DNA from: a virus
Direction: 5' to 3' (one strand)
Virus record (IMG/VR): IMGVR_UViG_3300030390_000715
Coordinates: 88,754 to 152,753 of that record
Length of the DNA: 64,000 nt
Below the pieces are notes generated by a model. It was not told the DNA's origin, did not search any database, and saw only the letters and a list, made by a program, of their open reading frames with translations. The first letter of the stretch is position 1. Each line of letters begins with the position of its first letter. Both the position numbers and the translations under genes were made by a program. Shown piece after piece: positions 1 to 64,000 of this stretch.

Positions 1-2
1 GG

Positions 3-215
3 CTAGGCAATTCTTGTGGCACAGAATCGTTGCCGCGAGTTGGAGCGAAAGGTGAGCTTGAGATAGTTACTTTAGAAGACGGCTTTGACGCTAGAGTCTG
101 TCACGTTGCTACTGAGGGCGATTACATCATTAAGGGTGTTCAAGGGGAATTTTATTCCTGCAAACCCGATATTTTTGATATGACTTATGAACTGGAATAT
201 TTGGTATCAAATTGA
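3..215 (+). CDS. Small phage protein with a GDYIIKGxxGEFYxCKPDIF motif; probably 5'-truncated by the window edge
   Basis: The frame is open from base 3, and the motif EGDYIIKGVQGEFYSCKPDIF is typical of a widespread small phage protein family. Confidence 0.6.
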   Translation, partial: LGNSCGTESLPRVGAKGELEIVTLEDGFDARVCHVATEGDYIIKGVQGEFYSCKPDIFDMTYELEYLVSN

Positions 216-234
216 CTAGGCAGGGAGAGCATGA

Positions 235-441
235 ATGAACCACAAAGAGCGTAGCTATCTAATCAAACAGGTTATTGACGCGGCAAAGTCTCATGCAAAG
301 TGTGGAAACCTACACCACAAAAAATCCCATCAGCATTTAGATGGATGGATCTGTCCGGCTGAGACCGAGCTAGAAGCGGCTATTTATAAAGTGGAACTAA
401 TGTTACAGAAGGGAGAGCATAAAAGTAATGAGCATTTATAA
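235..441 (+). CDS. Hypothetical protein
   Basis: ORF with a GGGAG RBS in a tightly packed series. Confidence 0.6.
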   Translation: MNHKERSYLIKQVIDAAKSHAKCGNLHHKKSHQHLDGWICPAETELEAAIYKVELMLQKGEHKSNEHL

Positions 442-610
442 GGTAAAACTTACATATAGGTATTTTGATGTTGTTGATTTTTATGTTTTTGATGTTGTTG
501 AGGTTGAAGCCGATAATGAGAAAGATGCGCTAAAAAAAGCGACTGAGCTTTTAGATGACGCGGATTACGAGAGTCTTGAAGATAGCAAAATACTTGAAGT
601 CAACAACTAG
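428..610 (+). CDS. Small acidic protein, DpnD/PcfM-like
   Basis: Pattern YKVKL...VEVEADNEKDALKKA; overlaps the upstream stop. Confidence 0.45.
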   Translation: MSIYKVKLTYRYFDVVDFYVFDVVEVEADNEKDALKKATELLDDADYESLEDSKILEVNN

Positions 611-619
611 GAGAAAGTC

Positions 620-841
620 ATGAGTAATACTAATACACCACAAGAATTCATGGCCGCTTACGATATAAACAATAGTGACGGGTCTGCTACCCTTAATTTA
701 ATGAAGGCAGCTTTACTTCCAAGCTGGCGCGAAACCTTTAAAAAATTAGAAGCATCTAGCCAGTTAGAAAACAAAAAACGCCGAGTCAGAGCGGCAACAA
801 CAGGAGAAAGTTATGATACTAATTCTAAGTCCGAAAGATAG
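620..841 (+). CDS. Hypothetical protein
   Basis: ATG directly follows the repeated AGGAGAAAGT leader. Confidence 0.65.
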   Translation: MSNTNTPQEFMAAYDINNSDGSATLNLMKAALLPSWRETFKKLEASSQLENKKRRVRAATTGESYDTNSKSER

Positions 842-1007
842 TCTGTCTAAGTTGACGCTAGAGAACGTCGAGTCTTTTGCTCAAGAGGGTAATACGCTTT
901 TAGTAGTGTTTGAAGACGGTCGGGCACGAAACTATCCTCTCGTACATTTGTGGTATTACCAAAGCACCACCAAGCTACTAGGAGAAAGTGGTGAAAATAA
1001 CAGATGA
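813..1007 (+). CDS. Hypothetical protein
   Basis: ATG directly follows the leader variant CAGGAGAAAGTT. Confidence 0.65.
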   Translation: MILILSPKDSLSKLTLENVESFAQEGNTLLVVFEDGRARNYPLVHLWYYQSTTKLLGESGENNR

Positions 1008-1161
1008 CGAAACTTTGCAGGAATTTATCAGCAATCATTTAGACGTACAAGATTTTGGTTTTTTAGTTATAGCCAATGATGACTCGTTAAACCATCAGGC
1101 TTTAAGCCTTATACGTAGCAAGCTAAAAGCGTTCCTTGAAGGAGAAAATGATGAAAGATAA
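991..1161 (+). CDS. Hypothetical 56-aa protein (MKITDDETLQEF...GENDER), not in the ORF track
   Basis: GTG at 991 follows CTAGGAGAAAGTG, TAA is at 1159-1161, and the ORF fills the gap between its neighbours. Confidence 0.6.
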   Translation: MKITDDETLQEFISNHLDVQDFGFLVIANDDSLNHQALSLIRSKLKAFLEGENDER

Positions 1162-1336
1162 AAAACTTATAAAAGCGGCAAAGAAGTTAGAGGATGCGGC
1201 ACAAGAGTATAGGTACTTGCATCAGAAAGGGAGTGAAAGGGACGCTCTTATCTGGATACAAAACAACACAACTGGCGAGGGTGTTTTTATAGCTGACAAT
1301 TTAAACATGGAACTTATAAAGGCAAGGTATTGTTAA
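1148..1336 (+). CDS. Hypothetical protein
   Basis: AAGGAG RBS precedes ATG at 1148/1151, within track ORF 1136..1336. Confidence 0.6.
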   Translation: MMKDKKLIKAAKKLEDAAQEYRYLHQKGSERDALIWIQNNTTGEGVFIADNLNMELIKARYC

Positions 1337-1356
1337 TCAACAACTAGGAGAAAGTG

Positions 1357-1815
1357 ATGGAAATTGATTTGATTGAACTGATTTTCTGGACGATATGCGT
1401 ATCTGTAGTGGTAATGTGTATTGTGGAAATGATTAATAGCCCTAACAACCCTAATGGGTATAAACATGATGATGCGCTACGCAAGTTATGCGGGGCTAAC
1501 GTCCGTATAAGCTATGGTTTCAGATTTGTTACTTACGAAAGTTTGTGCGGTAAAAATAGAGTCGATTTTCCACTAGATAAAGACCTATTACGCCATATGA
1601 ATAAAGACCTATTAGACTGTATGGAAACGATGCCCTGCTGTCCTTCAAAAGAATTTTCTCCACTTTATATAGAGTGGCAAGGAGAGAGATTTGTGTATGT
1701 GGGTTATTACGATGTGAATAATTTAGGTAGGGGTTCTGGAGATAAGGTAGTTGGAGAAAGGTATGGCAAACATTTTGGAGAGTATGGATATATGTCAGGA
1801 GAAAGTGATGAATAA
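1357..1815 (+). CDS. Hypothetical protein with an N-terminal hydrophobic/TM segment
   Basis: ATG follows the repeated leader; the segment LIELIFWTICVSVVVMCIV is hydrophobic. Confidence 0.6.
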   Translation: MEIDLIELIFWTICVSVVVMCIVEMINSPNNPNGYKHDDALRKLCGANVRISYGFRFVTYESLCGKNRVDFPLDKDLLRHMNKDLLDCMETMPCCPSKEFSPLYIEWQGERFVYVGYYDVNNLGRGSGDKVVGERYGKHFGEYGYMSGESDE

Positions 1816-2005
1816 GGAAAACAGCATAAAAAATGAATGGGACAGACTCAAAAAAGAACACCCCGCGATTGTATCTGACGATGAAATGCAAGAAGCGCAC
1901 GACTGCATTGAGCAACAAGCGCACGACTGCATTGAGCAACAAGTCATTGATTACTGTAACCAGACTAATGTTAGCGATGGCAGTACGGCAAGCTACTATG
2001 AATAA
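1808..2005 (+). CDS. Hypothetical protein with an AHDCIEQQ tandem duplication
   Basis: CAGGAGAAAGTG leader precedes ATG 1808; a 24-nt tandem duplication lies at 1893-1943. Confidence 0.55.
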   Translation: MNKENSIKNEWDRLKKEHPAIVSDDEMQEAHDCIEQQAHDCIEQQVIDYCNQTNVSDGSTASYYE

Positions 2006-2162
2006 ATTAATAATAGCTAAAATATTTTTGGGGTTAGCTTTAGGGCTTGTGGTAGCTGGTGTTACATTTCCTGATTTTGGGTTGGTAGAGCTTATTGTTT
2101 TTAGTGCATTTACTCTGGGGCAATTTGCTGTATACCTAAAACTGAAAAGGTGGAAACGATGA
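1998..2162 (+). CDS. Small membrane protein (two TM helices, basic C-terminus)
   Basis: MNKLIIAKIFLGLALGLVVAG...FAVYLKLKRWKR; the start overlaps the upstream stop. Confidence 0.55.
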   Translation: MNKLIIAKIFLGLALGLVVAGVTFPDFGLVELIVFSAFTLGQFAVYLKLKRWKR

Positions 2163-2207
2163 TAATGGATGATGATTTTGGCTGGCGATAACAGCAGGAG
2201 AAAAGTG

Positions 2208-2450
2208 ATGGATAAATGCAAAAAATGCCCTGATGGAGAGATGGTGCTCAAAATAGAAGATTACGAATTTCAGCATGAGGGAAAGCCGTTAGTGGTGCCG
2301 AGTCCTTACCATGAGTGTAATTCGTGTGGCTTCGACATGGTTTCTTATGAGCTATCGGTACTGAACGATGCACTAGTCCATCACGCCAAAAACAAATCGT
2401 CTAACAGAACACCATTCTCAAACTGCATTGGAGATAAAAAATGGATATAA
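2208..2450 (+). CDS. Stand-alone YgiT/MqsA-type zinc-finger protein
   Basis: CKKC-x-DGEM...YEFQHEGKPLVV...ECNSCG matches the spacing of the MqsA N-terminal Zn domain; no HTH follows. RBS leader precedes ATG 2208. Confidence 0.6.
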   Translation: MDKCKKCPDGEMVLKIEDYEFQHEGKPLVVPSPYHECNSCGFDMVSYELSVLNDALVHHAKNKSSNRTPFSNCIGDKKWI

Positions 2451-2462
2451 TAGCGAAAAATC

Positions 2463-2490
2463 TTGACATCCCTTGTGACCTTGATATACT
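2463..2490 (+). promoter_or_regulatory. Sigma70-type promoter
   Basis: TTGACA-16 nt-TATACT with an extended -10 TG. Confidence 0.65.
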
Positions 2491-2523
2491 AGAGACTGCA
2501 CCATAAAACGATCACTCACAACC

Positions 2524-2548
2524 AGCCTTCTTTCGAGAAGGCTTTTTT
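2524..2548 (+). terminator. Rho-independent terminator
   Basis: AGCCTTCT-TTCG-AGAAGGCT followed by a T run. Confidence 0.85.
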
Positions 2549-2556
2549 AATTCCAC

Positions 2557-2585
2557 TTGACAAATGGTAGAAGACCTGCTATAAT
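2557..2585 (+). promoter_or_regulatory. Consensus sigma70 promoter upstream of thyX
   Basis: TTGACA-17 nt-TATAAT with an extended -10 TG. Confidence 0.85.
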
Positions 2586-2659
2586 ACAACCTGATCGACA
2601 ATCTCGTAAATTGGTGAATTCCTAGGTGGTGCGTCGATCTTATTTTAACTTAACTGGAG

Positions 2660-3322
2660 ATGTGTGTGGTAAATTTAATTGCGCTAAGTAAACCGAGCGC
2701 GTATAGTGAATGCAGAACAGCCGAAGAATTAGTAGCGTATACTGCGCGAGTAAGTAATCCGGCTAATCAAAATAACACTGGGACAGCAAGCAAGCTCCTC
2801 TCGTATCTCATTAGAGAAAATCATTGGTCGCCTCTAGAGATGGTTCATATGACAATGGAAATTAAAACGACTAGAGATATTAGTCGCCAGATTTTACGTC
2901 ATCGATCCTTCTCGTTTCAAGAGTTTAGTCAACGATATGCGGTGAGTGAGAATATAGACGTAGTTAGAGAAACACGATTACAAGATAAATCGAATCGTCA
3001 AAACTCTATAGAGACGGATGATAAACATGTACATCATGAATGGCTTGACGCGCAGACTAAAGTTAGAACACTAGCAAAAGAGCAGTATCATAGGGCTCTT
3101 GATCTAGGTGTCGCGAAAGAGCAAGCGAGGTCATTGTTACCCGAAGGTCTTACCGAGACTACGCTATATATGTCGGGTAGTCTAAGATCGTGGGTACACT
3201 ATTGCGATCTTAGAATGTCAAACGGTACACAGAAAGAACATATGGAAATCGCTAAGTCCTGTTGGGAAATTATAGGACAGCACTTTCCTAGTGTAATTAA
3301 TTCAATTGAAGATAAGGAATAA
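2660..3322 (+). CDS. thyX: Flavin-dependent thymidylate synthase
   Basis: ThyX motif RQILRHRSFSFQEFSQRY, plus HWSPLE and TQKEH. Confidence 0.95.
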   Translation: MCVVNLIALSKPSAYSECRTAEELVAYTARVSNPANQNNTGTASKLLSYLIRENHWSPLEMVHMTMEIKTTRDISRQILRHRSFSFQEFSQRYAVSENIDVVRETRLQDKSNRQNSIETDDKHVHHEWLDAQTKVRTLAKEQYHRALDLGVAKEQARSLLPEGLTETTLYMSGSLRSWVHYCDLRMSNGTQKEHMEIAKSCWEIIGQHFPSVINSIEDKE

Positions 3323-3326
3323 AGAA

Positions 3327-3629
3327 ATGGGTATAGGAATATTGACGGGCCTAAGTAATTTAATAGGAGAAGTGGTATCGGTCGTAACAGTTTCTGGTGA
3401 GTATGTTGGCGTTTTTGAAGGTGAAGGCAAAGATGGCGAGATCGTCGTTAAAAATCCTCGAATGTTAATCGCAACTGAAGAAGGTGTAGGATTTGCGAGA
3501 GGTCTATGTATGACTGGTATGGCTGATGCGAAGATGGTACGGTTTAAAGACTATGTTTTTCTTACAGCCACTAATGATGATTTCGCAAATTCCTACAGAG
3601 AAGCGACCTCATTGATACAACGAGTGTGA
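3327..3629 (+). CDS. Conserved small phage protein, possibly Sm/LSm-like fold
   Basis: Beta-rich pattern GEVVSVVTVSGEYVG...VKNPRM; start is uncertain (track ORF begins at 3306). Confidence 0.45.
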   Translation: MGIGILTGLSNLIGEVVSVVTVSGEYVGVFEGEGKDGEIVVKNPRMLIATEEGVGFARGLCMTGMADAKMVRFKDYVFLTATNDDFANSYREATSLIQRV

Positions 3630-3772
3630 ATAGCAAAAAAGCCAAGCTCTTCCGTAAAGTAGGAAAGGTTGACAAAAGGTCTAAGAAACTGTACAATACT
3701 TTAGATCACAAAGAGCGTGAAGTTCTTGGCGAAATATATGCTATTCTAAAAACTAAACAAAAGGTGAAATAA
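3626..3772 (+). CDS. Basic 48-aa hypothetical protein (MNSKKAKLFRK...), not in the ORF track
   Basis: GTG overlaps the upstream TGA; TAA at 3770-3772 abuts the next ATG. Confidence 0.5.
   Translation: MNSKKAKLFRKVGKVDKRSKKLYNTLDHKEREVLGEIYAILKTKQKVK
3669..3697 (+). promoter_or_regulatory. Sigma70-type promoter upstream of the glycosylase-like gene
   Basis: TTGACA-17 nt-TACAAT. Confidence 0.6.
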
Positions 3773-3773
3773 G

Positions 3774-4322
3774 ATGAACGTGTTCTACTTAGATAAAGAC
3801 CCAGTAGTATGTGCTGAAATGCATAACGACAAGCACGTGGTAAAGATGCTTGTAGAATACGCGCAACTTATGTCGACGGCTCATAGAATTATTGATGGTG
3901 AACACTGGGAGGGAAGAACTACAAACGGTCGCAGAATCGCAAGGTTCTTCCACCCAGACGCCGCTATGCAACATACTCTATATAAGGCTACTCACATGAA
4001 TCATCCATCTGCGGTGTGGCTCCGAGAATCAGCACAGAATTATACGTGGTTGTACGATATGTGGACAGCATTACATCATGAGTTTGAACACAGATATGGC
4101 AAGTCTCACCTTTCATTCACTAAGCTAGAGTATTACTTGATATCCCCTCCCGAGGGTTTAACTGGTGTATCCGGCTTTACAGATCCACCTCCTGCTATGG
4201 GTCAATTCCCTGATTGTATCGTTCCGGGCGATTCAATAAAATCTTATCGCAACTACTATCAAGTAGCTAAGAAGAGTTTTGCAGTGTGGACAAAACGCGA
4301 CACACCCTATTGGTGGAAATAA
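3774..4322 (+). CDS. Pyrimidine-dimer DNA glycosylase (DenV-related) family protein
   Basis: Family pattern MNVFYLD...HNDKHVVKMLVEYAQLMSTAH...THMNHPSAVW...SYRNYY. Confidence 0.7.
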   Translation: MNVFYLDKDPVVCAEMHNDKHVVKMLVEYAQLMSTAHRIIDGEHWEGRTTNGRRIARFFHPDAAMQHTLYKATHMNHPSAVWLRESAQNYTWLYDMWTALHHEFEHRYGKSHLSFTKLEYYLISPPEGLTGVSGFTDPPPAMGQFPDCIVPGDSIKSYRNYYQVAKKSFAVWTKRDTPYWWK

Positions 4323-4489
4323 TGGCAACAAAAAATGACGTAACTGGAGATAGTATCCAGAGTAAGAAAAGCAGTAAGAACTATCGTGATAATTATGGAA
4401 ACATATGGAAGAAACCCGATGAATCGCCAGTACCACATCGCGAGGATACGGATACAGATAATGAAACATATCGAAGAGGATACGATTGA
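4322..4489 (+). CDS. Conserved small hypothetical protein (MATKNDVTGDSIQSK)
   Basis: ATG overlaps the upstream stop; the KNDxTGDxIxSK..Y..NY pattern is familiar from T4-like phages. Confidence 0.55.
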   Translation: MATKNDVTGDSIQSKKSSKNYRDNYGNIWKKPDESPVPHREDTDTDNETYRRGYD

Positions 4490-5259
4490 TGGCTAAAAAA
4501 GTGACTGCTAAAAGAGTTAAACGTGCCAAGTTTGTGCCTAAACCCAAGAAGACGTTGATACCTCAACCTAATTGGAGTAAACTTGAAAAGGCTACGACCG
4601 AAGATCAGCGTATGCAAGCTTGGTTAGATTGTGATATGTTCGTGCATTGTGAAGTGACTGATAAAGAATATCTTCACTCTATGAAGAAGTGGCTTAGAAA
4701 AGAAAGCGGTTGGGGTGTAAATGACGAGGTGCTTTTAATACCAGATACGTTCTTAGTAGCTTGCGCAAAGCATGGTTGGAAAGCGATACGTCTGGGCTAC
4801 ATGCCGGTTGCAGTTCGAACGTCTTTATATAAGATACTAATGCCGTTACTGAAAAATGCGCAGGCACTTAAAGATAAGGTCACGGGCGATCCATTGATTC
4901 ACCCCACCGTATCTGATAAAGATGAAGATCATGCGCTATATCTGCCCAAAGTGAAAGAGTGGATTGTTTCGATTAAGCAATACCTCAAAGCGAGTAAGCA
5001 TTACGAAGAATCGTCTGATGCGAAGTTAAGAATGCAATACCAAACAGCAACGACCTATCTGTATAATCTATCTGCTTATATGCGAACAGGCGTGTGGCTA
5101 GATTCGCATTACGGTGAGAAGCGAGAGTATAAGCAAGTATCTGTTTGCATAGCTCCCTCATATCGCCCAGACGGTACTATGAATAGAACGATAGGTGTCC
5201 ACTATCCTGATGTTGGGGCTGTATGGACACGAGAAATGGAGTATCCGAATGAAGCTTGA
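4486..5259 (+). CDS. Hypothetical protein
   Basis: 257-aa ORF in an operon; no recognisable motif. Confidence 0.7.
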   Translation: MMAKKVTAKRVKRAKFVPKPKKTLIPQPNWSKLEKATTEDQRMQAWLDCDMFVHCEVTDKEYLHSMKKWLRKESGWGVNDEVLLIPDTFLVACAKHGWKAIRLGYMPVAVRTSLYKILMPLLKNAQALKDKVTGDPLIHPTVSDKDEDHALYLPKVKEWIVSIKQYLKASKHYEESSDAKLRMQYQTATTYLYNLSAYMRTGVWLDSHYGEKREYKQVSVCIAPSYRPDGTMNRTIGVHYPDVGAVWTREMEYPNEA

Positions 5260-5479
5260 TGGAATGATGATGACGAAGAGTAGGTTCACTAAGATGGTCG
5301 AAGACTGGGTGCGTGAAAAGCGAATGCCCTACATGGATGCAGTCTGCGCTATATGTGAACAACACAAGATGGAGATCGAAGATGTTAAGAAGTACATATC
5401 TCCTGTTATAAAGAATAAGATAGAAGCTGAAGCAATGAGCCTAAACTATCTTCCTCGCCAAAACACTTTACCAATTTAG
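5249..5479 (+). CDS. gp33: Late transcription coactivator (T4 gp33-like)
   Basis: YMDAV...IEDVKKYISPVIKNKIEAEAMSLNYL; lies next to gp32. Confidence 0.85.
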   Translation: MKLDGMMMTKSRFTKMVEDWVREKRMPYMDAVCAICEQHKMEIEDVKKYISPVIKNKIEAEAMSLNYLPRQNTLPI

Positions 5480-5505
5480 CTATATACTAATGCGTAATAA
5501 AATGA

Positions 5506-5534
5506 TTGACTTTGGTTGATCATTATGTTACAAT
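5506..5534 (+). promoter_or_regulatory. Sigma70-type promoter for gp32
   Basis: TTGACT-17 nt-TACAAT with an extended -10 TG. Confidence 0.65.
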
Positions 5535-5585
5535 ACTCGAAGTACCATAAACTGAAATACACTGTTAATAATAGGAACAAGAAAT

Positions 5586-6494
5586 ATGTCTTTTGCAAAT
5601 TTAAAACGTAACCGCAATTCAATCGCAGACCTCGTATCTGCGGGCGCCACAAACACTGAAAAGAAAAACTATGACGATGATCGTCAATGGAAAGCGACGG
5701 TCGATAAAGCTGGTAATGGCTATGCCGTTCTCCGTTTCTTGCCTGCACCAGAAGGTAATGAGACTCCATGGGCTAGATATTGGGACCATGGCTTTAAAGG
5801 ACCTACCGGTCAATGGATGATCGAACGATCATTGACTAGTATCGGGCAACCATGTCCAATATCAGAAGCAAATAGTGCGCTCTGGAATTCGGGCAACGAA
5901 GATGATAAAGCTATCGTGCGTGATCGTAAGCGTAGGCTTCATTATGTATCGAATGTATTGGTCGTAAGTGATCCGAGCAACCCTTCTAATGAAGGTAAAG
6001 TAATGCTCTATACTTTCGGTAAGAAGATTCATGATAAGATCATGGATGTTATGCAACCTCAGTTTCAAGATGAAGCTCCACTTAACCCATATGATATGTG
6101 GGAAGGCGCAGACTTCAAATTGAAAATCAGAAATTGGGAGGGTTATCGCAACTATGATAAGTCAGAGTTCGCCAGTCAATCAGCCTTATTAGGTGGTGAT
6201 GACGAGAAGCTTGAAGCATTGTATGCCAAGACATATGATTTACATGAGTACACAGATCCTGCTAATTACAAAACTTACGCAGAATTATCTGCTCGTCTAG
6301 CTCTTGTATTGGGTCAATCTAGTCCTCAAACTCTGGCTCATTCTGCATCACTTGATGCTCAATCTCCTGCTCCTGCTCCTGCAAGCGCACCTCAACCCAG
6401 CATCCCAGCCGCTGATGCCGCAGTTCCATCATCCGCAGCCTCTGATGATGATGATACTATGGCATACTTCAGTTCTCTAGCGGCTGAAGACTAA
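5586..6494 (+). CDS. gp32: Single-stranded DNA-binding protein
   Basis: DKAGNGYAVLRFLP, WEGADFKLKIR, YRNYDKSEF and an acidic tail ending YFSSLAAED. Confidence 0.95.
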   Translation: MSFANLKRNRNSIADLVSAGATNTEKKNYDDDRQWKATVDKAGNGYAVLRFLPAPEGNETPWARYWDHGFKGPTGQWMIERSLTSIGQPCPISEANSALWNSGNEDDKAIVRDRKRRLHYVSNVLVVSDPSNPSNEGKVMLYTFGKKIHDKIMDVMQPQFQDEAPLNPYDMWEGADFKLKIRNWEGYRNYDKSEFASQSALLGGDDEKLEALYAKTYDLHEYTDPANYKTYAELSARLALVLGQSSPQTLAHSASLDAQSPAPAPASAPQPSIPAADAAVPSSAASDDDDTMAYFSSLAAED

Positions 6495-6501
6495 ACTAAT
6501 C

Positions 6502-6529
6502 GGGGTTGGCATTCGTCAACCCCTTTTTT
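6502..6529 (+). terminator. Rho-independent terminator after gp32
   Basis: GGGGTTGGC-ATTC-GTCAACCCC-TTTTTT. Confidence 0.85.
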
Positions 6530-6548
6530 AATTTGAAGGACTTATATT

Positions 6549-7253
6549 ATGGATTACTCAACAATTCTCCAACTTTATTCACCATCGATTTTAGAATATA
6601 TCTTTCTAGGAATTATATTATTAAGTTTCATTCTATATCTTTATAATCCTAAGGAACATTGGTCGATAGAGATGCAGAAGCGATTCGAATACCAGAACAT
6701 GCCCGTATTAATACCAGTCCCTATCATAACTAAAGATATGGGATTCTGGAGTGCAATGAGAACTTGGCTATTCACTCGAAGGACCTTTGAGCTAGGTGAA
6801 GATTTTAATTTTTCATTAAGAAGATATGGCACAGATTTTATTATACCAAAAGGATTTCGTACAGACTGCGCCTCTATACCTAGATTTCTTGGCGCATTCT
6901 TATCTCCGACTGGTCTTCTTTTGATTCCAGGAATCGTTCACGATTATTGCTATCGAACAGGATACTATCCACCCGCGCCGGGTAGTGAGTTTTTCTATGT
7001 AGACGCTATTTCGCGAAAGGAATCAGATATTTGGTTTCGTGAAATCGCTACTTCGGTCAACGGTTTTGTTGTATTGAACCATATCGCGTATGTAGCACTA
7101 AGACTAACCGGATGGTGGGGATGGAAAGGGAGTGCTAGTGAACAAACAAAATGGTGGCTTAAACCAGGCTTTATCTTTTGGATTCTTGCCGCAGTCGTGT
7201 TGACCCTTTACTCTTGTAACGTACCTAGGTATGATATAATATATACATATTGA
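6549..7253 (+). CDS. DUF1353-like protein with terminal TM segments
   Basis: IPKGFRTDCASIPR...VHDYCY...RKESDIWF; hydrophobic N- and C-terminal helices. Confidence 0.7.
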   Translation: MDYSTILQLYSPSILEYIFLGIILLSFILYLYNPKEHWSIEMQKRFEYQNMPVLIPVPIITKDMGFWSAMRTWLFTRRTFELGEDFNFSLRRYGTDFIIPKGFRTDCASIPRFLGAFLSPTGLLLIPGIVHDYCYRTGYYPPAPGSEFFYVDAISRKESDIWFREIATSVNGFVVLNHIAYVALRLTGWWGWKGSASEQTKWWLKPGFIFWILAAVVLTLYSCNVPRYDIIYTY

Positions 7254-7268
7254 CAGAGGATGCAATAA

Positions 7269-7700
7269 ATGTTTGAATATAGATGTAAAGTAGTGAGAGT
7301 CATTGACGGAGATACAGTGGTTGTAGATATCGACTTAGGTTTCGGTATCGAAATGAGGAATCAGACCATAAGATTGCGTGGTGTAGATACTCCGGAAGTT
7401 CGTACACGAGATGACATAGAAAAGATGTACGGTAATATAGCCAAAGACTATGTGGAACATATGCTACTTTCGCAAGAAGAAACACATGGGTATGTTGTTT
7501 TGAAATCATATTCGTTTTCAGGAAAGTACGGTAGAACGCTCGGTGATTTTATAGTAGAAGGATCTTCACTCGCTTCGATGATAATAGAAGAGCATGTTGG
7601 TGTAGAATACATCATCACGGAATCAAAAGAAGATCGAGCAAAAAAGCATGTTCTCAATAGAACCTTAATAAGTGAAGAGATGACAGAGGGCTATATTTGA
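7269..7700 (+). CDS. Thermonuclease (SNase-like) family nuclease
   Basis: VIDGDT, IRLRGVDTPE and GKYGRTLG motifs. Confidence 0.85.
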   Translation: MFEYRCKVVRVIDGDTVVVDIDLGFGIEMRNQTIRLRGVDTPEVRTRDDIEKMYGNIAKDYVEHMLLSQEETHGYVVLKSYSFSGKYGRTLGDFIVEGSSLASMIIEEHVGVEYIITESKEDRAKKHVLNRTLISEEMTEGYI

Positions 7701-7997
7701 ATGGCTAAACACATCGAAGATAAAACGCATAGCGGAAATGAACTAAGAACCATATGTGAAATGCATCGTGAGTTATACGATATAGTGTATGAGGTTGATG
7801 GCATGGAAGAAGCTTGTAGAATTCTTCAAGAAGCTTACACCGCGGCAAAGAAGATGGACGCAAAGCTTCGCCAATATGCGGGTGACTATGATAACGAATG
7901 GTGGGAGCTTGAACGTGAGATAGTCATATCAGAAAAGATACAAAACAGAACAGCCCGATCAATAGAACGGAAAGAAATAAAAAAACGAGAGATGTAA
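7701..7997 (+). CDS. Hypothetical protein
   Basis: 98-aa ORF abutting the upstream stop. Confidence 0.65.
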   Translation: MAKHIEDKTHSGNELRTICEMHRELYDIVYEVDGMEEACRILQEAYTAAKKMDAKLRQYAGDYDNEWWELEREIVISEKIQNRTARSIERKEIKKREM

Positions 7998-8156
7998 TGT
8001 ACGAGAGATGTAATTGATCTCTAGTGGGCTCCCCACGACGAGAAGCGAGATAATTACTCGTAGGAGACGAGCTATCAATAGACTAGCCGTTATGGTAAAG
8101 CGTCACACGATTATGAATGGCTTGGCCGCTAGTAATCGTTCCACTAAATTTTTAAT

Positions 8157-9548
8157 TTACCAAGAGTAAGCGTTTGATCGTGTTCCGTTGTTTGTTGTAG
8201 GACTAGTCATAACAAACGGGCTACTAGTATTAGAAACATTGTTTTGTGTAGTAGTCGGTGCTGATACTTGGGTTGTCTGTACAATGGTCACATTAGCGTC
8301 ACCAGACGCACTGGATGTCTGTCTCCCGATCTCTTCGCTAACACTCTGTCGAGACTCGTCACCTTTTATCATTTCCGCAGTAACAGTTTTTGTTACAAAC
8401 TCAACGCGCTCTTGCGCGTCTGTACGTTGTTCAGCTTTCCATCTAGAAAGATCACCATACTTCTCACTTTCGTTTACGCCAGTAATCGAAGCTATATCAG
8501 CCATAGTACTGGCAGAAAAGGTGGGCTGAGGTATGGGTGGCTTTTCACCCTTACCAGAGTTGTCGTTGAATCCATTATCGAATTCGCGCATGAATGCTTC
8601 TATCGGAGAATCGCCTTTAGTGAAGATAGCTTTAATTGCGGCTGTCGCACCTCTACCTACACCTTCGACGAAATTCAAGATAGTGTCAACAATACTACCG
8701 AAGCTGTCTGCCATTGAAAACCCGTCGAGTAGTTTAGAGAAATTATCAAAGCCTAGTTTACTAGACAACCAAGAGATTCCATCTTTGAGTAGATCAAGGG
8801 GTAGGGTAACTAGGCTACCGATTCCTTTAAGAACACCTTTCGCAACGGCTGTAAACTTAGCGAACAGATCAGAGCCATCACCTAGACTAGTCAACTCTTC
8901 GAATATTGCCATTCCGGTTTCTATTGCTAATGTGATAGGCAAGAATGCTCTACCAATAATTCTGAAAAAACCAAATACCTTAGAGAACGAAGCTCCGAAC
9001 TTTGATATGAATCTCGTAACAGGCTCAAAGAAGCTTGTAATCTTTGCGAATGTTTTACCTATAACGCCCTTTGTGCCTATAAATGAATTCAATCTACCGA
9101 AGAAGTCTGTCATAGGTTTGAAGGACGATCCAATCTTTGTGAGTATTGCTCCCACCTTTCCGTTTGCGCTAAAGATAGCTTTAAAGCTATTTGACCATTT
9201 TGTTAGTCTAGCTCCGACATCGAAATTCATCTTCTTCAGAATAGCATTCAAGGTGTCGCCTAGCCCCAAAGTGAAGCCTGCTATGGAGCCTGCTATTCCT
9301 GCTACTAAAGCCGCGAATCCAAAGTTTAGACCTTCGGTATTCTTAACAGTAGGCACTTCAGGTTGGACGCTCGAATCATCTTTACCAGAAATACGCTCAC
9401 GCATATTCTCAGCCTCGTCCATCTTGTTACTAGCCCAGAGAGTGATAAAGTTGTCGATGTTGCGATCAAGCCTAGTGAGAACGTCATTATTCGCACGTTG
9501 CTCCATGACAACATCATTTAGAGTCTTACCTTTAGCTTTCTTAGCCAC
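8157..9548 (-). CDS. Putative tape-measure / baseplate hub protein (gp29-like)
   Basis: Amphipathic Gly/Ala/Phe helical repeats and a Ser/Thr/Asn-rich tail; directly downstream of gp26/gp51-like genes. Confidence 0.6.
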   Translation of the reverse strand: MAKKAKGKTLNDVVMEQRANNDVLTRLDRNIDNFITLWASNKMDEAENMRERISGKDDSSVQPEVPTVKNTEGLNFGFAALVAGIAGSIAGFTLGLGDTLNAILKKMNFDVGARLTKWSNSFKAIFSANGKVGAILTKIGSSFKPMTDFFGRLNSFIGTKGVIGKTFAKITSFFEPVTRFISKFGASFSKVFGFFRIIGRAFLPITLAIETGMAIFEELTSLGDGSDLFAKFTAVAKGVLKGIGSLVTLPLDLLKDGISWLSSKLGFDNFSKLLDGFSMADSFGSIVDTILNFVEGVGRGATAAIKAIFTKGDSPIEAFMREFDNGFNDNSGKGEKPPIPQPTFSASTMADIASITGVNESEKYGDLSRWKAEQRTDAQERVEFVTKTVTAEMIKGDESRQSVSEEIGRQTSSASGDANVTIVQTTQVSAPTTTQNNVSNTSSPFVMTSPTTNNGTRSNAYSW

Positions 9549-9732
9549 CGTTTTCTTGCTCCTTTCGTTGGGCTTCTTCTTCTTCTAGAGCTTGCATTAA
9601 CATGATCATATGTACCTCTCTCTCCCATGGCATCATTTCATCTAACTCTGTTAAAGAGTATTTATGATACCTAAGTAGCATAAAGTTCGATTTAAAATAA
9701 TTTGTAAGGGACTCATGAGAGAGGCATACTAA
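9541..9732 (-). CDS. gp51: gp51-like baseplate hub assembly protein, not in the ORF track; probably reached by -1 frameshift from gp26
   Basis: Hand translation gives LVCLSHESLTNYFKSNFMLLRYHKYSLTELDEMMPWEREVH...; the first in-frame ATG is only at 9681. Confidence 0.75.
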   Translation of the reverse strand, partial: LVCLSHESLTNYFKSNFMLLRYHKYSLTELDEMMPWEREVHMIMLMQALEEEEAQRKEQENGG

Positions 9733-10427
9733 AAAAACGACTGCATGCCCTCAAGTTTTAATTTATTTGCATGCCCGCAATCCGAACACTCAAACTCTAT
9801 AGTATGCTTAACTGCTGGCATATTCTCAAGATAATCGGATAGCTTTGAGAACTGGCTTTGAGTCATTGAGTCAATGAATTCTCCCATACTCTCTTCGCTC
9901 TCCTCACTAGCGTTTATTCTATTTTCGCCATTATCTGTTATTATTGTCTTAATACATTTACCTAGTACACTGAATCCTTGCGTTCTACTATCACCGTCGA
10001 AGTCAAGCATCGTGTAATTAGGGTAATCCATCTCCACGCTAATATCGTCAGTAAGTTCTATGATCGATGACGAAGCGGTCTTCTCGCATTTAATCGAGCT
10101 AATGTCAATACTATTCTTGTTAGGAGTCTTACACTCAGAACAATCTAGTTTTACGTCTATCTTATCTCCTACAGACTTAGATCGAATTTGCAAGAACATA
10201 TATTCGATGTCAAATGTTTTGAGATCATCGTTCTTTATATTACCGTCGATACAAGCAATAACGGTATCTACAACCGCAGACATTATTTGTCCAGGGTCTT
10301 GCTGTTCTGATGCCATTAACAATATCTTTTCTTCTTTAACTAAGTAAGGTCTGTACTTGACTTTCTTGCCTGTAGATGGTATAGTTAGTGTATATTTTGG
10401 AACACTATTTAACTGTGGTAATGCCAT
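9729..10427 (-). CDS. gp26: Baseplate hub subunit/chaperone (gp26-like)
   Basis: MALP...YRPYLVKEEKILL, FDIEYMFLQIRSKSVG, two CxxC pairs, and an LEGMQSFF end. Confidence 0.85.
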   Translation of the reverse strand: MALPQLNSVPKYTLTIPSTGKKVKYRPYLVKEEKILLMASEQQDPGQIMSAVVDTVIACIDGNIKNDDLKTFDIEYMFLQIRSKSVGDKIDVKLDCSECKTPNKNSIDISSIKCEKTASSSIIELTDDISVEMDYPNYTMLDFDGDSRTQGFSVLGKCIKTIITDNGENRINASEESEESMGEFIDSMTQSQFSKLSDYLENMPAVKHTIEFECSDCGHANKLKLEGMQSFF

Positions 10428-10443
10428 GATTTATTCTCAGTTG

Positions 10444-11172
10444 TTATATTGAATTATATAGTGAGTTTGTTAACTTATTTAGTATGCCCGTAGTAGCCGC
10501 TCCAGTAGCTGTAATTCCTACCTTACCCTTATCTTTGTTCTGGAGTACTTCGCCCTGCCAAGACTTGTATGTAAACTCTACAGTGAATTGACTTATCTCA
10601 TTAGAAGCACCGTCCGAAAATGTTTCGTATGATACAGACTTAGGATATGCACGATCTAATAGCCAATGGTAGTTAGCAAAGCCCGAAGTACCTGCGTCAA
10701 TATCTAAGTCGAGATTTATATTGATTGGTCCTAATCTTACGTCTTTACTCTTGTTGAGAATAGGTATGCTGAATCCTTTCTCTAATTGATAGATGTGTAA
10801 AGGAAAGCAGTAGTTGTCGGCATACTCAGAAACATACCTACCTTCTAGATCGTCAGTACGAACGATAATGCTATCCATCCAACCTTCGAAATATCGTCGG
10901 GTACTCTGATCATTCATTACACGAAAGGTCATAGAGACTTCAGGATTCTGAAACCCGTACGCGACTTGTTGTTGATCAACACCCATATCACGAGCCGCAG
11001 TAAGAATTTGCCTCGAAGGTAATGTCACACTCGTACAGAGAAACGACATGTTCCTAGGAGAATCAGCTCCTTGAATCGCAGGCAATTGAACATGATATAA
11101 ATTCGTCTTTGCGGCTCCACGTTTTGAACCTACAAGACTTTTAAATTCATCTATGCTACTTGGTCTAAACAT
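10444..11172 (-). CDS. gp54: Baseplate tail-tube initiator (gp54-like, tail-tube fold)
   Basis: LCTSVTLPSR...FEGWMDSI...AYPKSV...FTVEFTYKSW, plus synteny. Confidence 0.65.
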   Translation of the reverse strand: MFRPSSIDEFKSLVGSKRGAAKTNLYHVQLPAIQGADSPRNMSFLCTSVTLPSRQILTAARDMGVDQQQVAYGFQNPEVSMTFRVMNDQSTRRYFEGWMDSIIVRTDDLEGRYVSEYADNYCFPLHIYQLEKGFSIPILNKSKDVRLGPININLDLDIDAGTSGFANYHWLLDRAYPKSVSYETFSDGASNEISQFTVEFTYKSWQGEVLQNKDKGKVGITATGAATTGILNKLTNSLYNSI

Positions 11173-11771
11173 TAGATCATGCTCCTTGAATCTTTATAAA
11201 CAGCACCTTTATTACCCTGAAATTGTTGCGTCGGTAAAAATGTCGCTATTTCCCATTCTGGTGGTGGTACGTATGCCATCTGCCCTTCAATTTGAGAAGT
11301 CAGGTAATGCTTTAAACACGGCTTGAACCATTTAAACTTTGAACTAGCAGTAAGAAATTTGTATGAGGCTTGAAACTTAGTAGTTTCATCCCACGCTTTA
11401 TTGTTTGTAACTTTCATTAGTTCGTCCAGTAACTTGGCACGAAGTGGTATAGGCAAGTAGTGAAGATTCAGCCCTAGAAACCCACCCTTTGCAGGACCAA
11501 CAATGATCACTAAAGGAAATGCGTCCCAGTACGGAAGCGTATCTCGGTGCTTGGCATCGTAGAAGTACATGTACATATCACCAATGCCTTTGCTACTACG
11601 AGCGCCACGCGTACTGCGTAACTCTAGCTCTTGTTCTCGCATAAGAGCGCGACGATTAATGCCTCGCATTTTTTGCACTTTCTTTCTAAACCATGCAGTC
11701 GCCTCTTTACTACGTGGCGTTATGCCCGCACGAAACGCTTCTTGTTCTACTTTTTTAAAGATTTCACTCAT
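11172..11771 (-). CDS. gp2: DNA end protector protein
   Basis: YDAKHRDTLPYWDAFPL, GLNLHYLP and KPCLKHYL. Confidence 0.9.
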   Translation of the reverse strand: MSEIFKKVEQEAFRAGITPRSKEATAWFRKKVQKMRGINRRALMREQELELRSTRGARSSKGIGDMYMYFYDAKHRDTLPYWDAFPLVIIVGPAKGGFLGLNLHYLPIPLRAKLLDELMKVTNNKAWDETTKFQASYKFLTASSKFKWFKPCLKHYLTSQIEGQMAYVPPPEWEIATFLPTQQFQGNKGAVYKDSRSMI

Positions 11772-11775
11772 ACGT

Positions 11776-12270
11776 TTATTTAGTCTTTTTCTTAGTGGAT
11801 TTTAATTTCTTTAGTGGTTTTAGTTTCTTCAGTGGCTTAGGCATTATTCCTTTCGCAGTCAACTCAACCTCTGTCCATATTTCAAACGACCAACCGTTAT
11901 CTTTTGCGAAGTTAGAGGCGGCTTTCCATTTATTCTGGTTTTTAACATACGTCAATCCCTCGTTTAAATATCGTCGGGTGCGCTTATCACCTTTTGGTGG
12001 CATCGTCTCTTTCTTCGGCTTGATCTCAATAAGAACAGTTCGACGATCAGCATATGTCACTTTCAAGTCCATGAAGTATCGATGATATCGTTTATCGATG
12101 TCATAGTAATAGGGTATCACAACCTCTTCGCTTGACCATCCTATAACATTAGGGTCATCGTCGCACCATGTAAAGGCGTATTTCTCCCACATTGATCGAT
12201 ACACCACTTTAGAATAGTCACCCTTATACTTGGATGGGTTTTTAACTTTATATCTGCCAGAATAAGCCAC
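11776..12270 (-). CDS. gp4: Head completion nuclease
   Basis: NPSKYKGD, YRSMWE, WSSEE, HRYFMD, IEIKP and NQNKWKAA. Confidence 0.9.
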   Translation of the reverse strand: MAYSGRYKVKNPSKYKGDYSKVVYRSMWEKYAFTWCDDDPNVIGWSSEEVVIPYYYDIDKRYHRYFMDLKVTYADRRTVLIEIKPKKETMPPKGDKRTRRYLNEGLTYVKNQNKWKAASNFAKDNGWSFEIWTEVELTAKGIMPKPLKKLKPLKKLKSTKKKTK

Positions 12271-12279
12271 TAGTTCCCT

Positions 12280-12287
12280 TATAAATA
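12280..12287 (+). promoter_or_regulatory. T4-type late promoter
   Basis: TATAAATA in the divergent intergenic region upstream of gp48. Confidence 0.75.
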
Positions 12288-12325
12288 AAGATTATTAGAA
12301 ACTATATTTAGTAAGGTTTAAAAAT

Positions 12326-13498
12326 ATGAATCCTAGTCAAATTAAGAAAGCGGAGCAGGATGCGCGTAACACAGCACAGTCTATAAGTCAAGACGCGACC
12401 AATGTTATTTTTGACAAAAAGATGGAGGGACTTGATGGTACTGAATCGACTCGTTCTGAAGTCTCGGCTCTTAATGCTAAAACTCGTGAATTCAGATATC
12501 CTCTGTCTATGCCTATGTCGGGTAAAGGCTACCCCGGAACAATTACATTTACTGCATACAAGATTGATGGTAAACTTGACCTTGGTGCATCTCTAGGATC
12601 AGCATTCGATAGAGCTACGAAATTCTTATCAGGTACTGATACAGACATTAGTGAGGCTGAAATAGATGCAAGGGCAACCGAAAGCGCGTTGGTCCTTGCA
12701 GAACAGAAAGCTAATGCAGGTAAAAAGAATCGATCAACTACGTCTTATGAGAATACTTCGCGAGGTGAACCAGTAGGTAAAGTGGTGATGCCCCTCCAAA
12801 GAGACTTACGCTTTTCTGACAATGTTACATACGATTCACCACCTCTTGGAGCATTAGGAGCTGGTCTCGAAGCGATAGGTGGTGGTAGAAATCCATTCGC
12901 CGGAGCTACTAACGGTGACGGAACATTCACAACTACTGCGGCTGCCTTAGCCGCGCAAGCTGTAGCAAAAGCTTCGGGTGCTGGTATTGGTGCTATAGTC
13001 GGTAAGTTAGCAGGAAGCGCATTAGGTGGTGCTGTCATAGGATCTGGAGCGACCGAAGGATTAGGTGATGCTGTTCGAAGTTCGACACGTATATCCTCCG
13101 CACCTAATCACAGAACATTATTCAAAGAAGTTCAGCTTCGACAATTCTCTTTCACATTTAAGATGATAGCAAATAGCGAACGAGAAGCGTTTGAGATAAA
13201 GCAGATCATAAAGTTCTTTAGGCAAGAGTTGTATCCTGAAAAGATCACAGTAGGTGACGAGAACATACCTATTGCATACAAGTTTCCTAATGTATTTGAA
13301 CTTCAGGTGAAGAATCAAACAGGTGGTAATCCCGCTTCAAAAATTCAGCGGTGCTATCTTAAAGATGTGCAAACATCATATAACTCAACGGGTAACGGTC
13401 TACATACAGACGGATCGTTTGTAGAATGTGATTTAACGATTAACTTCCAAGAGATATCAGCACTCGATAAAAACATGATAAGGGACAGAGGATACTAA
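12326..13498 (+). CDS. gp48: Baseplate tail-tube cap
   Basis: NHRTLFKEVQLRQFSFTFKM...IKQIIKFFR...CYLKDVQTSY...FQEI. Confidence 0.8.
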   Translation: MNPSQIKKAEQDARNTAQSISQDATNVIFDKKMEGLDGTESTRSEVSALNAKTREFRYPLSMPMSGKGYPGTITFTAYKIDGKLDLGASLGSAFDRATKFLSGTDTDISEAEIDARATESALVLAEQKANAGKKNRSTTSYENTSRGEPVGKVVMPLQRDLRFSDNVTYDSPPLGALGAGLEAIGGGRNPFAGATNGDGTFTTTAAALAAQAVAKASGAGIGAIVGKLAGSALGGAVIGSGATEGLGDAVRSSTRISSAPNHRTLFKEVQLRQFSFTFKMIANSEREAFEIKQIIKFFRQELYPEKITVGDENIPIAYKFPNVFELQVKNQTGGNPASKIQRCYLKDVQTSYNSTGNGLHTDGSFVECDLTINFQEISALDKNMIRDRGY

Positions 13499-14418
13499 TG
13501 TCAAATTATTTCGAAAACTTTCCGAGACAACTCTATAAGTTCGGTGATGCGGAAGATCCTGTTTACTTTCAAAAGTTAGCCCAATACGTCGATCTAGTCG
13601 ATAGGGTTGGCGATGATGCAAGTACATATATTGAATATGAGATACTAGATTTTGATAGACCGGATACCCTAGCACATAAGCTATATGGCACCAGCGAGTA
13701 TGAGTGGACATTCTTTTCGATGAACCCCCGACTTCGCGAGTCTGGCTGGCCCATGACTCTTCAAGATGTCAGTGACTATGCGATCAAGAAAGCGTATCCA
13801 AATTATGTTTGTCAACTAGGTATTTCTATACCAACAGCCATCGTAGGCGACTCTGCTGAACTTGGATATGCAGATAGTGCTACAGCAAGAGTTGATGTGT
13901 TAGCAAAACATATCGCTATCGCATTTCCTGTCGGGCAGACTGTTACTATTGGTAATTTCTACGGTGAAGTACTCGACCTCAATATACAAAATGCTGAAGT
14001 GACTATTGGTAATGTCAAAGATAGTGCGAGAAGTACTACGTTCGCTACGGGTGATTCTGTAGCAGGTCAAGCCGCTTATTTAGCTCCTACTACTATAACA
14101 TACGGAACGGCTGATAGCGCAACAATCGCAGTCAATTATCCTATCGTTTATCAAGACACGATTCCTACTGTCGACTCCGCTATCTCTTTGAATGAAATGC
14201 TTTCGGTAAGTACAAAGTATGAATATGAAGGAACACACCATTTCACGGATTCTGTTGGTGAAGTTGTTGACTATCTATTCTTCGATGGAACGATAACTGC
14301 GGTATCGAACATCGATTGGTTGATTGCAGAGAATGACAAGACAAAAAGAATACGCGTGATCAAGAACCAATTCATTGATAAGATTGTCGGTGAACATAAA
14401 CGCCTTACTGCGAGATAA
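13498..14418 (+). CDS. gp53: Baseplate wedge subunit with a central insertion
   Basis: YFENFP, DRPDTLAHKLYG (LysM-like), WPM, and ENDKTKRIRVIK. Confidence 0.85.
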   Translation: MSNYFENFPRQLYKFGDAEDPVYFQKLAQYVDLVDRVGDDASTYIEYEILDFDRPDTLAHKLYGTSEYEWTFFSMNPRLRESGWPMTLQDVSDYAIKKAYPNYVCQLGISIPTAIVGDSAELGYADSATARVDVLAKHIAIAFPVGQTVTIGNFYGEVLDLNIQNAEVTIGNVKDSARSTTFATGDSVAGQAAYLAPTTITYGTADSATIAVNYPIVYQDTIPTVDSAISLNEMLSVSTKYEYEGTHHFTDSVGEVVDYLFFDGTITAVSNIDWLIAENDKTKRIRVIKNQFIDKIVGEHKRLTAR

Positions 14419-14421
14419 TTA

Positions 14422-15777
14422 ATGCCTTCGACTCAATCACAATTTAGTATACTAGAAGCCTCGATAATATCTACGTCCACATATGATGACGAAAGTGTTG
14501 TTGATGTAAAAAGTAATGTTCTTGAATTACAATTCTTCGAGCATATTGGTAAACCTTTTGTCGATGCTAAGATAGTGCTTATCGATGATATGGGTTTAAA
14601 AGATGCGCTAGGAATTCAAGGCACAGAGAAGTTTCGAATTGTTATTGGTGATCCATCGGGTCTCGAAGAACCTTCGATTGTCAAGTATTTTTACATATCA
14701 AATATTACACAGACAAAGAAGCTCAATGATCGAAGCGAAATGTTAGCGATTGATCTAGTAGAGGAGCAAGTGTTCGTTGACGCGGTAAAGCAGTTTAGTA
14801 GGTCTTACACCTCAACACTCGAAGATATGATCACTAGTATTTGTGAACGTGATCTAGGAAAGACTGTAGATAAAGAAGATTTCGAAGGTAGCGTACAGGG
14901 CGTTAGAAAAGTCATTATACCTTTCATGAGCCCTTTGAGCGCAATTCAGTGGCTGAAGAATCGGGCTACGAGCAAAATTGGTGCACCCATCTATCTGTAC
15001 TCAAGTCTATATCAAGACGAATTGAAGATGGCTAACTTAGACAAACTATTGCAAGCTGATGTAATCAATGATAAACTGCCCCTTAGATTTTCGAAGGCTG
15101 TTCAAGGAACAGACGATCCTCTTAGACCTTATTTTGAAGTTTTAGAGTTAAACGAGATCGGGGGTGATAACGCACTAGAACTTTACGAAGATGGTGCGAT
15201 CGGCTCTTTCTACTCAAACCTCGATGCAGGTACAGGAAACTCAGTTGACAACCACATAACGATTCGTGATATCATTGACGAGTTCTATACGAACGACTTA
15301 ATCTCTGCTGATACAATTCAATCGATATATGACGATGCTTTGCTGATTGGAGGCAAGCTGTCAGATACGTACAACTCTTTACATATTCACCAAGTGACTT
15401 CGAGCGGAACTTACAACCAATTCCTCAGTTATCACGACGAATCGACTCTTCTTGACGATAAAAATAATATAATCGAATCGAGATTAAAGGTTAAAAATAA
15501 AATCATTCGTGCTATAATGAAAAAGAATATGATTGATATTGGCATAGATGGAAGTATGCTTATTCGAGGTGAAGTTACTGTCGGTAATAAACTCCGCGTG
15601 TTATTCTTAAAATCTGATGCTAACGGAGACGAGAAGGATTTAAGCGAACAGGTAGACATGAGCAAGTCTGGTGATTATTTTATTGTTGCGATAAATAATA
15701 AAATGTCAAGCGAGAGTCATGTAGCACAATTAAGACTGTCTAAACTAGGTGACCTACCGGATAACTTCACACTATGA
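14422..15777 (+). CDS. Putative baseplate hub protein (gp27-like)
   Basis: Lies between gp53 and gp5; ends with a SGDYFIVAINNK-type motif. Confidence 0.55.
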   Translation: MPSTQSQFSILEASIISTSTYDDESVVDVKSNVLELQFFEHIGKPFVDAKIVLIDDMGLKDALGIQGTEKFRIVIGDPSGLEEPSIVKYFYISNITQTKKLNDRSEMLAIDLVEEQVFVDAVKQFSRSYTSTLEDMITSICERDLGKTVDKEDFEGSVQGVRKVIIPFMSPLSAIQWLKNRATSKIGAPIYLYSSLYQDELKMANLDKLLQADVINDKLPLRFSKAVQGTDDPLRPYFEVLELNEIGGDNALELYEDGAIGSFYSNLDAGTGNSVDNHITIRDIIDEFYTNDLISADTIQSIYDDALLIGGKLSDTYNSLHIHQVTSSGTYNQFLSYHDESTLLDDKNNIIESRLKVKNKIIRAIMKKNMIDIGIDGSMLIRGEVTVGNKLRVLFLKSDANGDEKDLSEQVDMSKSGDYFIVAINNKMSSESHVAQLRLSKLGDLPDNFTL

Positions 15778-16655
15778 ATATTCTAACTCCTATTCAAAAA
15801 GAATTTTACGGTGATGACCTTCGTTGGTTCTTAGGCACATGTATTAATGCACACCCACCTGCAGGACTAGAGGGGCGCGTAAAAGTTCGAATCAACGGAG
15901 TTCATAGCGCAAGTACCGCTGATATTCCGGAGAGGGATTTACCTTGGGCTCAAGTTCTATTGCCAACTACTGAAGGTGGTTCTTCAGGTATTGGTCGTAT
16001 TCCTCAGATAGTACAAGGCTCGTTCGTCTTTGGTATGTTCATGGACGGAGTATCTTCGCAATTGCCCTTAGTACTAGGAACATTACCTAGAATAGAATTA
16101 CCTTCTTCTGTACAGACTGATCGACGTACTTCAAACGAGAGTGCAACGGACTATACAAAACGCAGATTACAGAATGTTACTACTCAAAAATTCAAAGATG
16201 ATGGTGTACGAAACGCCTCTGTTGGATTACGTAGACAACAATCGATGAAGTTCTTTATTGATAATGGATATGATTTAATTCAAGCCTCAGCTATTACAGG
16301 TGCGCTTCAGGCTGAATCGCGATTCATTTTATACGACGAGCAGTGGTATGATTCACTAACTACTCCTAAACTTGGCATTGCTAACTGGAGAAAAGTAGCT
16401 ACGCTTGGTAGTCGATATACTAATCTATTGAATTTTGCTTCTCAATTCTCACCCAACGCTGACTGGAAATTATTCTCTATTCAGTTGCAGTTCGTGTTGT
16501 ATGAATTGAGGAACGATTTCAATCAAGTCAATAGTCGTTTAATAGCAACCACTAATGTCAAGGATGCGAGTGAAGTTGTCAATAGATACTATCTCAAGAA
16601 CACGAATGAAAGCTACAAGTTGGCTCAACAAGCCTACGAAGAGGTCTTATCATAA
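15774..16655 (+). CDS. gp5: gp5 N-terminal OB-fold fused to a phage-tail-lysozyme-like domain
   Basis: GRVKVRINGVH...LPWAQV...VFGMFMDG..SQLPLVLG, followed by ASAITGALQAES...GIANW...QLQFVLYEL. Confidence 0.75.
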   Translation: MNILTPIQKEFYGDDLRWFLGTCINAHPPAGLEGRVKVRINGVHSASTADIPERDLPWAQVLLPTTEGGSSGIGRIPQIVQGSFVFGMFMDGVSSQLPLVLGTLPRIELPSSVQTDRRTSNESATDYTKRRLQNVTTQKFKDDGVRNASVGLRRQQSMKFFIDNGYDLIQASAITGALQAESRFILYDEQWYDSLTTPKLGIANWRKVATLGSRYTNLLNFASQFSPNADWKLFSIQLQFVLYELRNDFNQVNSRLIATTNVKDASEVVNRYYLKNTNESYKLAQQAYEEVLS

Positions 16656-18565
16656 TGAGCAATGACGTATTAAAGAGTGAAGTCGAAGCAAGTTTTAAAT
16701 CAATCGACGAAACTCCTATTATCGAAAACTCTAAAAGAGCGATTGAAAGCCAAAAGAATACTGCTGAAACAATAGCGGGTTCTATCGCAGGTCAAGTAGA
16801 AGGTGGCATTCAATCCATCACCTCTAAAATAGACGAATATAGCGATAAAGTAAACACTGTATCTACAGAAGGATTACTCGACGATGGACTTCAAAGTCTC
16901 AAGGGTATGGGTACCGATGCAGTCAATACAGCAATATCAGGCTTTTTAGGTTCAAGCGGATCTTCTGTTAAAGTTGTATTTACTGATCCAGATTCTAACG
17001 GTATGGTATACCCACTATCATCATCGCTCGAAGCGTCCGGTGGTGCGAGTGCTACGGTATCAGCGATACTTCAGTTGATCACAGGACTAGGAGTAGGACC
17101 AGGCAGTCTTCAGAAAGTAGTTGCTGATGCAAGCCCCGCTGGACTAATCAGCGCAACAAAATCCATTACTGGTAAATTAGGCGCATTCGATGGGGCTGAA
17201 GCTATCGCTTCGCTCACAGAAAATGCTATCAACTCAGTCAAGATCGATCTAGAAAATGCCACAACGGGCAGTCTGGCTAACATCAAAGATAATAGCGGTA
17301 ATGTTCTTAATACACTTAATAAGACAATAACGAATATTCCTTCGACTTGGGATTCTGACGGCATTGTCACTTCAGTAACATCTATTACGGGTGTCGCTAA
17401 AAATAACGATAGCGCATTCAATCTGTCTATGACTGATCTTGATAATTCTATTGTCGACCTTAAAGGTGCAGTGACTAAGAGCCAAGACATCTCAGCTAAT
17501 TCCGCAGGACAAGTTTCTGATCTAACTAATCTATCAGGTGGCAAAGACGGCACGTCCGTAAAGTCTGATCTTGATAATGGCGCGAATTACTATAGAGCTA
17601 ATTTCTCAAAGAGTGGCGACGAGTATAGAAGTGTTGTTAAAAGAAGAGTGGCTAAAGATTCTAAGAGAGGAATTATACAAGGTATTAGTCAAGACGCTCT
17701 CAGCGACATTAGGAGTCGTTTCACAGCATTCAATTCACCCTTCACGCTGTCTGATGTTGTTATCAACGAAGTAATCAATTTATCGCAAGGAGATGTCGCT
17801 GATTTTTCGCAAGCAGTTAAACTCCTACATGATCAAACTGGTAAAGAGTATGATGTTGTTAAATCATTCTTACAGACAATCGATACGACAATCCATGCGG
17901 CAACAAGACCCGTATTATCTGATATAGTCTTTGCGGAGCCTTATGTTATTGGTTCATATCAAAAGAATTGGAATAAAGGCGCAGGCGATCCAGTCTTTCC
18001 GTACATATCTTCGCTCGAAGAATTACGGGCTGAAATCAAGAATATACAGCGAGAAGTTACTGAAGTTGTTGTGCATTGGACCGAGACCCATACAGATAAG
18101 AATATAGGTTCTGAAGAAGTCAATAAATATCATTTAGTCGCTGGGTTAGATGGAATTGGCTATCACTACATTATTCGTCGCGATGGTTCTCTTCAGAGAG
18201 GTCGACCCATTAATATACAAGGTCAACACTCACCAAAGAACTTTCACGATCTCCGTAGTTTATCGATAGCGTTTGTTGGTGGAATTAACGTACCGAGCGG
18301 TACACCCAATAGTGAAAACTTCTTGTCCGCACAGTCGTTGACCCGTAGTCAGTTTAACACATTCGATCATGTCTGTCGAGCAATATATAATGCTATTCCT
18401 GGTATTCAAATTGTAGGTCATATCGATATAGATGATGATGAATTAGATCCAGGCTTTGATGTTATATCCTACGCACAATCGAACTTTGGATTAAAGAGCG
18501 AGTTCAAGACTCCGCTCAAGCAACAACCCTTTACAGCTAAAGAGTTATTAACAAATGACGAATAA
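16655..18565 (+). CDS. Virion-associated protein with a C-terminal N-acetylmuramoyl-L-alanine amidase (Amidase_2-like) domain
   Basis: VVVHWT, IGYHYIIRRDG..QRGRP, SIAFVGG, IVGH and DPGFDV. Confidence 0.8.
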   Translation: MSNDVLKSEVEASFKSIDETPIIENSKRAIESQKNTAETIAGSIAGQVEGGIQSITSKIDEYSDKVNTVSTEGLLDDGLQSLKGMGTDAVNTAISGFLGSSGSSVKVVFTDPDSNGMVYPLSSSLEASGGASATVSAILQLITGLGVGPGSLQKVVADASPAGLISATKSITGKLGAFDGAEAIASLTENAINSVKIDLENATTGSLANIKDNSGNVLNTLNKTITNIPSTWDSDGIVTSVTSITGVAKNNDSAFNLSMTDLDNSIVDLKGAVTKSQDISANSAGQVSDLTNLSGGKDGTSVKSDLDNGANYYRANFSKSGDEYRSVVKRRVAKDSKRGIIQGISQDALSDIRSRFTAFNSPFTLSDVVINEVINLSQGDVADFSQAVKLLHDQTGKEYDVVKSFLQTIDTTIHAATRPVLSDIVFAEPYVIGSYQKNWNKGAGDPVFPYISSLEELRAEIKNIQREVTEVVVHWTETHTDKNIGSEEVNKYHLVAGLDGIGYHYIIRRDGSLQRGRPINIQGQHSPKNFHDLRSLSIAFVGGINVPSGTPNSENFLSAQSLTRSQFNTFDHVCRAIYNAIPGIQIVGHIDIDDDELDPGFDVISYAQSNFGLKSEFKTPLKQQPFTAKELLTNDE

Positions 18566-20009
18566 AGTAGATAATTTAGACGCACGAGAAAAAAATCTAG
18601 GTGTTGGTCAAGAAGATACCGTCGGTGTGCCAAAGGATGGATTCAGTGATCCGTCAGGCGAATTTCCTAAGCGAGAATATTTCTTTAGCTCAAGTGTAAA
18701 CAAAGCCGCTAAAGGCGAGAAAGTTAATAATCTTGATATTGGTGGTGGTGATCTAGGTGTATCGATTGATATGCCTAGCCAAGAGCCTTCGATGTATCCT
18801 CACAACGATACTAACGAAACTCCTTCGGGTCATGTTATCGAGTATGACGATACGCCCGGGGGTGAAAGAATATTATTAAAGCACAGAACAGGCGCTGGTG
18901 TAGAAATGAGGGCTGACGGCACAGTAGTTGTCGTGTCTAAAAATAAAAGAATTGAAGTGACAGGCGGTGATCATACCGCAATTATTGAAGGGGATGGTGA
19001 TCTTGTTTATAAAGGTAGTCTTAATTTACGTGTTAGTGGTGATTATAATGTCGACGTGGGTGGCGATTATAAAGTCACTGTCGCCGGTGACACCAAAGAA
19101 AGTATAAAAGGTCGGCACAACAAAACTGTCGGTAAAGATCAGAACTATACGATACGAGGTTCGAGAGGAGCGCAAGTGGTAGGTATGAACACCGAAACAC
19201 TATTAGGCTCTACTAATGTATTAGTTAAAGGTGATCAGAAAAATTATGTTGAAGGTGATATTGAGATGTTATCGTCTAACAATATTACACAAACTGCTGT
19301 CAACGAGTGGGTCGTCGCGTCGAGCGTGGCAGGTATTAGCGCAAGACATATTAGCGTTATCGGTCATAAAGGAACAATAGGTGGTTCAACAATTGACTAT
19401 TACGGCAAGACGTATGGTGGTATGCCAGGAGGTCTAACTAATCTTGCGACATTCTACGGAACATTGGTCGGTAAAGCTACAGAAGCGAATCATGCAGATT
19501 ATGCTATTAAATCATCTATCGCAGAATATGCAAGTGGTGCGGCTAAGGCGTTAGTAGCCGCTAAAGAAAAGCCAACTACAATTTCATCCCCTAATCCAAT
19601 ACCCGGAATTATGACATATCTTCCTTTAGCACCCACAGCACCTTTACCAAACCCCGCTATAGTAGAGATGCAGTTATCGACAAGCAACTACGGAATCAGA
19701 AATGTTGAGGTCGACCCTTTACTTAAAGAAAAGATAAGTAAGTCGGATGACTACAAAGAATTGTTTAATGAAGATCCTTCGATTCATGAGATAAGATCGA
19801 AGCTAAGAGATACAGCGCATTTTAACAATAATGCATTTACGAGCTTTCTTGTAAGTGAAAATAAACTTAACAGAGATTTTAAAAAGAACATTCCTAGAAA
19901 CATTGGTAGATCAGCAAATAAGAAAGGAACAATTCATTTCGGAACTACTACATTAGGAAACAATCCCGCTGACACGAGAAGCAAAAGATTTAAGGTGAAC
20001 ACAAAATGA
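18555..20009 (+). CDS. gp5 C-terminal part (beta-helix spike)
   Basis: YPHN..ETPSGHVIEYDDTPGGERI..HRTG, followed by VxGD-type 8-residue repeats. Confidence 0.8.
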   Translation: MTNKVDNLDAREKNLGVGQEDTVGVPKDGFSDPSGEFPKREYFFSSSVNKAAKGEKVNNLDIGGGDLGVSIDMPSQEPSMYPHNDTNETPSGHVIEYDDTPGGERILLKHRTGAGVEMRADGTVVVVSKNKRIEVTGGDHTAIIEGDGDLVYKGSLNLRVSGDYNVDVGGDYKVTVAGDTKESIKGRHNKTVGKDQNYTIRGSRGAQVVGMNTETLLGSTNVLVKGDQKNYVEGDIEMLSSNNITQTAVNEWVVASSVAGISARHISVIGHKGTIGGSTIDYYGKTYGGMPGGLTNLATFYGTLVGKATEANHADYAIKSSIAEYASGAAKALVAAKEKPTTISSPNPIPGIMTYLPLAPTAPLPNPAIVEMQLSTSNYGIRNVEVDPLLKEKISKSDDYKELFNEDPSIHEIRSKLRDTAHFNNNAFTSFLVSENKLNRDFKKNIPRNIGRSANKKGTIHFGTTTLGNNPADTRSKRFKVNTK

Positions 20010-20764
20010 TACTACTGGTTAATCCACAATATAATCCTGACTTCGAAGATGATATAACGTCTACGACTAAACTAGGTCCTGGCATATCTCTTGCGAAGTT
20101 CTTAGGTGCTAAAGGATCGCGTACACAACTTGATACGCTATATGCGGAAGACTTCTTTGGTGCACCTGATAAAAGACAGATTGCTCGTAATCTAGTCCTA
20201 CACACTCAAGTCATCCAGTCAGTAATAGCAAACTCGTTTTTCTCTAGGCATCGCTTAGTTGTGAGCGAAGGAATATACGAACCTAATCCAAAGTTCACAG
20301 TAGAAGAACGCGCTGTCGGGAGTGAAGCGCAAGCTAAGAAACTAGCGAGTGAAAATAAAGGATCGTTTGGTAAAGGTCCGGACGGATGGATAGCTCGTAT
20401 TCCAACTTATATCGGTGAGAGACCCACCGCTGGCAGTATCAATGATTTAAGAAGAACCGGTAGAGCCGTAGCGTATCAGCTTGTCGACAAGAAAGGTAAG
20501 TCAGACCCACAAATGTCGTTTGACCTAGCAGTGTACTTAAAAGACTATTGCAATTATGATAAACTGACACTTGACTACGATACGTTCGATCCGTCGGGTG
20601 ATCTCACATGCTCGATTATATTAGAGATGCCAAAAGTTCCAACAACATACGACCTTTCATTTAAATATGATCTTGAAACGACATACAATGGTGAGCTTCA
20701 AGCAAAAGACGAACTACTCGAAATACTTCCTGAAGTAGAAAGTATATTTGATTTCTTCTCTTGA
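20006..20764 (+). CDS. Hypothetical baseplate-region protein
   Basis: 252-aa ORF overlapping the upstream stop. Confidence 0.65.
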   Translation: MILLVNPQYNPDFEDDITSTTKLGPGISLAKFLGAKGSRTQLDTLYAEDFFGAPDKRQIARNLVLHTQVIQSVIANSFFSRHRLVVSEGIYEPNPKFTVEERAVGSEAQAKKLASENKGSFGKGPDGWIARIPTYIGERPTAGSINDLRRTGRAVAYQLVDKKGKSDPQMSFDLAVYLKDYCNYDKLTLDYDTFDPSGDLTCSIILEMPKVPTTYDLSFKYDLETTYNGELQAKDELLEILPEVESIFDFFS

Positions 20765-20770
20765 AAAGAC

Positions 20771-20778
20771 TATAAATA
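20771..20778 (+). promoter_or_regulatory. T4-type late promoter
   Basis: TATAAATA upstream of gp25. Confidence 0.75.
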
Positions 20779-20798
20779 AAAGAAAAGGGCGATAATGC

Positions 20799-21461
20799 AT
20801 GGCTAAGATTTTCTCTACAGAGGACGGTAAACTTAACACTAGTGTTAGGCTTACGAGCGAACGACTGTATACTGACTTCGATCTAGTCTTCGAGAAAAAG
20901 ACATCTACGGATGGCGATATCTTTAAAAAGACCGATGCGGGTGCAGTAAAGCAGGCTATTAAAACTCTGCTATTAACTAATCGTTTCGAGAAGCCTTATA
21001 GACCACAATTCGGTGCTGACCTATATTCACTATTGTTTAGTCTAGCTGACGAAGAATCGGGCGAAGAAATATCTTCGGCTATCACAGAAGCGATTGAACG
21101 ATACGAGCCAAGGGTTGCAGTACAGAGACTTCAAGTATCAGCCACACCTGATTACAATACGGTCGATGTTACAATAGAATTTCGTGTTATCAATACACAA
21201 TTAATTGATACACTGCGATTAAGTATCACTGATCAAATAGCCGGACCAGATAGAGGCGTGGTTGTTCCTGTCACTGTAGCTGATATACCTCAACAAGTAA
21301 TTAAGACTGAATACGATAATCGCATATTATCAGAGTTTGGACTTTACTTGTCAAGAGATATAGGTAAAACTATTGACGGTGCAATTCTAACTCAAGACGG
21401 TGACGAAATAGCATTCGCAGATACTTCTGGCAATGTACTTATCATATCTACCCCATCTTAA
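20799..21461 (+). CDS. gp25: Baseplate wedge subunit with a C-terminal extension
   Basis: AVKQAIKTLLLTNRFEKPYRPQFG and AIERYEPRV. Confidence 0.9.
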   Translation: MAKIFSTEDGKLNTSVRLTSERLYTDFDLVFEKKTSTDGDIFKKTDAGAVKQAIKTLLLTNRFEKPYRPQFGADLYSLLFSLADEESGEEISSAITEAIERYEPRVAVQRLQVSATPDYNTVDVTIEFRVINTQLIDTLRLSITDQIAGPDRGVVVPVTVADIPQQVIKTEYDNRILSEFGLYLSRDIGKTIDGAILTQDGDEIAFADTSGNVLIISTPS

Positions 21462-21476
21462 CGGAGAGAAAGCGTA

Positions 21477-23273
21477 ATGGCTACAACCATTAAATCTACT
21501 GATCTAGATTTTAACGAAATAAAGAATAGTCTAAAAGTGCATCTACAGAACAGTGCGGAATTTAGTGACTATAACTTTGAGGCTTCGGCTCTATCGAGTC
21601 TTCTTGACGTTCTAGCCTATAACACACACCAAAATAGTTTGGTCGCTAACTACGCTTTGAACGAATCGTTTTTAAGTACCGCACAGCTTAGATCGTCTCT
21701 TGTTGGTCTTGCAAGTAGCTTGGGCTACACTGTCAATTCAAGAACAGCTTCATATGCTGTCGTGAATCTATTCACAACAATCGATGTTAATCCTCCGTCG
21801 AGCGTAACATTACCTGCGGGCAGTACATTTTCATCTACTGTCGATAACAAGACTTATACGTTCCAAACACGAAATACCCTTATCGCAAGAAACAATGGAA
21901 GCGATCAGTACTTCTTCGCGATTGATGGTAATCAGAATGTTCCTATCTATGAAGGTGTTGTCAAAACAAAATCATTCATTGCTGGTCAAGGCAGTGATCT
22001 CGACTCATATGTTATACCAGTAACAAACTTAGACCTAGATACAGTCAAAGTCACAGTGTTTGATTCACCATCTTCTATAAACGGAAAGACGTTTATCAAC
22101 ATTAACGGTGCGACTTCAATTAACGAAAAAACGCGCTTGTTCGTGTGTAAAGAGACACCCAACGGATTCTATGAGTTGTCGTTTGGTAATGGTGTTCGTC
22201 TAGGTTCTCAAGCACCCGTTGCAGGCAATAAAATTCTTGTCGAATACACTGCTGTATCTGGAGCTGAAGCGAACGGTGCAAGAACATTTAGCCCTGATGC
22301 ACAGATTGCAGGCGGCTATGATATTACTGTAACGACTATCGCACAATCTGGTGGTGGTAACGCAAAAGAATCAATTGAGTCGATTCGTAAAAACGCGCCT
22401 TACATATACGCTTCGCAGAACAGAATGGTCACTGCTGAAGACTATGCCGCTTTGACACTCAGAAGCTATGCTAATGTTATAAAGGACATCAAAGCTTGGG
22501 GCGGTGAAGATAATTTTCCTGCGACATACGGATCAGTCTTTCTATCAATCGAATTCTCTACGACCGACGCTACTGTTATAACTAACACTAAAGAAGCCAT
22601 AACGAATCTTGCAAAAGACTTATCGGTCGCTTCATTCGACATTAAATTTTCTGATCCAGTAGACACGTTCCTTGAAGTGAAAACATTCTTTCAATTCAAT
22701 CCTAACTTGACTTCATCCTCTCGTTCGCAAGTCGAGACGAATGTGGCTAGTGCTATGGAAACATACTTCGAGAATAATCTTGGTGCGTTCGACAAGTCTT
22801 TCCGAAGATCGAATATGCTAAGTGCTATTGATGCGGTCGATGGTTCTGTATTGTCCAGTCGCGCAGAAATTAGTATGCAGTCAAGATTCGATCCTAAACT
22901 CGGTGCGGTTGATTACATCATTAATTATCCAACTTCAATAAGTCCTCCTGATGATACGCTATATGTTATTAGTTCAGGCAACTTCTTTATTAACGGTAAG
23001 ATATGTTTTCTCCGGAATGTTCTTGATTCAAATGTCATTCAAGCTATTAGTGTCGCTACCGGCATTGCGGAAGTCGATGACATTGGTTCTTATGATGCAG
23101 GCGCAGGAACAGTAACATTAAACTCGTTTGGCGGCACACTCATTAATGGTGAATTTGTCAAGATTAATGCCACTCCGGCTAACCAGTCAGTGATCAATCC
23201 TTTCAGAAATAACATTCTGAAATTCGATGCTACAGCTTCAACGGCTCTAGCAGTACTCACAGATACAGTATAA
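21477..23273 (+). CDS. gp6: Baseplate wedge subunit
   Basis: LDFNEIK, LLDVLAYNTH, NESFLSTAQLRSS and QNRMVTAEDY. Confidence 0.92.
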   Translation: MATTIKSTDLDFNEIKNSLKVHLQNSAEFSDYNFEASALSSLLDVLAYNTHQNSLVANYALNESFLSTAQLRSSLVGLASSLGYTVNSRTASYAVVNLFTTIDVNPPSSVTLPAGSTFSSTVDNKTYTFQTRNTLIARNNGSDQYFFAIDGNQNVPIYEGVVKTKSFIAGQGSDLDSYVIPVTNLDLDTVKVTVFDSPSSINGKTFININGATSINEKTRLFVCKETPNGFYELSFGNGVRLGSQAPVAGNKILVEYTAVSGAEANGARTFSPDAQIAGGYDITVTTIAQSGGGNAKESIESIRKNAPYIYASQNRMVTAEDYAALTLRSYANVIKDIKAWGGEDNFPATYGSVFLSIEFSTTDATVITNTKEAITNLAKDLSVASFDIKFSDPVDTFLEVKTFFQFNPNLTSSSRSQVETNVASAMETYFENNLGAFDKSFRRSNMLSAIDAVDGSVLSSRAEISMQSRFDPKLGAVDYIINYPTSISPPDDTLYVISSGNFFINGKICFLRNVLDSNVIQAISVATGIAEVDDIGSYDAGAGTVTLNSFGGTLINGEFVKINATPANQSVINPFRNNILKFDATASTALAVLTDTV

Positions 23274-23276
23274 ATA
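23269..23276 (+). promoter_or_regulatory. T4-type late promoter
   Basis: TATAAATA overlapping the gp6 stop. Confidence 0.7.
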
Positions 23277-23302
23277 GATACATATTAATAAGAGAACTAA
23301 TC

Positions 23303-24685
23303 ATGACCTCAGCGATTACTAATCAATTTCGAATGTCTCTGCTAGACGAGTTAAAAGCCGACATTGACGGATCCGTATCAAACTACTATGTGGGTCTAGC
23401 AAAGGGAGACGCGTATAATATCTCGGGTCTCGTTAACATTGCTCCTTCTGATGTTGGCTCAAACTACGCGCAATCTCAAATTAGACAAACCCTCCAGTCA
23501 GTCAAAACACTTGCGAATACTTCGTATGTTGTGCCTACTGTTAATTGGGTGAGTGGTACAATTTATAATCATTGGGATGACAACAACCACGCATTAACAA
23601 ACTTCTATGCTATAAACTCATTCAATGATGTGTTTATTTGCGTAGGTGTTGGTAAATTATCTGACGGTACTATTAACACTTCTGTAGACGAACCCACCCA
23701 AACATTTCAACGAAGTTCTGCTCTAGGTGGGGGCTACGCTTCTGACGGAAAGACGTTCGAGCTTGGTGATGGATATAGATGGAGATTCATGTATAGAATA
23801 TCCAACGTAGCTTATGCGACATACAGAACAGCAAACTGGACACCGGTTAAAAAAGTATCTGCTCTTGGATTAATTGCAGAAGAGAACGCACAAAAGAATC
23901 TTCAAGATGCTTCTATAGGCGGTGAAATAATAGGAGTTGAGATTGTAAGTGGTGGAACTACAGTAACAAGTGTCCCTACTATAACAGTTACAGGCAACGG
24001 AAGTCTAGCCGCATTCACTGTCGATATTTCTAACGGAGCAGTGACACGAGTATTAGTAGATACAGATGCCAACACAGGTGAATATCGACATGGAAGTGGC
24101 TATGATTATGCTGATCTAAAACTCAGTGTAGGCGATGCCGTTCTGCGCCCTATACTATCACCAAAATTGGGCGTTCATGCTGATATCGCCAAAACATTAA
24201 AGTCGAACGCGCTGATGCTTCAGACTGACTTTATTGCGAACGAGAACGAAAGTATTAGAATAGAGAACGACTTTAATCAGATCGCCCTATTCAAAAATGT
24301 AAACGCCTTTGGCACTTCGACTGCTTTCTCTGCTAACACAGGAAGTGCCTTGAAGGGTCTATCTGTTACTGTATCAAATGGCACGTTTGAAATCGACGAT
24401 CTATTCAAAAATGATGCAGGAACAGCTACAGCTAAGGTCTATTACCACGATACAGTAGATAGTAAATTATATTACTGGCAAGACGAACAAACAGGATTTG
24501 GTGAATTCAATGCTACAGACGGGCTATCTAACTTAATTCGTACAGGCATTGCAGGAACAAGCGCATTATTATCACCCGACATTGATGCATATTCGGGTGA
24601 TATAATGTATATAAATAATGTAGACGAGATTACTAGAGCAAGTAATCAAACCGAAGATATTCGAATCGTAATTCAGCTAAGATAA
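23303..24685 (+). CDS. gp8: Baseplate wedge subunit
   Basis: WVSGTIY, DGYRWRFMY, and C-terminal SGDIMYINN...RASNQTEDIRIVIQ. Confidence 0.85.
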   Translation: MTSAITNQFRMSLLDELKADIDGSVSNYYVGLAKGDAYNISGLVNIAPSDVGSNYAQSQIRQTLQSVKTLANTSYVVPTVNWVSGTIYNHWDDNNHALTNFYAINSFNDVFICVGVGKLSDGTINTSVDEPTQTFQRSSALGGGYASDGKTFELGDGYRWRFMYRISNVAYATYRTANWTPVKKVSALGLIAEENAQKNLQDASIGGEIIGVEIVSGGTTVTSVPTITVTGNGSLAAFTVDISNGAVTRVLVDTDANTGEYRHGSGYDYADLKLSVGDAVLRPILSPKLGVHADIAKTLKSNALMLQTDFIANENESIRIENDFNQIALFKNVNAFGTSTAFSANTGSALKGLSVTVSNGTFEIDDLFKNDAGTATAKVYYHDTVDSKLYYWQDEQTGFGEFNATDGLSNLIRTGIAGTSALLSPDIDAYSGDIMYINNVDEITRASNQTEDIRIVIQLR

Positions 24686-24699
24686 TAAGAGACTAAAAA

Positions 24700-27600
24700 A
24701 TGGCAAACCAATATACTTCCGCTACGTTACCAGGTACTTACGCAGACGATTTTGACCCAACAAACAATTATCATCAAATATTGTTTAATAGTGGTCGCGC
24801 ATTGCAAGCCCGAGAACTTACTCAATTGCAGAGTATCATCTTTGCTGAAATGAGCAGGATGGGCGGCAATTTATACAAAGAAGGTGCGGCTATCTCAGGT
24901 GCTGGCACTAGTATCAATAGCGCATACGATTATGTCAAGATCGCTTCGACAAATGCAGGTGGCGAATTCTCTGCTATACCCGTCGGAACAATATTCTCTG
25001 ATCCTATTACTAATATCAAAGCACAAGTCCTAGAAGTATCGCAAGCAAAAACAGGGCAGTTATTTGATACGTTGTTCATTGAATATATCAATAACGGAAG
25101 CGCAGTCTCAGGAAACACTCCTACTAGATTTGGTGATCAGGTCACACTCTTCGATCAGTCAGGTGGTGGTTATGAATTAATCACAGAAACACCTAACGCT
25201 ACTGGTAAAGGTGTTAAGTTTACTGTCGCAGAAGGCGAGTTCTTTGCTCTAGGTAGATTCGTTAATACTATTGAACAATCTATCATATTATCTCCTTACG
25301 AAAATTCTGCGATTGATACTGTCGTAGGATTTAGAGTCGTTCAAGATATTGTTACTGTCAATGACACTGAAGCATTATATGACAACACAAACGGTGTCGT
25401 TAATACAGCTTCTCCTGGTGCTGATCGCTATCGTATCAGCCTAGTTCTAACTACCGAAGATCAAGTTACTGACTCGCAAACATTCTTGTTCTTAGCGCGA
25501 GTTGAAAACTCAAAGATCAGCGAAGAAATACAAATTCAAGACTCGTTCAATAAAATTAATGATCTACTTTCTATACGCACTAAAGAAGAGTCAGGCGATT
25601 ATGTAGTTAATCCTTTTACTGTTAACGTCGACGATTTTGATAACGGTCTTGATTCTAACCTCGATCTTATTGTATCAGAAGGCACAGCATATATCAATGG
25701 GTACAGAGTAGAAAATCAAAGTTCTGCTAAGTTTAAATTGCCGAGACCCACTGCTACTGAATTAGTTAATAACGATACTATCGGTATTCAGTTAGGCAAC
25801 TATTTCCTATGTAATGTCAACAAAGATATTCCTATTCTTGATTATACAGAAGTGAATCTATACTCTGCTGTCACTGCGGGCGGTTCTGTAGTCGGTACAG
25901 CGAGAGTCCGAGGAATTCAACACTTCAGCGACACCGTACAAAAAGTATTTGTCTATGATGTTACTATGCAACCCGGTCAATCTATTGCCCAGATAAGAAG
26001 TCTAGGTACGGCTTCTACTAATTATTTTGACATAGTTGTCGCCACAAACGGTATTAAATTATACGAGACTGATAATAACGATCTATTATTTGCTACTAAC
26101 AACGCACGACCTTCAGACTTTGATGATATTACAGTAACAGTTCAGAAGTACCAGACGAAAACTGCTGTTGGTAATGCGGTCACATTAGATCAATTACCTG
26201 TTGGTCAATCTTACACACAATCTTCTGAGTGGATATTAAGTACTGCTCAAACCAGTGGTGTGGAATTACCAAGTACTTATGTTGTTACTATAACTAACAG
26301 TGGTCGCGATGCTTCTGTAACGAGTCTCGCGCAAGCTACTGACGATTATAAAATTATCGCGTTTGTGCAAAAGACTGCTACGATAAAGCCTAAGACTGCT
26401 ACTACTTCGGGCACGACTTCATTCACCTCTTCTGTAGATGCGGTATCTGGTGTTACGTATTTTAATCTTGGTCTTCCTGATATCTACTCTGTCGATTCTG
26501 TCAGACAAAACAATAGTGCTGGTAATGATTTATCGTCTATCTTTACAATAGATGATGGTCAACGCGACAATTATTACGGTGACGGTCGCCTAGTACTTAA
26601 AGACGGCTTCGCAGATCCAGGCACAATCTATGTAAACTTCAAGTCGTTCACTCGTGGTGCAGGCGATTTCTATGCGGTCAATTCATACAACGTACCATAT
26701 AGTGATATTCCTAAGCACATAACGAATACTGGTGAAGAGATATCGTTGCATGATGTTATCGACTTTAGACCTGATCAAAATACTGCGGGCACAGTGTCGA
26801 ATATACCTGCGCTTCCTCTCAACGGTTCTTTAATCACTGCTGACGTTAATTATTATTTGCCTCGTGCTGATAAAGTTATCATGACTCATGACGGTGAGAT
26901 CAACATTCTAATGGGGCAACAAGCCCGCGATCCACAATTCAAAGAGACACCTGATAACTCTATGGAATTGTATAAGATCATATTGAATGCAAACACCAAG
27001 GATGAAAATGATCTTGTTGTCGTGCCTACTGCTCAACAACGTGGCTACACGATGAAAGATATCGGTGATCTAGAAAATAAGATCGATGCTATAGAAGAGT
27101 CTACTTCACTTAGTATTTTTGAATTAGAAGCGCGTCTTGATAACGTACTTGACAGTGATGGCGTAATTCGTATCATTAGTGGTCTTCAAGTCAACGAAGC
27201 GACTGATCATACTGGCACCGACACGGGTTCACCTGATCATAGAGCTTCGATAGATCCTGAGAATCGTTTGATTAGACCATCATTCGAAGAAGGTAATACT
27301 AGACTAGTCTACGTACCAAACAATACTGCTGATGCTTTCACAACATCACATTCAAGTACGGGTGTTGTCAAGAAGGGCGATAACATCTATCTTGCGCACG
27401 ATTCCGCAGAATGGACATTCCAGAAACTCGCTTCACGTACTACAAAGATTAATCCTTTTGGATTGATCGACAATGTTGGTACATTAAAACTTTCTCCTTC
27501 TACTGATGAATGGAAAGAGTCTATTCAAGATGCTGTTAAGGTTCTAGCTGGTACTAATAAGCTGTCCGCAAAACAAGCGCATTGCTGGAATAACTGGCAG

Positions 27601-30006
27601 TGGAATTGGGGTGGTCGAACTAACGGATCTAATTTCACGGCTAATGTTAGACGAGTAGTAGCCTCCGAAAGTCTACGTAGAGTGATTGGTGATAGAACAG
27701 TCGATCTTGCCCTTGTACCATGGATTCGATCACGAAAGATTTTCTTCAAGGCGCAAGGCTTAACTCCGAACACTAAGTTTACTCCATTCTTTGACGGTAA
27801 AGATGTCTCTGCATGGTGTCGAGAAGAAGTTGCATTCGTTCAGTGGTCAGATCGAGTAGATGATATTGGTAATAAGAATACATACTCAACAATGTCTGGT
27901 CACCCTGACGGAACTACTGATCTTATTGCTGATGCCAACGGTGAAGTCATTGGGTCATTCTTCATACCTAATATTACACCTAAGTATGCGCTACAACACA
28001 CAAAATATCGTGGAAGATATAATAGATATTATCTACGATTTAGAGCCGGTGCAAGAGAATTTAAACTTCTTGATATCAACGTGAACGACTGGGCTAGTGC
28101 AAACAGTAAAGCATTTACGCATTATACTGCTAAGGGCTTGTTGCCATGGGTATGGTGGAATCCTCTTACGCGCTCAAGAGGCAATAAATATCTTTATCCT
28201 TACAACTACACACGTAAACTTTACTCTGCTAAAGAATTGAAACGTGTACTCGATAGAGTACCTGCGGCTTCTGTTAAGCTAATCGATCCTCAGTTATCTG
28301 GTTTATATGGACCTGATGGTGTTGCACTAGATGGTGCGGCTCTACAGACATTAGCAAACAATACTCAAATGTCGAAAGTTTTGTCCGATTATATTAACAT
28401 TAACTTTAATCAGTTTGCAGACATTTTACCTGCTACAGTCCAAGCGGCTACGATGAATCCATTAGCGCAGACTTTTCATGTTAGTAACGATGTTGGTGTT
28501 ACATTGACTAAGATTGATTTATTCTTCAAGTCAAAGCCAACGACTACTGGCTTACCTGTATCTGTTCATATTCGTCCGGTAGAGAATGGCAAGCCGTCAA
28601 CTTCAGACATTATACCTGATTCACATGTATATGTTAATAGTGCTGATGTTGTCGCAACATCTAATACGAATCAATTGGTTACTATTCAGGGTGCACCAAC
28701 ACCTTTCGTATTTGAAGAGCCACTTTACTTATCGCCTGGGCAAGACTACGCTATTGTGGTCACTTCGCAATCTACAGAGTACGAGCTTTACACTGCAAAG
28801 ACTCGCGAACCAGTAATCAATTCGAAGGCTAGATCGATCACAACACAGTCTGCGCCAGGAGCAATGTTCTTACCTCAGAATGGTGTTAACTGGACTGATT
28901 CGAAAGATCAAGACTTAATGTTCAAGCTAACACGCGCTAAGTTTGGTACGAACGGTGGAGCTAACGGCAGTCTTGTATTGAAAAATGCTGATGTTCCTGC
29001 TAGACTATTGAGTGAGAACCCATTACAAACTACAATTAGTGATCATAAAATATATGTTCGTCACGCCAATCACGGTCTACAGCCAGGAGATGGTGCTAGA
29101 CTAGATAGTTGTGCCGAAATAGGTGGATTCAGTTCTGCGCAGTTAAGCGGTAGTTTCGAAGTTATTGATGTCGATGCATACGGATATCGTTTCGAGATTG
29201 ATCCAAGTAATAGAGTCACAGCGACTACTACTGAAGTTGGTGGTGGTGAGAAATGTCTTTCTTTAGGAAACACTAACTTTTCTGTCGCTAATCCTCATAT
29301 CGAATCGATAATACCTAACACGACTTCGATTGATGTCTCTGCACAATTTACTTCTGGTAAGTCTGTATCTGGTTCTGAAACACGATTCGTAAGAGATACG
29401 AAGTATACGAGAATCACGCCTAAGACAAACACTGATTTTGAGAAGGTCAATACGTTATATAACTCTTATTCTCAAGACTCAGATATTGGTGCGGGCATTG
29501 CCTCTGCTTACTTCAAGGTTGATATGAAATCAGCAAGCGATTTTGTTTCTCCTATCATTGATTTACAGCGTTCTTCGTTAATAACTGTTAACAACTTGAT
29601 CGATGATCCGTCAGTTACACCGCATATCTATCCTGTCGCTGAAACATCTGCAACGGGTAGTACTACAGTAGCGTCTCATATTAATAGCCCTGTAGTATTG
29701 CAAGAGACTGCTGTTGGTATTCAAATAAAGACTGACGCGTCCGTTCACTCGGAATGCAACTTTAGATTAGCCTATCGTGTTTGTTCTTCTGATCAAGATA
29801 TTCAGAACACACCGTGGGTAGTTCAAAATCCTACTGACGCTATCGTAAAGGATGGAAGTGTGCGCTCCGTTGAATTCTTAGTCGGTGATAAGAATGGCAC
29901 AATACCTCCATTTAGTCAAGTTCAGACTAAGTTCATTCTAGAAAGTAAGAATAGTGGTAAGCCAGTAACCATAGGCAATAGTGTGGTCAAGTACTTAGCG
30001 GTATGA
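24700..30006 (+). CDS. Large virion structural protein (DUF4815/VrlC-like)
   Basis: YADDFD..NYHQILF..GRALQARELTQLQ, PGADRY, RTKEESGDYVV and PLAQTF. Confidence 0.8.
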   Translation: MANQYTSATLPGTYADDFDPTNNYHQILFNSGRALQARELTQLQSIIFAEMSRMGGNLYKEGAAISGAGTSINSAYDYVKIASTNAGGEFSAIPVGTIFSDPITNIKAQVLEVSQAKTGQLFDTLFIEYINNGSAVSGNTPTRFGDQVTLFDQSGGGYELITETPNATGKGVKFTVAEGEFFALGRFVNTIEQSIILSPYENSAIDTVVGFRVVQDIVTVNDTEALYDNTNGVVNTASPGADRYRISLVLTTEDQVTDSQTFLFLARVENSKISEEIQIQDSFNKINDLLSIRTKEESGDYVVNPFTVNVDDFDNGLDSNLDLIVSEGTAYINGYRVENQSSAKFKLPRPTATELVNNDTIGIQLGNYFLCNVNKDIPILDYTEVNLYSAVTAGGSVVGTARVRGIQHFSDTVQKVFVYDVTMQPGQSIAQIRSLGTASTNYFDIVVATNGIKLYETDNNDLLFATNNARPSDFDDITVTVQKYQTKTAVGNAVTLDQLPVGQSYTQSSEWILSTAQTSGVELPSTYVVTITNSGRDASVTSLAQATDDYKIIAFVQKTATIKPKTATTSGTTSFTSSVDAVSGVTYFNLGLPDIYSVDSVRQNNSAGNDLSSIFTIDDGQRDNYYGDGRLVLKDGFADPGTIYVNFKSFTRGAGDFYAVNSYNVPYSDIPKHITNTGEEISLHDVIDFRPDQNTAGTVSNIPALPLNGSLITADVNYYLPRADKVIMTHDGEINILMGQQARDPQFKETPDNSMELYKIILNANTKDENDLVVVPTAQQRGYTMKDIGDLENKIDAIEESTSLSIFELEARLDNVLDSDGVIRIISGLQVNEATDHTGTDTGSPDHRASIDPENRLIRPSFEEGNTRLVYVPNNTADAFTTSHSSTGVVKKGDNIYLAHDSAEWTFQKLASRTTKINPFGLIDNVGTLKLSPSTDEWKESIQDAVKVLAGTNKLSAKQAHCWNNWQWNWGGRTNGSNFTANVRRVVASESLRRVIGDRTVDLALVPWIRSRKIFFKAQGLTPNTKFTPFFDGKDVSAWCREEVAFVQWSDRVDDIGNKNTYSTMSGHPDGTTDLIADANGEVIGSFFIPNITPKYALQHTKYRGRYNRYYLRFRAGAREFKLLDINVNDWASANSKAFTHYTAKGLLPWVWWNPLTRSRGNKYLYPYNYTRKLYSAKELKRVLDRVPAASVKLIDPQLSGLYGPDGVALDGAALQTLANNTQMSKVLSDYININFNQFADILPATVQAATMNPLAQTFHVSNDVGVTLTKIDLFFKSKPTTTGLPVSVHIRPVENGKPSTSDIIPDSHVYVNSADVVATSNTNQLVTIQGAPTPFVFEEPLYLSPGQDYAIVVTSQSTEYELYTAKTREPVINSKARSITTQSAPGAMFLPQNGVNWTDSKDQDLMFKLTRAKFGTNGGANGSLVLKNADVPARLLSENPLQTTISDHKIYVRHANHGLQPGDGARLDSCAEIGGFSSAQLSGSFEVIDVDAYGYRFEIDPSNRVTATTTEVGGGEKCLSLGNTNFSVANPHIESIIPNTTSIDVSAQFTSGKSVSGSETRFVRDTKYTRITPKTNTDFEKVNTLYNSYSQDSDIGAGIASAYFKVDMKSASDFVSPIIDLQRSSLITVNNLIDDPSVTPHIYPVAETSATGSTTVASHINSPVVLQETAVGIQIKTDASVHSECNFRLAYRVCSSDQDIQNTPWVVQNPTDAIVKDGSVRSVEFLVGDKNGTIPPFSQVQTKFILESKNSGKPVTIGNSVVKYLAV

Positions 30007-30239
30007 TCAATTATCGTCACATAAAAGTCGAGGGGGTTCCTAGTTTAGTTCGAGATGTTGAAACAAACGCTATACTAAGTGTAGATGCAAAAGCAATCGA
30101 ACTAGCTAGAACCCAAAAAAGAATACGAGCCGCAAAGAAAATTGAACATACAGCCTTAGAGAATAAGGTCGATAGTCTCCAAAAAGACATAGAGGATATT
30201 AAAAAAATACTAGAATTGTTAGTCTCTGATAACGTATAA
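30003..30239 (+). CDS. Small coiled-coil protein, conserved after DUF4815 genes
   Basis: KVEG..LVRD..TNAIL and a C-terminal heptad pattern. Confidence 0.65.
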   Translation: MINYRHIKVEGVPSLVRDVETNAILSVDAKAIELARTQKRIRAAKKIEHTALENKVDSLQKDIEDIKKILELLVSDNV

Positions 30240-30242
30240 ATA
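30235..30242 (+). promoter_or_regulatory. T4-type late promoter
   Basis: TATAAATA upstream of the 2480-aa ORF. Confidence 0.75.
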
Positions 30243-30277
30243 ACTGTAACTCTTGACGAATAAGAAGACTGACACCT

Positions 30278-33200
30278 ATGTCTCTACCCTTAAAACATCT
30301 TGGCAATGGCGCGCTTCAAGAATTAGCTTCCGTTGATCTTGATTCCATTGCTTATAGGGCGGGTGTTCATCTAGGTAAAATGGGCGCAGAAGATGCTTCG
30401 GCTCTAACTACAACCTCTACTGCTAACACTCTAGTCGGTTCAATCGATGATACGTTTTACGAAACCACTATAGGTTCTACTCCAGGAACAACATGGACAG
30501 TTAATCTAGCTGTCGATCATATATCGGACACAACTACCGGTGTTCATACTGCGACATTCACACAATTAAACGAATTTCCCTCTCCTATCTTTGTTGGCGA
30601 TACTGTAAGAGTTATTGTTACAGGTGATGCTCAGACAGGTTTTGAAGAGATCGCTCACGAATTGTCCGAGTCTGGTACAGCACTCTTCAGTACAGAAAGT
30701 GTAACAACAACACCGTCCGCGTCTATCATCGAAGATACTCGCGTCGAATGGGAAGATTTTGTTTATGGTCTGACAGGCACATTTATCTCACAGTTTGAGG
30801 TTAAGGTGACTCAACCTGGAGTAATAAACTTTTCGTTGAATGTGAGTACCACTGACTTAAACAACACAACTAATAATACCGCTAACGCGTCTATATCGTT
30901 TGCGACTGTCGATGTTGAAGAAACATTACCGCCAGAAGCGACTAGCGTTCAATATGACTTATATCAATCCAATGCTGGTATTGTTACGCAAAGCGTACAC
31001 AAAAAGAACCCTGTTTTCTGGACCAGATATCTAACGCCAAATGGTATCAAAGAAATGTCTGATGCAGAACTTGATTCGTTCTGCGAAAAATTAGTCATAC
31101 GAATTATGGCAAACGAATTGCCAGGCACATACAGATTAAATGCTAACAGCCCAGGCTCTGATTGGGTTCAATTTGTTAGCAACGTATTTACAGATACACG
31201 CGCAGACGGATCGACTACTGACTACTCGATATGGCTAAGACAGTCAGGTACTGCGCCTACTCAAGTTAATCTTGTATATCCGAAGCGCGTCTTGGGTGAA
31301 TACGCAGGATTAAATGAGTATACAGACAATCAAGTCGAATTTACTTTTGGCGAAAGAGTTAAGAAAGCCATTGCCACTACCGGTATTGGTAAATATGTAC
31401 TAAGATCATCTACTCAAGGTGCGCCTACTGAAACAGGAACGTGGGTTGCTCGTGGTAGTGCGATTGATACTAGACTAGAATATTATTATGACCCAGGTTA
31501 TGTTTCAACACCTGCATATTCAAGTCAATATGTAGAAGATTATGCAACCGACTATGTTGACACGTATGAAGGTAATTATGAGCCTACATATACTGGCGAT
31601 TTCACTGCTGACTTTGAAGGTACATACGAAGCGGAATATCTAGGCAACTATACGCCAGATTATGACACAGGATATGATGCCGAATACACTCAAAACTTTG
31701 AAGCTGATTATCAAAGCCAGTATGAGCAAGAATATCTTGGGGACTACGTTAGCCAATATGTACCCACATACGACGGTGCTATTTTTAACGAACAGTACAG
31801 TACGGATTATCTAGCCGCTGATTTTATAGGCGACTACATTAGCGATTATACAGCCGACGCATACGATTCAGGATATACTTCGGACTATCAAATTGATTAC
31901 ATTGGTTCATACACTGGTCAATACACTAGTAACTATGACAGCGTATATGAAGATATCAATTACGCTACAGATTACAGCGTAGATTATACAGGGCAATATG
32001 AGTCTGTATATGCGACCACGTATGAGAATGACTACACTAGTAATTATAGTTCCCAGTACACTTCTCAATATTCGGATGAATACGAGTCTGTATATGAAGA
32101 TATAGAATACTTGACCGATTACATCTCGGTCTATAATAGCGACTATACTACTGACTATCTAAGCGATTATGATAATACAGCATATAGTACGATTTTCGAA
32201 ACTACCTACGCCACAAATTATTCTACTGGCTTTGAATCTACCTTTATAGGCACGTATGATGACACTGACTATGCGGCTACCTTTTCTGGCGATTATGTCT
32301 CTAATTATGATAACTCATTCGTAAGTCCGGAGTATCAGAGTGTTTACGAGGGTAGCCCATACTCTGTAGACTTTGTTGGAGATTACACATCCACTTATGA
32401 TTCTTCGTTCGTACAGGATTTTGTAGGCACGTATGATGACACTGACTATGTGACTAACTTCGTCGGTGATTATGCTAGTCAATATATCAGTCAGTTTAGC
32501 CAAGACTTTGCTGTCGATTATAATACAGACGATTACGTGGTAGACTTTGTTGGTGATTATACGTCATCTTACGATGCTTCGTTCGCACAGGACTTCGTTG
32601 GAAATTATAGTGACACTGACTATGCGACTACCTTCGTCGGTGATTATGCTAGTCAATATATCAATCAGTTTAGTCAGAACTTTGCGGCAGTGTTTGATGG
32701 TTCTCAATATACTACTGTTTTTGAATCGAACTATGTGGGTGATTATGCAGGATCATTCGAAGGCAACTTCAACAACATATTCGAAGGTGCAAGTTATGTT
32801 TCTACCTTTGCCAACTCTTATGCTAGTCAATATACGTCACAGTTCAGTCAAGCATTCTCGGCTAACTATGATAACACAACATACACTGGTGACTTTAATG
32901 AGACTTATTCTGGCGATTACATTGGTCTGTATAGCGCGTCTTTCGCAGGCAATTATGAGCGAACTACATATGAAACGCAATTTAGCGCGTCATACACCGG
33001 CAACTATGTGGGTCTTTTCTCACAGACTTTCTTAGGAACATATGACAGTCAAGGATACACTGCTGACTTTACAGCAAACTATACTGGCGACTACAGCGGT
33101 ACGTTCGGAACTACGTTTCTTGGAAATTATGATAGTCAACAATTTAACGCTATCTTCGAGAGTACTTACACTGGTGATTATGACGGACAATTTAGTGCTA

Positions 33201-36200
33201 CGTTTATCGGTGAATACGATAGAGTAAACTACAACACAAACTTCGTAGGCGATTACGTCGGTGATTATAGCGGAGCATTTAGTGCTACGTTTGTAGGCAA
33301 TTACGAAAGATTGACGTACCAAGGCGAGTATGTTTCTACGTACACTGGTGATTATACCGGAACATTTAATGCCAACTTTAACGCTACTTACGATGGAGCT
33401 AATTACGCCTCTCAATATACTGGCGGTTATACTGGCGCTCCGTCTGAAACCTTTAGTGCTAACTTTATAGGCGAATACCAGCGAATTGATTACACTAGCC
33501 AATATACTGGTCAATACGTATCACAGATAAGCGAATCGTTCGGTGCTTCATATACGGGTGTCTACGAAAGAACCAATTACACTTCTGTTTACACTGGTGG
33601 TTATACTGGACAAGTAAACGAAAACGAGGATAGCACTAACGAAGAGTCGTTCGCTCGTGACACTTACGTCTCACAATACACTGGCGGATACACTGGTGGT
33701 TATGCAGGGCTATACGAACGCGCAGTGAATGAATCGTTTTCAGGTGCCTCATTCACTGGTGATTATACAGGGCAGTATGTTGGTCAAGTTGGCGAAACCA
33801 TAATTGATAATATCGATGAATCGTTCAATGTGAACTATACAGGCGAATATACAGGTCAGTATGTTGGTCAAGTTGGCGAAACCATAGGCGATGCTATCAA
33901 CGAATCATTCAATGTAAATTACACTGGTGATTATACAGGGCAGTATGTTGGTCAAGTTGGTGAAACCGAGCAACAAACATTTACAGCAACTTTTAACTCT
34001 GCTAATAACTACAATACGCAATATACAGGGCAGTATATTGGTCAAGTAACCGAGAATGAAAGTACAACGGAACAACAATCTTATACAGGCGCATATACAG
34101 GCGATTACACAGGTCAGTATGTTGGTCAAGTAAGTGAGACAGAACAAACAGCTATCAACGAAGGTTTTGTTACCACATATATTGGAACATATACTGGTGG
34201 TTATGAACGCGCACAAACAGAAAATGAAGACCAAACACAATCGACCACATACACGGGCGGTTATGTACGCGCACAAAACACTACTAATCAAGATACGGTG
34301 ACTGATGCCGTAGGGGAAGTTTTCAATGGAAACTTCCAAGGAAACTACGTTAGTACCTCTACAACTTTTTACAATGGACCAAATGCTCATACAACAAGTA
34401 CGATGGTTGCTGACGAATATGCTGATCTAAATGATTACAACCTTTCGGGTACAGCCGGTTATTCCTCTGTTTCTTCTACCCTTGGTGGTAGTTTCAGCCC
34501 AACTTCACTTAATCTTGGCATGGGATCTGTAAGGGCTCTATTTCACAACTGGACTACGATTTTTACTTCTGGTGTTGGTGTTAAAACATCGCAAGGTTTA
34601 ACGCTTCAACTCAACGCTGGTAGTAATCCCACAAACTGGCAATCGATGCACCTTGTAGCACCCGGTGGCGCGGTTACGATTGTCAATAGAACGTCTATGT
34701 CTTATACGCTGTCAGGTGGAATTGCGACTTTCTCTATATCTTCCTCGGTTGCCCCCGGACCCGTCTTCTTTGGTCAAAATGAATCTTGGACTGTTAAGTT
34801 TATTAATCCCTTTGGCAACACAGCGGGATATGCCGGTGGAGGTGGCAGTTCAACTTTCATAGGAGATTACGTAAGTTCATACATAGGCTCTTATTTAGGC
34901 GCATACACGGGCTCATACACAGGGCAATATACAGGAACAGTGAACGAGAATTTCACGGGTGATTATGTCGGGCAGTATTCGGGTCAATATGTTGGTGTTG
35001 TTCAAGAGGGCATAGATGAAGGCTTTGCGTCTACATACACTGGTCAATACACTGGTGGCTATACAGGTTTATACGAACGAGCGCAGAACCAGTCGTTTGC
35101 TACGGTTCAATCATCGACATATACCGGTGGCTATACAGGGCAATATACAGGCTTATACGAACGAGCGCAGAATGAAAACTTCGCGGTCAACTATAACAGT
35201 TCATACATAGGCAACTACACTGGTGGTTATGCAGGGCTATATGAACGAGCGCAGAGTGAAACTTTCGCGGCTGTTTATGCTGGAACGTACACAGGTCAAT
35301 ACACTGGTGGCTATTCAGGATTATATGAACGAGCGCAGAGTGAAACTTTCGCGGCTGTCTATGCCGGCACATACACTGGACAATACTCTGGTGGTTATGC
35401 AGGGCTATATGAACGCGCAGTGAATGAAACTTTCAGTGTTGCTTACGCGGCTGATTATATTGGTCAGTATGTTGGTCAAATAGCTGAAGTAGAACAGACT
35501 ACAGAACAAGAAACATTCTCCGCGTCTTATATTGGAAATTACATTGGTGGTTATACTGGTCAGTACTTAGGGCAATATGAGCGTACACAACAACAAAACT
35601 TTTCCGCTAACTACTTAGCCTCGTTTGAAGGTGCATTTAACGCAACATATGTGGGGCTATACGAACGCGCTATTGATGAAACATTTAGTGCTAACTACCT
35701 CGGAACATTCGCGGGCGATTATGTCTCACAATATACTGGAGCATACGAATCTGTAGATAGCGAAACATTTACGGCTAACTTCACTGGCTCTTATAATAGC
35801 ACATATTTGTCATCGTATGACGGTACCTTTGTTGCTAACTTTAATCAAACATTCATTGACCAATACACCGGAACATTCCTTGGTGATTATCTTTCGCAGT
35901 ATACAGGCGGATTCTCAGAGTCCTTCGCCGGAGACTACGCTTCTGATTATCTCGGAACATTCGCGGGCGATTATCTTTCGCAGTACACGGGCGTCTTTAC
36001 ACAAAACTTTGTAGGCACATACACTTCGGGCTATACAAGAACATTCGACGGCGACTACGTTTCACAATACGAAGGTAACTTCTCGGCTGTATACACAGGA
36101 AACTTTACTGCACAATACACCGGAACATTCGACGGCAACTACGTTTCACAATATGAAGGTAACTTCTCGGCTAATTTTGGAGCGCAGTTTAGCGCACAGT

Positions 36201-37720
36201 ATCTTGGAACATTCATAGGTGATTATGCTTCGAGCTACGAAGGTGCGTTTGGTGTCTCATATTCTGGAAACTTTACTGAAGACTACGTTGACACGTATAC
36301 ATCCCAGTATACATCCCAGTATACATCTGATTTTGAAGCCATTTACGTCGGTGATTTTGAAGGAGCTTATCAAGCTTCCTTTGAAGGTAACTTTGCGGCT
36401 CAATACGAAGGATCTTTTGCGCAGACCTTCACAGGATCATACGATACACAGTACACTGGATCTTACATATCACAGTATTTGTCGACATACGAATCAGCTT
36501 TCACAGCTATATTCGGTAGTGATTACACGTCCGAGTATCTAGGAACATTCGACGGTAACTATGTCTCAGCCTATGCCAATGTGTTCAGCCAGACATTCTC
36601 GGGCAATTATGTTTCTAGTTATCTCGGAACATTCACTGGTCAATATACGGGTGAGTACGAGTCAGACTATACAAGCTCATTCGCAGGAGATTATGCATCC
36701 GAGTATCTTGGAACATTCGACGGTAACTATGTCTCAGCCTATGCCAATGTGTTCAGCCAGACATTCTCGGGCAATTATGTAACTGATTATATTGATTCTT
36801 ATCAGTCTGCTTATATTACTACCTATGACAGTACATTCACATCTAACTTTAGTGGTGAATACACGTCCGAGTATCTCGGAACATTCGATGGTGATTATAC
36901 TTCGGAATATGCTAGTATATACCTGAACGAATATGTCGGTACTTACACATCTGAATACACTGACACTTACACTGGCAACTTCTTAGATACATACGAAGGA
37001 ACTTTCGCTGATGCGTATGAAACTGGTTATACTGGCACATATGCTTCCGAGTATCAAACCAATTACGGATCGGAGTTTATAAGTGAATATGCTAGTGATT
37101 ATACCACTGATTACAATACCGATTATGCTACGCAATTCGAAGGCACGTTCATTGGTCAATATGAGAATGAGTACCTAGGCACTTACGAAAGCACCTTCAT
37201 AGAGAATTACGAGTCGACTGAATCATACATTGCATATGGTACTTCCTATGCGTCCGAATATGTCTCTGACTACAATCCTACATACGAAGGTGATTTCTTA
37301 GGAAGCTATGAGCCTAGCTACGAGACAACTTACAATTCAGAATATACAGGCACATATGACGCTGACGCTGTGGATGAAAGTTACGATTCATTGTATGTTC
37401 GTGATCTTTATTCTTCTGATTATACGACTGATTATATCGAACAAGTTTACGTGTCTGGTTATGTGACTAGCTACGAAGGTCTTGATAGCGAAGAGTCATA
37501 CGATACGACATATGATGGCGCTGTTTACACCTCGAGCTATGCCTCTGACTATCAAGATGATGACATTATCGAGAGTTACGATGACACGGCTTACACCGCA
37601 CTCTATAATACCGATTACTCGATTGACTATATAACTGATACAGCATACGGTACTGGAGGACACTTACGAGACATTCCTGTATCGATTGAAACTTATACAT
37701 TATACGTGAGGGTAGCATGA
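30278..37720 (+). CDS. Giant Tyr/Phe-periodic (Yxxx)n acidic protein, putative virion fibre/appendage
   Basis: Late promoter; ~400-aa N-terminal domains, then ~2050 aa with an aromatic residue at about every 4th position, interrupted by a ~160-aa central non-repetitive domain. Confidence 0.8.
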   Translation: MSLPLKHLGNGALQELASVDLDSIAYRAGVHLGKMGAEDASALTTTSTANTLVGSIDDTFYETTIGSTPGTTWTVNLAVDHISDTTTGVHTATFTQLNEFPSPIFVGDTVRVIVTGDAQTGFEEIAHELSESGTALFSTESVTTTPSASIIEDTRVEWEDFVYGLTGTFISQFEVKVTQPGVINFSLNVSTTDLNNTTNNTANASISFATVDVEETLPPEATSVQYDLYQSNAGIVTQSVHKKNPVFWTRYLTPNGIKEMSDAELDSFCEKLVIRIMANELPGTYRLNANSPGSDWVQFVSNVFTDTRADGSTTDYSIWLRQSGTAPTQVNLVYPKRVLGEYAGLNEYTDNQVEFTFGERVKKAIATTGIGKYVLRSSTQGAPTETGTWVARGSAIDTRLEYYYDPGYVSTPAYSSQYVEDYATDYVDTYEGNYEPTYTGDFTADFEGTYEAEYLGNYTPDYDTGYDAEYTQNFEADYQSQYEQEYLGDYVSQYVPTYDGAIFNEQYSTDYLAADFIGDYISDYTADAYDSGYTSDYQIDYIGSYTGQYTSNYDSVYEDINYATDYSVDYTGQYESVYATTYENDYTSNYSSQYTSQYSDEYESVYEDIEYLTDYISVYNSDYTTDYLSDYDNTAYSTIFETTYATNYSTGFESTFIGTYDDTDYAATFSGDYVSNYDNSFVSPEYQSVYEGSPYSVDFVGDYTSTYDSSFVQDFVGTYDDTDYVTNFVGDYASQYISQFSQDFAVDYNTDDYVVDFVGDYTSSYDASFAQDFVGNYSDTDYATTFVGDYASQYINQFSQNFAAVFDGSQYTTVFESNYVGDYAGSFEGNFNNIFEGASYVSTFANSYASQYTSQFSQAFSANYDNTTYTGDFNETYSGDYIGLYSASFAGNYERTTYETQFSASYTGNYVGLFSQTFLGTYDSQGYTADFTANYTGDYSGTFGTTFLGNYDSQQFNAIFESTYTGDYDGQFSATFIGEYDRVNYNTNFVGDYVGDYSGAFSATFVGNYERLTYQGEYVSTYTGDYTGTFNANFNATYDGANYASQYTGGYTGAPSETFSANFIGEYQRIDYTSQYTGQYVSQISESFGASYTGVYERTNYTSVYTGGYTGQVNENEDSTNEESFARDTYVSQYTGGYTGGYAGLYERAVNESFSGASFTGDYTGQYVGQVGETIIDNIDESFNVNYTGEYTGQYVGQVGETIGDAINESFNVNYTGDYTGQYVGQVGETEQQTFTATFNSANNYNTQYTGQYIGQVTENESTTEQQSYTGAYTGDYTGQYVGQVSETEQTAINEGFVTTYIGTYTGGYERAQTENEDQTQSTTYTGGYVRAQNTTNQDTVTDAVGEVFNGNFQGNYVSTSTTFYNGPNAHTTSTMVADEYADLNDYNLSGTAGYSSVSSTLGGSFSPTSLNLGMGSVRALFHNWTTIFTSGVGVKTSQGLTLQLNAGSNPTNWQSMHLVAPGGAVTIVNRTSMSYTLSGGIATFSISSSVAPGPVFFGQNESWTVKFINPFGNTAGYAGGGGSSTFIGDYVSSYIGSYLGAYTGSYTGQYTGTVNENFTGDYVGQYSGQYVGVVQEGIDEGFASTYTGQYTGGYTGLYERAQNQSFATVQSSTYTGGYTGQYTGLYERAQNENFAVNYNSSYIGNYTGGYAGLYERAQSETFAAVYAGTYTGQYTGGYSGLYERAQSETFAAVYAGTYTGQYSGGYAGLYERAVNETFSVAYAADYIGQYVGQIAEVEQTTEQETFSASYIGNYIGGYTGQYLGQYERTQQQNFSANYLASFEGAFNATYVGLYERAIDETFSANYLGTFAGDYVSQYTGAYESVDSETFTANFTGSYNSTYLSSYDGTFVANFNQTFIDQYTGTFLGDYLSQYTGGFSESFAGDYASDYLGTFAGDYLSQYTGVFTQNFVGTYTSGYTRTFDGDYVSQYEGNFSAVYTGNFTAQYTGTFDGNYVSQYEGNFSANFGAQFSAQYLGTFIGDYASSYEGAFGVSYSGNFTEDYVDTYTSQYTSQYTSDFEAIYVGDFEGAYQASFEGNFAAQYEGSFAQTFTGSYDTQYTGSYISQYLSTYESAFTAIFGSDYTSEYLGTFDGNYVSAYANVFSQTFSGNYVSSYLGTFTGQYTGEYESDYTSSFAGDYASEYLGTFDGNYVSAYANVFSQTFSGNYVTDYIDSYQSAYITTYDSTFTSNFSGEYTSEYLGTFDGDYTSEYASIYLNEYVGTYTSEYTDTYTGNFLDTYEGTFADAYETGYTGTYASEYQTNYGSEFISEYASDYTTDYNTDYATQFEGTFIGQYENEYLGTYESTFIENYESTESYIAYGTSYASEYVSDYNPTYEGDFLGSYEPSYETTYNSEYTGTYDADAVDESYDSLYVRDLYSSDYTTDYIEQVYVSGYVTSYEGLDSEESYDTTYDGAVYTSSYASDYQDDDIIESYDDTAYTALYNTDYSIDYITDTAYGTGGHLRDIPVSIETYTLYVRVA
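36542..36780 (+). repeat. 71-bp exact direct repeat inside the giant ORF
   Basis: GGAACATTCGACGGTAAC...GGCAATTATGT at 36542-36612 and 36710-36780. Confidence 0.85.
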
Positions 37721-38166
37721 GTTTACAAGTAGAATATTTAGATAACGCATACTGGGAAAATAAAGATAAGACCCAGCTAAAATGCATTCGATTGAAGCCC
37801 GTTGAAGGCGGAAAGGGTGGTCGCAAGAAAGATGTCTTATTATTAAATAAAGGTGATCCAGAATATGACATTGTAGTGTCTAGGTGGGGTGTTCCTCATA
37901 TCGATAAAAACACTCAAGAACGCGCTGACTCTAAGGATAAAAAAGATCGAGAGAATCGCGCAGTCCACGAACAGCGCAAAAAATCTGCTGAGTTAGAGCA
38001 ACTATTCAATGCTAAACTTCAGACGAGTGAAATACCTGAAATCAAAAATTCTACAAACAAAGCTATGAGATCGAAGATAAGACGCGCAAAGAGTGTGATC
38101 GAAATGCAAGCCCTAGCCGCTCTGCTGATTGGAATGGAATTAGGCTACATTGAGGTTAAAAAATGA
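37717..38166 (+). CDS. Hypothetical basic protein translationally coupled to the giant ORF
   Basis: ATGA overlap; Lys/Arg-rich and probably helical. Confidence 0.7.
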   Translation: MSLQVEYLDNAYWENKDKTQLKCIRLKPVEGGKGGRKKDVLLLNKGDPEYDIVVSRWGVPHIDKNTQERADSKDKKDRENRAVHEQRKKSAELEQLFNAKLQTSEIPEIKNSTNKAMRSKIRRAKSVIEMQALAALLIGMELGYIEVKK

Positions 38167-38969
38167 GAGATGTGATTGACACAGTAAAAAAATGGCTACG
38201 CATTACTCCACCTACGACCCCACCTACGATTGGATATGTTATTGTTGCATCTCGAAAGAAGTTCTTTTATGTTTCTGCAATTAATCTTATGGAATCAATC
38301 AAAGATCATTATCCCGAAGCTAAGATCACTCTAGTCGTTGAAGAAAGATTCCTTGATGGTAACGAGAAGATAGCGGATAACATTATTTTCTGCGATGATC
38401 ATGCACGAGCTAAGTTGATAGGAATGGCTAAATCACCTTATGATATTACGTTTTATGTCGATGCAGATATAGAATGCGAACACGAAGATATCTCTACAAT
38501 CTTTGATAAACTCGATGGACATGATATCATGTTCACTGGTCTACCTGCTGATAGACATTACTGTTACGCAGAAGTATTCTTTGACGGTGCAACAAAGGCT
38601 GACGGTACTAAAGCAGGGTTCGAACTTTGCGGAGGTGTCTGTCTTTATGATATGAGAAAGCCACTTGTTCGTGAATTCATGAACGATTGGTATAATCTAA
38701 CTGTAGCTCAGTATGCTAGACTCTGGTGGCCAAGGAACGAAGATGGCACTGAAGACCTCAAAAATTATCCTGCTACACTAAAAAGATGGGACCAATTCTC
38801 ACTTTGGTGGTTAACTAACAAAGAGCCAAAATACAAAGACCTCAAAGTAGGTATATTAGAAGATGATGCTCGATGGAATTACTACTCTAAGTATAAGTAC
38901 GACCATAATAAAGAGCCTGTAGTATTGAGACACTACTCCTCTTCAGGCGCTAAATCTCTGGAGTTTTAA
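38163..38969 (+). CDS. Glycosyltransferase-like protein (GT-A fold)
   Basis: GYVIVAS..., SPYDITFYVDAD (DxD), GGVCLY, WDQFSLW, RWN and a C-terminal His. Confidence 0.7.
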   Translation: MRDVIDTVKKWLRITPPTTPPTIGYVIVASRKKFFYVSAINLMESIKDHYPEAKITLVVEERFLDGNEKIADNIIFCDDHARAKLIGMAKSPYDITFYVDADIECEHEDISTIFDKLDGHDIMFTGLPADRHYCYAEVFFDGATKADGTKAGFELCGGVCLYDMRKPLVREFMNDWYNLTVAQYARLWWPRNEDGTEDLKNYPATLKRWDQFSLWWLTNKEPKYKDLKVGILEDDARWNYYSKYKYDHNKEPVVLRHYSSSGAKSLEF

Positions 38970-38972
38970 ACT

Positions 38973-39647
38973 ATGATGAAAAATATACCTTTAAACGACT
39001 TTGCAATAGAATTGTTAGACGAAGCATTGTGGTTTACAAAAGAAGAAAATTACACCGCTGTAATACCTACGAAGATGAACGATCTCGATAAAGCTGATTA
39101 TTATACGGGTGATGAATATTTCGAGAAAATAAAAGCGATGGGTAGTTCTCATGATGGATTTCCAGAATTCATCGCCTGTTATTCTTTTGGTCAAGGTATT
39201 AGATTCGATAATCATAATCCAAAAATTCAAAGGAAGATCGCTGAAGTAACCGAAAGACATAGTGCGTTAATAACTAATATTCAGACTACTTTCAATCTTA
39301 AAAAGAACGCTCTGTTTTCGATTTATCCTCCGGGTGGCTTTATCTCTTGGCATAATAATGCTAACGCGTCGGCTTATAACTTTATATTTACTTACAGCGA
39401 AACAGGTGATGGATGGTGGAAGCACTTGGATCCTGTTACTAAAGAAATGGTTCATATACCTGATGTTAAGGGATGGCAATGTAAAGCTGGACACTTCGGC
39501 TCATACGCTGACGGAGAAGACTCACTAGTATATCATGCCGCAAAGAATGGTAGTACAGGATTACGAATGACCATTGCGTTCACGTTAGATCGATCTGATA
39601 CGTCACTATCTCTTCAGGACTGGATAATAGAAGATATTCAAGCTTAG
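38973..39647 (+). CDS. 2OG-Fe(II) oxygenase-like (double-stranded beta-helix) protein
   Basis: YPPGGFISWHNN...YHAA...RMTIAF follows the H-x-(D/N)...H...R arrangement. Confidence 0.6.
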   Translation: MMKNIPLNDFAIELLDEALWFTKEENYTAVIPTKMNDLDKADYYTGDEYFEKIKAMGSSHDGFPEFIACYSFGQGIRFDNHNPKIQRKIAEVTERHSALITNIQTTFNLKKNALFSIYPPGGFISWHNNANASAYNFIFTYSETGDGWWKHLDPVTKEMVHIPDVKGWQCKAGHFGSYADGEDSLVYHAAKNGSTGLRMTIAFTLDRSDTSLSLQDWIIEDIQA

Positions 39648-39653
39648 GAATCG

Positions 39654-39661
39654 TATAAATA
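39654..39661 (+). promoter_or_regulatory. T4-type late promoter
   Basis: TATAAATA. Confidence 0.75.
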
Positions 39662-39694
39662 ACCTTATAAGATAATCGAAAGGATATTATACAA

Positions 39695-40054
39695 ATGGCT
39701 ACGCATTACGAAGTCCTTCAAATAAATCAAGGCTCTGACACTTCGATAGAGTTGGAGCTTGTAAATGTGGACAATTCTAAAAAGGACTTGACAGGGTTTA
39801 GTGTTGAAGCTAAACTCAGTTCAAGCTATTCTCAGCCTGATTCTGATAAGACTAGTTTCTTGTCTATAATATCCTCTCCCTCTACAAGCGGTATCGTCAA
39901 TCTTTCGTTGACTAACGAGCAAACGAGCATACTTAATCCTAAGAAGCGTTTCGTCTATGATGTTGAGATATCACACGTTGATAGTGCTACGGGCAATACA
40001 ATTATCGAGAGGGTTCTAGAAGGTATCCTTACAGTAACTCCGGCGGTGACTTAA
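39695..40054 (+). CDS. Small Ig-like virion protein (BppU-N-like)
   Basis: INQGSD...DLTGF...YDVEI...RVLEGILTVTPAVT pattern. Confidence 0.6.
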   Translation: MATHYEVLQINQGSDTSIELELVNVDNSKKDLTGFSVEAKLSSSYSQPDSDKTSFLSIISSPSTSGIVNLSLTNEQTSILNPKKRFVYDVEISHVDSATGNTIIERVLEGILTVTPAVT

Positions 40055-40056
40055 TA

Positions 40057-41136
40057 ATGACAAGAGTAGTAGTTGAAAATAGGACGAAAATTCTAAAGAT
40101 TGTCGTCGGTACTCCTATCTCAACTGTCGTGGCTGCGGCAGCGGCTGGTGTTGATGTTGATAACATTGCGGGCATTACTACTACCGGCGCAGAACATGGC
40201 GATATTCTTATTTACAATGCTGTCACAGAAACTTGGACAGCGAACAATCTAATAAACGAAAATCAAATTATAGATGGAAAACATTATCCGTCTGATTCCG
40301 CTCACGCATTTATGCTTCTGCGTAGAAGCGGCACAAGTGGAGCGCCTCCACATCTTCGTCAAGGCGAAACTGCGTATTCATACTTAGTTGATTCAGCCCA
40401 TGATGGCTTTGGTAATGGCGGTCAAAGACTGTACATTGGCGTTGGTGCTGACTCGACGTATCCCGATGGATCTGTTCGCGCACAATCATTAGAAGTTATT
40501 GGTGGTTCTTACTTCACCAATCTTTTAAATCATCCAGCTGGTGTCAATACTGCGAATAGCGCATTAATCGTTGATTCAAATGGTCACTTAGACTCTCTTC
40601 TTGTAAGACAGTTAACAGCCATAAACTTCACTGGCACTGGCGTTACTAACTTAGATTCTACAAACGTAGGTAATCTTAATGTAGCGAATGACGCTGTTTT
40701 TGATTCTGACGTAAGAATTAAAGGTAATCTAATAGTCGATGGTGATACTACCTTTGTATTAGATATCGTTTTGGATTCGACTGATGTTATCGGTGATTTT
40801 AATGTCTATGAAGGAGTGGCTAACTTTAATGTTGATAAACAATTCTTTATTGACAGTGTGCAAATCGAACAGTTCATTGATAGTAGCGTTAATGATTTAC
40901 TAACATCAGGTAATGCAGTAAGTTTAACATACTCTAATCCTAACAATAGCCTCAACAATAGCCTCACTATAGCTGTCGATATTACGGATAGCGCAAATCT
41001 TGGTGTAGCTTCGTTTGATGCTATTGCAGGTGAAACAGAAAGCACAACTAAACAATTTTCTAATGTTAACGGTGCAGTGAGTATAACCACTCTTGACGGC
41101 GGATTCTTTGGTAATGACTCAAGATATCCAGGATAA
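40057..41136 (+). CDS. Putative tail-fibre-related protein
   Basis: LRRSGTSGAP..LRQGETAY motif of fibre N-termini; beta-rich and DS-rich. Confidence 0.55.
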   Translation: MTRVVVENRTKILKIVVGTPISTVVAAAAAGVDVDNIAGITTTGAEHGDILIYNAVTETWTANNLINENQIIDGKHYPSDSAHAFMLLRRSGTSGAPPHLRQGETAYSYLVDSAHDGFGNGGQRLYIGVGADSTYPDGSVRAQSLEVIGGSYFTNLLNHPAGVNTANSALIVDSNGHLDSLLVRQLTAINFTGTGVTNLDSTNVGNLNVANDAVFDSDVRIKGNLIVDGDTTFVLDIVLDSTDVIGDFNVYEGVANFNVDKQFFIDSVQIEQFIDSSVNDLLTSGNAVSLTYSNPNNSLNNSLTIAVDITDSANLGVASFDAIAGETESTTKQFSNVNGAVSITTLDGGFFGNDSRYPG

Positions 41137-41189
41137 TTTTAAGACGCTAAATAGAAACACTAAGAGCATTATAACAGGAGCTTGATACG

Positions 41190-44100
41190 TTGTCAACCAC
41201 TAAATTACTAAATCGCAGAACTAATGTGCCCGGACAAGTACCCGGTATAACGGACATTGATCTTGGTGAAGTAGCGATTAATACACATCAAGGTAAAATG
41301 TATATCAAACGTGATAAGTTTGGTGTTGTTGATGTGGTCCAAGTGGGCGAAGATGCAGTAGAGAATGTATTCTATGTTTCTAAATCAGGTGAGTTCGGAA
41401 ACTCAGGAACATCATTGGGTGATTCGTTCAAAACATTAGACTCTGCTGTCAGTCTTATCACCACGCTCAAATCGTTTGCGTTCGATGAAGCTAAATGTAC
41501 AAGAGACTTTAATTTCATATTCGATGGTCTGTATAACGATATTGCATTCGGAACAAACTATAATGCTGTTACATCGGGTCATTCTTACCAAAGAGCTAAC
41601 GCTAATAAAGTTATTACAGATCAATTAGTTCCGACTCGTGTATCATTCAATCAGGCTCGTGGTGCTATTGGTTCGGTTGATGAAGTGAAAGCTAGTACGG
41701 GAGAAAGCGGAGCATTATATAGAAACAACAAACACTGGTCAGAGATTATTGACATTCTTGTTAACGGTAAACAAAGTACCGAGCAAGCTCATGATGTATT
41801 GGAGTTTCCAGCTCCTCTTGTTCTCACAACACCTGATGCAGACGATGCGGCTATAATTCTACAGAACAATCGCGAATGGTTGAAAGATGAATTGGTCGTA
41901 TACATTTCACAAAACTATCCTGCACTATCATACGATAGAGTTAAGTGCGAAAGAGATACTGGTTATATCATTGATGCAATAATCACTGATCTGATGACAG
42001 GCTCTAATTACAATTCGGTCACTGCGGGTCTTGCGTATAAACGATACCTTGCGTTACCCGATTATCAATCAGCCTCGACTATTGATATCTGGACATTCCT
42101 ACGCGATAGAATGTTAGAATTGTCAATTACAGAAGCATCTAAGTCTAAGATAATCGCTAGTGTAGCTGAAATCGCTGACATCATGGTCAATGACGTACAA
42201 GCGGCTGATATTATTGTCACTCCTGATACGCCAGCAACTACGACCAATAGAAGAAATGCGGCTAGTCAGATTAAAAATAACAAGCAATTGTTAATCGACC
42301 AAACAGTATTGTATCTTGCGCAGACGTATCCTACAATTCAGAATTATGACTCTACTAAATGTGCCCGAGATGTTGGTTACATAGTTGACGCTATAACACT
42401 GGATCTTATGTTAGGTACGAACTATAACACAGTTACTTCAGGTCTTGCATATGTTCGTGTAAATGCTATTCCTGCTGGACAAGTTGAGTTTACAAAAGGT
42501 GCTTGGATAATTCTTCGAGATGCCATAAACGCTCTGTCAATAAGCACAGATTCGCAGGACAAAGTAACTGCAAGTATAGCAGAGATAAACGACATCATTG
42601 ATAATGGCGCTACCTCTGCTGATACGCTGATAATGCCAGACTCTATTAACACTTCGGTGACTAGAAGAAACGCGGCTGATCAGCTTAAAAATAATAACAC
42701 ATTTATCATCGATGAAGTAATAAGGAATATATCAGAAAACAGTCCTGCACTGACAATCGATAGAGCGAAATGTTCAAGAGATGTTGGATTAATCGTTGAA
42801 GCGATCAGCCGAGATTTACTGTTTGGTACAAACTATAATAGTATTACTGCTGGTCTAGCCTATACGCGAAACAATGCTATTCCCGCGGACACTGTAGAAG
42901 GTACTGTCGCGGTGATAACTGCTATAGGAACAATAACTGACGGGCTCGCTATCGACGCTTCTACAAAAACAGCCTTGAAAACGAGCGTCAAGACTGTCAC
43001 GGATATTATCACTTCAGGAATATCTATCAACGATATAGTATTCCCAACAACAATAAACTCTAGTGTTAATGAAGAGCGGGCTCATTCTCAAATTCAACTT
43101 AATAAAACTTTGTTGATCGACAACTACATAGCGTATATTACAGCTAACTATCCGTCTTTAGTCTATGACACTGCTAGATGCAGGCGAGATGTTGGATTTA
43201 TTCTTGACGGTTTATCTCATGACATATTATATGATGGTAACACAGCTTCACGGAATGTTGCTTTTTCGTATTTCGTCGACGGAGTTTCTGTATTACCTGC
43301 GGGTCAAGTAACAGCGATATTAGCCGCATACGCAAATTTAAACGCTGATCTCGCATTGGTTTTAGCAGAGACTTTGCCTAACCAAGATGTCACTGGTTCA
43401 AGCCAATCAGGTCTTTTGCAAGTAACGACTCGGTTAGAGACTCTTCTTAATATTACGATCAACGCAATAACCGCAGGCAATATAGCAAGTGTTCCTCTCG
43501 TAGAAAATGTCGATACTACTGCTATAGCAGAGCCGATGGTAAAAGATTACGCGGCTGTCGTTTCTTCTTTAGCATTTATTCAAACAAGCGCGATAGCTGT
43601 TTACGATCTTGTTGGTCCGGTTCATTATAATCGTACTAAATGTCGAAGAGACTTAACCTTCATACTAGAAGCTTTACAGCACGACATTCTATATGGTGGT
43701 AACTTCGGTTCGTTTAATATAGCGCGATCATATTTTGTTGATGGTGTATCTCAGCTCGGAAGTTCTGATGAAATTACAGCCTCCATTAGCGCCTATCTAT
43801 TTTTGAAGACTGTAGTGTCTTCGGTCGTACAAGAGACCTATACGGGTCAGGATACGTCTGGTGGACTCGCTGGTGCTACTGAAGCCACAACTCTTGATAC
43901 ACTGATAGACATTATAATCGATGTAGTTAATGCTGGCAACATTGATTCGATTGCCACAAGAGTTTTGCCAGATTTAACTGGAATAACAGCTACAGATTAT
44001 AACACAATTAATAATGCAATAGTAGCATTAAAAGCGGAAGTTATTGAGTATGCAGATTGGTACGGACCTGTCACATATGATCGCGTCAAGTGTAAGCGAG

Positions 44101-46121
44101 ACTTAGGATTCATTCTTGACGGCTTGATTCATGACTTGACATACTTCGGTAATGTCGGATCGGTGACTAACGCAAGATCATATTTCGTGGGTGCTGTGGC
44201 TCAACTTGGTAGCGCCGACGAGGTAACATTCACATCAAACGCTTTGACATACCTCGATCTTGCTATTGGGCAAGTCATTCTCAAAACATTCACAGGTCAA
44301 GATACTGTCGCTGATGCAGGCACTGCGGCAGAGGGAGTTGTCGTTAATGACCTGATCTCTATTATCGAAGCACCAATATTAGCGGGTACGATTTCAGGAT
44401 TGAGAGCTACGGTATTGCCAGATTTCACTGGCATTGCTTCGAGTACTACAGTCGACTACGGATTGATTCTAGCACAAAAAGCGACGATCACTAGTCAAGC
44501 ATTGACACATGTTGATCTAAACGGTTCAACGACTTACGATAAAGTCAGATGTCGCAGAGATACAGGCTTTATAGTTGACGCTCTGACACATGACGTATTG
44601 TATGGCGGAACACACGGTACGACTATTAATGCCCGAGCTTATTATGTTGGAGCTGTCGCTCAGTTACCGGCTGATCAACAAGCGGCTACTCAAGCGACAT
44701 ACGAACACCTGAAAACAATAGTGGGACAGCTTATCACTAACACACTGACGAGCAATCTATCCACAGGTGCTGATCTAACTGGCAATGCAAGCCAATATGC
44801 TACTGTATCAGAGAAGACTACGCTAGACTCCCTTATCACGATAATAGTTGATGTTATAGCCGCAGGCAATCTCGACGCTCTACCGGCAGTGGTACAGCCT
44901 AATCTAATTAGTCGAGGTGTTTCTGTATCATTAAGAAATGCCGTCACAGCTACTAAAGCTATTCAGGATTTCTTGATACTTCAGTCGGTTAAGTCTGCGA
45001 AGAATACTGGTGATACAACAATCTTTTTGAAGTCTGGCGATTACACGATTAATAATCCTGTTAAGTTACCTCCTAAGACTGCGATTGTCGGTGATAACTT
45101 GCGAACCACTACAGTTAGACCTAAGAGTGTGGATTCTGATCTCTTCTACGTAGACAACGGCACTTTCATAAAAGACTTGACCTTTCGAGATCATCAAAAC
45201 TTAGCGGCTTGTGTTGCATTCGACCCTAGTGTTGATAGCTCAAGAGCCGGACCATTCATTGTACAATCACCTTATGTTCAAAACTGTACTTCTATTACTA
45301 ACGACGGTGTTGGTATGAGAATTGACGGTTCTAAATGTTCGGGTTTGAAGTCGATGGTATCTGATGCATTCACTCAGTACAACGCGGCAGGTATTGGTGT
45401 TCATCTACTAAATCGCGGTTTTGCTCAGTTGGTTTCTATATTCACAATTTCTACTGAAACCTCTATTCTCGCTGAAACTGGTGGTCAATGTTCTATCACT
45501 AACAGTAACGCTTCGTTCGGTGATTTCGGGCTAGTCGCAAGAGGTACTTCTGGTATTCTATATGACGGGCAATTAGACTCGGATTATCCTATATTCACTA
45601 CTTCACTGCGTTTGAGAAATGTTATAAATAGAGACAGTGACGATTATATCACTGCATTCGGTGCTTCTAAACTGCCTAATTATGGCGATACAATGAAGTT
45701 TGATTCCGAAGAGTATTACTACACTGTAGTTGGTGTGGATTCGGTTGATGTAGATAAGTATGATATAACATTCGAGCCACCTTTGAATTCGTTGAAAGCT
45801 AAAGATCAGAACATGACCTTTAGACAACGATCATTGATTGCTTCAAGTTCGCACACGTTTGAATATGTTGGTTCGGGAACAAACACGTTCACAGCTATAC
45901 CTCAGAATGGTGGTATACCTAAGCCCGAGCGTGAAGTGGTATTTGACTCTGCAACGAATGCAGGTTTAGTTGTATTCACTTCGACGGATCAGATGGGTGA
46001 CTTTAGAATCGGATCAGAACTAACTATTAAAAGACAGGAAGGTAGAATCGTAGGTGAGACATTCGAAAGATCACTATATGCTATTCTAACTCCATATATT
46101 CTAGCACTAGAAGGTAACTAA
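41190..46121 (+). CDS. Large putative virion protein: eight helical (K/R)CxRD repeats inserted into a pectin-lyase-like beta-helix domain
   Basis: FYVSKSG...FKTLDSAV precedes and TIFLKSGDY...IVGDNLR follows eight 136-154-aa repeats; located in the structural gene region. Confidence 0.75.
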   Translation: MSTTKLLNRRTNVPGQVPGITDIDLGEVAINTHQGKMYIKRDKFGVVDVVQVGEDAVENVFYVSKSGEFGNSGTSLGDSFKTLDSAVSLITTLKSFAFDEAKCTRDFNFIFDGLYNDIAFGTNYNAVTSGHSYQRANANKVITDQLVPTRVSFNQARGAIGSVDEVKASTGESGALYRNNKHWSEIIDILVNGKQSTEQAHDVLEFPAPLVLTTPDADDAAIILQNNREWLKDELVVYISQNYPALSYDRVKCERDTGYIIDAIITDLMTGSNYNSVTAGLAYKRYLALPDYQSASTIDIWTFLRDRMLELSITEASKSKIIASVAEIADIMVNDVQAADIIVTPDTPATTTNRRNAASQIKNNKQLLIDQTVLYLAQTYPTIQNYDSTKCARDVGYIVDAITLDLMLGTNYNTVTSGLAYVRVNAIPAGQVEFTKGAWIILRDAINALSISTDSQDKVTASIAEINDIIDNGATSADTLIMPDSINTSVTRRNAADQLKNNNTFIIDEVIRNISENSPALTIDRAKCSRDVGLIVEAISRDLLFGTNYNSITAGLAYTRNNAIPADTVEGTVAVITAIGTITDGLAIDASTKTALKTSVKTVTDIITSGISINDIVFPTTINSSVNEERAHSQIQLNKTLLIDNYIAYITANYPSLVYDTARCRRDVGFILDGLSHDILYDGNTASRNVAFSYFVDGVSVLPAGQVTAILAAYANLNADLALVLAETLPNQDVTGSSQSGLLQVTTRLETLLNITINAITAGNIASVPLVENVDTTAIAEPMVKDYAAVVSSLAFIQTSAIAVYDLVGPVHYNRTKCRRDLTFILEALQHDILYGGNFGSFNIARSYFVDGVSQLGSSDEITASISAYLFLKTVVSSVVQETYTGQDTSGGLAGATEATTLDTLIDIIIDVVNAGNIDSIATRVLPDLTGITATDYNTINNAIVALKAEVIEYADWYGPVTYDRVKCKRDLGFILDGLIHDLTYFGNVGSVTNARSYFVGAVAQLGSADEVTFTSNALTYLDLAIGQVILKTFTGQDTVADAGTAAEGVVVNDLISIIEAPILAGTISGLRATVLPDFTGIASSTTVDYGLILAQKATITSQALTHVDLNGSTTYDKVRCRRDTGFIVDALTHDVLYGGTHGTTINARAYYVGAVAQLPADQQAATQATYEHLKTIVGQLITNTLTSNLSTGADLTGNASQYATVSEKTTLDSLITIIVDVIAAGNLDALPAVVQPNLISRGVSVSLRNAVTATKAIQDFLILQSVKSAKNTGDTTIFLKSGDYTINNPVKLPPKTAIVGDNLRTTTVRPKSVDSDLFYVDNGTFIKDLTFRDHQNLAACVAFDPSVDSSRAGPFIVQSPYVQNCTSITNDGVGMRIDGSKCSGLKSMVSDAFTQYNAAGIGVHLLNRGFAQLVSIFTISTETSILAETGGQCSITNSNASFGDFGLVARGTSGILYDGQLDSDYPIFTTSLRLRNVINRDSDDYITAFGASKLPNYGDTMKFDSEEYYYTVVGVDSVDVDKYDITFEPPLNSLKAKDQNMTFRQRSLIASSSHTFEYVGSGTNTFTAIPQNGGIPKPEREVVFDSATNAGLVVFTSTDQMGDFRIGSELTIKRQEGRIVGETFERSLYAILTPYILALEGN

Positions 46122-46125
46122 GAAC

Positions 46126-46491
46126 ATGGCAACTCCATTAAATGTATTCAAATCCGTTTCAGTAGCTATTACTGAAGGACCTATTACAGGTGACAGTGAT
46201 GTAGTTTACACAACTCCGAACGGTATCACAACTATTGTTTTGATGGCTCAGGTTGCTAACGTAGATTCTGATCAGCAAGTGCATGAAGTAACATTGAAGC
46301 AAGCCTCAGGTTCAGCGGCTACTCCTATTCATTTAGTTAGAGGATATAGAGTACAGCCTCGTGACGGTGTTAGTTTGACAACGGGCAAGTTGATCGTCGA
46401 AGAAAATGGTGTTATAAGATGTTCGACTTTAGCCGGTAGTGCAAACAAACTTGAACTCACATTAAGCTTCTTGGAATCATTAAATGGCTAA
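46126..46491 (+). CDS. Small putative virion protein
   Basis: PLNVFK...VYTTP...IVLMAQVAN; beta-rich. Confidence 0.6.
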   Translation: MATPLNVFKSVSVAITEGPITGDSDVVYTTPNGITTIVLMAQVANVDSDQQVHEVTLKQASGSAATPIHLVRGYRVQPRDGVSLTTGKLIVEENGVIRCSTLAGSANKLELTLSFLESLNG

Positions 46492-47716
46492 TTCTATCAA
46501 GTCGATTCTCGGAAGTGTACCCAAAAGGGCTGTAGAGAATTTAGATTCGAATCGTTATGAATACATAACGCTCGACCAAACAGAGCCAAGCCCAGGCAAT
46601 CCTTCTACTGATGGTCAACTATATTCGTCAAAAGCAAATGGCGAAAGAGGCTGGACTTCTGTACCTAGAATTAGTGGTCTAGAGTTTATCGATCAAGCTC
46701 TTGACTCAGGTGGTGCTACAGACTTATATGCCTTGTTCTTAAAAGGTGATCCTTCGGTCTCTAACGGATTGCACGATAGCGTAGTTTTTAGAAAGCTTAA
46801 TCTTGGCGCATTCTCTGATACCGAGACATTACAGTCGGTGACCGACCGCGGTGATAGTACCAACGTGTACGTCAAGTTTACTGGTGGTCTCGAAGCTGAT
46901 AGTGTTCTGATTCTCGGCAACTTGACTGTTCTGGGCACACAGACGATTTTGAACACAGAAATCGTCGAGATAAAAGACTTAAATATATTACTCGCTAAAG
47001 GTTCAGCGACTAATGCTCAGGCTAACGGTGCTGGTATAACTATAGACGGATCGTTCGCAGAGTTAAGTTATAAGTCTGTCGACAATTCTTGGAATATGAA
47101 TCGAAAACTCAACCTCGATTCTGGACTAGATGTTTCTGGTCCAAGCACTATGGATTCTGCTACAATTACAAATGATTTTGTGATTGAGAATGTTCCGTCA
47201 TCGGTCACTGCTGTAGTTGGTCTTTTCTTAGATCCTTCGACTAATCAAGTTGTTTCAAGAACAATCTCGACCGATATTCTCGACGGTACTGTTAAGCTAA
47301 CGAATGTCATTACAAAAAATAACGATCAAACATATTACCCTGCATTCGTTAGTGTTTTAAACGGTGCTGATAGTGCGGCTGTCGATAGTGATTTATCCTA
47401 CAATCCATCACAGAATAGACTTACAGTACGCAATTTATCTCTTCGAGGTATTTCGTTAGATGCAACTACCGATGATGTACTTGTAATATCTGCGAATGAT
47501 TCAGTAGCATTTAGGCAACTAGGTGCATTAGCATATCGGGACTCAGAGGAAGATACTTTAGCAACCGTTGTTTCTAGAGGTAACACTACTCTAGACAGTG
47601 TTGAGTTTGGTAAGGTAACAGTGAATGGTGATCTGAAAGCTTCAAGGTATTATGATCCTTCTGATAGACAGTTATTAATTTACGATTCCCTGGGTGCCAC
47701 TCTTTGGGGTGCATAA
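46484..47716 (+). CDS. Putative fibre/structural protein
   Basis: GNLTVLGTQT..NT...KD motif and two TLxxVxxRGxxT repeats. Confidence 0.6.
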   Translation: MANSIKSILGSVPKRAVENLDSNRYEYITLDQTEPSPGNPSTDGQLYSSKANGERGWTSVPRISGLEFIDQALDSGGATDLYALFLKGDPSVSNGLHDSVVFRKLNLGAFSDTETLQSVTDRGDSTNVYVKFTGGLEADSVLILGNLTVLGTQTILNTEIVEIKDLNILLAKGSATNAQANGAGITIDGSFAELSYKSVDNSWNMNRKLNLDSGLDVSGPSTMDSATITNDFVIENVPSSVTAVVGLFLDPSTNQVVSRTISTDILDGTVKLTNVITKNNDQTYYPAFVSVLNGADSAAVDSDLSYNPSQNRLTVRNLSLRGISLDATTDDVLVISANDSVAFRQLGALAYRDSEEDTLATVVSRGNTTLDSVEFGKVTVNGDLKASRYYDPSDRQLLIYDSLGATLWGA

Positions 47717-47742
47717 ATAAACGTATAATTTCGGAGAAATAA

Positions 47743-48501
47743 ATGGCTAGCCCAACAACACGACAAACCTTAATCGATTTCTGCCTACGTAGGTTAGGGG
47801 AACCAGTGATTGAGATAAATGTGGATGAAGATCAGGTCGAAGATAAAGTCGATGACGCTCTTCAGAAATACCAAGAGTTTCATAGCGATGCGACTCTTAG
47901 AACGTATATAAAACATCAAATAACGGCTACGGATATAAGCAATGGTTGGATTCCTCTGCCATCTTCTGTTCAATGGGTCAAGCGATTGTTTCCTATTAAT
48001 ACTACATTCGGTTCTGGTGGCGGTGATATGTTTAATATCAAGTATCAGATGATGTTTAATAATATGGGAGACTTTTTGAGTTTCGCAGGTGACTTGAGTT
48101 ACATCTATCAGATGGAACAATATATGAGCCTAATCGATTCTCAACTATCGGGCTTGCCTCAAGTTAGACATGCTCGTAGACAAGAGCGTTTATATATTGA
48201 TGGTGATTTAACAGACGGTGATATCCTTGAAGGCGATTTCGTTATCGCTGAAGTCTATCAAATAATTGATCCTAATGTATATAATACTATCTGGAATGAT
48301 ATGTTCATAAAGGATTATACTACACAATTAATAAAACAGCAATGGGGCATTAACATGTCCAAATTCGAGGGTATGCAACTTCCAGGTGGTGTCACGGTTA
48401 GTGGTCGCCAAATGTATGAAGATGCCACTGCCGAACTAGAAAGATTGGAAGAGAAACTTCGACTTGAGCAAGAATTGCCTGTCGATTTCTTCATAGGATA
48501 A
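47743..48501 (+). CDS. gp13: Neck protein
   Basis: CLRRLGEPVIEINV and KQQWGINMSKFEGMQLPGGVT; CATAAATA late-promoter variant at 47712. Confidence 0.92.
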   Translation: MASPTTRQTLIDFCLRRLGEPVIEINVDEDQVEDKVDDALQKYQEFHSDATLRTYIKHQITATDISNGWIPLPSSVQWVKRLFPINTTFGSGGGDMFNIKYQMMFNNMGDFLSFAGDLSYIYQMEQYMSLIDSQLSGLPQVRHARRQERLYIDGDLTDGDILEGDFVIAEVYQIIDPNVYNTIWNDMFIKDYTTQLIKQQWGINMSKFEGMQLPGGVTVSGRQMYEDATAELERLEEKLRLEQELPVDFFIG

Positions 48502-48503
48502 CA

Positions 48504-49406
48504 ATGGCAACTAATCTTTACTTCTCACAAGGCAGACAGTCCGAGCAATTACTATACGAAGATATCATTATCGAATCTTTGAAAATGTACGGGCAGGACG
48601 TTTACTATATTCCGCGCGACTTAGTTAACAAAGACACCATCTTTGGCGACGATAGTACCTCACGTTTCGATGCCGCTTATCGTATAGAAATGTACGTCGA
48701 AGGCGTCGAAGGTTTTGATGGTGACGGTGACTTATTCGCTAAGTTTGGTGTCGAGATAAGAGATGCCGCTACATTTATTATGGCACGTAGACGATGGCTT
48801 AATACTGTAGGTACCGTCGAGAATGCATTAGACGAGCCGTTTTATCGCCCACGCGAAGGCGATTTAATAGTGTTGACTCTTTCTAATTCTATTTTTGAGA
48901 TACAGAAGGTAGAAGACGAATCACCGTTTTATCAATTGAAGGATTTACCTGTATTCCGTATGAGATGTGAATTGTTTGAATATAATGATGAAGATTTTGA
49001 TACGGGTGTTGCCGCGATTGATGCCGTTGAATCAGCACATGCATATACTACAATTCTCACATTCGATCAAACAACATTCTCAATTGCTAATAGTACATAC
49101 ACTCTTGGCGAAGAATTAAGTCAGGATAATGGCACGTACACCATGAAAGGTGAAGTCGCTCATATTGACGCGTCTGTTCCTGGTACATATAAACTATCGA
49201 TAGCGCATACTGGTGCGACTGACGGTGAATATCATGTATGGTCAACCACCGATCCTGTCGTCGGAGCGGATTCACTTGTATCTGAAATACCACTTACTAA
49301 CACTGGTGAAGATTTACAAGAGGGTAATCAAAACGATATCTTTGATGATGTTGCTGATGACTTTATGGACTTTTCAGAGTCTAATCCGTTTGGAGATCCT
49401 ATCTAA
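48504..49406 (+). CDS. gp14: Neck protein
   Basis: ESLKMYGQDVYYIPR, KFGVEIRD, RPREGDLI, PFYQL and DFSESNPFG. Confidence 0.92.
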   Translation: MATNLYFSQGRQSEQLLYEDIIIESLKMYGQDVYYIPRDLVNKDTIFGDDSTSRFDAAYRIEMYVEGVEGFDGDGDLFAKFGVEIRDAATFIMARRRWLNTVGTVENALDEPFYRPREGDLIVLTLSNSIFEIQKVEDESPFYQLKDLPVFRMRCELFEYNDEDFDTGVAAIDAVESAHAYTTILTFDQTTFSIANSTYTLGEELSQDNGTYTMKGEVAHIDASVPGTYKLSIAHTGATDGEYHVWSTTDPVVGADSLVSEIPLTNTGEDLQEGNQNDIFDDVADDFMDFSESNPFGDPI

Positions 49407-50689
49407 TGTTCGGCACTCATTTTTATCACCAAAGAATTCGAAAGGCTGTAGCTGTATTTGGTTCACTGTTTAATAACCTTAATGTTATACGCAAGAATAG
49501 CACAGGCGAAGTAATTAGTCAAGTAAAAGTTCCTCTTTCTTATGCACCCAAAAGAGACTTTATAGCTCGAATGGATGAAATGCTCAATACAGAAACGAAC
49601 GAAAGACAAATAGCATTGAAGTTGCCAAGAATGTCGTTCGAGATTGTCGCGCTTCAGCATGATCCAACTAGACAAATGCCTAGAAATAACACATGCATAA
49701 AAGCACCTTCGACATATAACGGTAAAGCTACGCAGTTATATTCTCCTGTACCGTACAACGTATACTTTCAGCTAAATGTCTATGGAAAAAGTCAAGACGA
49801 TGTTCTTCAGATAATCGAACAGATCGTACCGTATTTTACACCGACATATACTGTAACAGTAAAGCCGCTCGATGATTTCGATGTTAAAGAAGACACTCCT
49901 ATAGCATTAACAGGACTAACCTTTTCTGATGACTACGAAGGCTCTATCGAACAACGACGATCAATAATCTATACATTAGATTTCGAAATGAAAATGAATA
50001 TGTGGGCAAACAATAATACAGCAAAAAGCAAGAAAATCATTGAATCTGCTACTGTATCTGTTACTGATATGGACGGTAATAACCTGTTCGATACTAAAGT
50101 GTTAGCCAATGTAATAACAGGAAATAGCGGTGTACTTGCAACTGAAGATGCTGGTACTATCACCGAAATCCTAAAGATCGAAAATATTCAGAGTGCGGTT
50201 TCAACTGTCTCGGCTTCTTCACCCACATCTGGTGTCGCCTCTGCAACGATCATCGGTGTTGTTACATCAGGAGGCACTACCTCAGCGAATGTCTCATGGG
50301 TCTATACTCCTGATCCAGACTTTTCGGGTAGCGATTCGTTTGTCATTACATTAAATCTTGTCGACGGAACGAGCAATACAGTGACAATTAATACCACGGT
50401 CACTGACGCCGTGATTGATGGAATTAGCGATGCGTTCGCAATTACACTTAATACGACTACCGCTATTAATGTCGGTGCTAACGATACATTCGAGTCTGCT
50501 ACGGTTGTTTATACGATACCAGTTGGTGGACAACCCGACAACGGTTCGGTGACAATAACTAATTCAGCTACCGGTGCTATGACTTATACGCCCGAGACAG
50601 GATTCGTGGGAACAGATGTATTCACCTATACAGCTACGCCCGCTACTGGTCAAGCAGAAAATGTAAGTGTTACATTAACAGTGACATAA
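49406..50689 (+). CDS. gp15: Tail sheath stabiliser/terminator with C-terminal Ig-like (cadherin/Big_9-like) domains
   Basis: FGSLFN, KVPLSYAPK, LPRMSFE and QIIEQIVPYF; then YTPDPDFSGSDSF and YTPETGFVGTDVFTYT. Confidence 0.88.
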   Translation: MFGTHFYHQRIRKAVAVFGSLFNNLNVIRKNSTGEVISQVKVPLSYAPKRDFIARMDEMLNTETNERQIALKLPRMSFEIVALQHDPTRQMPRNNTCIKAPSTYNGKATQLYSPVPYNVYFQLNVYGKSQDDVLQIIEQIVPYFTPTYTVTVKPLDDFDVKEDTPIALTGLTFSDDYEGSIEQRRSIIYTLDFEMKMNMWANNNTAKSKKIIESATVSVTDMDGNNLFDTKVLANVITGNSGVLATEDAGTITEILKIENIQSAVSTVSASSPTSGVASATIIGVVTSGGTTSANVSWVYTPDPDFSGSDSFVITLNLVDGTSNTVTINTTVTDAVIDGISDAFAITLNTTTAINVGANDTFESATVVYTIPVGGQPDNGSVTITNSATGAMTYTPETGFVGTDVFTYTATPATGQAENVSVTLTVT

Positions 50690-50694
50690 AACAG

Positions 50695-50702
50695 TATAAA
50701 TA
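50695..50702 (+). promoter_or_regulatory. T4-type late promoter
   Basis: TATAAATA. Confidence 0.75.
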
Positions 50703-50731
50703 GAATAAGAAATACAATCTGAGGAAGTGAC

Positions 50732-52309
50732 ATGGCAGGCGTAAAGGTAACCGATTTAGACTCCGCAACTGGCGTACCAGCGGTAGATGATATTCTAATA
50801 ATTGTCGATAGAGACACGAATATCACAAAACAAATTAAAGCTGGCGACCTGCTTTTAGGGCAAACAGCTAACCAGTCGAATCAAGTTTTTCTAACAACCT
50901 CTACCGAAGCAAACAATAAAGTTTTCTTTGGTAATGGCGCTAACGGTGAATACGACTCGGTAAATATCAGCGACGATTTTACGTATGACGCAAGCACAGG
51001 CGAGTTAGCGGCAACGCGCTTTGCTGGTAGCGGAGCTGATCTGACTGACTTACCCACAAATGCTCCTGTTGTTAATGCTGTCGATGCTGGCGCAGATGAC
51101 GATGGTTATCATCTAATGATTCGTAAAGCCGCTACTGGTGAGGATAGCGTACAGACTGCTAGTAATTTACTATTTAATCCTAATACTGGTATTTTTAGTG
51201 CTCCTTTTGTTGCAGGTGATGGCAGCCAGCTAACAGGCGTAAAGGCAGATAGTGCGCTAGTAGCCGCTTCTGCTTTAAGCGCGAACTTTGCTGTCGATGC
51301 CACGAACGCAGATAGTGCGCTAGTAGCCGCTTCTGCTTTATTAGCGGCTCGTGCAACAATCGCAGATAGTGCCGCGCTTGCGGCTCTAGCAGTTCGAGCA
51401 AACTTAGCCACTTACGCACTTGCCGCAGATAGTGCAATAGCATCTTCTACCACACTATTAGCAGATAGAAGTACAAACGTCATTGCTGTAGCCGCTACCA
51501 GTGAAACTGCTGTTTATCCTATTTTAGTTGATGGTCTTACGGGCAAACAACTGCCACTCACAGACGGTGCTCTAGTTTATGATCCACAGACCGAAACATT
51601 ATCAGTAACAAATATTACTGGTGATGGTTCTGGATTAACAAACTTACCGCTTACTGCTAGTGGTGTTGTTGCGACGGCTGTTAATGTTACTCCTACCGCA
51701 GTAGCCGCCTCACACTCTATCATATTTACACAAAGCCCGACTGGTGTAGATAGCGTAAACACTGACCCAGATTTTACATATAATCCATCGACCAATCTAT
51801 TATCTGTTCTCAACATAGCTGGTAACGGTTCTTTGTTAACAGAAGTTCCGGCTGTATCAATCACATCTAAAACAGGTCCTAGCACAGGTACACAATACCT
51901 ATTAATGAAGGCTAACCAGACGGGCGATGATTCAGTAACTACCGATGCGGGCGCAGTATGGGACGCGGCTACTGATACTATGTCATTTACTAATGTAGCA
52001 GGTAACGGAGCTGGATTAACTAACGTGGCGGCTCTTTCAGCTACTAATGCCACAAACATTGCTGTAACTTCTGTCGATAGTAACGCTACGTACTACATAC
52101 ATTTCGGCTCTGGTGCTTCAGGTAATGATAACGTAAACGTCGATTTGGATCTTACGTATAATCCAAGCACTAATGTTTTGGGTGCTGACAATCTTTTTGT
52201 CTCTGATAGCGCAGGATTATGGTCTGGCACTGCGCCAGTGACAACTAATGACGCTATCAATAGATTAGCATATCGAGTTAAAGTTCTGAATGGCGGAACA
52301 CCCGCATAA
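50732..52309 (+). CDS. Repeat-containing fibre-like protein
   Basis: About six repeats of [FL]TY[ND]PxTxxL...G[DN]GSxLT, an Ala-rich ADSAL segment, and a 33-bp direct repeat at 51245-51277 / 51308-51340. Confidence 0.65.
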   Translation: MAGVKVTDLDSATGVPAVDDILIIVDRDTNITKQIKAGDLLLGQTANQSNQVFLTTSTEANNKVFFGNGANGEYDSVNISDDFTYDASTGELAATRFAGSGADLTDLPTNAPVVNAVDAGADDDGYHLMIRKAATGEDSVQTASNLLFNPNTGIFSAPFVAGDGSQLTGVKADSALVAASALSANFAVDATNADSALVAASALLAARATIADSAALAALAVRANLATYALAADSAIASSTTLLADRSTNVIAVAATSETAVYPILVDGLTGKQLPLTDGALVYDPQTETLSVTNITGDGSGLTNLPLTASGVVATAVNVTPTAVAASHSIIFTQSPTGVDSVNTDPDFTYNPSTNLLSVLNIAGNGSLLTEVPAVSITSKTGPSTGTQYLLMKANQTGDDSVTTDAGAVWDAATDTMSFTNVAGNGAGLTNVAALSATNATNIAVTSVDSNATYYIHFGSGASGNDNVNVDLDLTYNPSTNVLGADNLFVSDSAGLWSGTAPVTTNDAINRLAYRVKVLNGGTPA

Positions 52310-52347
52310 GAACGCAACTAAATAACAGAAAGTAATGAGGAAATGAA

Positions 52348-52803
52348 ATGGCAGACATTAAGTTATCAGCCCTACCAACACTAACACAGTCCGAAGACGG
52401 CGACTTCCTTGTAATCAATGATGCCAGTACAGGCTCGACTAAGAAGATTACTCGACTTAATTTGATTGGTCATTTAGCTACGCAAATTCGCGATTCTGCT
52501 GATGGTGGTATTGTCATTCCTAATGGTGATCTCACCATCGCGAACGAGCTAAAAGCTGGAGGAGACATATCAACTGCTGGTAAAGTCAAGTTTGGTATGC
52601 TAACAGATTTTGTAAGCGGCTCATATGCAACTGGTATTGTTGATAGCGAAGGTGGAATGGTGTTAGTCGATAGCGCAGTTCCAACAACATTAGCCGCAAG
52701 AGCATATTCTCCTGCTGATACAACAAAATGGACAGGCACTGATCCTACTACGATAAAAGAAGCATTAGATAGAATAGCGGCTGCCCTTGGTCCTATAGCA
52801 TAA
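52348..52803 (+). CDS. Small fibre-like protein sharing termini with the upstream ORF
   Basis: N-terminal K(V/L)(T/S)xL...D....TK.I and C-terminal WxGTxPxTxx(D/E)A(I/L)xR(L/I)A are shared with 50732..52309. Confidence 0.6.
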   Translation: MADIKLSALPTLTQSEDGDFLVINDASTGSTKKITRLNLIGHLATQIRDSADGGIVIPNGDLTIANELKAGGDISTAGKVKFGMLTDFVSGSYATGIVDSEGGMVLVDSAVPTTLAARAYSPADTTKWTGTDPTTIKEALDRIAAALGPIA

Positions 52804-55800
52804 TGGCTCATACACCGTTTTCTGATAAAGGCAGACGCCATCTAAATCTAAGACAAAATCAGATTGAAGGTGTTTTGCCTGACCACTTTAAGGAATACTA
52901 TCCTAAATTCTTGGGGCTATTAAATCAGTACTACGAGTGGCAAGATCAATACGCTTCGACCGAATTGCTGTCACACCTCTTTAGTACTCGCGACATTAGC
53001 GAAACTGATATATCCCTATTGTCTTATATCGAAGATGAATTGCTATTAGGCGATACTTACTTCGAGGGATTTGGACAGACCGAATCAGAGAAACGAGCCG
53101 CGGCTAACTTCTCTAGCACTCTATTTCGAGCTAAAGGCTCTAAGTTCGCTATCGAATGGTTCTTTAGATCGTTCTACGGATTCGATGCAGAAGTAATCTA
53201 TCCAAAAGAAAACATATTCAAGACAAGTGAAAGCGGATCGCTCATTGGTCCGGACTCGCTAAGGTACTTGACTAATGACGAGCTATATCAAACATTCGCA
53301 ATTCTTATTAAAGTTGGCGTACCGATATCGAAGTGGCGAGACATATTTAAGAAGTTTGCACATCCTGCAGGAATGTATCTTGGCGGTGAAGTATTATTGA
53401 CTTCCGATGCTATATCTGCTATACTAATTGATGATCAAGACATTAAACAACGACCTACGACTTCCTATGCGCTCACCGCTGATGTGGACGTTAGTTCTGG
53501 CAGTTCTGTACTATTTGAAGGGCAGACTGCGACATTCACGCTCACTGGATCTGACGTAGTTGACGGAATCGATGCTGTCAATTGGCATATTGAACATGTC
53601 ACTACTGACAATGATGATTTCCCTAGTACGCCACCTTTAGTTGACTCTAAGGAACCTCTCAATATTAATAGTAGCACAGGCACTTTTCAAGTCACAACTT
53701 GGATTACAGATGCTACGGTAGAAGCTGATGAATCGTATATCGTAAAGATTACCGATCAAGAGGGTAGAGCATTAACTGAACTATCAGTGACAGTCAAGAA
53801 TAGGGTTCCAGCCTACACACTGACACCATCTACTTCAACATTAAACGAAGGAGATACTGCTACATTCACTATCGCAGGAACTAATGTTCCATATTCTGGT
53901 AGCACAACTTTACAATGGTATGTTTCACATACATCTACCGCAGACGCTGACTTTGTGCCTAACCCACCCCCACTTTCAGCCTCTAAACAATCTGTTACGA
54001 TATCTGATAGTCAAGGCACGTTTGATGTTAGACTTTCGATAGATGGTGCTAGTGAAGGTTCGGAGTCGTTTGACGTTATACTCGTTGATGCAGTAGGAAC
54101 AGTATTAGCGACTCAAACAATTACAACCGTTGATGTTGTTAGTGCATATTCTGTCACTGTAGCCGATATAGTAGAAGGCTCCCAAGTAGAGATTAGTATT
54201 GCAGTGAATGCTTCGGAAGTTGGCGATAGCTTTACCTATGTCATTACTGGCGGAGATACTAGATTATCCCAGACTACAGATACATTCACGATTACAAGTA
54301 GCCCGTTCGTTCGAATATTCGATACAACATCCTCGGGCGCATTCGAAGGCTCAACTACTTCTACAGTCACCGTCACGAATAATAATACGACTGTTCAAGT
54401 CTCTGACACGTTCGCTATTACGGACGCTACACCTACATTCGAGATAGTTGCTAGTCCAGCCTCAGCCGGTGAAGGTGATACGGTTGCATTTACACTTAAC
54501 GGTACTAATGTGCCTACTCAAGTGTATTACTGGAATCTAACCCACGGCTCTACTGTAGATGCAGACTTCAGTTCACCCGCTGGAGTATTAGATGGTTCGA
54601 CTAGAATAGCTAGTGGATCTATCGGAGCTGGTGGAAGTCTAGGCTCTTTAGTATTTGCTACTGACTCTGAAGTGGGTGATGAAACATTCACATTCAATCT
54701 ATACACAGACAACACCGTACCTGGTACCGTAGTTGCTAGTCTACCTTTCGTTATCGAAGGTACAGGAACGACAAATGTTATCACGCTAGACAAATCTACA
54801 ATGACCGAAGATGGTGATAGCATTGTTAATACGTTCACAACATCTTTAGGTGATGGCGATTATTACTTTTTCATCGATGGAGCCCAAAGTCCTACTTCCG
54901 ATTTCGTAGACGGAGAATTTTGGAATTCGGGTGATAGAAAACCATTTAATGTTACTAGCGGAGTCGGTACGTACACCATAACAACATTAGCTGATCTTAC
55001 ATTCGAATCGTCAGAAGTGTTTGTCACTAAAGTTTCGGCTACTGCAAATGGTGCGATATTAGCGACATCACCTAACATTACTGTTACGAACACTTCTTCA
55101 CAGTCCTACACGGTATCCGTACCCTATTTTATCGTCGAAGGAAATACGGTCAATCTTGAGGTTGTATCTGATGGACCTAGCGAAGTATTATTCATTGAAT
55201 TGACTGGTGACGTTTCACAGATTAGCGCAACGCAAGCAACTGCGGCATCTACAGCCCAAGGAACTAAAGTATTCTCGTTCGCAACAACAACGTCGGATAC
55301 ATATTCAGGTACACAAAATATCACGATTACTGTCGGTCGAGGTAATTACGTGAATTCTGGTGGAACGCAAGTTGCAACCACTACATTCACCCTCAATGAT
55401 CAAAATCCTGTAGCCACTCTCACTCCCTCGGACTTATCTCCTAGCGAAGGTGATACAGTGACGTTTAACTTAGCCGGAACAAATCTAGCAGACGGAACTT
55501 ATTACTACAGAGATGATACTAAGGTAAAACCGGTTCGTGTCTCGTTAGGAAGTTCTTCGGGCTCTTCTTCTATTAATATGTCATCTACCGATCTGGCTAA
55601 ACTGCAACTCGGCATGCAAACATTAGATGTTAATGTTGTGGGAACAATCACTGGGATATTCAGCTCCAGCGTTACCCTATCAACGCCTAACACACGAGAT
55701 ACTATAACTGGTGAGATATTACACTTTATTTTACCGGAAGATATCGAAGATGTCGATAATGCAACTCATTTTGGCTCGTTCGCTGTTACGAGTGGCACAG

Positions 55801-56522
55801 GATCTTTTGAAGTTGATTTCGCTACTAATACAGACTTCTCTAATGACGAGCATGACTTTAGCGTCTATTCTTCAGGCTCACCTGCTGTTGCTTACGAAGG
55901 ATCGCTTATCGCTACTGCGGCTACGGTAACGGTACAAGATCAAACGCCATTTACTATACAATTTACTGATAACGCCCTTAATGACACAGGCACAGGCGAT
56001 ATATTCCCTGGTGGTTCGGGCACAAATACTGCGGCTGAATCGTCCACTAAATTCGCGATGAATCGTGATGGTACGATTGGTAATACAACTAATCAATCGA
56101 CTAATCCACAGACTACAGAAACTAATGATTGGATAAATCCTCCAAGTTCAAGATTCAGTACCGCCGGTGATCAATTCCAAGTGAGAGTTCGTGCGTGGGA
56201 AAATGCCGCAAGAACAATACCATGTACAGCTGGTGATCAAGATCAGAACACAGCAAGCTTTCAAACTGCTGTATGGACATTAAGCGGTAATTTAGGTTCG
56301 ACAACTTGGCAACCTGGTAGCTCAAATCAATGGCACAATCTTTCTTCGAATGTATTGATTGAACTTGATGGATATAGAAGCGGTGGAGGTTCTGAAAATC
56401 TCACCATTTACTTGACGCTAGAAGTCAAAGGTTACTCTGGCACCTTAGGCTCAGGAACTACATACTTAACTAAGAATTTCACCATGGAAGGTGGCTTAAA
56501 CGTGATTGTGAATTCTAGATGA
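52803..56522 (+). CDS. gp7-like baseplate wedge protein fused to tandem Ig-like (Calx-beta-like) repeats
   Basis: LPDHFKEYYPKF..LL..YYEW, AKGSKFAIEWFFR, YPKE and HPAGMYLGGE, then repeated EG(D/Q)TxTFTxxGT(N/D)V units. Confidence 0.65.
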   Translation: MAHTPFSDKGRRHLNLRQNQIEGVLPDHFKEYYPKFLGLLNQYYEWQDQYASTELLSHLFSTRDISETDISLLSYIEDELLLGDTYFEGFGQTESEKRAAANFSSTLFRAKGSKFAIEWFFRSFYGFDAEVIYPKENIFKTSESGSLIGPDSLRYLTNDELYQTFAILIKVGVPISKWRDIFKKFAHPAGMYLGGEVLLTSDAISAILIDDQDIKQRPTTSYALTADVDVSSGSSVLFEGQTATFTLTGSDVVDGIDAVNWHIEHVTTDNDDFPSTPPLVDSKEPLNINSSTGTFQVTTWITDATVEADESYIVKITDQEGRALTELSVTVKNRVPAYTLTPSTSTLNEGDTATFTIAGTNVPYSGSTTLQWYVSHTSTADADFVPNPPPLSASKQSVTISDSQGTFDVRLSIDGASEGSESFDVILVDAVGTVLATQTITTVDVVSAYSVTVADIVEGSQVEISIAVNASEVGDSFTYVITGGDTRLSQTTDTFTITSSPFVRIFDTTSSGAFEGSTTSTVTVTNNNTTVQVSDTFAITDATPTFEIVASPASAGEGDTVAFTLNGTNVPTQVYYWNLTHGSTVDADFSSPAGVLDGSTRIASGSIGAGGSLGSLVFATDSEVGDETFTFNLYTDNTVPGTVVASLPFVIEGTGTTNVITLDKSTMTEDGDSIVNTFTTSLGDGDYYFFIDGAQSPTSDFVDGEFWNSGDRKPFNVTSGVGTYTITTLADLTFESSEVFVTKVSATANGAILATSPNITVTNTSSQSYTVSVPYFIVEGNTVNLEVVSDGPSEVLFIELTGDVSQISATQATAASTAQGTKVFSFATTTSDTYSGTQNITITVGRGNYVNSGGTQVATTTFTLNDQNPVATLTPSDLSPSEGDTVTFNLAGTNLADGTYYYRDDTKVKPVRVSLGSSSGSSSINMSSTDLAKLQLGMQTLDVNVVGTITGIFSSSVTLSTPNTRDTITGEILHFILPEDIEDVDNATHFGSFAVTSGTGSFEVDFATNTDFSNDEHDFSVYSSGSPAVAYEGSLIATAATVTVQDQTPFTIQFTDNALNDTGTGDIFPGGSGTNTAAESSTKFAMNRDGTIGNTTNQSTNPQTTETNDWINPPSSRFSTAGDQFQVRVRAWENAARTIPCTAGDQDQNTASFQTAVWTLSGNLGSTTWQPGSSNQWHNLSSNVLIELDGYRSGGGSENLTIYLTLEVKGYSGTLGSGTTYLTKNFTMEGGLNVIVNSR

Positions 56523-57418
56523 TTAAGCACTACAACTTAGACGAAGTGTTCTATGAAAAGGATAGTCTGGATAATACTTGGATGATCATCCATAGAGATC
56601 CAACGACTAACGAAATTACTGCGGCTTCACCGGTCATTCGGGCAAGTAATGGCGATATTGATTTCGCAAAGTCACAGGACTTTTTAGAAAATGCACATAT
56701 AAGATCGATTAGTCAAGCAGTAGATAGGTCCACTGCTAGACATAACAATCCAGCGGCTAATCTTTTCGTTAATAAACAAATAAAGCGCGTCGATTATCTC
56801 ATTGGCGAAGAAGAAGGTAAAGCTCTTCGTGCGATTGTCGAAGAAAGATTTCCTGAATATAAGATATGGAATAACTCTAAGAATGTTATAGGGACCTACG
56901 GTGCATATCGCGCACCTTACACCGCAGTCGAATCAATAAGTGTATATGATGTGACATTCGTAACAGGTCCAGATTATCAACCAAGTGACGAGTTATTTCA
57001 ACCACCCGAACGCTTTGGTGTCGACATAGTAAATACTTATCCTCAACGACGACCTTGGTACGGATGGAAATTTAATCTAGCCGATAATTCTGTATTATGC
57101 AAAGTCGTACATATTAATAAGGTAGAAGGTGTTGTTTATCCTCCCTTGGTGCATGAACAAGTTGGAACATACTACGGAACATTTCATTCAGAAGATGGCA
57201 CTATAAGTAATGATCGTGACATGTTCTTTTTTGGAACAATTTTGAATGTCGAGAGGTATTGTGAAGAGCATGGTTTAGATATGCCTTTATTTGATGAATT
57301 TGAAGATGGCTTTGTGCCATATGAACACATCTTCGTATGGGGAATAGGCTTTGATAGCACTACTGGTGTTCCTTATGTTATGAAAGCATACGAAGGGAGA
57401 GATGTCGAATGCAATTAA
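56519..57418 (+). CDS. Hypothetical protein
   Basis: 299-aa ORF coupled to its neighbours. Confidence 0.7.
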   Translation: MIKHYNLDEVFYEKDSLDNTWMIIHRDPTTNEITAASPVIRASNGDIDFAKSQDFLENAHIRSISQAVDRSTARHNNPAANLFVNKQIKRVDYLIGEEEGKALRAIVEERFPEYKIWNNSKNVIGTYGAYRAPYTAVESISVYDVTFVTGPDYQPSDELFQPPERFGVDIVNTYPQRRPWYGWKFNLADNSVLCKVVHINKVEGVVYPPLVHEQVGTYYGTFHSEDGTISNDRDMFFFGTILNVERYCEEHGLDMPLFDEFEDGFVPYEHIFVWGIGFDSTTGVPYVMKAYEGRDVECN

Positions 57419-57915
57419 ATATGGACATTACTGATATCGATGCGAAGTTTTGGAAAACAGTCGAACACGAGAAAAATATGACAAATGAAATAGTTGTAAT
57501 AGACCCAGTAATAGACGCAGAAGATACTGCTGATATGACAAAGCACGAACGTACAATGAAAACTGACTATGATATGGCTAAATCTAATCTTGTGCATCTT
57601 CTTAAAAATGGTAACGATGCTCTCGAAGATATGTTGTTGGTCGCTAAAGAAACCGAACATCCTAGAGCCTACGAGGTGTTATCAGGATTGTTGAAAAATA
57701 TCGCTGTAATCAATGACAGAATTATGGCATTGAATAAAGATTATATGGAAGTCACTGCTCCTAAATCTACTAGCGCGGTTCCTACGGCTGATGCCGGTCA
57801 GGGCACAACAAATAATAACGTATTCATTGGATCTGTCTCTGACCTTCAGAGAATGTTACAAGATGCTGATGACAACGAAAAGGTTATAGAATCAGATGTT
57901 ACCGAATCGAAATAG
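57409..57915 (+). CDS. gp16: Terminase small subunit
   Basis: DYDMAKSNL, EHPRAYEV and TTNNNVFIGSVSDLQRML. Confidence 0.9.
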   Translation: MQLNMDITDIDAKFWKTVEHEKNMTNEIVVIDPVIDAEDTADMTKHERTMKTDYDMAKSNLVHLLKNGNDALEDMLLVAKETEHPRAYEVLSGLLKNIAVINDRIMALNKDYMEVTAPKSTSAVPTADAGQGTTNNNVFIGSVSDLQRMLQDADDNEKVIESDVTESK

Positions 57916-59515
57916 TGGAGAGTCCTATCTCGGCAATCCTAATGTTAAACGTGACGGAATTGTACAGACCTGGAGCAAAGATCAAGTAGTAGAGTACGCA
58001 AGGTGCAAGCGCGATCCTGTGTATTTTGCGATACATTATATCAAAGTGATCAGTCTAGACGAAGGTTTAATAGACTTTAATCTATATGATTATCAGAAAG
58101 AATTGTACGATCAATTTCAGAAAAATAGATTTAATATTGTATTGGCTTGTCGCCAGTCGGGCAAGTCAATCTCTTCTGTAGTCTATATACTTTGGTACGC
58201 CATTTTTCATCCGGAGAAGACTATTGCAGTACTTGCTAACAAAGGCGCTACTTCTAGAGAAATGCTTTCACGCATTACATTAGCTCTTGAAAACTTACCG
58301 TTCTTTTTACAGCCAGGTTGTCGCGCTCTTAATAAAGGTAGCATTGAGTTTAGTAACAATAGTCGAATTCTTGCCGCGGCTACTTCTGGCTCTTCTATTC
58401 GTGGTTTGTCTGTTAACTTATTGTATCTGGATGAGTTTGCATTCGTGGAACGAGCGGCAGAGTTCTATACTTCAACGTATCCGGTTGTATCTGCTGGTAA
58501 AGATACGAAAGTAATTATAACATCTACTGCTAACGGTATCGGAAATACCTTTCATAAGATTTGGCAGGGCGCAGTACAAAAGACTAATAAATATGTACCA
58601 TTCACTATCGACTGGTGGGACGTACCTGGTCGAGATGAAGCGTGGAAATTGGAAACAATCGATAACACATCGCAACTTCAGTTTGATCAAGAATTTGGTA
58701 ATACGTTCTTCGGCACCGGTGATACGCTAATCAGTTCTTCTTGTCTATTAGACCTAAGAGCGAAGAACCCCCTCAAAATTCTTGAAGGGGGTTCTCTGCT
58801 TGCCTATAAAGAGCCCTGCGCAGGACACGAATACATCATGACGGTAGATGTATCAAAGGGGAGAGGTCAGGATTATTCTACGTTTAATATAATCGACATT
58901 ACGACCAGACCGTTTGAGCAAGTTTGCGTGTATCGGAACAACACTATCTCTCCAATTCTCTTCCCTGACATTATATATAAGTATGCCGTAGTCTACAATG
59001 AGGCTTATGTCGTTATTGAGTCTAATGATCAAGGTACTGTAGTTTGTCAAGGCTTATATCATGACATGGAATATGAAAATGTACATGTCGAGTCTGCTGT
59101 TAAAGCCAATCGAATCGGTGTAGAGATTACGCGAAAGTCAAAGCGATTGGGCTGTTCTGCTATTAAAGACATTCTCGAAGAAAATAAACTTGAAATTGTC
59201 GACGAGAACACTATATCTGAGATATCTACGTTTGAGTCCAAAGGCAATTCATACGAGGCTAGTGACGGCAACCATGATGATCTAATGATGAATCTAGTTA
59301 TGTTCGGTTACTTTGTCGCTTCACAGTTCTTTGCTGATATGACAGATATTAATCTGAAAAAGATGATGTTCGAGCAACAAGCTAGGCAAATTGAAGATGA
59401 TATTGTTCCGTTTGGATATATCGATGATGGAAGCGACATAATAGATCATTATGAGCGTGAAGAGAACGACAAGCACCAGCAATGGGCTACATGGGGCGAT
59501 GAACCGGATTATTGA
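57896..59515 (+). CDS. gp17: Terminase large subunit
   Basis: YLGNPN, Walker A RQSGKS, LDEFAF, ITSTANG, VDVSKGRGQDYS and HDDLMM. Confidence 0.97.
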   Translation: MLPNRNSGESYLGNPNVKRDGIVQTWSKDQVVEYARCKRDPVYFAIHYIKVISLDEGLIDFNLYDYQKELYDQFQKNRFNIVLACRQSGKSISSVVYILWYAIFHPEKTIAVLANKGATSREMLSRITLALENLPFFLQPGCRALNKGSIEFSNNSRILAAATSGSSIRGLSVNLLYLDEFAFVERAAEFYTSTYPVVSAGKDTKVIITSTANGIGNTFHKIWQGAVQKTNKYVPFTIDWWDVPGRDEAWKLETIDNTSQLQFDQEFGNTFFGTGDTLISSSCLLDLRAKNPLKILEGGSLLAYKEPCAGHEYIMTVDVSKGRGQDYSTFNIIDITTRPFEQVCVYRNNTISPILFPDIIYKYAVVYNEAYVVIESNDQGTVVCQGLYHDMEYENVHVESAVKANRIGVEITRKSKRLGCSAIKDILEENKLEIVDENTISEISTFESKGNSYEASDGNHDDLMMNLVMFGYFVASQFFADMTDINLKKMMFEQQARQIEDDIVPFGYIDDGSDIIDHYEREENDKHQQWATWGDEPDY

Positions 59516-59528
59516 AAATAGCAGTAAG

Positions 59529-59536
59529 TATAAATA
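59529..59536 (+). promoter_or_regulatory. T4-type late promoter
   Basis: TATAAATA upstream of gp18. Confidence 0.8.
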
Positions 59537-59600
59537 AAGCTATTGAGATTTATTCTTATAATGCTTCTTATCAATAATTGAAAACTAAAGGACAACGACC

Positions 59601-61343
59601 ATGGCATTTATTCCATCCGAGTCTCCAGGAATCAACATCAAAGAGTTTGATCTGTCAGGTGTAGTACCTGCGGTAACAACATCTACAGGTGCGATTGTCG
59701 GCGACTTTAATTGGGGTCCAGTTTCAGAGCCGGTAAAAGTCGCTAACGAAGCGCAACTTGTATCTTCTTTTGGATCACCAACATTTACTAATGATAGCTC
59801 CGCTATCGACTATCTATCCGCAAGCTCATTCCTAAAATACTCTAGCGACTTGTTTGTCGTTCGTGAAGTAGGAACTGGCGCTTTCAACGCTAAAGACAGT
59901 GACGGTACTGCTGACATATTAATCAGAAATGATGATGATTGGCTTACTCAAAAAGATGCTTCTGCGGTAGCAAACAACACATACATAGCGAAACATGCAG
60001 GATTAGCAGGAAACTCTATCGATGTACATCTATGCCCAGTCGGCACATCTCCTACTGTATTCAGTGGATGGGCATATGCAGGCTCTTTTGATAGTCGACC
60101 TGGTACTTCTTCGCATGTCGCTTCACTATCACCTGACGGAACTGCCGCGAATGACGAGGTTCATATCGTAGTAGTTGACCGAGATGGTAAGTTCACAGGT
60201 ACTAAGGGAACTGTTCTTGAAACATACCCGTTCGTATCTATAGCTTCTGATGCTAAGACTCCAGACGGCACATCTAATTTCGCACTCGACGTTATCAACG
60301 CAAAGTCTGAATACATTAGAGCCGCTGGTTTAAACCCTGGATATGTCACCGCTACTTCAGGCGCATTCACTGCTGTTACTAACGGAACTGGCACCAAAGC
60401 GGGTGTTGAGCTTATTGCTCTCAAATCTGGAGCCGCAGGCACTAAGATAGCAGAAACAGAATATGCTACCGGCTTTGCCCAATTCTCTGATGTCGATACG
60501 ATTCAAGTTGACTTTTTAATTGCTCCTGGAATACCAGCGACCGTTGCTCATAAAACTGTCGTTGAAAATCTAGTTGCAATTGCTACAGCCCGAAAGGATT
60601 GTGTAGTAGTCGCTTCTCCTCCAAGAGGTGTTGTTGTAAATGCCGCGGCTAGTACGCTAGTGGCTAATACAGTAACATGGTCTGACACTCTAACAGCTTC
60701 CTCATACTTGATTGTAGATAATAACTACTTGAAAGTTTATGACAAGTACAATGACCAATATGTTTTCATTCCCGCTTCAGCCTCAACTGCTGGTGTAATG
60801 GCGGCTACTGATGACGTTTCAGCTCCTTGGTTCTCACCCGCGGGTTCTCGTAGAGGTCAATATCTTGGCGTGACTGCACTAGCTCATAGTCCTACCAAAG
60901 CAGAACGCGATACGCTATATAAAGCAGGTGTTAATCCTATTGTTAATATTCCTGGACAAGGTATCTTACTGTTCGGTGATAAGACTAAGCTAGGAAGACC
61001 AAGCGCCTTTGATCGTATCAACGTCCGTAGACTTTTCTTAGGCGTAGAACGAGCAGTTAAAGCCGCGGCTCAAAATGTAATGTTCGAATTTAATGACGAG
61101 TTTACTCGCGCTGAATTCGTAAATGTGGTCGAGCCGTTCTTGCGAGAGATTAAGGGTCGAAGGGGAATTACTGACTTCCGTGTTGTTTGCGACGAAACAA
61201 ACAATACCGGTTCAATCATTGATTCAAATCAGTTTGTAGCGACTGTCTTTATCAAGCCAGCACGTTCTATTAACTACGTTACTTTAAACTTCGTAGCAGT
61301 TAGAACCGGTGTTGATTTTGATGAAGTTGTCGGATTAGTATAA
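59601..61343 (+). CDS. gp18: Tail sheath protein
   Basis: SPGINIKEFD, WGP, PWFSPAG, FDRINVRRLF and IKPARSINY. Confidence 0.97.
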   Translation: MAFIPSESPGINIKEFDLSGVVPAVTTSTGAIVGDFNWGPVSEPVKVANEAQLVSSFGSPTFTNDSSAIDYLSASSFLKYSSDLFVVREVGTGAFNAKDSDGTADILIRNDDDWLTQKDASAVANNTYIAKHAGLAGNSIDVHLCPVGTSPTVFSGWAYAGSFDSRPGTSSHVASLSPDGTAANDEVHIVVVDRDGKFTGTKGTVLETYPFVSIASDAKTPDGTSNFALDVINAKSEYIRAAGLNPGYVTATSGAFTAVTNGTGTKAGVELIALKSGAAGTKIAETEYATGFAQFSDVDTIQVDFLIAPGIPATVAHKTVVENLVAIATARKDCVVVASPPRGVVVNAAASTLVANTVTWSDTLTASSYLIVDNNYLKVYDKYNDQYVFIPASASTAGVMAATDDVSAPWFSPAGSRRGQYLGVTALAHSPTKAERDTLYKAGVNPIVNIPGQGILLFGDKTKLGRPSAFDRINVRRLFLGVERAVKAAAQNVMFEFNDEFTRAEFVNVVEPFLREIKGRRGITDFRVVCDETNNTGSIIDSNQFVATVFIKPARSINYVTLNFVAVRTGVDFDEVVGLV

Positions 61344-61355
61344 GGGGAATATGAT

Positions 61356-61883
61356 ATGGCTATTCTAGGAGTCGATGACTTTAAATCGAAATTGCGTGGT
61401 GGTGGTGCTCGTGCGAACTTGTTCAATGCGACACTAAACTTTCCCGCTTATGCCGGAGGAGATGTCGAGTTGACATCTTTCCTTTGTAAATCAGCACAGA
61501 TACCTCAATCAGCTATGACTCCTCTTGTCGTTCCGTTTCGCGGGCGAGAGATGAAGATTGCTGGTGATCGTACATTCGAAGATTGGACAGTTACTATTAT
61601 CAATGATACAAACTTTGATATACGTGACGCGTTCGAGCGTTGGATGAATGGTATTAATGCTCACCAATCCAATACTGGTCTTATCAATCCTTCTGATTAT
61701 CAGACGGACTTGATTCTTGATCAATTGGATCGTGATTCAACTATTCTGAAGCGTTATAACTTTAGAGGTGCTTTTCCTGTCAATGTTGGTGAAATTGCAT
61801 TGACATATGATACGCAGAATGAAATCGAAACATTCGATGTTACTTTCTCATATCAGTATTGGGAATCAAATACCACTAGTTAA
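61356..61883 (+). CDS. gp19: Tail tube protein
   Basis: GGGARANLF, PFRGREMKIAGDRTFEDWTVTIIND and FDVTFSYQYW. Confidence 0.95.
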   Translation: MAILGVDDFKSKLRGGGARANLFNATLNFPAYAGGDVELTSFLCKSAQIPQSAMTPLVVPFRGREMKIAGDRTFEDWTVTIINDTNFDIRDAFERWMNGINAHQSNTGLINPSDYQTDLILDQLDRDSTILKRYNFRGAFPVNVGEIALTYDTQNEIETFDVTFSYQYWESNTTS

Positions 61884-61900
61884 GCTAAGTCTATATAATA

Positions 61901-61933
61901 AGGCACTATCGTTCTTTTCGTTCGATAGTGCCT
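61901..61933. other. Intergenic stem-loop between gp19 and gp20
   Basis: AGGCACTATCG / CGATAGTGCCT 11-bp inverted repeat with no clear U-tract. Confidence 0.6.
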
Positions 61934-61958
61934 CTATTATAACAAAGGTCGCAATATA

Positions 61959-63638
61959 ATGGCAAATGAAGAAGGTTTGAAACTATTCGGTTTCAGTATC
62001 ACTAGAGCGAAGAAGGCTTCGGACACCAAAGAAAAGCTACCCGCTATCGTAGTTCCCACTGATGTTGATGGAGCTGGATACGTACAAGGTTCTGGTGCAG
62101 GTCATTTCGCTTCTTTTATCAATCAAGACGGTGATCAGTCTAAAGATAATGCACAACTTATTCATAAGTATCGTGGCGTTTCGATGCATCCAGAAGTCGA
62201 TATGGCGATTGAAGAAATCGTTAACGAGTCTATCGTTTCCTCAGACGAAACATCCTCTGTAGAACTGGCTCTAACCGACATCGATTGTCCAGATAAAATT
62301 AAAGAATCTATCAACGAAGAGTTCGATCACATTATTAGTATGCTCAAATTCAACGAATTGGGGCATGACATTTTCCGTTCATTCTATGTTGATGGTCGAG
62401 TAGTATACCATCTTTTAGTGAACGAGTCAAATCCAAAAGCGGGCATTCAGGACATACGAAATGTCGATGCCGCTAAAATTAGAAAAACTAAAAAAGTTAC
62501 CTATAAAAAGGACGAAAAAACCGGCGTCAAGATTATTGATAATATAGAAGAATTCTATGTATATGAAGAGAAGCCAGGCAATCAAACAGCTGGAATTAAG
62601 CTGTCACCTGACGCGATAACTTATGTGACTTCGGGTCTTCTTGACGAGTCAAAAAAGAAAGTCGTATCGTACCTTCACAAAGCATTAAAGCCTATCAATC
62701 AATTGAGAATGATGGAAGATTCGTTAGTTATCTATCGACTAGCTCGTGCGCCTGAGCGCAGAATATTTTACATAGACGTTGGTAGTTTACCACGGGGTAA
62801 AGCTGATCAGTATATGAAAGATATCATGGCTAAGTATCGTAACAAGGTTGTTTATGATGCTGATACTGGCAAGTTGAAAGATGACCGAAAGCACATGTCA
62901 ATGCTCGAAGACTTTTGGTTACCTCGTCGAGAGGGTGGTAAAGGCACAGAGATATCAACACTTCCTGGGGGTGAGAATCTTGGTCAGATAGATGATATTC
63001 TATATTTCCAGAAGAGACTATACAGATCATTGAATGTTCCTATAGGCAGATTAGAAAATGAAAACACCTTCTCTGTTGGTCGAAGTACTGAAATTTCTCG
63101 TGAAGAGGTTAAATTCCAGAAATTCATTGATCGTCTTAGACGTAGATTTAGTTCTGTTTTCTTAAACATTCTACGTAAACAACTTTTGCTCAAAGGCATT
63201 ATCACGGAGCAAGACTGGGATAAGTGGAAAGATGACATCTATATTGATTTCATTAAGGACAATCACTTTTCAGAATTGAAAGACATGGAGATTCTCCGTG
63301 AACGTATTGGATTAATGAATGAAGTCACACAATACGTAGGCGAATACTATTCTAAAAATTGGGTGATGAAGAATGTCATGCAATTAAACGAAGATGAAAT
63401 CAAAGAGATGCAGAAGCAGGTCAAAAAGGAAATCAAGGATGAAGAAATAGATGATCCTAAAGATAAAGATGAAGATGAAAAAGGTCAAGATTCTGAGCCT
63501 GCACCAACTCCGGTTACTGTAGTTGATGCACCAAAAGAAGAAGAGCCTAAGAAAGAGCATGTAGCTATGCCACAAGACGAGAAGCTTACCGAAGAAATGA
63601 CCACTTTTATGAGAAACCTGAATAATGAGTCAAAGTGA
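61959..63638 (+). CDS. gp20: Portal vertex protein
   Basis: NQLRMMEDSLVIYRLARAPERRIFYIDVG and EDFWLPRREGGKGTEI. Confidence 0.97.
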   Translation: MANEEGLKLFGFSITRAKKASDTKEKLPAIVVPTDVDGAGYVQGSGAGHFASFINQDGDQSKDNAQLIHKYRGVSMHPEVDMAIEEIVNESIVSSDETSSVELALTDIDCPDKIKESINEEFDHIISMLKFNELGHDIFRSFYVDGRVVYHLLVNESNPKAGIQDIRNVDAAKIRKTKKVTYKKDEKTGVKIIDNIEEFYVYEEKPGNQTAGIKLSPDAITYVTSGLLDESKKKVVSYLHKALKPINQLRMMEDSLVIYRLARAPERRIFYIDVGSLPRGKADQYMKDIMAKYRNKVVYDADTGKLKDDRKHMSMLEDFWLPRREGGKGTEISTLPGGENLGQIDDILYFQKRLYRSLNVPIGRLENENTFSVGRSTEISREEVKFQKFIDRLRRRFSSVFLNILRKQLLLKGIITEQDWDKWKDDIYIDFIKDNHFSELKDMEILRERIGLMNEVTQYVGEYYSKNWVMKNVMQLNEDEIKEMQKQVKKEIKDEEIDDPKDKDEDEKGQDSEPAPTPVTVVDAPKEEEPKKEHVAMPQDEKLTEEMTTFMRNLNNESK

Positions 63639-64000
63639 TTTAACCCACGCCTTTCATATTGCCTATACCGAAGATCGTGTAAGAAAATTGAAGAGTGACA
63701 TCATTGAAAGAATGCAAGAGATCGAATTGCTTAAAGGCGATAAAGGTGACTCCGTAAAAGGTGATAAAGGTGACTCTGTTAAAGGCGATAAAGGTGACAA
63801 GGGAGACTCCATAAAAGGCGACAAAGGTGACAAAGGCGACTCTGTTAAAGGAGACAAAGGCGACTCGATAAAGGGTGACAAAGGCGATAAAGGTGACAAG
63901 GGAGACTCGATAAAGGGCGACTCGATAAAGGGTGACAAAGGCGACAAAGGTGACAAGGGTGACTCTGTTAAAGGCGACTCTGTAAAGGGTGACAAAGGCG
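63625..64000 (+). CDS. Collagen-like (GDK/GDS) repeat protein, truncated at the window end; not in the ORF track
   Basis: Hand translation from ATG 63625 gives MSQSDLTHAF...ELLKGDKGDSVKGDKGDSVKGDKGDKGDSIK..., open to base 64000. Confidence 0.8.
   Translation, partial: MSQSDLTHAFHIAYTEDRVRKLKSDIIERMQEIELLKGDKGDSVKGDKGDSVKGDKGDKGDSIKGDKGDKGDSVKGDKGDSIKGDKGDKGDKGDSIKGDSIKGDKGDKGDKGDSVKGDSVKGDKG

What the first reader, a model, noticed from the sequence alone, without database searches (positions are those of the whole stretch)
30278..37720. 2480-aa protein built as a giant fold-back hairpin with mirror-complementary arms
Seen: two (Y/F)xxx-periodic arms of nearly equal length (~31480-34350 and ~34850-37680, about 950 aa each) flank a ~160-aa non-repetitive central domain. 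Reading outward from the centre, modules of type A (Y[EV]R[AT]) and type B (Y.G[QTV][VI].E) run A,A,B,B,B,B,B,A,B,B in the N-arm. In the C-arm they run B,B,A,A,A,A,A,B,A,A, so every A faces a B at the mirror position. Inference: the chain runs out and back as an antiparallel beta-ribbon with stacked Tyr ladders, placing the central domain at the distal tip as a candidate receptor-binding domain. At ~3.3 A per residue this could reach roughly 300 nm. I do not recognise this architecture among described T4-like fibres.
Basis: partly seen in the sequence, partly recalled or inferred. Interest (0 to 1): 0.9.

Follow-up and report, generated by a model that had tools for sequence, protein, structure and literature searches.

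The report
Giant fold-back hairpin phage fibre
A 2480-residue protein of an uncultivated marine T4-like phage appears to run out about 950 residues, carry a small variable domain at the far end, and run back alongside itself to close its own base domain, a fibre design not described for phages.

Summary
ORF 30278-37720 encodes 2480 aa: a ~400-aa base, two (Y/F)xxx arms of 973 and 955 aa, a 143-aa central domain and a conserved end, ETYTLYVRVA.

- In 12 complete homologues the two arm lengths track each other (r = 0.986, |N-C| <= 42 aa).
- Close homologue pairs differ by matching indels at mirror positions: 60|60, 124|124, 12,2,10|10,2,12 and 14,28,8|8,28,14.
- A large family of 285-520-aa "mini" relatives follows the same rule: 19 of 29 pairs match exactly.
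- A complex model docks the last 23 residues onto the N-terminal domain (ipSAE 0.85, best control 0.00).
- AF2 of a mini homologue gives a three-unit base whose third beta-hairpin is the arms (pLDDT 82).

Counter-evidence: one homologue, P0004, has unequal arms (~850 vs ~316 aa). The window/L003 pair is mirrored but unequal (166 vs 189 aa).

Still open: the shaft's 3D fold, oligomeric state and length, and the receptor-binding role.

There is no Pfam, PHROG or PDB relative. Earlier notes of this scan concern this same genome only.

The parts
30235..30242 (+). TATAAATA, a T4-late-promoter-like motif 36 nt upstream of the start codon
   Evidence: The window has 10 matches against 6.0 +/- 2.6 expected, so the count alone is not significant. 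Nine are on the + strand and most lie just upstream of gene starts.
30278..37720 (+). Giant fold-back fibre gene, 2480 aa plus stop
   Evidence: contigs of four runs tile it.
30278..31474 (+). Base domain, aa 1-399. It has three related units, each ending in a beta-hairpin: strands near aa 54-62/223-231, 302-311/314-322 and 393-401/2471-2480. Unit 1 carries a ~155-aa insert (about aa 67-221) that is absent from short-base homologues.
   Evidence: Alignment A3. AF2 of the mini homologue L033 has base pLDDT > 90 and a thrice-repeated beta-beta-alpha-beta-hairpin. Weak beta-prism-like fold matches, Z 6.0-6.6.
31475..34393 (+). N-arm (outbound), aa 400-1372. (Y/F)xxx lattice with a +1 shift every 29 aa between aa 690 and 1154; DNA repeat units of 87 and 174 nt.
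34394..34822 (+). Central non-repetitive domain, aa 1373-1515: the inferred distal tip and candidate host-binding domain
   Evidence: It is 86% identical in L003 and unrelated in the other homologues. No hit among 1.84 billion representatives. The midpoints of mirror indels fall inside it.
34823..37687 (+). C-arm (return), aa 1516-2470. (Y/F)x(G/S/A)x lattice with no phase shift (every Y/F spacing a multiple of 4) from aa 1519 to 2311; DNA repeat units of 84 and 168 nt.
37688..37717 (+). C-terminal strand ETYTLYVRVA, aa 2471-2480. It is conserved in the giant homologues (all 17 complete loci end in it or a near variant; the database proteins vary the last two residues) and is predicted to complete unit 3 of the base.
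   Evidence: Contacts are with aa 369-379 and 387-406.
37717..38166 (+). g149, a 149-aa protein that overlaps the fibre gene's stop. It is syntenic in homologous loci, and its net charge is opposite to that of the fibre.
38163..38969 (+). g268, a conserved neighbour and possible GT-A nucleotide-sugar transferase (lead only)
38973..39647 (+). g224, a conserved neighbour of unknown family
39695..40054 (+). g119, a match to the PHROG family 'L-shaped tail fiber protein assembly', behind its own TATAAATA at 39654
   Evidence: phrog_3304, E = 1.5e-9.

Best explanation
The gene encodes a virion fibre built from one chain that folds back on itself.

Base. The first ~400 residues form a compact base of three related units, each contributing one beta-hairpin (a pseudo-threefold, beta-prism-like core).

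Shaft. The third hairpin is stretched enormously. Its outbound strand is the 973-aa N-arm and its return strand is the 955-aa C-arm. The last ten residues (ETYTLYVRVA) re-enter the base and close it. The arms lie antiparallel in a fixed register. Each is a (Y/F)-x-(G/S/A)-x lattice, that is, beta-strand-like with aromatic and small residues alternating on one face. Where one arm lacks aromatics (B modules), the other supplies them (A modules).

Tip. The 143-aa central domain therefore sits at the far end. Because it is replaced by unrelated domains in relatives, it is the likely host-binding part.

Evolution. Length changes by paired insertions and deletions in both arms.

Shown here by computation: arm pairing, the tip position, and predicted docking of the C-terminus.

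Inferred: the beta-ribbon geometry, virion location, receptor binding, and the chain being a monomer or an oligomer.
For: 1. Arm lengths co-vary. In 12 non-identical complete homologues the arms span 441-973 aa, |N-C| is at most 42 aa and r = 0.986. None of 100,000 permutations reached the observed mean |N-C|. The sequences are related, so this is not 12 independent events.

2. Mirror indels between close pairs:
- L020/L021 (97.6% identical): 60 | 60.
- L022/L025: 124 | 124.
- L019/L024: 12, 2, 10 | 10, 2, 12.
- C48C1/L032: 14, 28, 8 | 8, 28, 14.
- Window/L003 (95%): 166 | 189.
Every midpoint lies inside the central domain (in C48C1, the first non-repetitive domain).

3. Mini family. There are 232 proteins of 198-630 aa. 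I examined the 29 pairs with at least 75% identity and a length difference of at least 4 aa:
- 19 have exactly equal net indels on the two sides of the arm midpoint.
- 1 has 8 vs 7.
- 1 has no arm gap.
- 8 are unequal; in 5 of these the gap sits at the turn.

4. Complex model. The N-domain (aa 1-430) was modelled with the C-tail (aa 2431-2480). Scores were 0.85, 0.86 and 0.85; the best of 3 controls was 0.00.
- This mark was reached by 58 of 80 solved complexes and 2 of 110 mismatched pairs. These counts hold only roughly, because I supplied my own alignments.
- The runs agree in at least 82% of contacts, and partner pLDDT is 50-53.
- No solved relative exists from which the model could recall the pairing.

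5. AF2 of the 360-aa homologue L033 with 119 rows: pLDDT 82.1, pTM 0.74, base above 90. Strands 240-264 and 326-358 leave and re-enter the base.

6. Short relatives have a turn of a few residues and no tip domain. Their hairpin must therefore be intramolecular.

7. Context:
- The gene lies between baseplate genes (gp5-, gp25- and gp6-like, and a weak gp8-like match) and tail-fibre, chaperone-like and neck genes.
- The upstream baseplate-type neighbours (homologues of the gp8-like gene and the 1768-aa gene) were found at 26 and 32 of the 33 loci searched.
- All four downstream genes are found at 14 of those loci; others are cut short.

8. The A and B modules sit at mirror positions.
Against: - P0004 (2238 aa) has arms of about 850 and 316 aa and a further ~410 aa after the ETYTLY motif.
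- The window/L003 indels are mirrored but differ by 23 aa.
- P0024/P0019 shows 8 vs 0, and the two P0009 pairs show 8 vs 60.
- Distal arms are low-confidence in the only good model (pLDDT < 50 at residues 258-287 and 304-329).
- AF2 of the window's own centre fragment gave no information.
- The aromatic 'rung' complementarity at the mirror register is not unique. One of 30 rungs is empty at offset 2880, but 8 of 43 offsets do as well.
- There is no direct evidence that the protein is in the virion, of its oligomeric state, or of any receptor.
- Multi-domain homologues (P0003, P0125-P0137) were only mapped, not tested.
Confidence: 0.72

Rival explanations
1. The arms do pair antiparallel, but between chains. 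The N-arm of one molecule lies along the C-arm of another (head-to-tail dimer or polymer), so the central domain sits mid-rod and not at a free tip.
For: Mirror indels and equal arms cannot tell cis pairing from trans pairing. The docking model was run with two separate chains.
Against: Mini homologues have arms of ~50-120 aa joined by a turn of a few residues, and the monomer AF2 model closes the base with its own C-terminus. A base at both ends of a rod does not suit a baseplate-attached fibre (inference).
Confidence: 0.07
2. The fold-back architecture is right, but the protein is not the primary receptor-binding fibre. It could be an accessory whisker, a sensor, or an adhesin for particles or non-host surfaces, and the central domain could be a decoration.
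For: - Most family members are short and have no tip domain at all.
- Another large tail-fibre protein lies nearby at 41190-46121.
- The tip domain has no recognisable binding fold.
Against: Central domains are swapped among otherwise similar fibres, as is usual for host-range determinants (general knowledge). Multi-domain relatives carry several extra globular domains.
Confidence: 0.18
3. It is an ordinary parallel homotrimeric fibre with a knob in mid-shaft. The two arms are successive shaft segments that never touch.
For: Most known phage fibres are parallel trimers (general knowledge). Short sequence repeats are common in fibre shafts.
Against: This gives no reason for equal arms or for equal-sized indels at mirror positions in many pairs. 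It also gives no reason for the C-terminal strand to dock on the N-terminal domain or for the single-chain three-unit base.
Confidence: 0.03
4. The repeat region is a metagenome assembly artefact or a non-functional low-complexity expansion.
For: The window comes from an uncultivated virus record. Contigs of public runs break inside the repeats.
Against: - The frame stays open for 7.4 kb with its four-residue lattice unbroken over ~790 aa.
- Four runs from four studies hold the same sequence, including the segments absent from L003.
- Paired indels recur in loci from many samples.
Confidence: 0.01

Closest known systems
Distal tip ('needle') of the T4 long tail fibre protein gp37
   Same: The chain goes out to a receptor-binding tip and comes back. 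In passages of PMC6957217, the D10 collar is made of residues 811-881 and 1010-1026, with the needle and tip between them. Both belong to T4-like fibre modules, and both place the binding part in the middle of the sequence segment.
   Different: - gp37 is a homotrimer whose needle is held by seven iron ions on His residues (same passages).
- Its out-and-back part is on the order of 100 residues.
- Here each arm is ~950 residues, there is no HxH at all, the lattice is (Y/F)xxx, and the base is one chain with three units.
- There is no sequence similarity.
- That the gp37 chains 'fold back' is my recollection of the 2010 crystal structure paper, which I did not read here.
Beta-prism domains: the MABP domain of MVB12B (3tow) and the C-terminal domains of Plu-MACPF (2qp2) and Mp2Ba1 (8b6v)
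   Same: These are the best structural matches to the base of the L033 model: Z 6.6, 6.4 and 6.0, rmsd 3.7-3.8 A, 115-122 residues aligned. They share a pseudo-threefold arrangement of beta-hairpins.
   Different: Z is below the level at which the tool considers a match more than a common arrangement. Sequence identity is 7-13%. None carries an extended hairpin. These are unrelated biological systems.
Uncharacterised 'mini' homologues from marine metagenomes (285-520 aa; L033 and P0006-P0124)
   Same: They share the three-unit base, the (Y/F)xGx arms, the C-terminal strand (...LWVRTA) and the paired-indel rule. L033 also shares the gene neighbourhood.
   Different: Their arms are only ~50-130 aa and join in a tight turn with no tip domain. 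All are annotated hypothetical. None occurs in the 50,697 phage records searched except C48C1.
Repeat-built phage shafts: the T4 gp5 triple beta-helix (8-residue VxGxxxxx repeat) and the adenovirus triple beta-spiral (both recalled, not tested)
   Same: Short sequence periods that encode long, thin beta-structures in virus attachment or puncturing organelles.
   Different: Those are parallel trimers with N and C termini at opposite ends. Here the period is 4, and the two halves of one chain are coupled antiparallel.

Membership tests
T4 gp37-type long tail fibre tip | Detectable sequence similarity to gp37 or other solved fibre proteins | tested here: not met
   Pfam found no family apart from a chance DUF347 match at E = 0.39. 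PHROGs found none. PDB searches by phmmer and by profile found none at E <= 1.
T4 gp37-type long tail fibre tip | His-x-His motifs that coordinate iron along the needle | tested here: not met
   There are 10 His in 2480 aa and no HxH.
T4 gp37-type long tail fibre tip | Out-and-back chain topology with the binding tip mid-sequence | tested here: met
   Mirror indels, equal arms and C-terminus docking.
T4 gp37-type long tail fibre tip | Homotrimer | not testable with these tools
The base looks like a single-chain pseudo-trimer.
Beta-prism (MABP-like) fold, base domain only | Three-fold pseudo-symmetric prism of beta-hairpins or sheets | tested here: inconclusive
   Three repeated units appear in the AF2 model. 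The best matches are 2qp2_A at Z 6.6, 8b6v_A at Z 6.4 and 3tow_A at Z 6.0. Foldseek against the PDB and BFVD found nothing at E <= 0.001.
Phage tail fibre or receptor-binding protein (functional class) | Encoded in the baseplate/tail-fibre module next to fibre chaperone-type genes | tested here: met
   gp5-, gp25- and gp6-like genes and a weak gp8-like match lie upstream. A fibre assembly-like gene, a tail fibre protein and neck genes lie downstream. The four-gene downstream set is found at 14 loci.
Phage tail fibre or receptor-binding protein (functional class) | Presence in the virion and binding to a host receptor | not testable with these tools
   There is no isolate. No RNA or proteome data were found.
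Family of the mini homologues (unnamed) | Three-unit base, (Y/F)xxx hairpin and a C-terminal closing strand | tested here: met
   L033 was found through the window's N-domain (E = 4e-5). It has the same neighbours and the same end motif type.

The most novel reading that the evidence does not exclude
One polypeptide makes a free-standing two-stranded beta-ribbon of ~950 residue pairs, far longer than any beta-hairpin I know of (recalled, not searched). Fully extended it would reach 0.2-0.3 micrometres.

The ribbon would be stabilised by an aromatic-over-glycine lattice of period four. One regular bulge per 29 residues on the outbound strand would set its coil.

It would grow out of a single-chain pseudo-trimeric base, so the fibre needs no trimerisation. 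Reach would be tuned by paired indels, and specificity by swapping or adding domains at the tip and along the return strand.

This would be a new structural class of phage fibre and a new protein architecture.
Probability: 0.35. Interest if true: 0.95.

Novelty: new variant of a known kind. Interest (0 to 1): 0.85.

Why it matters
Phage fibres are thought of as parallel trimers with the binding domain at the C-terminal end. Here the evidence points to a different design: a fibre made by stretching one beta-hairpin of a small domain to nearly 2000 residues, with the binding domain in the middle of the gene.

If correct, four things follow.
- It gives a rule for reading host-range determinants in a widespread but unannotated family of marine T4-like phage genes: look mid-gene, at the symmetry centre.
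- It shows an unusual evolutionary constraint, compensating indels hundreds of residues apart, that can be used to infer long-range contacts from sequence alone.
- It offers a very simple four-residue code for a long, rigid protein rod.
- It warns that structure predictors fail on such shafts, while comparative indel analysis succeeds.

Tried and rejected
Structure prediction of the window's own centre. AF2 of aa 1241-1640, with a two-row alignment, gave mean pLDDT 27.7 and pTM 0.21. This says nothing for or against the hairpin.

Searches that found nothing:
- Central domain: 0 hits among 1.84 billion representatives. The Atlas feature search gave a best score of 0.75, which is noise level.
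- Whole protein: Pfam only a chance DUF347 match, PHROGs none, PDB none.
- Megablast of window 20000-32000 against the phage collection: no match.
- tblastn of the giant protein and of L033 against the phage collection: only C48C1 in each case.
- Foldseek of the L033 model against the PDB and BFVD: nothing at E <= 0.001.

Analyses that were uninformative:
- A plain scan for aromatic-aromatic coincidence between the arms, because of the 4-residue degeneracy.
- The 'no empty rung' test. It is satisfied at the mirror offset, but also at 7 other offsets of the 43 tried, so I do not count it as evidence.

Explanations ruled out or left open:
- A DNA-level palindrome: there are 0 inverted repeats in the gene.
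- Host: the 152,753-base record (91% complete) has no psbA, so a cyanobacterial host is not shown.
- Expression: no RNA holder was listed for the gene.

Built or mapped but not used further:
- Alignment A5 (the mini homologue against full-length giants) scattered the arms and was not used.
- For P0003 and P0125-P0137 I made only segment maps and a few pair alignments. The 114-aa difference between P0125 and P0126 lies in a non-periodic insert, not in the lattice.

Literature. Searches found no paper that describes this family or a (Y/F)xxx hairpin fibre. I saw only the listings, plus passages of PMC6957217. Supplements were not consulted. Subscription journals are not covered, so this is not proof that it is unpublished.
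Full report
What is there. The window belongs to an uncultivated virus record of 152,753 bases, 91% complete by CheckV. It is a T4-like myovirus.
- Upstream of the finding lie gp5-like, gp25-like and gp6-like baseplate genes, a baseplate wedge gene with a weak gp8-like match (Pfam below its cut-off), and a 1768-aa DUF4815 protein.
- Downstream lie a fibre-assembly-like gene, a 1643-aa tail fibre protein, and neck and sheath genes.
- The only relative among 50,697 phage records is Phage C48C1 (OQ984149). That record is classified in Kyanoviridae, and its 3347-aa homologue is annotated hypothetical.
- The own record has no psbA, so the host is unknown.

The observation. ORF 30278-37720 gives 2480 aa.
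- Of 465 successive Y/F spacings, 359 are exactly 4.
- The protein is a ~400-aa base, an N-arm (aa 400-1372), a 143-aa non-periodic centre (aa 1373-1515), a C-arm (aa 1516-2470) and a ten-residue end, ETYTLYVRVA.
- In the C-arm every Y/F spacing between aa 1519 and 2311 is a multiple of 4. Over aa 1527-2311 the consensus is (Y/F, 92%)-x-(G/S/A, 74%)-x. This is what a beta-strand with alternating large and small residues on one face would look like.
- The N-arm has the same lattice plus one extra residue every 29 aa, 17 times in a row from aa 690 to 1154. This matches DNA repeat units of 87/174 nt in the N-arm against 84/168 nt in the C-arm.
Nine strict mirror pairs have position sums of 2876-2880. 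The tenth B is degenerate, and two A motifs are unpaired.
- Contigs of four marine metagenome runs from four studies tile the gene at 95-100% identity without joints.

Test of the fold-back idea by comparison. The N-terminal domain found 32 IMG/VR loci. Seventeen of them hold a complete gene that ends in ETYTLYVRVA or a near variant. Database proteins P0003 and P0004, and later P0125-P0137, were also found.

In the 12 non-identical complete homologues with one central domain, the arms range from 441 to 973 aa. The two arms of each protein nevertheless differ by at most 42 aa (r = 0.986).

More telling are close relatives, which differ by indels that come in mirror pairs.
- L020/L021 (97.6% identical) differ by exactly two gaps, 60 aa in each arm.
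- L022/L025 differ by 124 aa in each arm.
- L019/L024 differ by 12, 2, 10 before the centre and 10, 2, 12 after it.
- C48C1/L032 differ by 14, 28, 8 and 8, 28, 14 around the first small globular domain of C48C1.
- The window's protein and L003 (95% identical) differ by two large gaps only: 166 aa in the N-arm (aa 501-666) and 189 aa in the C-arm (aa 2157-2345). These are mirrored but not equal.

In every case the midpoint of the paired gaps falls inside the central domain (my arithmetic from those calls). A single mutational event cannot make two distant deletions. There are no inverted DNA repeats. Assembly errors would not recur as equal mirror pairs in different samples. The simplest reading is selection to keep the two arms in register, which means they pair antiparallel.

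A short form of the same protein. Locus L033 holds, in the same gene neighbourhood, a 360-aa relative. It has the base, two arms of about 50 aa joined by a tight turn, no tip domain, and an end of the same type.

It has at least 232 relatives of 198-630 aa in public metagenomes, all unannotated. I examined the 29 pairs with at least 75% identity and a length difference of at least 4 aa.
- 19 have exactly equal net indels on the two sides of the arm midpoint (2|2 up to 16|16).
- One has 8|7.
- One differs only outside the arms.
- Eight are unequal. In five of these the gap is at the turn itself. Two involve P0009, which seems to have two turn motifs. One is 8|0.

In these short proteins the hairpin can only be intramolecular.

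Structure predictions. AF2 of L033 with 119 sequences gave pLDDT 82.1 and pTM 0.74.
- The base (pLDDT above 90) is three repeats of beta-beta-alpha-beta plus a beta-hairpin.
- The third hairpin is formed by strand 240-264, which leaves the base, and strand 326-358, which returns.
- The distal arms are predicted as strands but with pLDDT below 50.

The alignment A3 and this model agree with it.

For the window's own protein I modelled the N-domain (aa 1-430, 20 rows) together with the last 50 residues (13 rows). The score was 0.85, 0.86 and 0.85 against 0.00 for the best of three controls.
- This mark was reached by 58 of 80 solved complexes and 2 of 110 mismatched pairs. The counts hold only roughly, because my own alignments were used.
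- The runs agree in at least 82% of contacts, and partner pLDDT is 50-53.
- Residues 2458-2480 touch aa 369-379 and 387-406, and also parts of the unit 1 and unit 2 hairpins.
- These are two parts of one protein, a kind of pair that tends to pass. But no solved relative exists.

The model supports, and does not show, that the chain ends where it began.

What the base resembles. Foldseek found nothing in the PDB or BFVD. The wide structural search gave beta-prism domains as the best matches: Plu-MACPF C-terminal domain Z 6.6, Mp2Ba1 Z 6.4, MABP domain Z 6.0, with rmsd 3.7-3.8 A over 115-122 residues. This is below the level at which the tool counts a match as more than a common arrangement. I use it only as a description: a pseudo-threefold prism.

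The tip and the function. The central domain is 86% identical in L003 and unrelated in all other homologues, whose centres are themselves diverse. It has no relative in 1.84 billion representatives.

C48C1, L032 and P0003 carry several further globular domains. In C48C1 the symmetry centre is the first one, so the others are inserts along the return arm.

A variable domain at the free end of a long shaft, in a baseplate and fibre gene module and behind a late-promoter-like TATAAATA, is what a receptor-binding fibre looks like. That function is inferred, not shown.

Four small genes follow the fibre gene at 14 loci. One of them, g268, may be a GT-A sugar transferase. The evidence is an Atlas feature score of 0.96 to clusters where 30-51% of members carry PF03407, and a Pfam GT2 match at only E = 0.11.

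Against, and open.
- P0004 has arms of ~850 and ~316 aa and extra C-terminal domains. This may be a different fold of part of its N-arm or an assembly collapse; I cannot tell which.
- The window/L003 pair is unbalanced by 23 aa.
- I have no contact map, no oligomeric state and no length. The figure of ~300 nm assumes a fully extended ribbon.
- A regular bulge every 29 residues on one strand suggests a coiled ribbon (inference).
- Whether a two-stranded ribbon with one aromatic face is stable alone or needs partners is unknown.

Comparison and novelty. The nearest known design is the needle tip of T4 gp37. There the collar is built from residues 811-881 and 1010-1026, with the tip between them, in an iron-stapled trimer (passages of PMC6957217).

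The present protein shares the out-and-back topology and the genomic setting. It differs in the following.
- No sequence similarity.
- No HxH motif.
- Arms roughly ten times longer.
- A four-residue aromatic lattice.
- A single-chain three-unit base.

My literature searches found no description of it. I class it as a new variant of a known kind (a phage fibre with a fold-back tip). There is a fair chance that the shaft is a new protein architecture.

Noticed in passing
window 37717-38166 and homologous loci: The net charge of the small protein encoded just after the fibre gene is opposite to that of the fibre. Acidic fibres (net -173 to -273) go with g149 at +2 to +8. Basic, Arg-rich fibres (net +68 to +140) go with g149 at -1 to -8. 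This covers 13 loci but only about two clades, so at most one or two independent changes. It may be a dedicated chaperone or partner.
   Followed up: partly
window 38163-38969: g268 is the best conserved neighbour (54-70% identity across loci). Language-model features place it near nucleotide-diphospho-sugar transferase clusters (score 0.96). Pfam gives only GT2 at E = 0.11. The fibre may be glycosylated.
   Followed up: partly
window 32345-33740 (aa 690-1154) versus 34832-37210 (aa 1519-2311): The outbound arm has one extra residue at strict 29-residue intervals (17 in a row). The return arm keeps every Y/F spacing a multiple of 4 over the ~790 residues it was checked. I read this as a regular beta-bulge on one strand only, but the geometry is unexplained.
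   Followed up: partly
P0004 (and locus L017): This homologue has unequal arms (~850 vs ~316 aa), other repeat types (ETNPT..., AEPNNAPP loops) and ~410 further residues after the ETYTLY motif. It does not fit the simple hairpin rule.
   Followed up: partly
P0009, P0013, P0018, P0020, P0025, P0092 (415-aa class of mini homologues): In the two members whose sequences I read (P0009 and P0018), the arms seem to contain two turn motifs, as if the hairpin were doubled (four strands). Pairs with P0009 show 8 vs 60 aa indels.
   Followed up: no
L001:11677-21720 (C48C1 homologue): A stretch of about 75 residues occurs twice in tandem, letter for letter, at the end of one globular domain. It is either a recent duplication or an assembly duplication.
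   Followed up: no
Giant homologues in general: The arms come in two chemical styles: acidic D/E-rich (window, L003, L005, L008) and basic R-rich YxRxR/FxGNY (C48C1, L018-L032). The four-residue period is the same in both.
   Followed up: no
window 12280, 20771, 23269, 30235, 39654, 50695, 59529: TATAAATA motifs lie on the + strand 27-72 nt upstream of gene starts, as for T4 late promoters. The overall count (10 vs 6.0 expected) is not significant by itself.
   Followed up: no
window 24700-30006: The 1768-aa protein upstream (DUF4815, phrog_358) was found by tblastn at 32 of the 33 loci searched, upstream of the fibre gene wherever I compared positions, whether the fibre is giant or mini. It is a candidate attachment partner of the base domain.
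   Followed up: no
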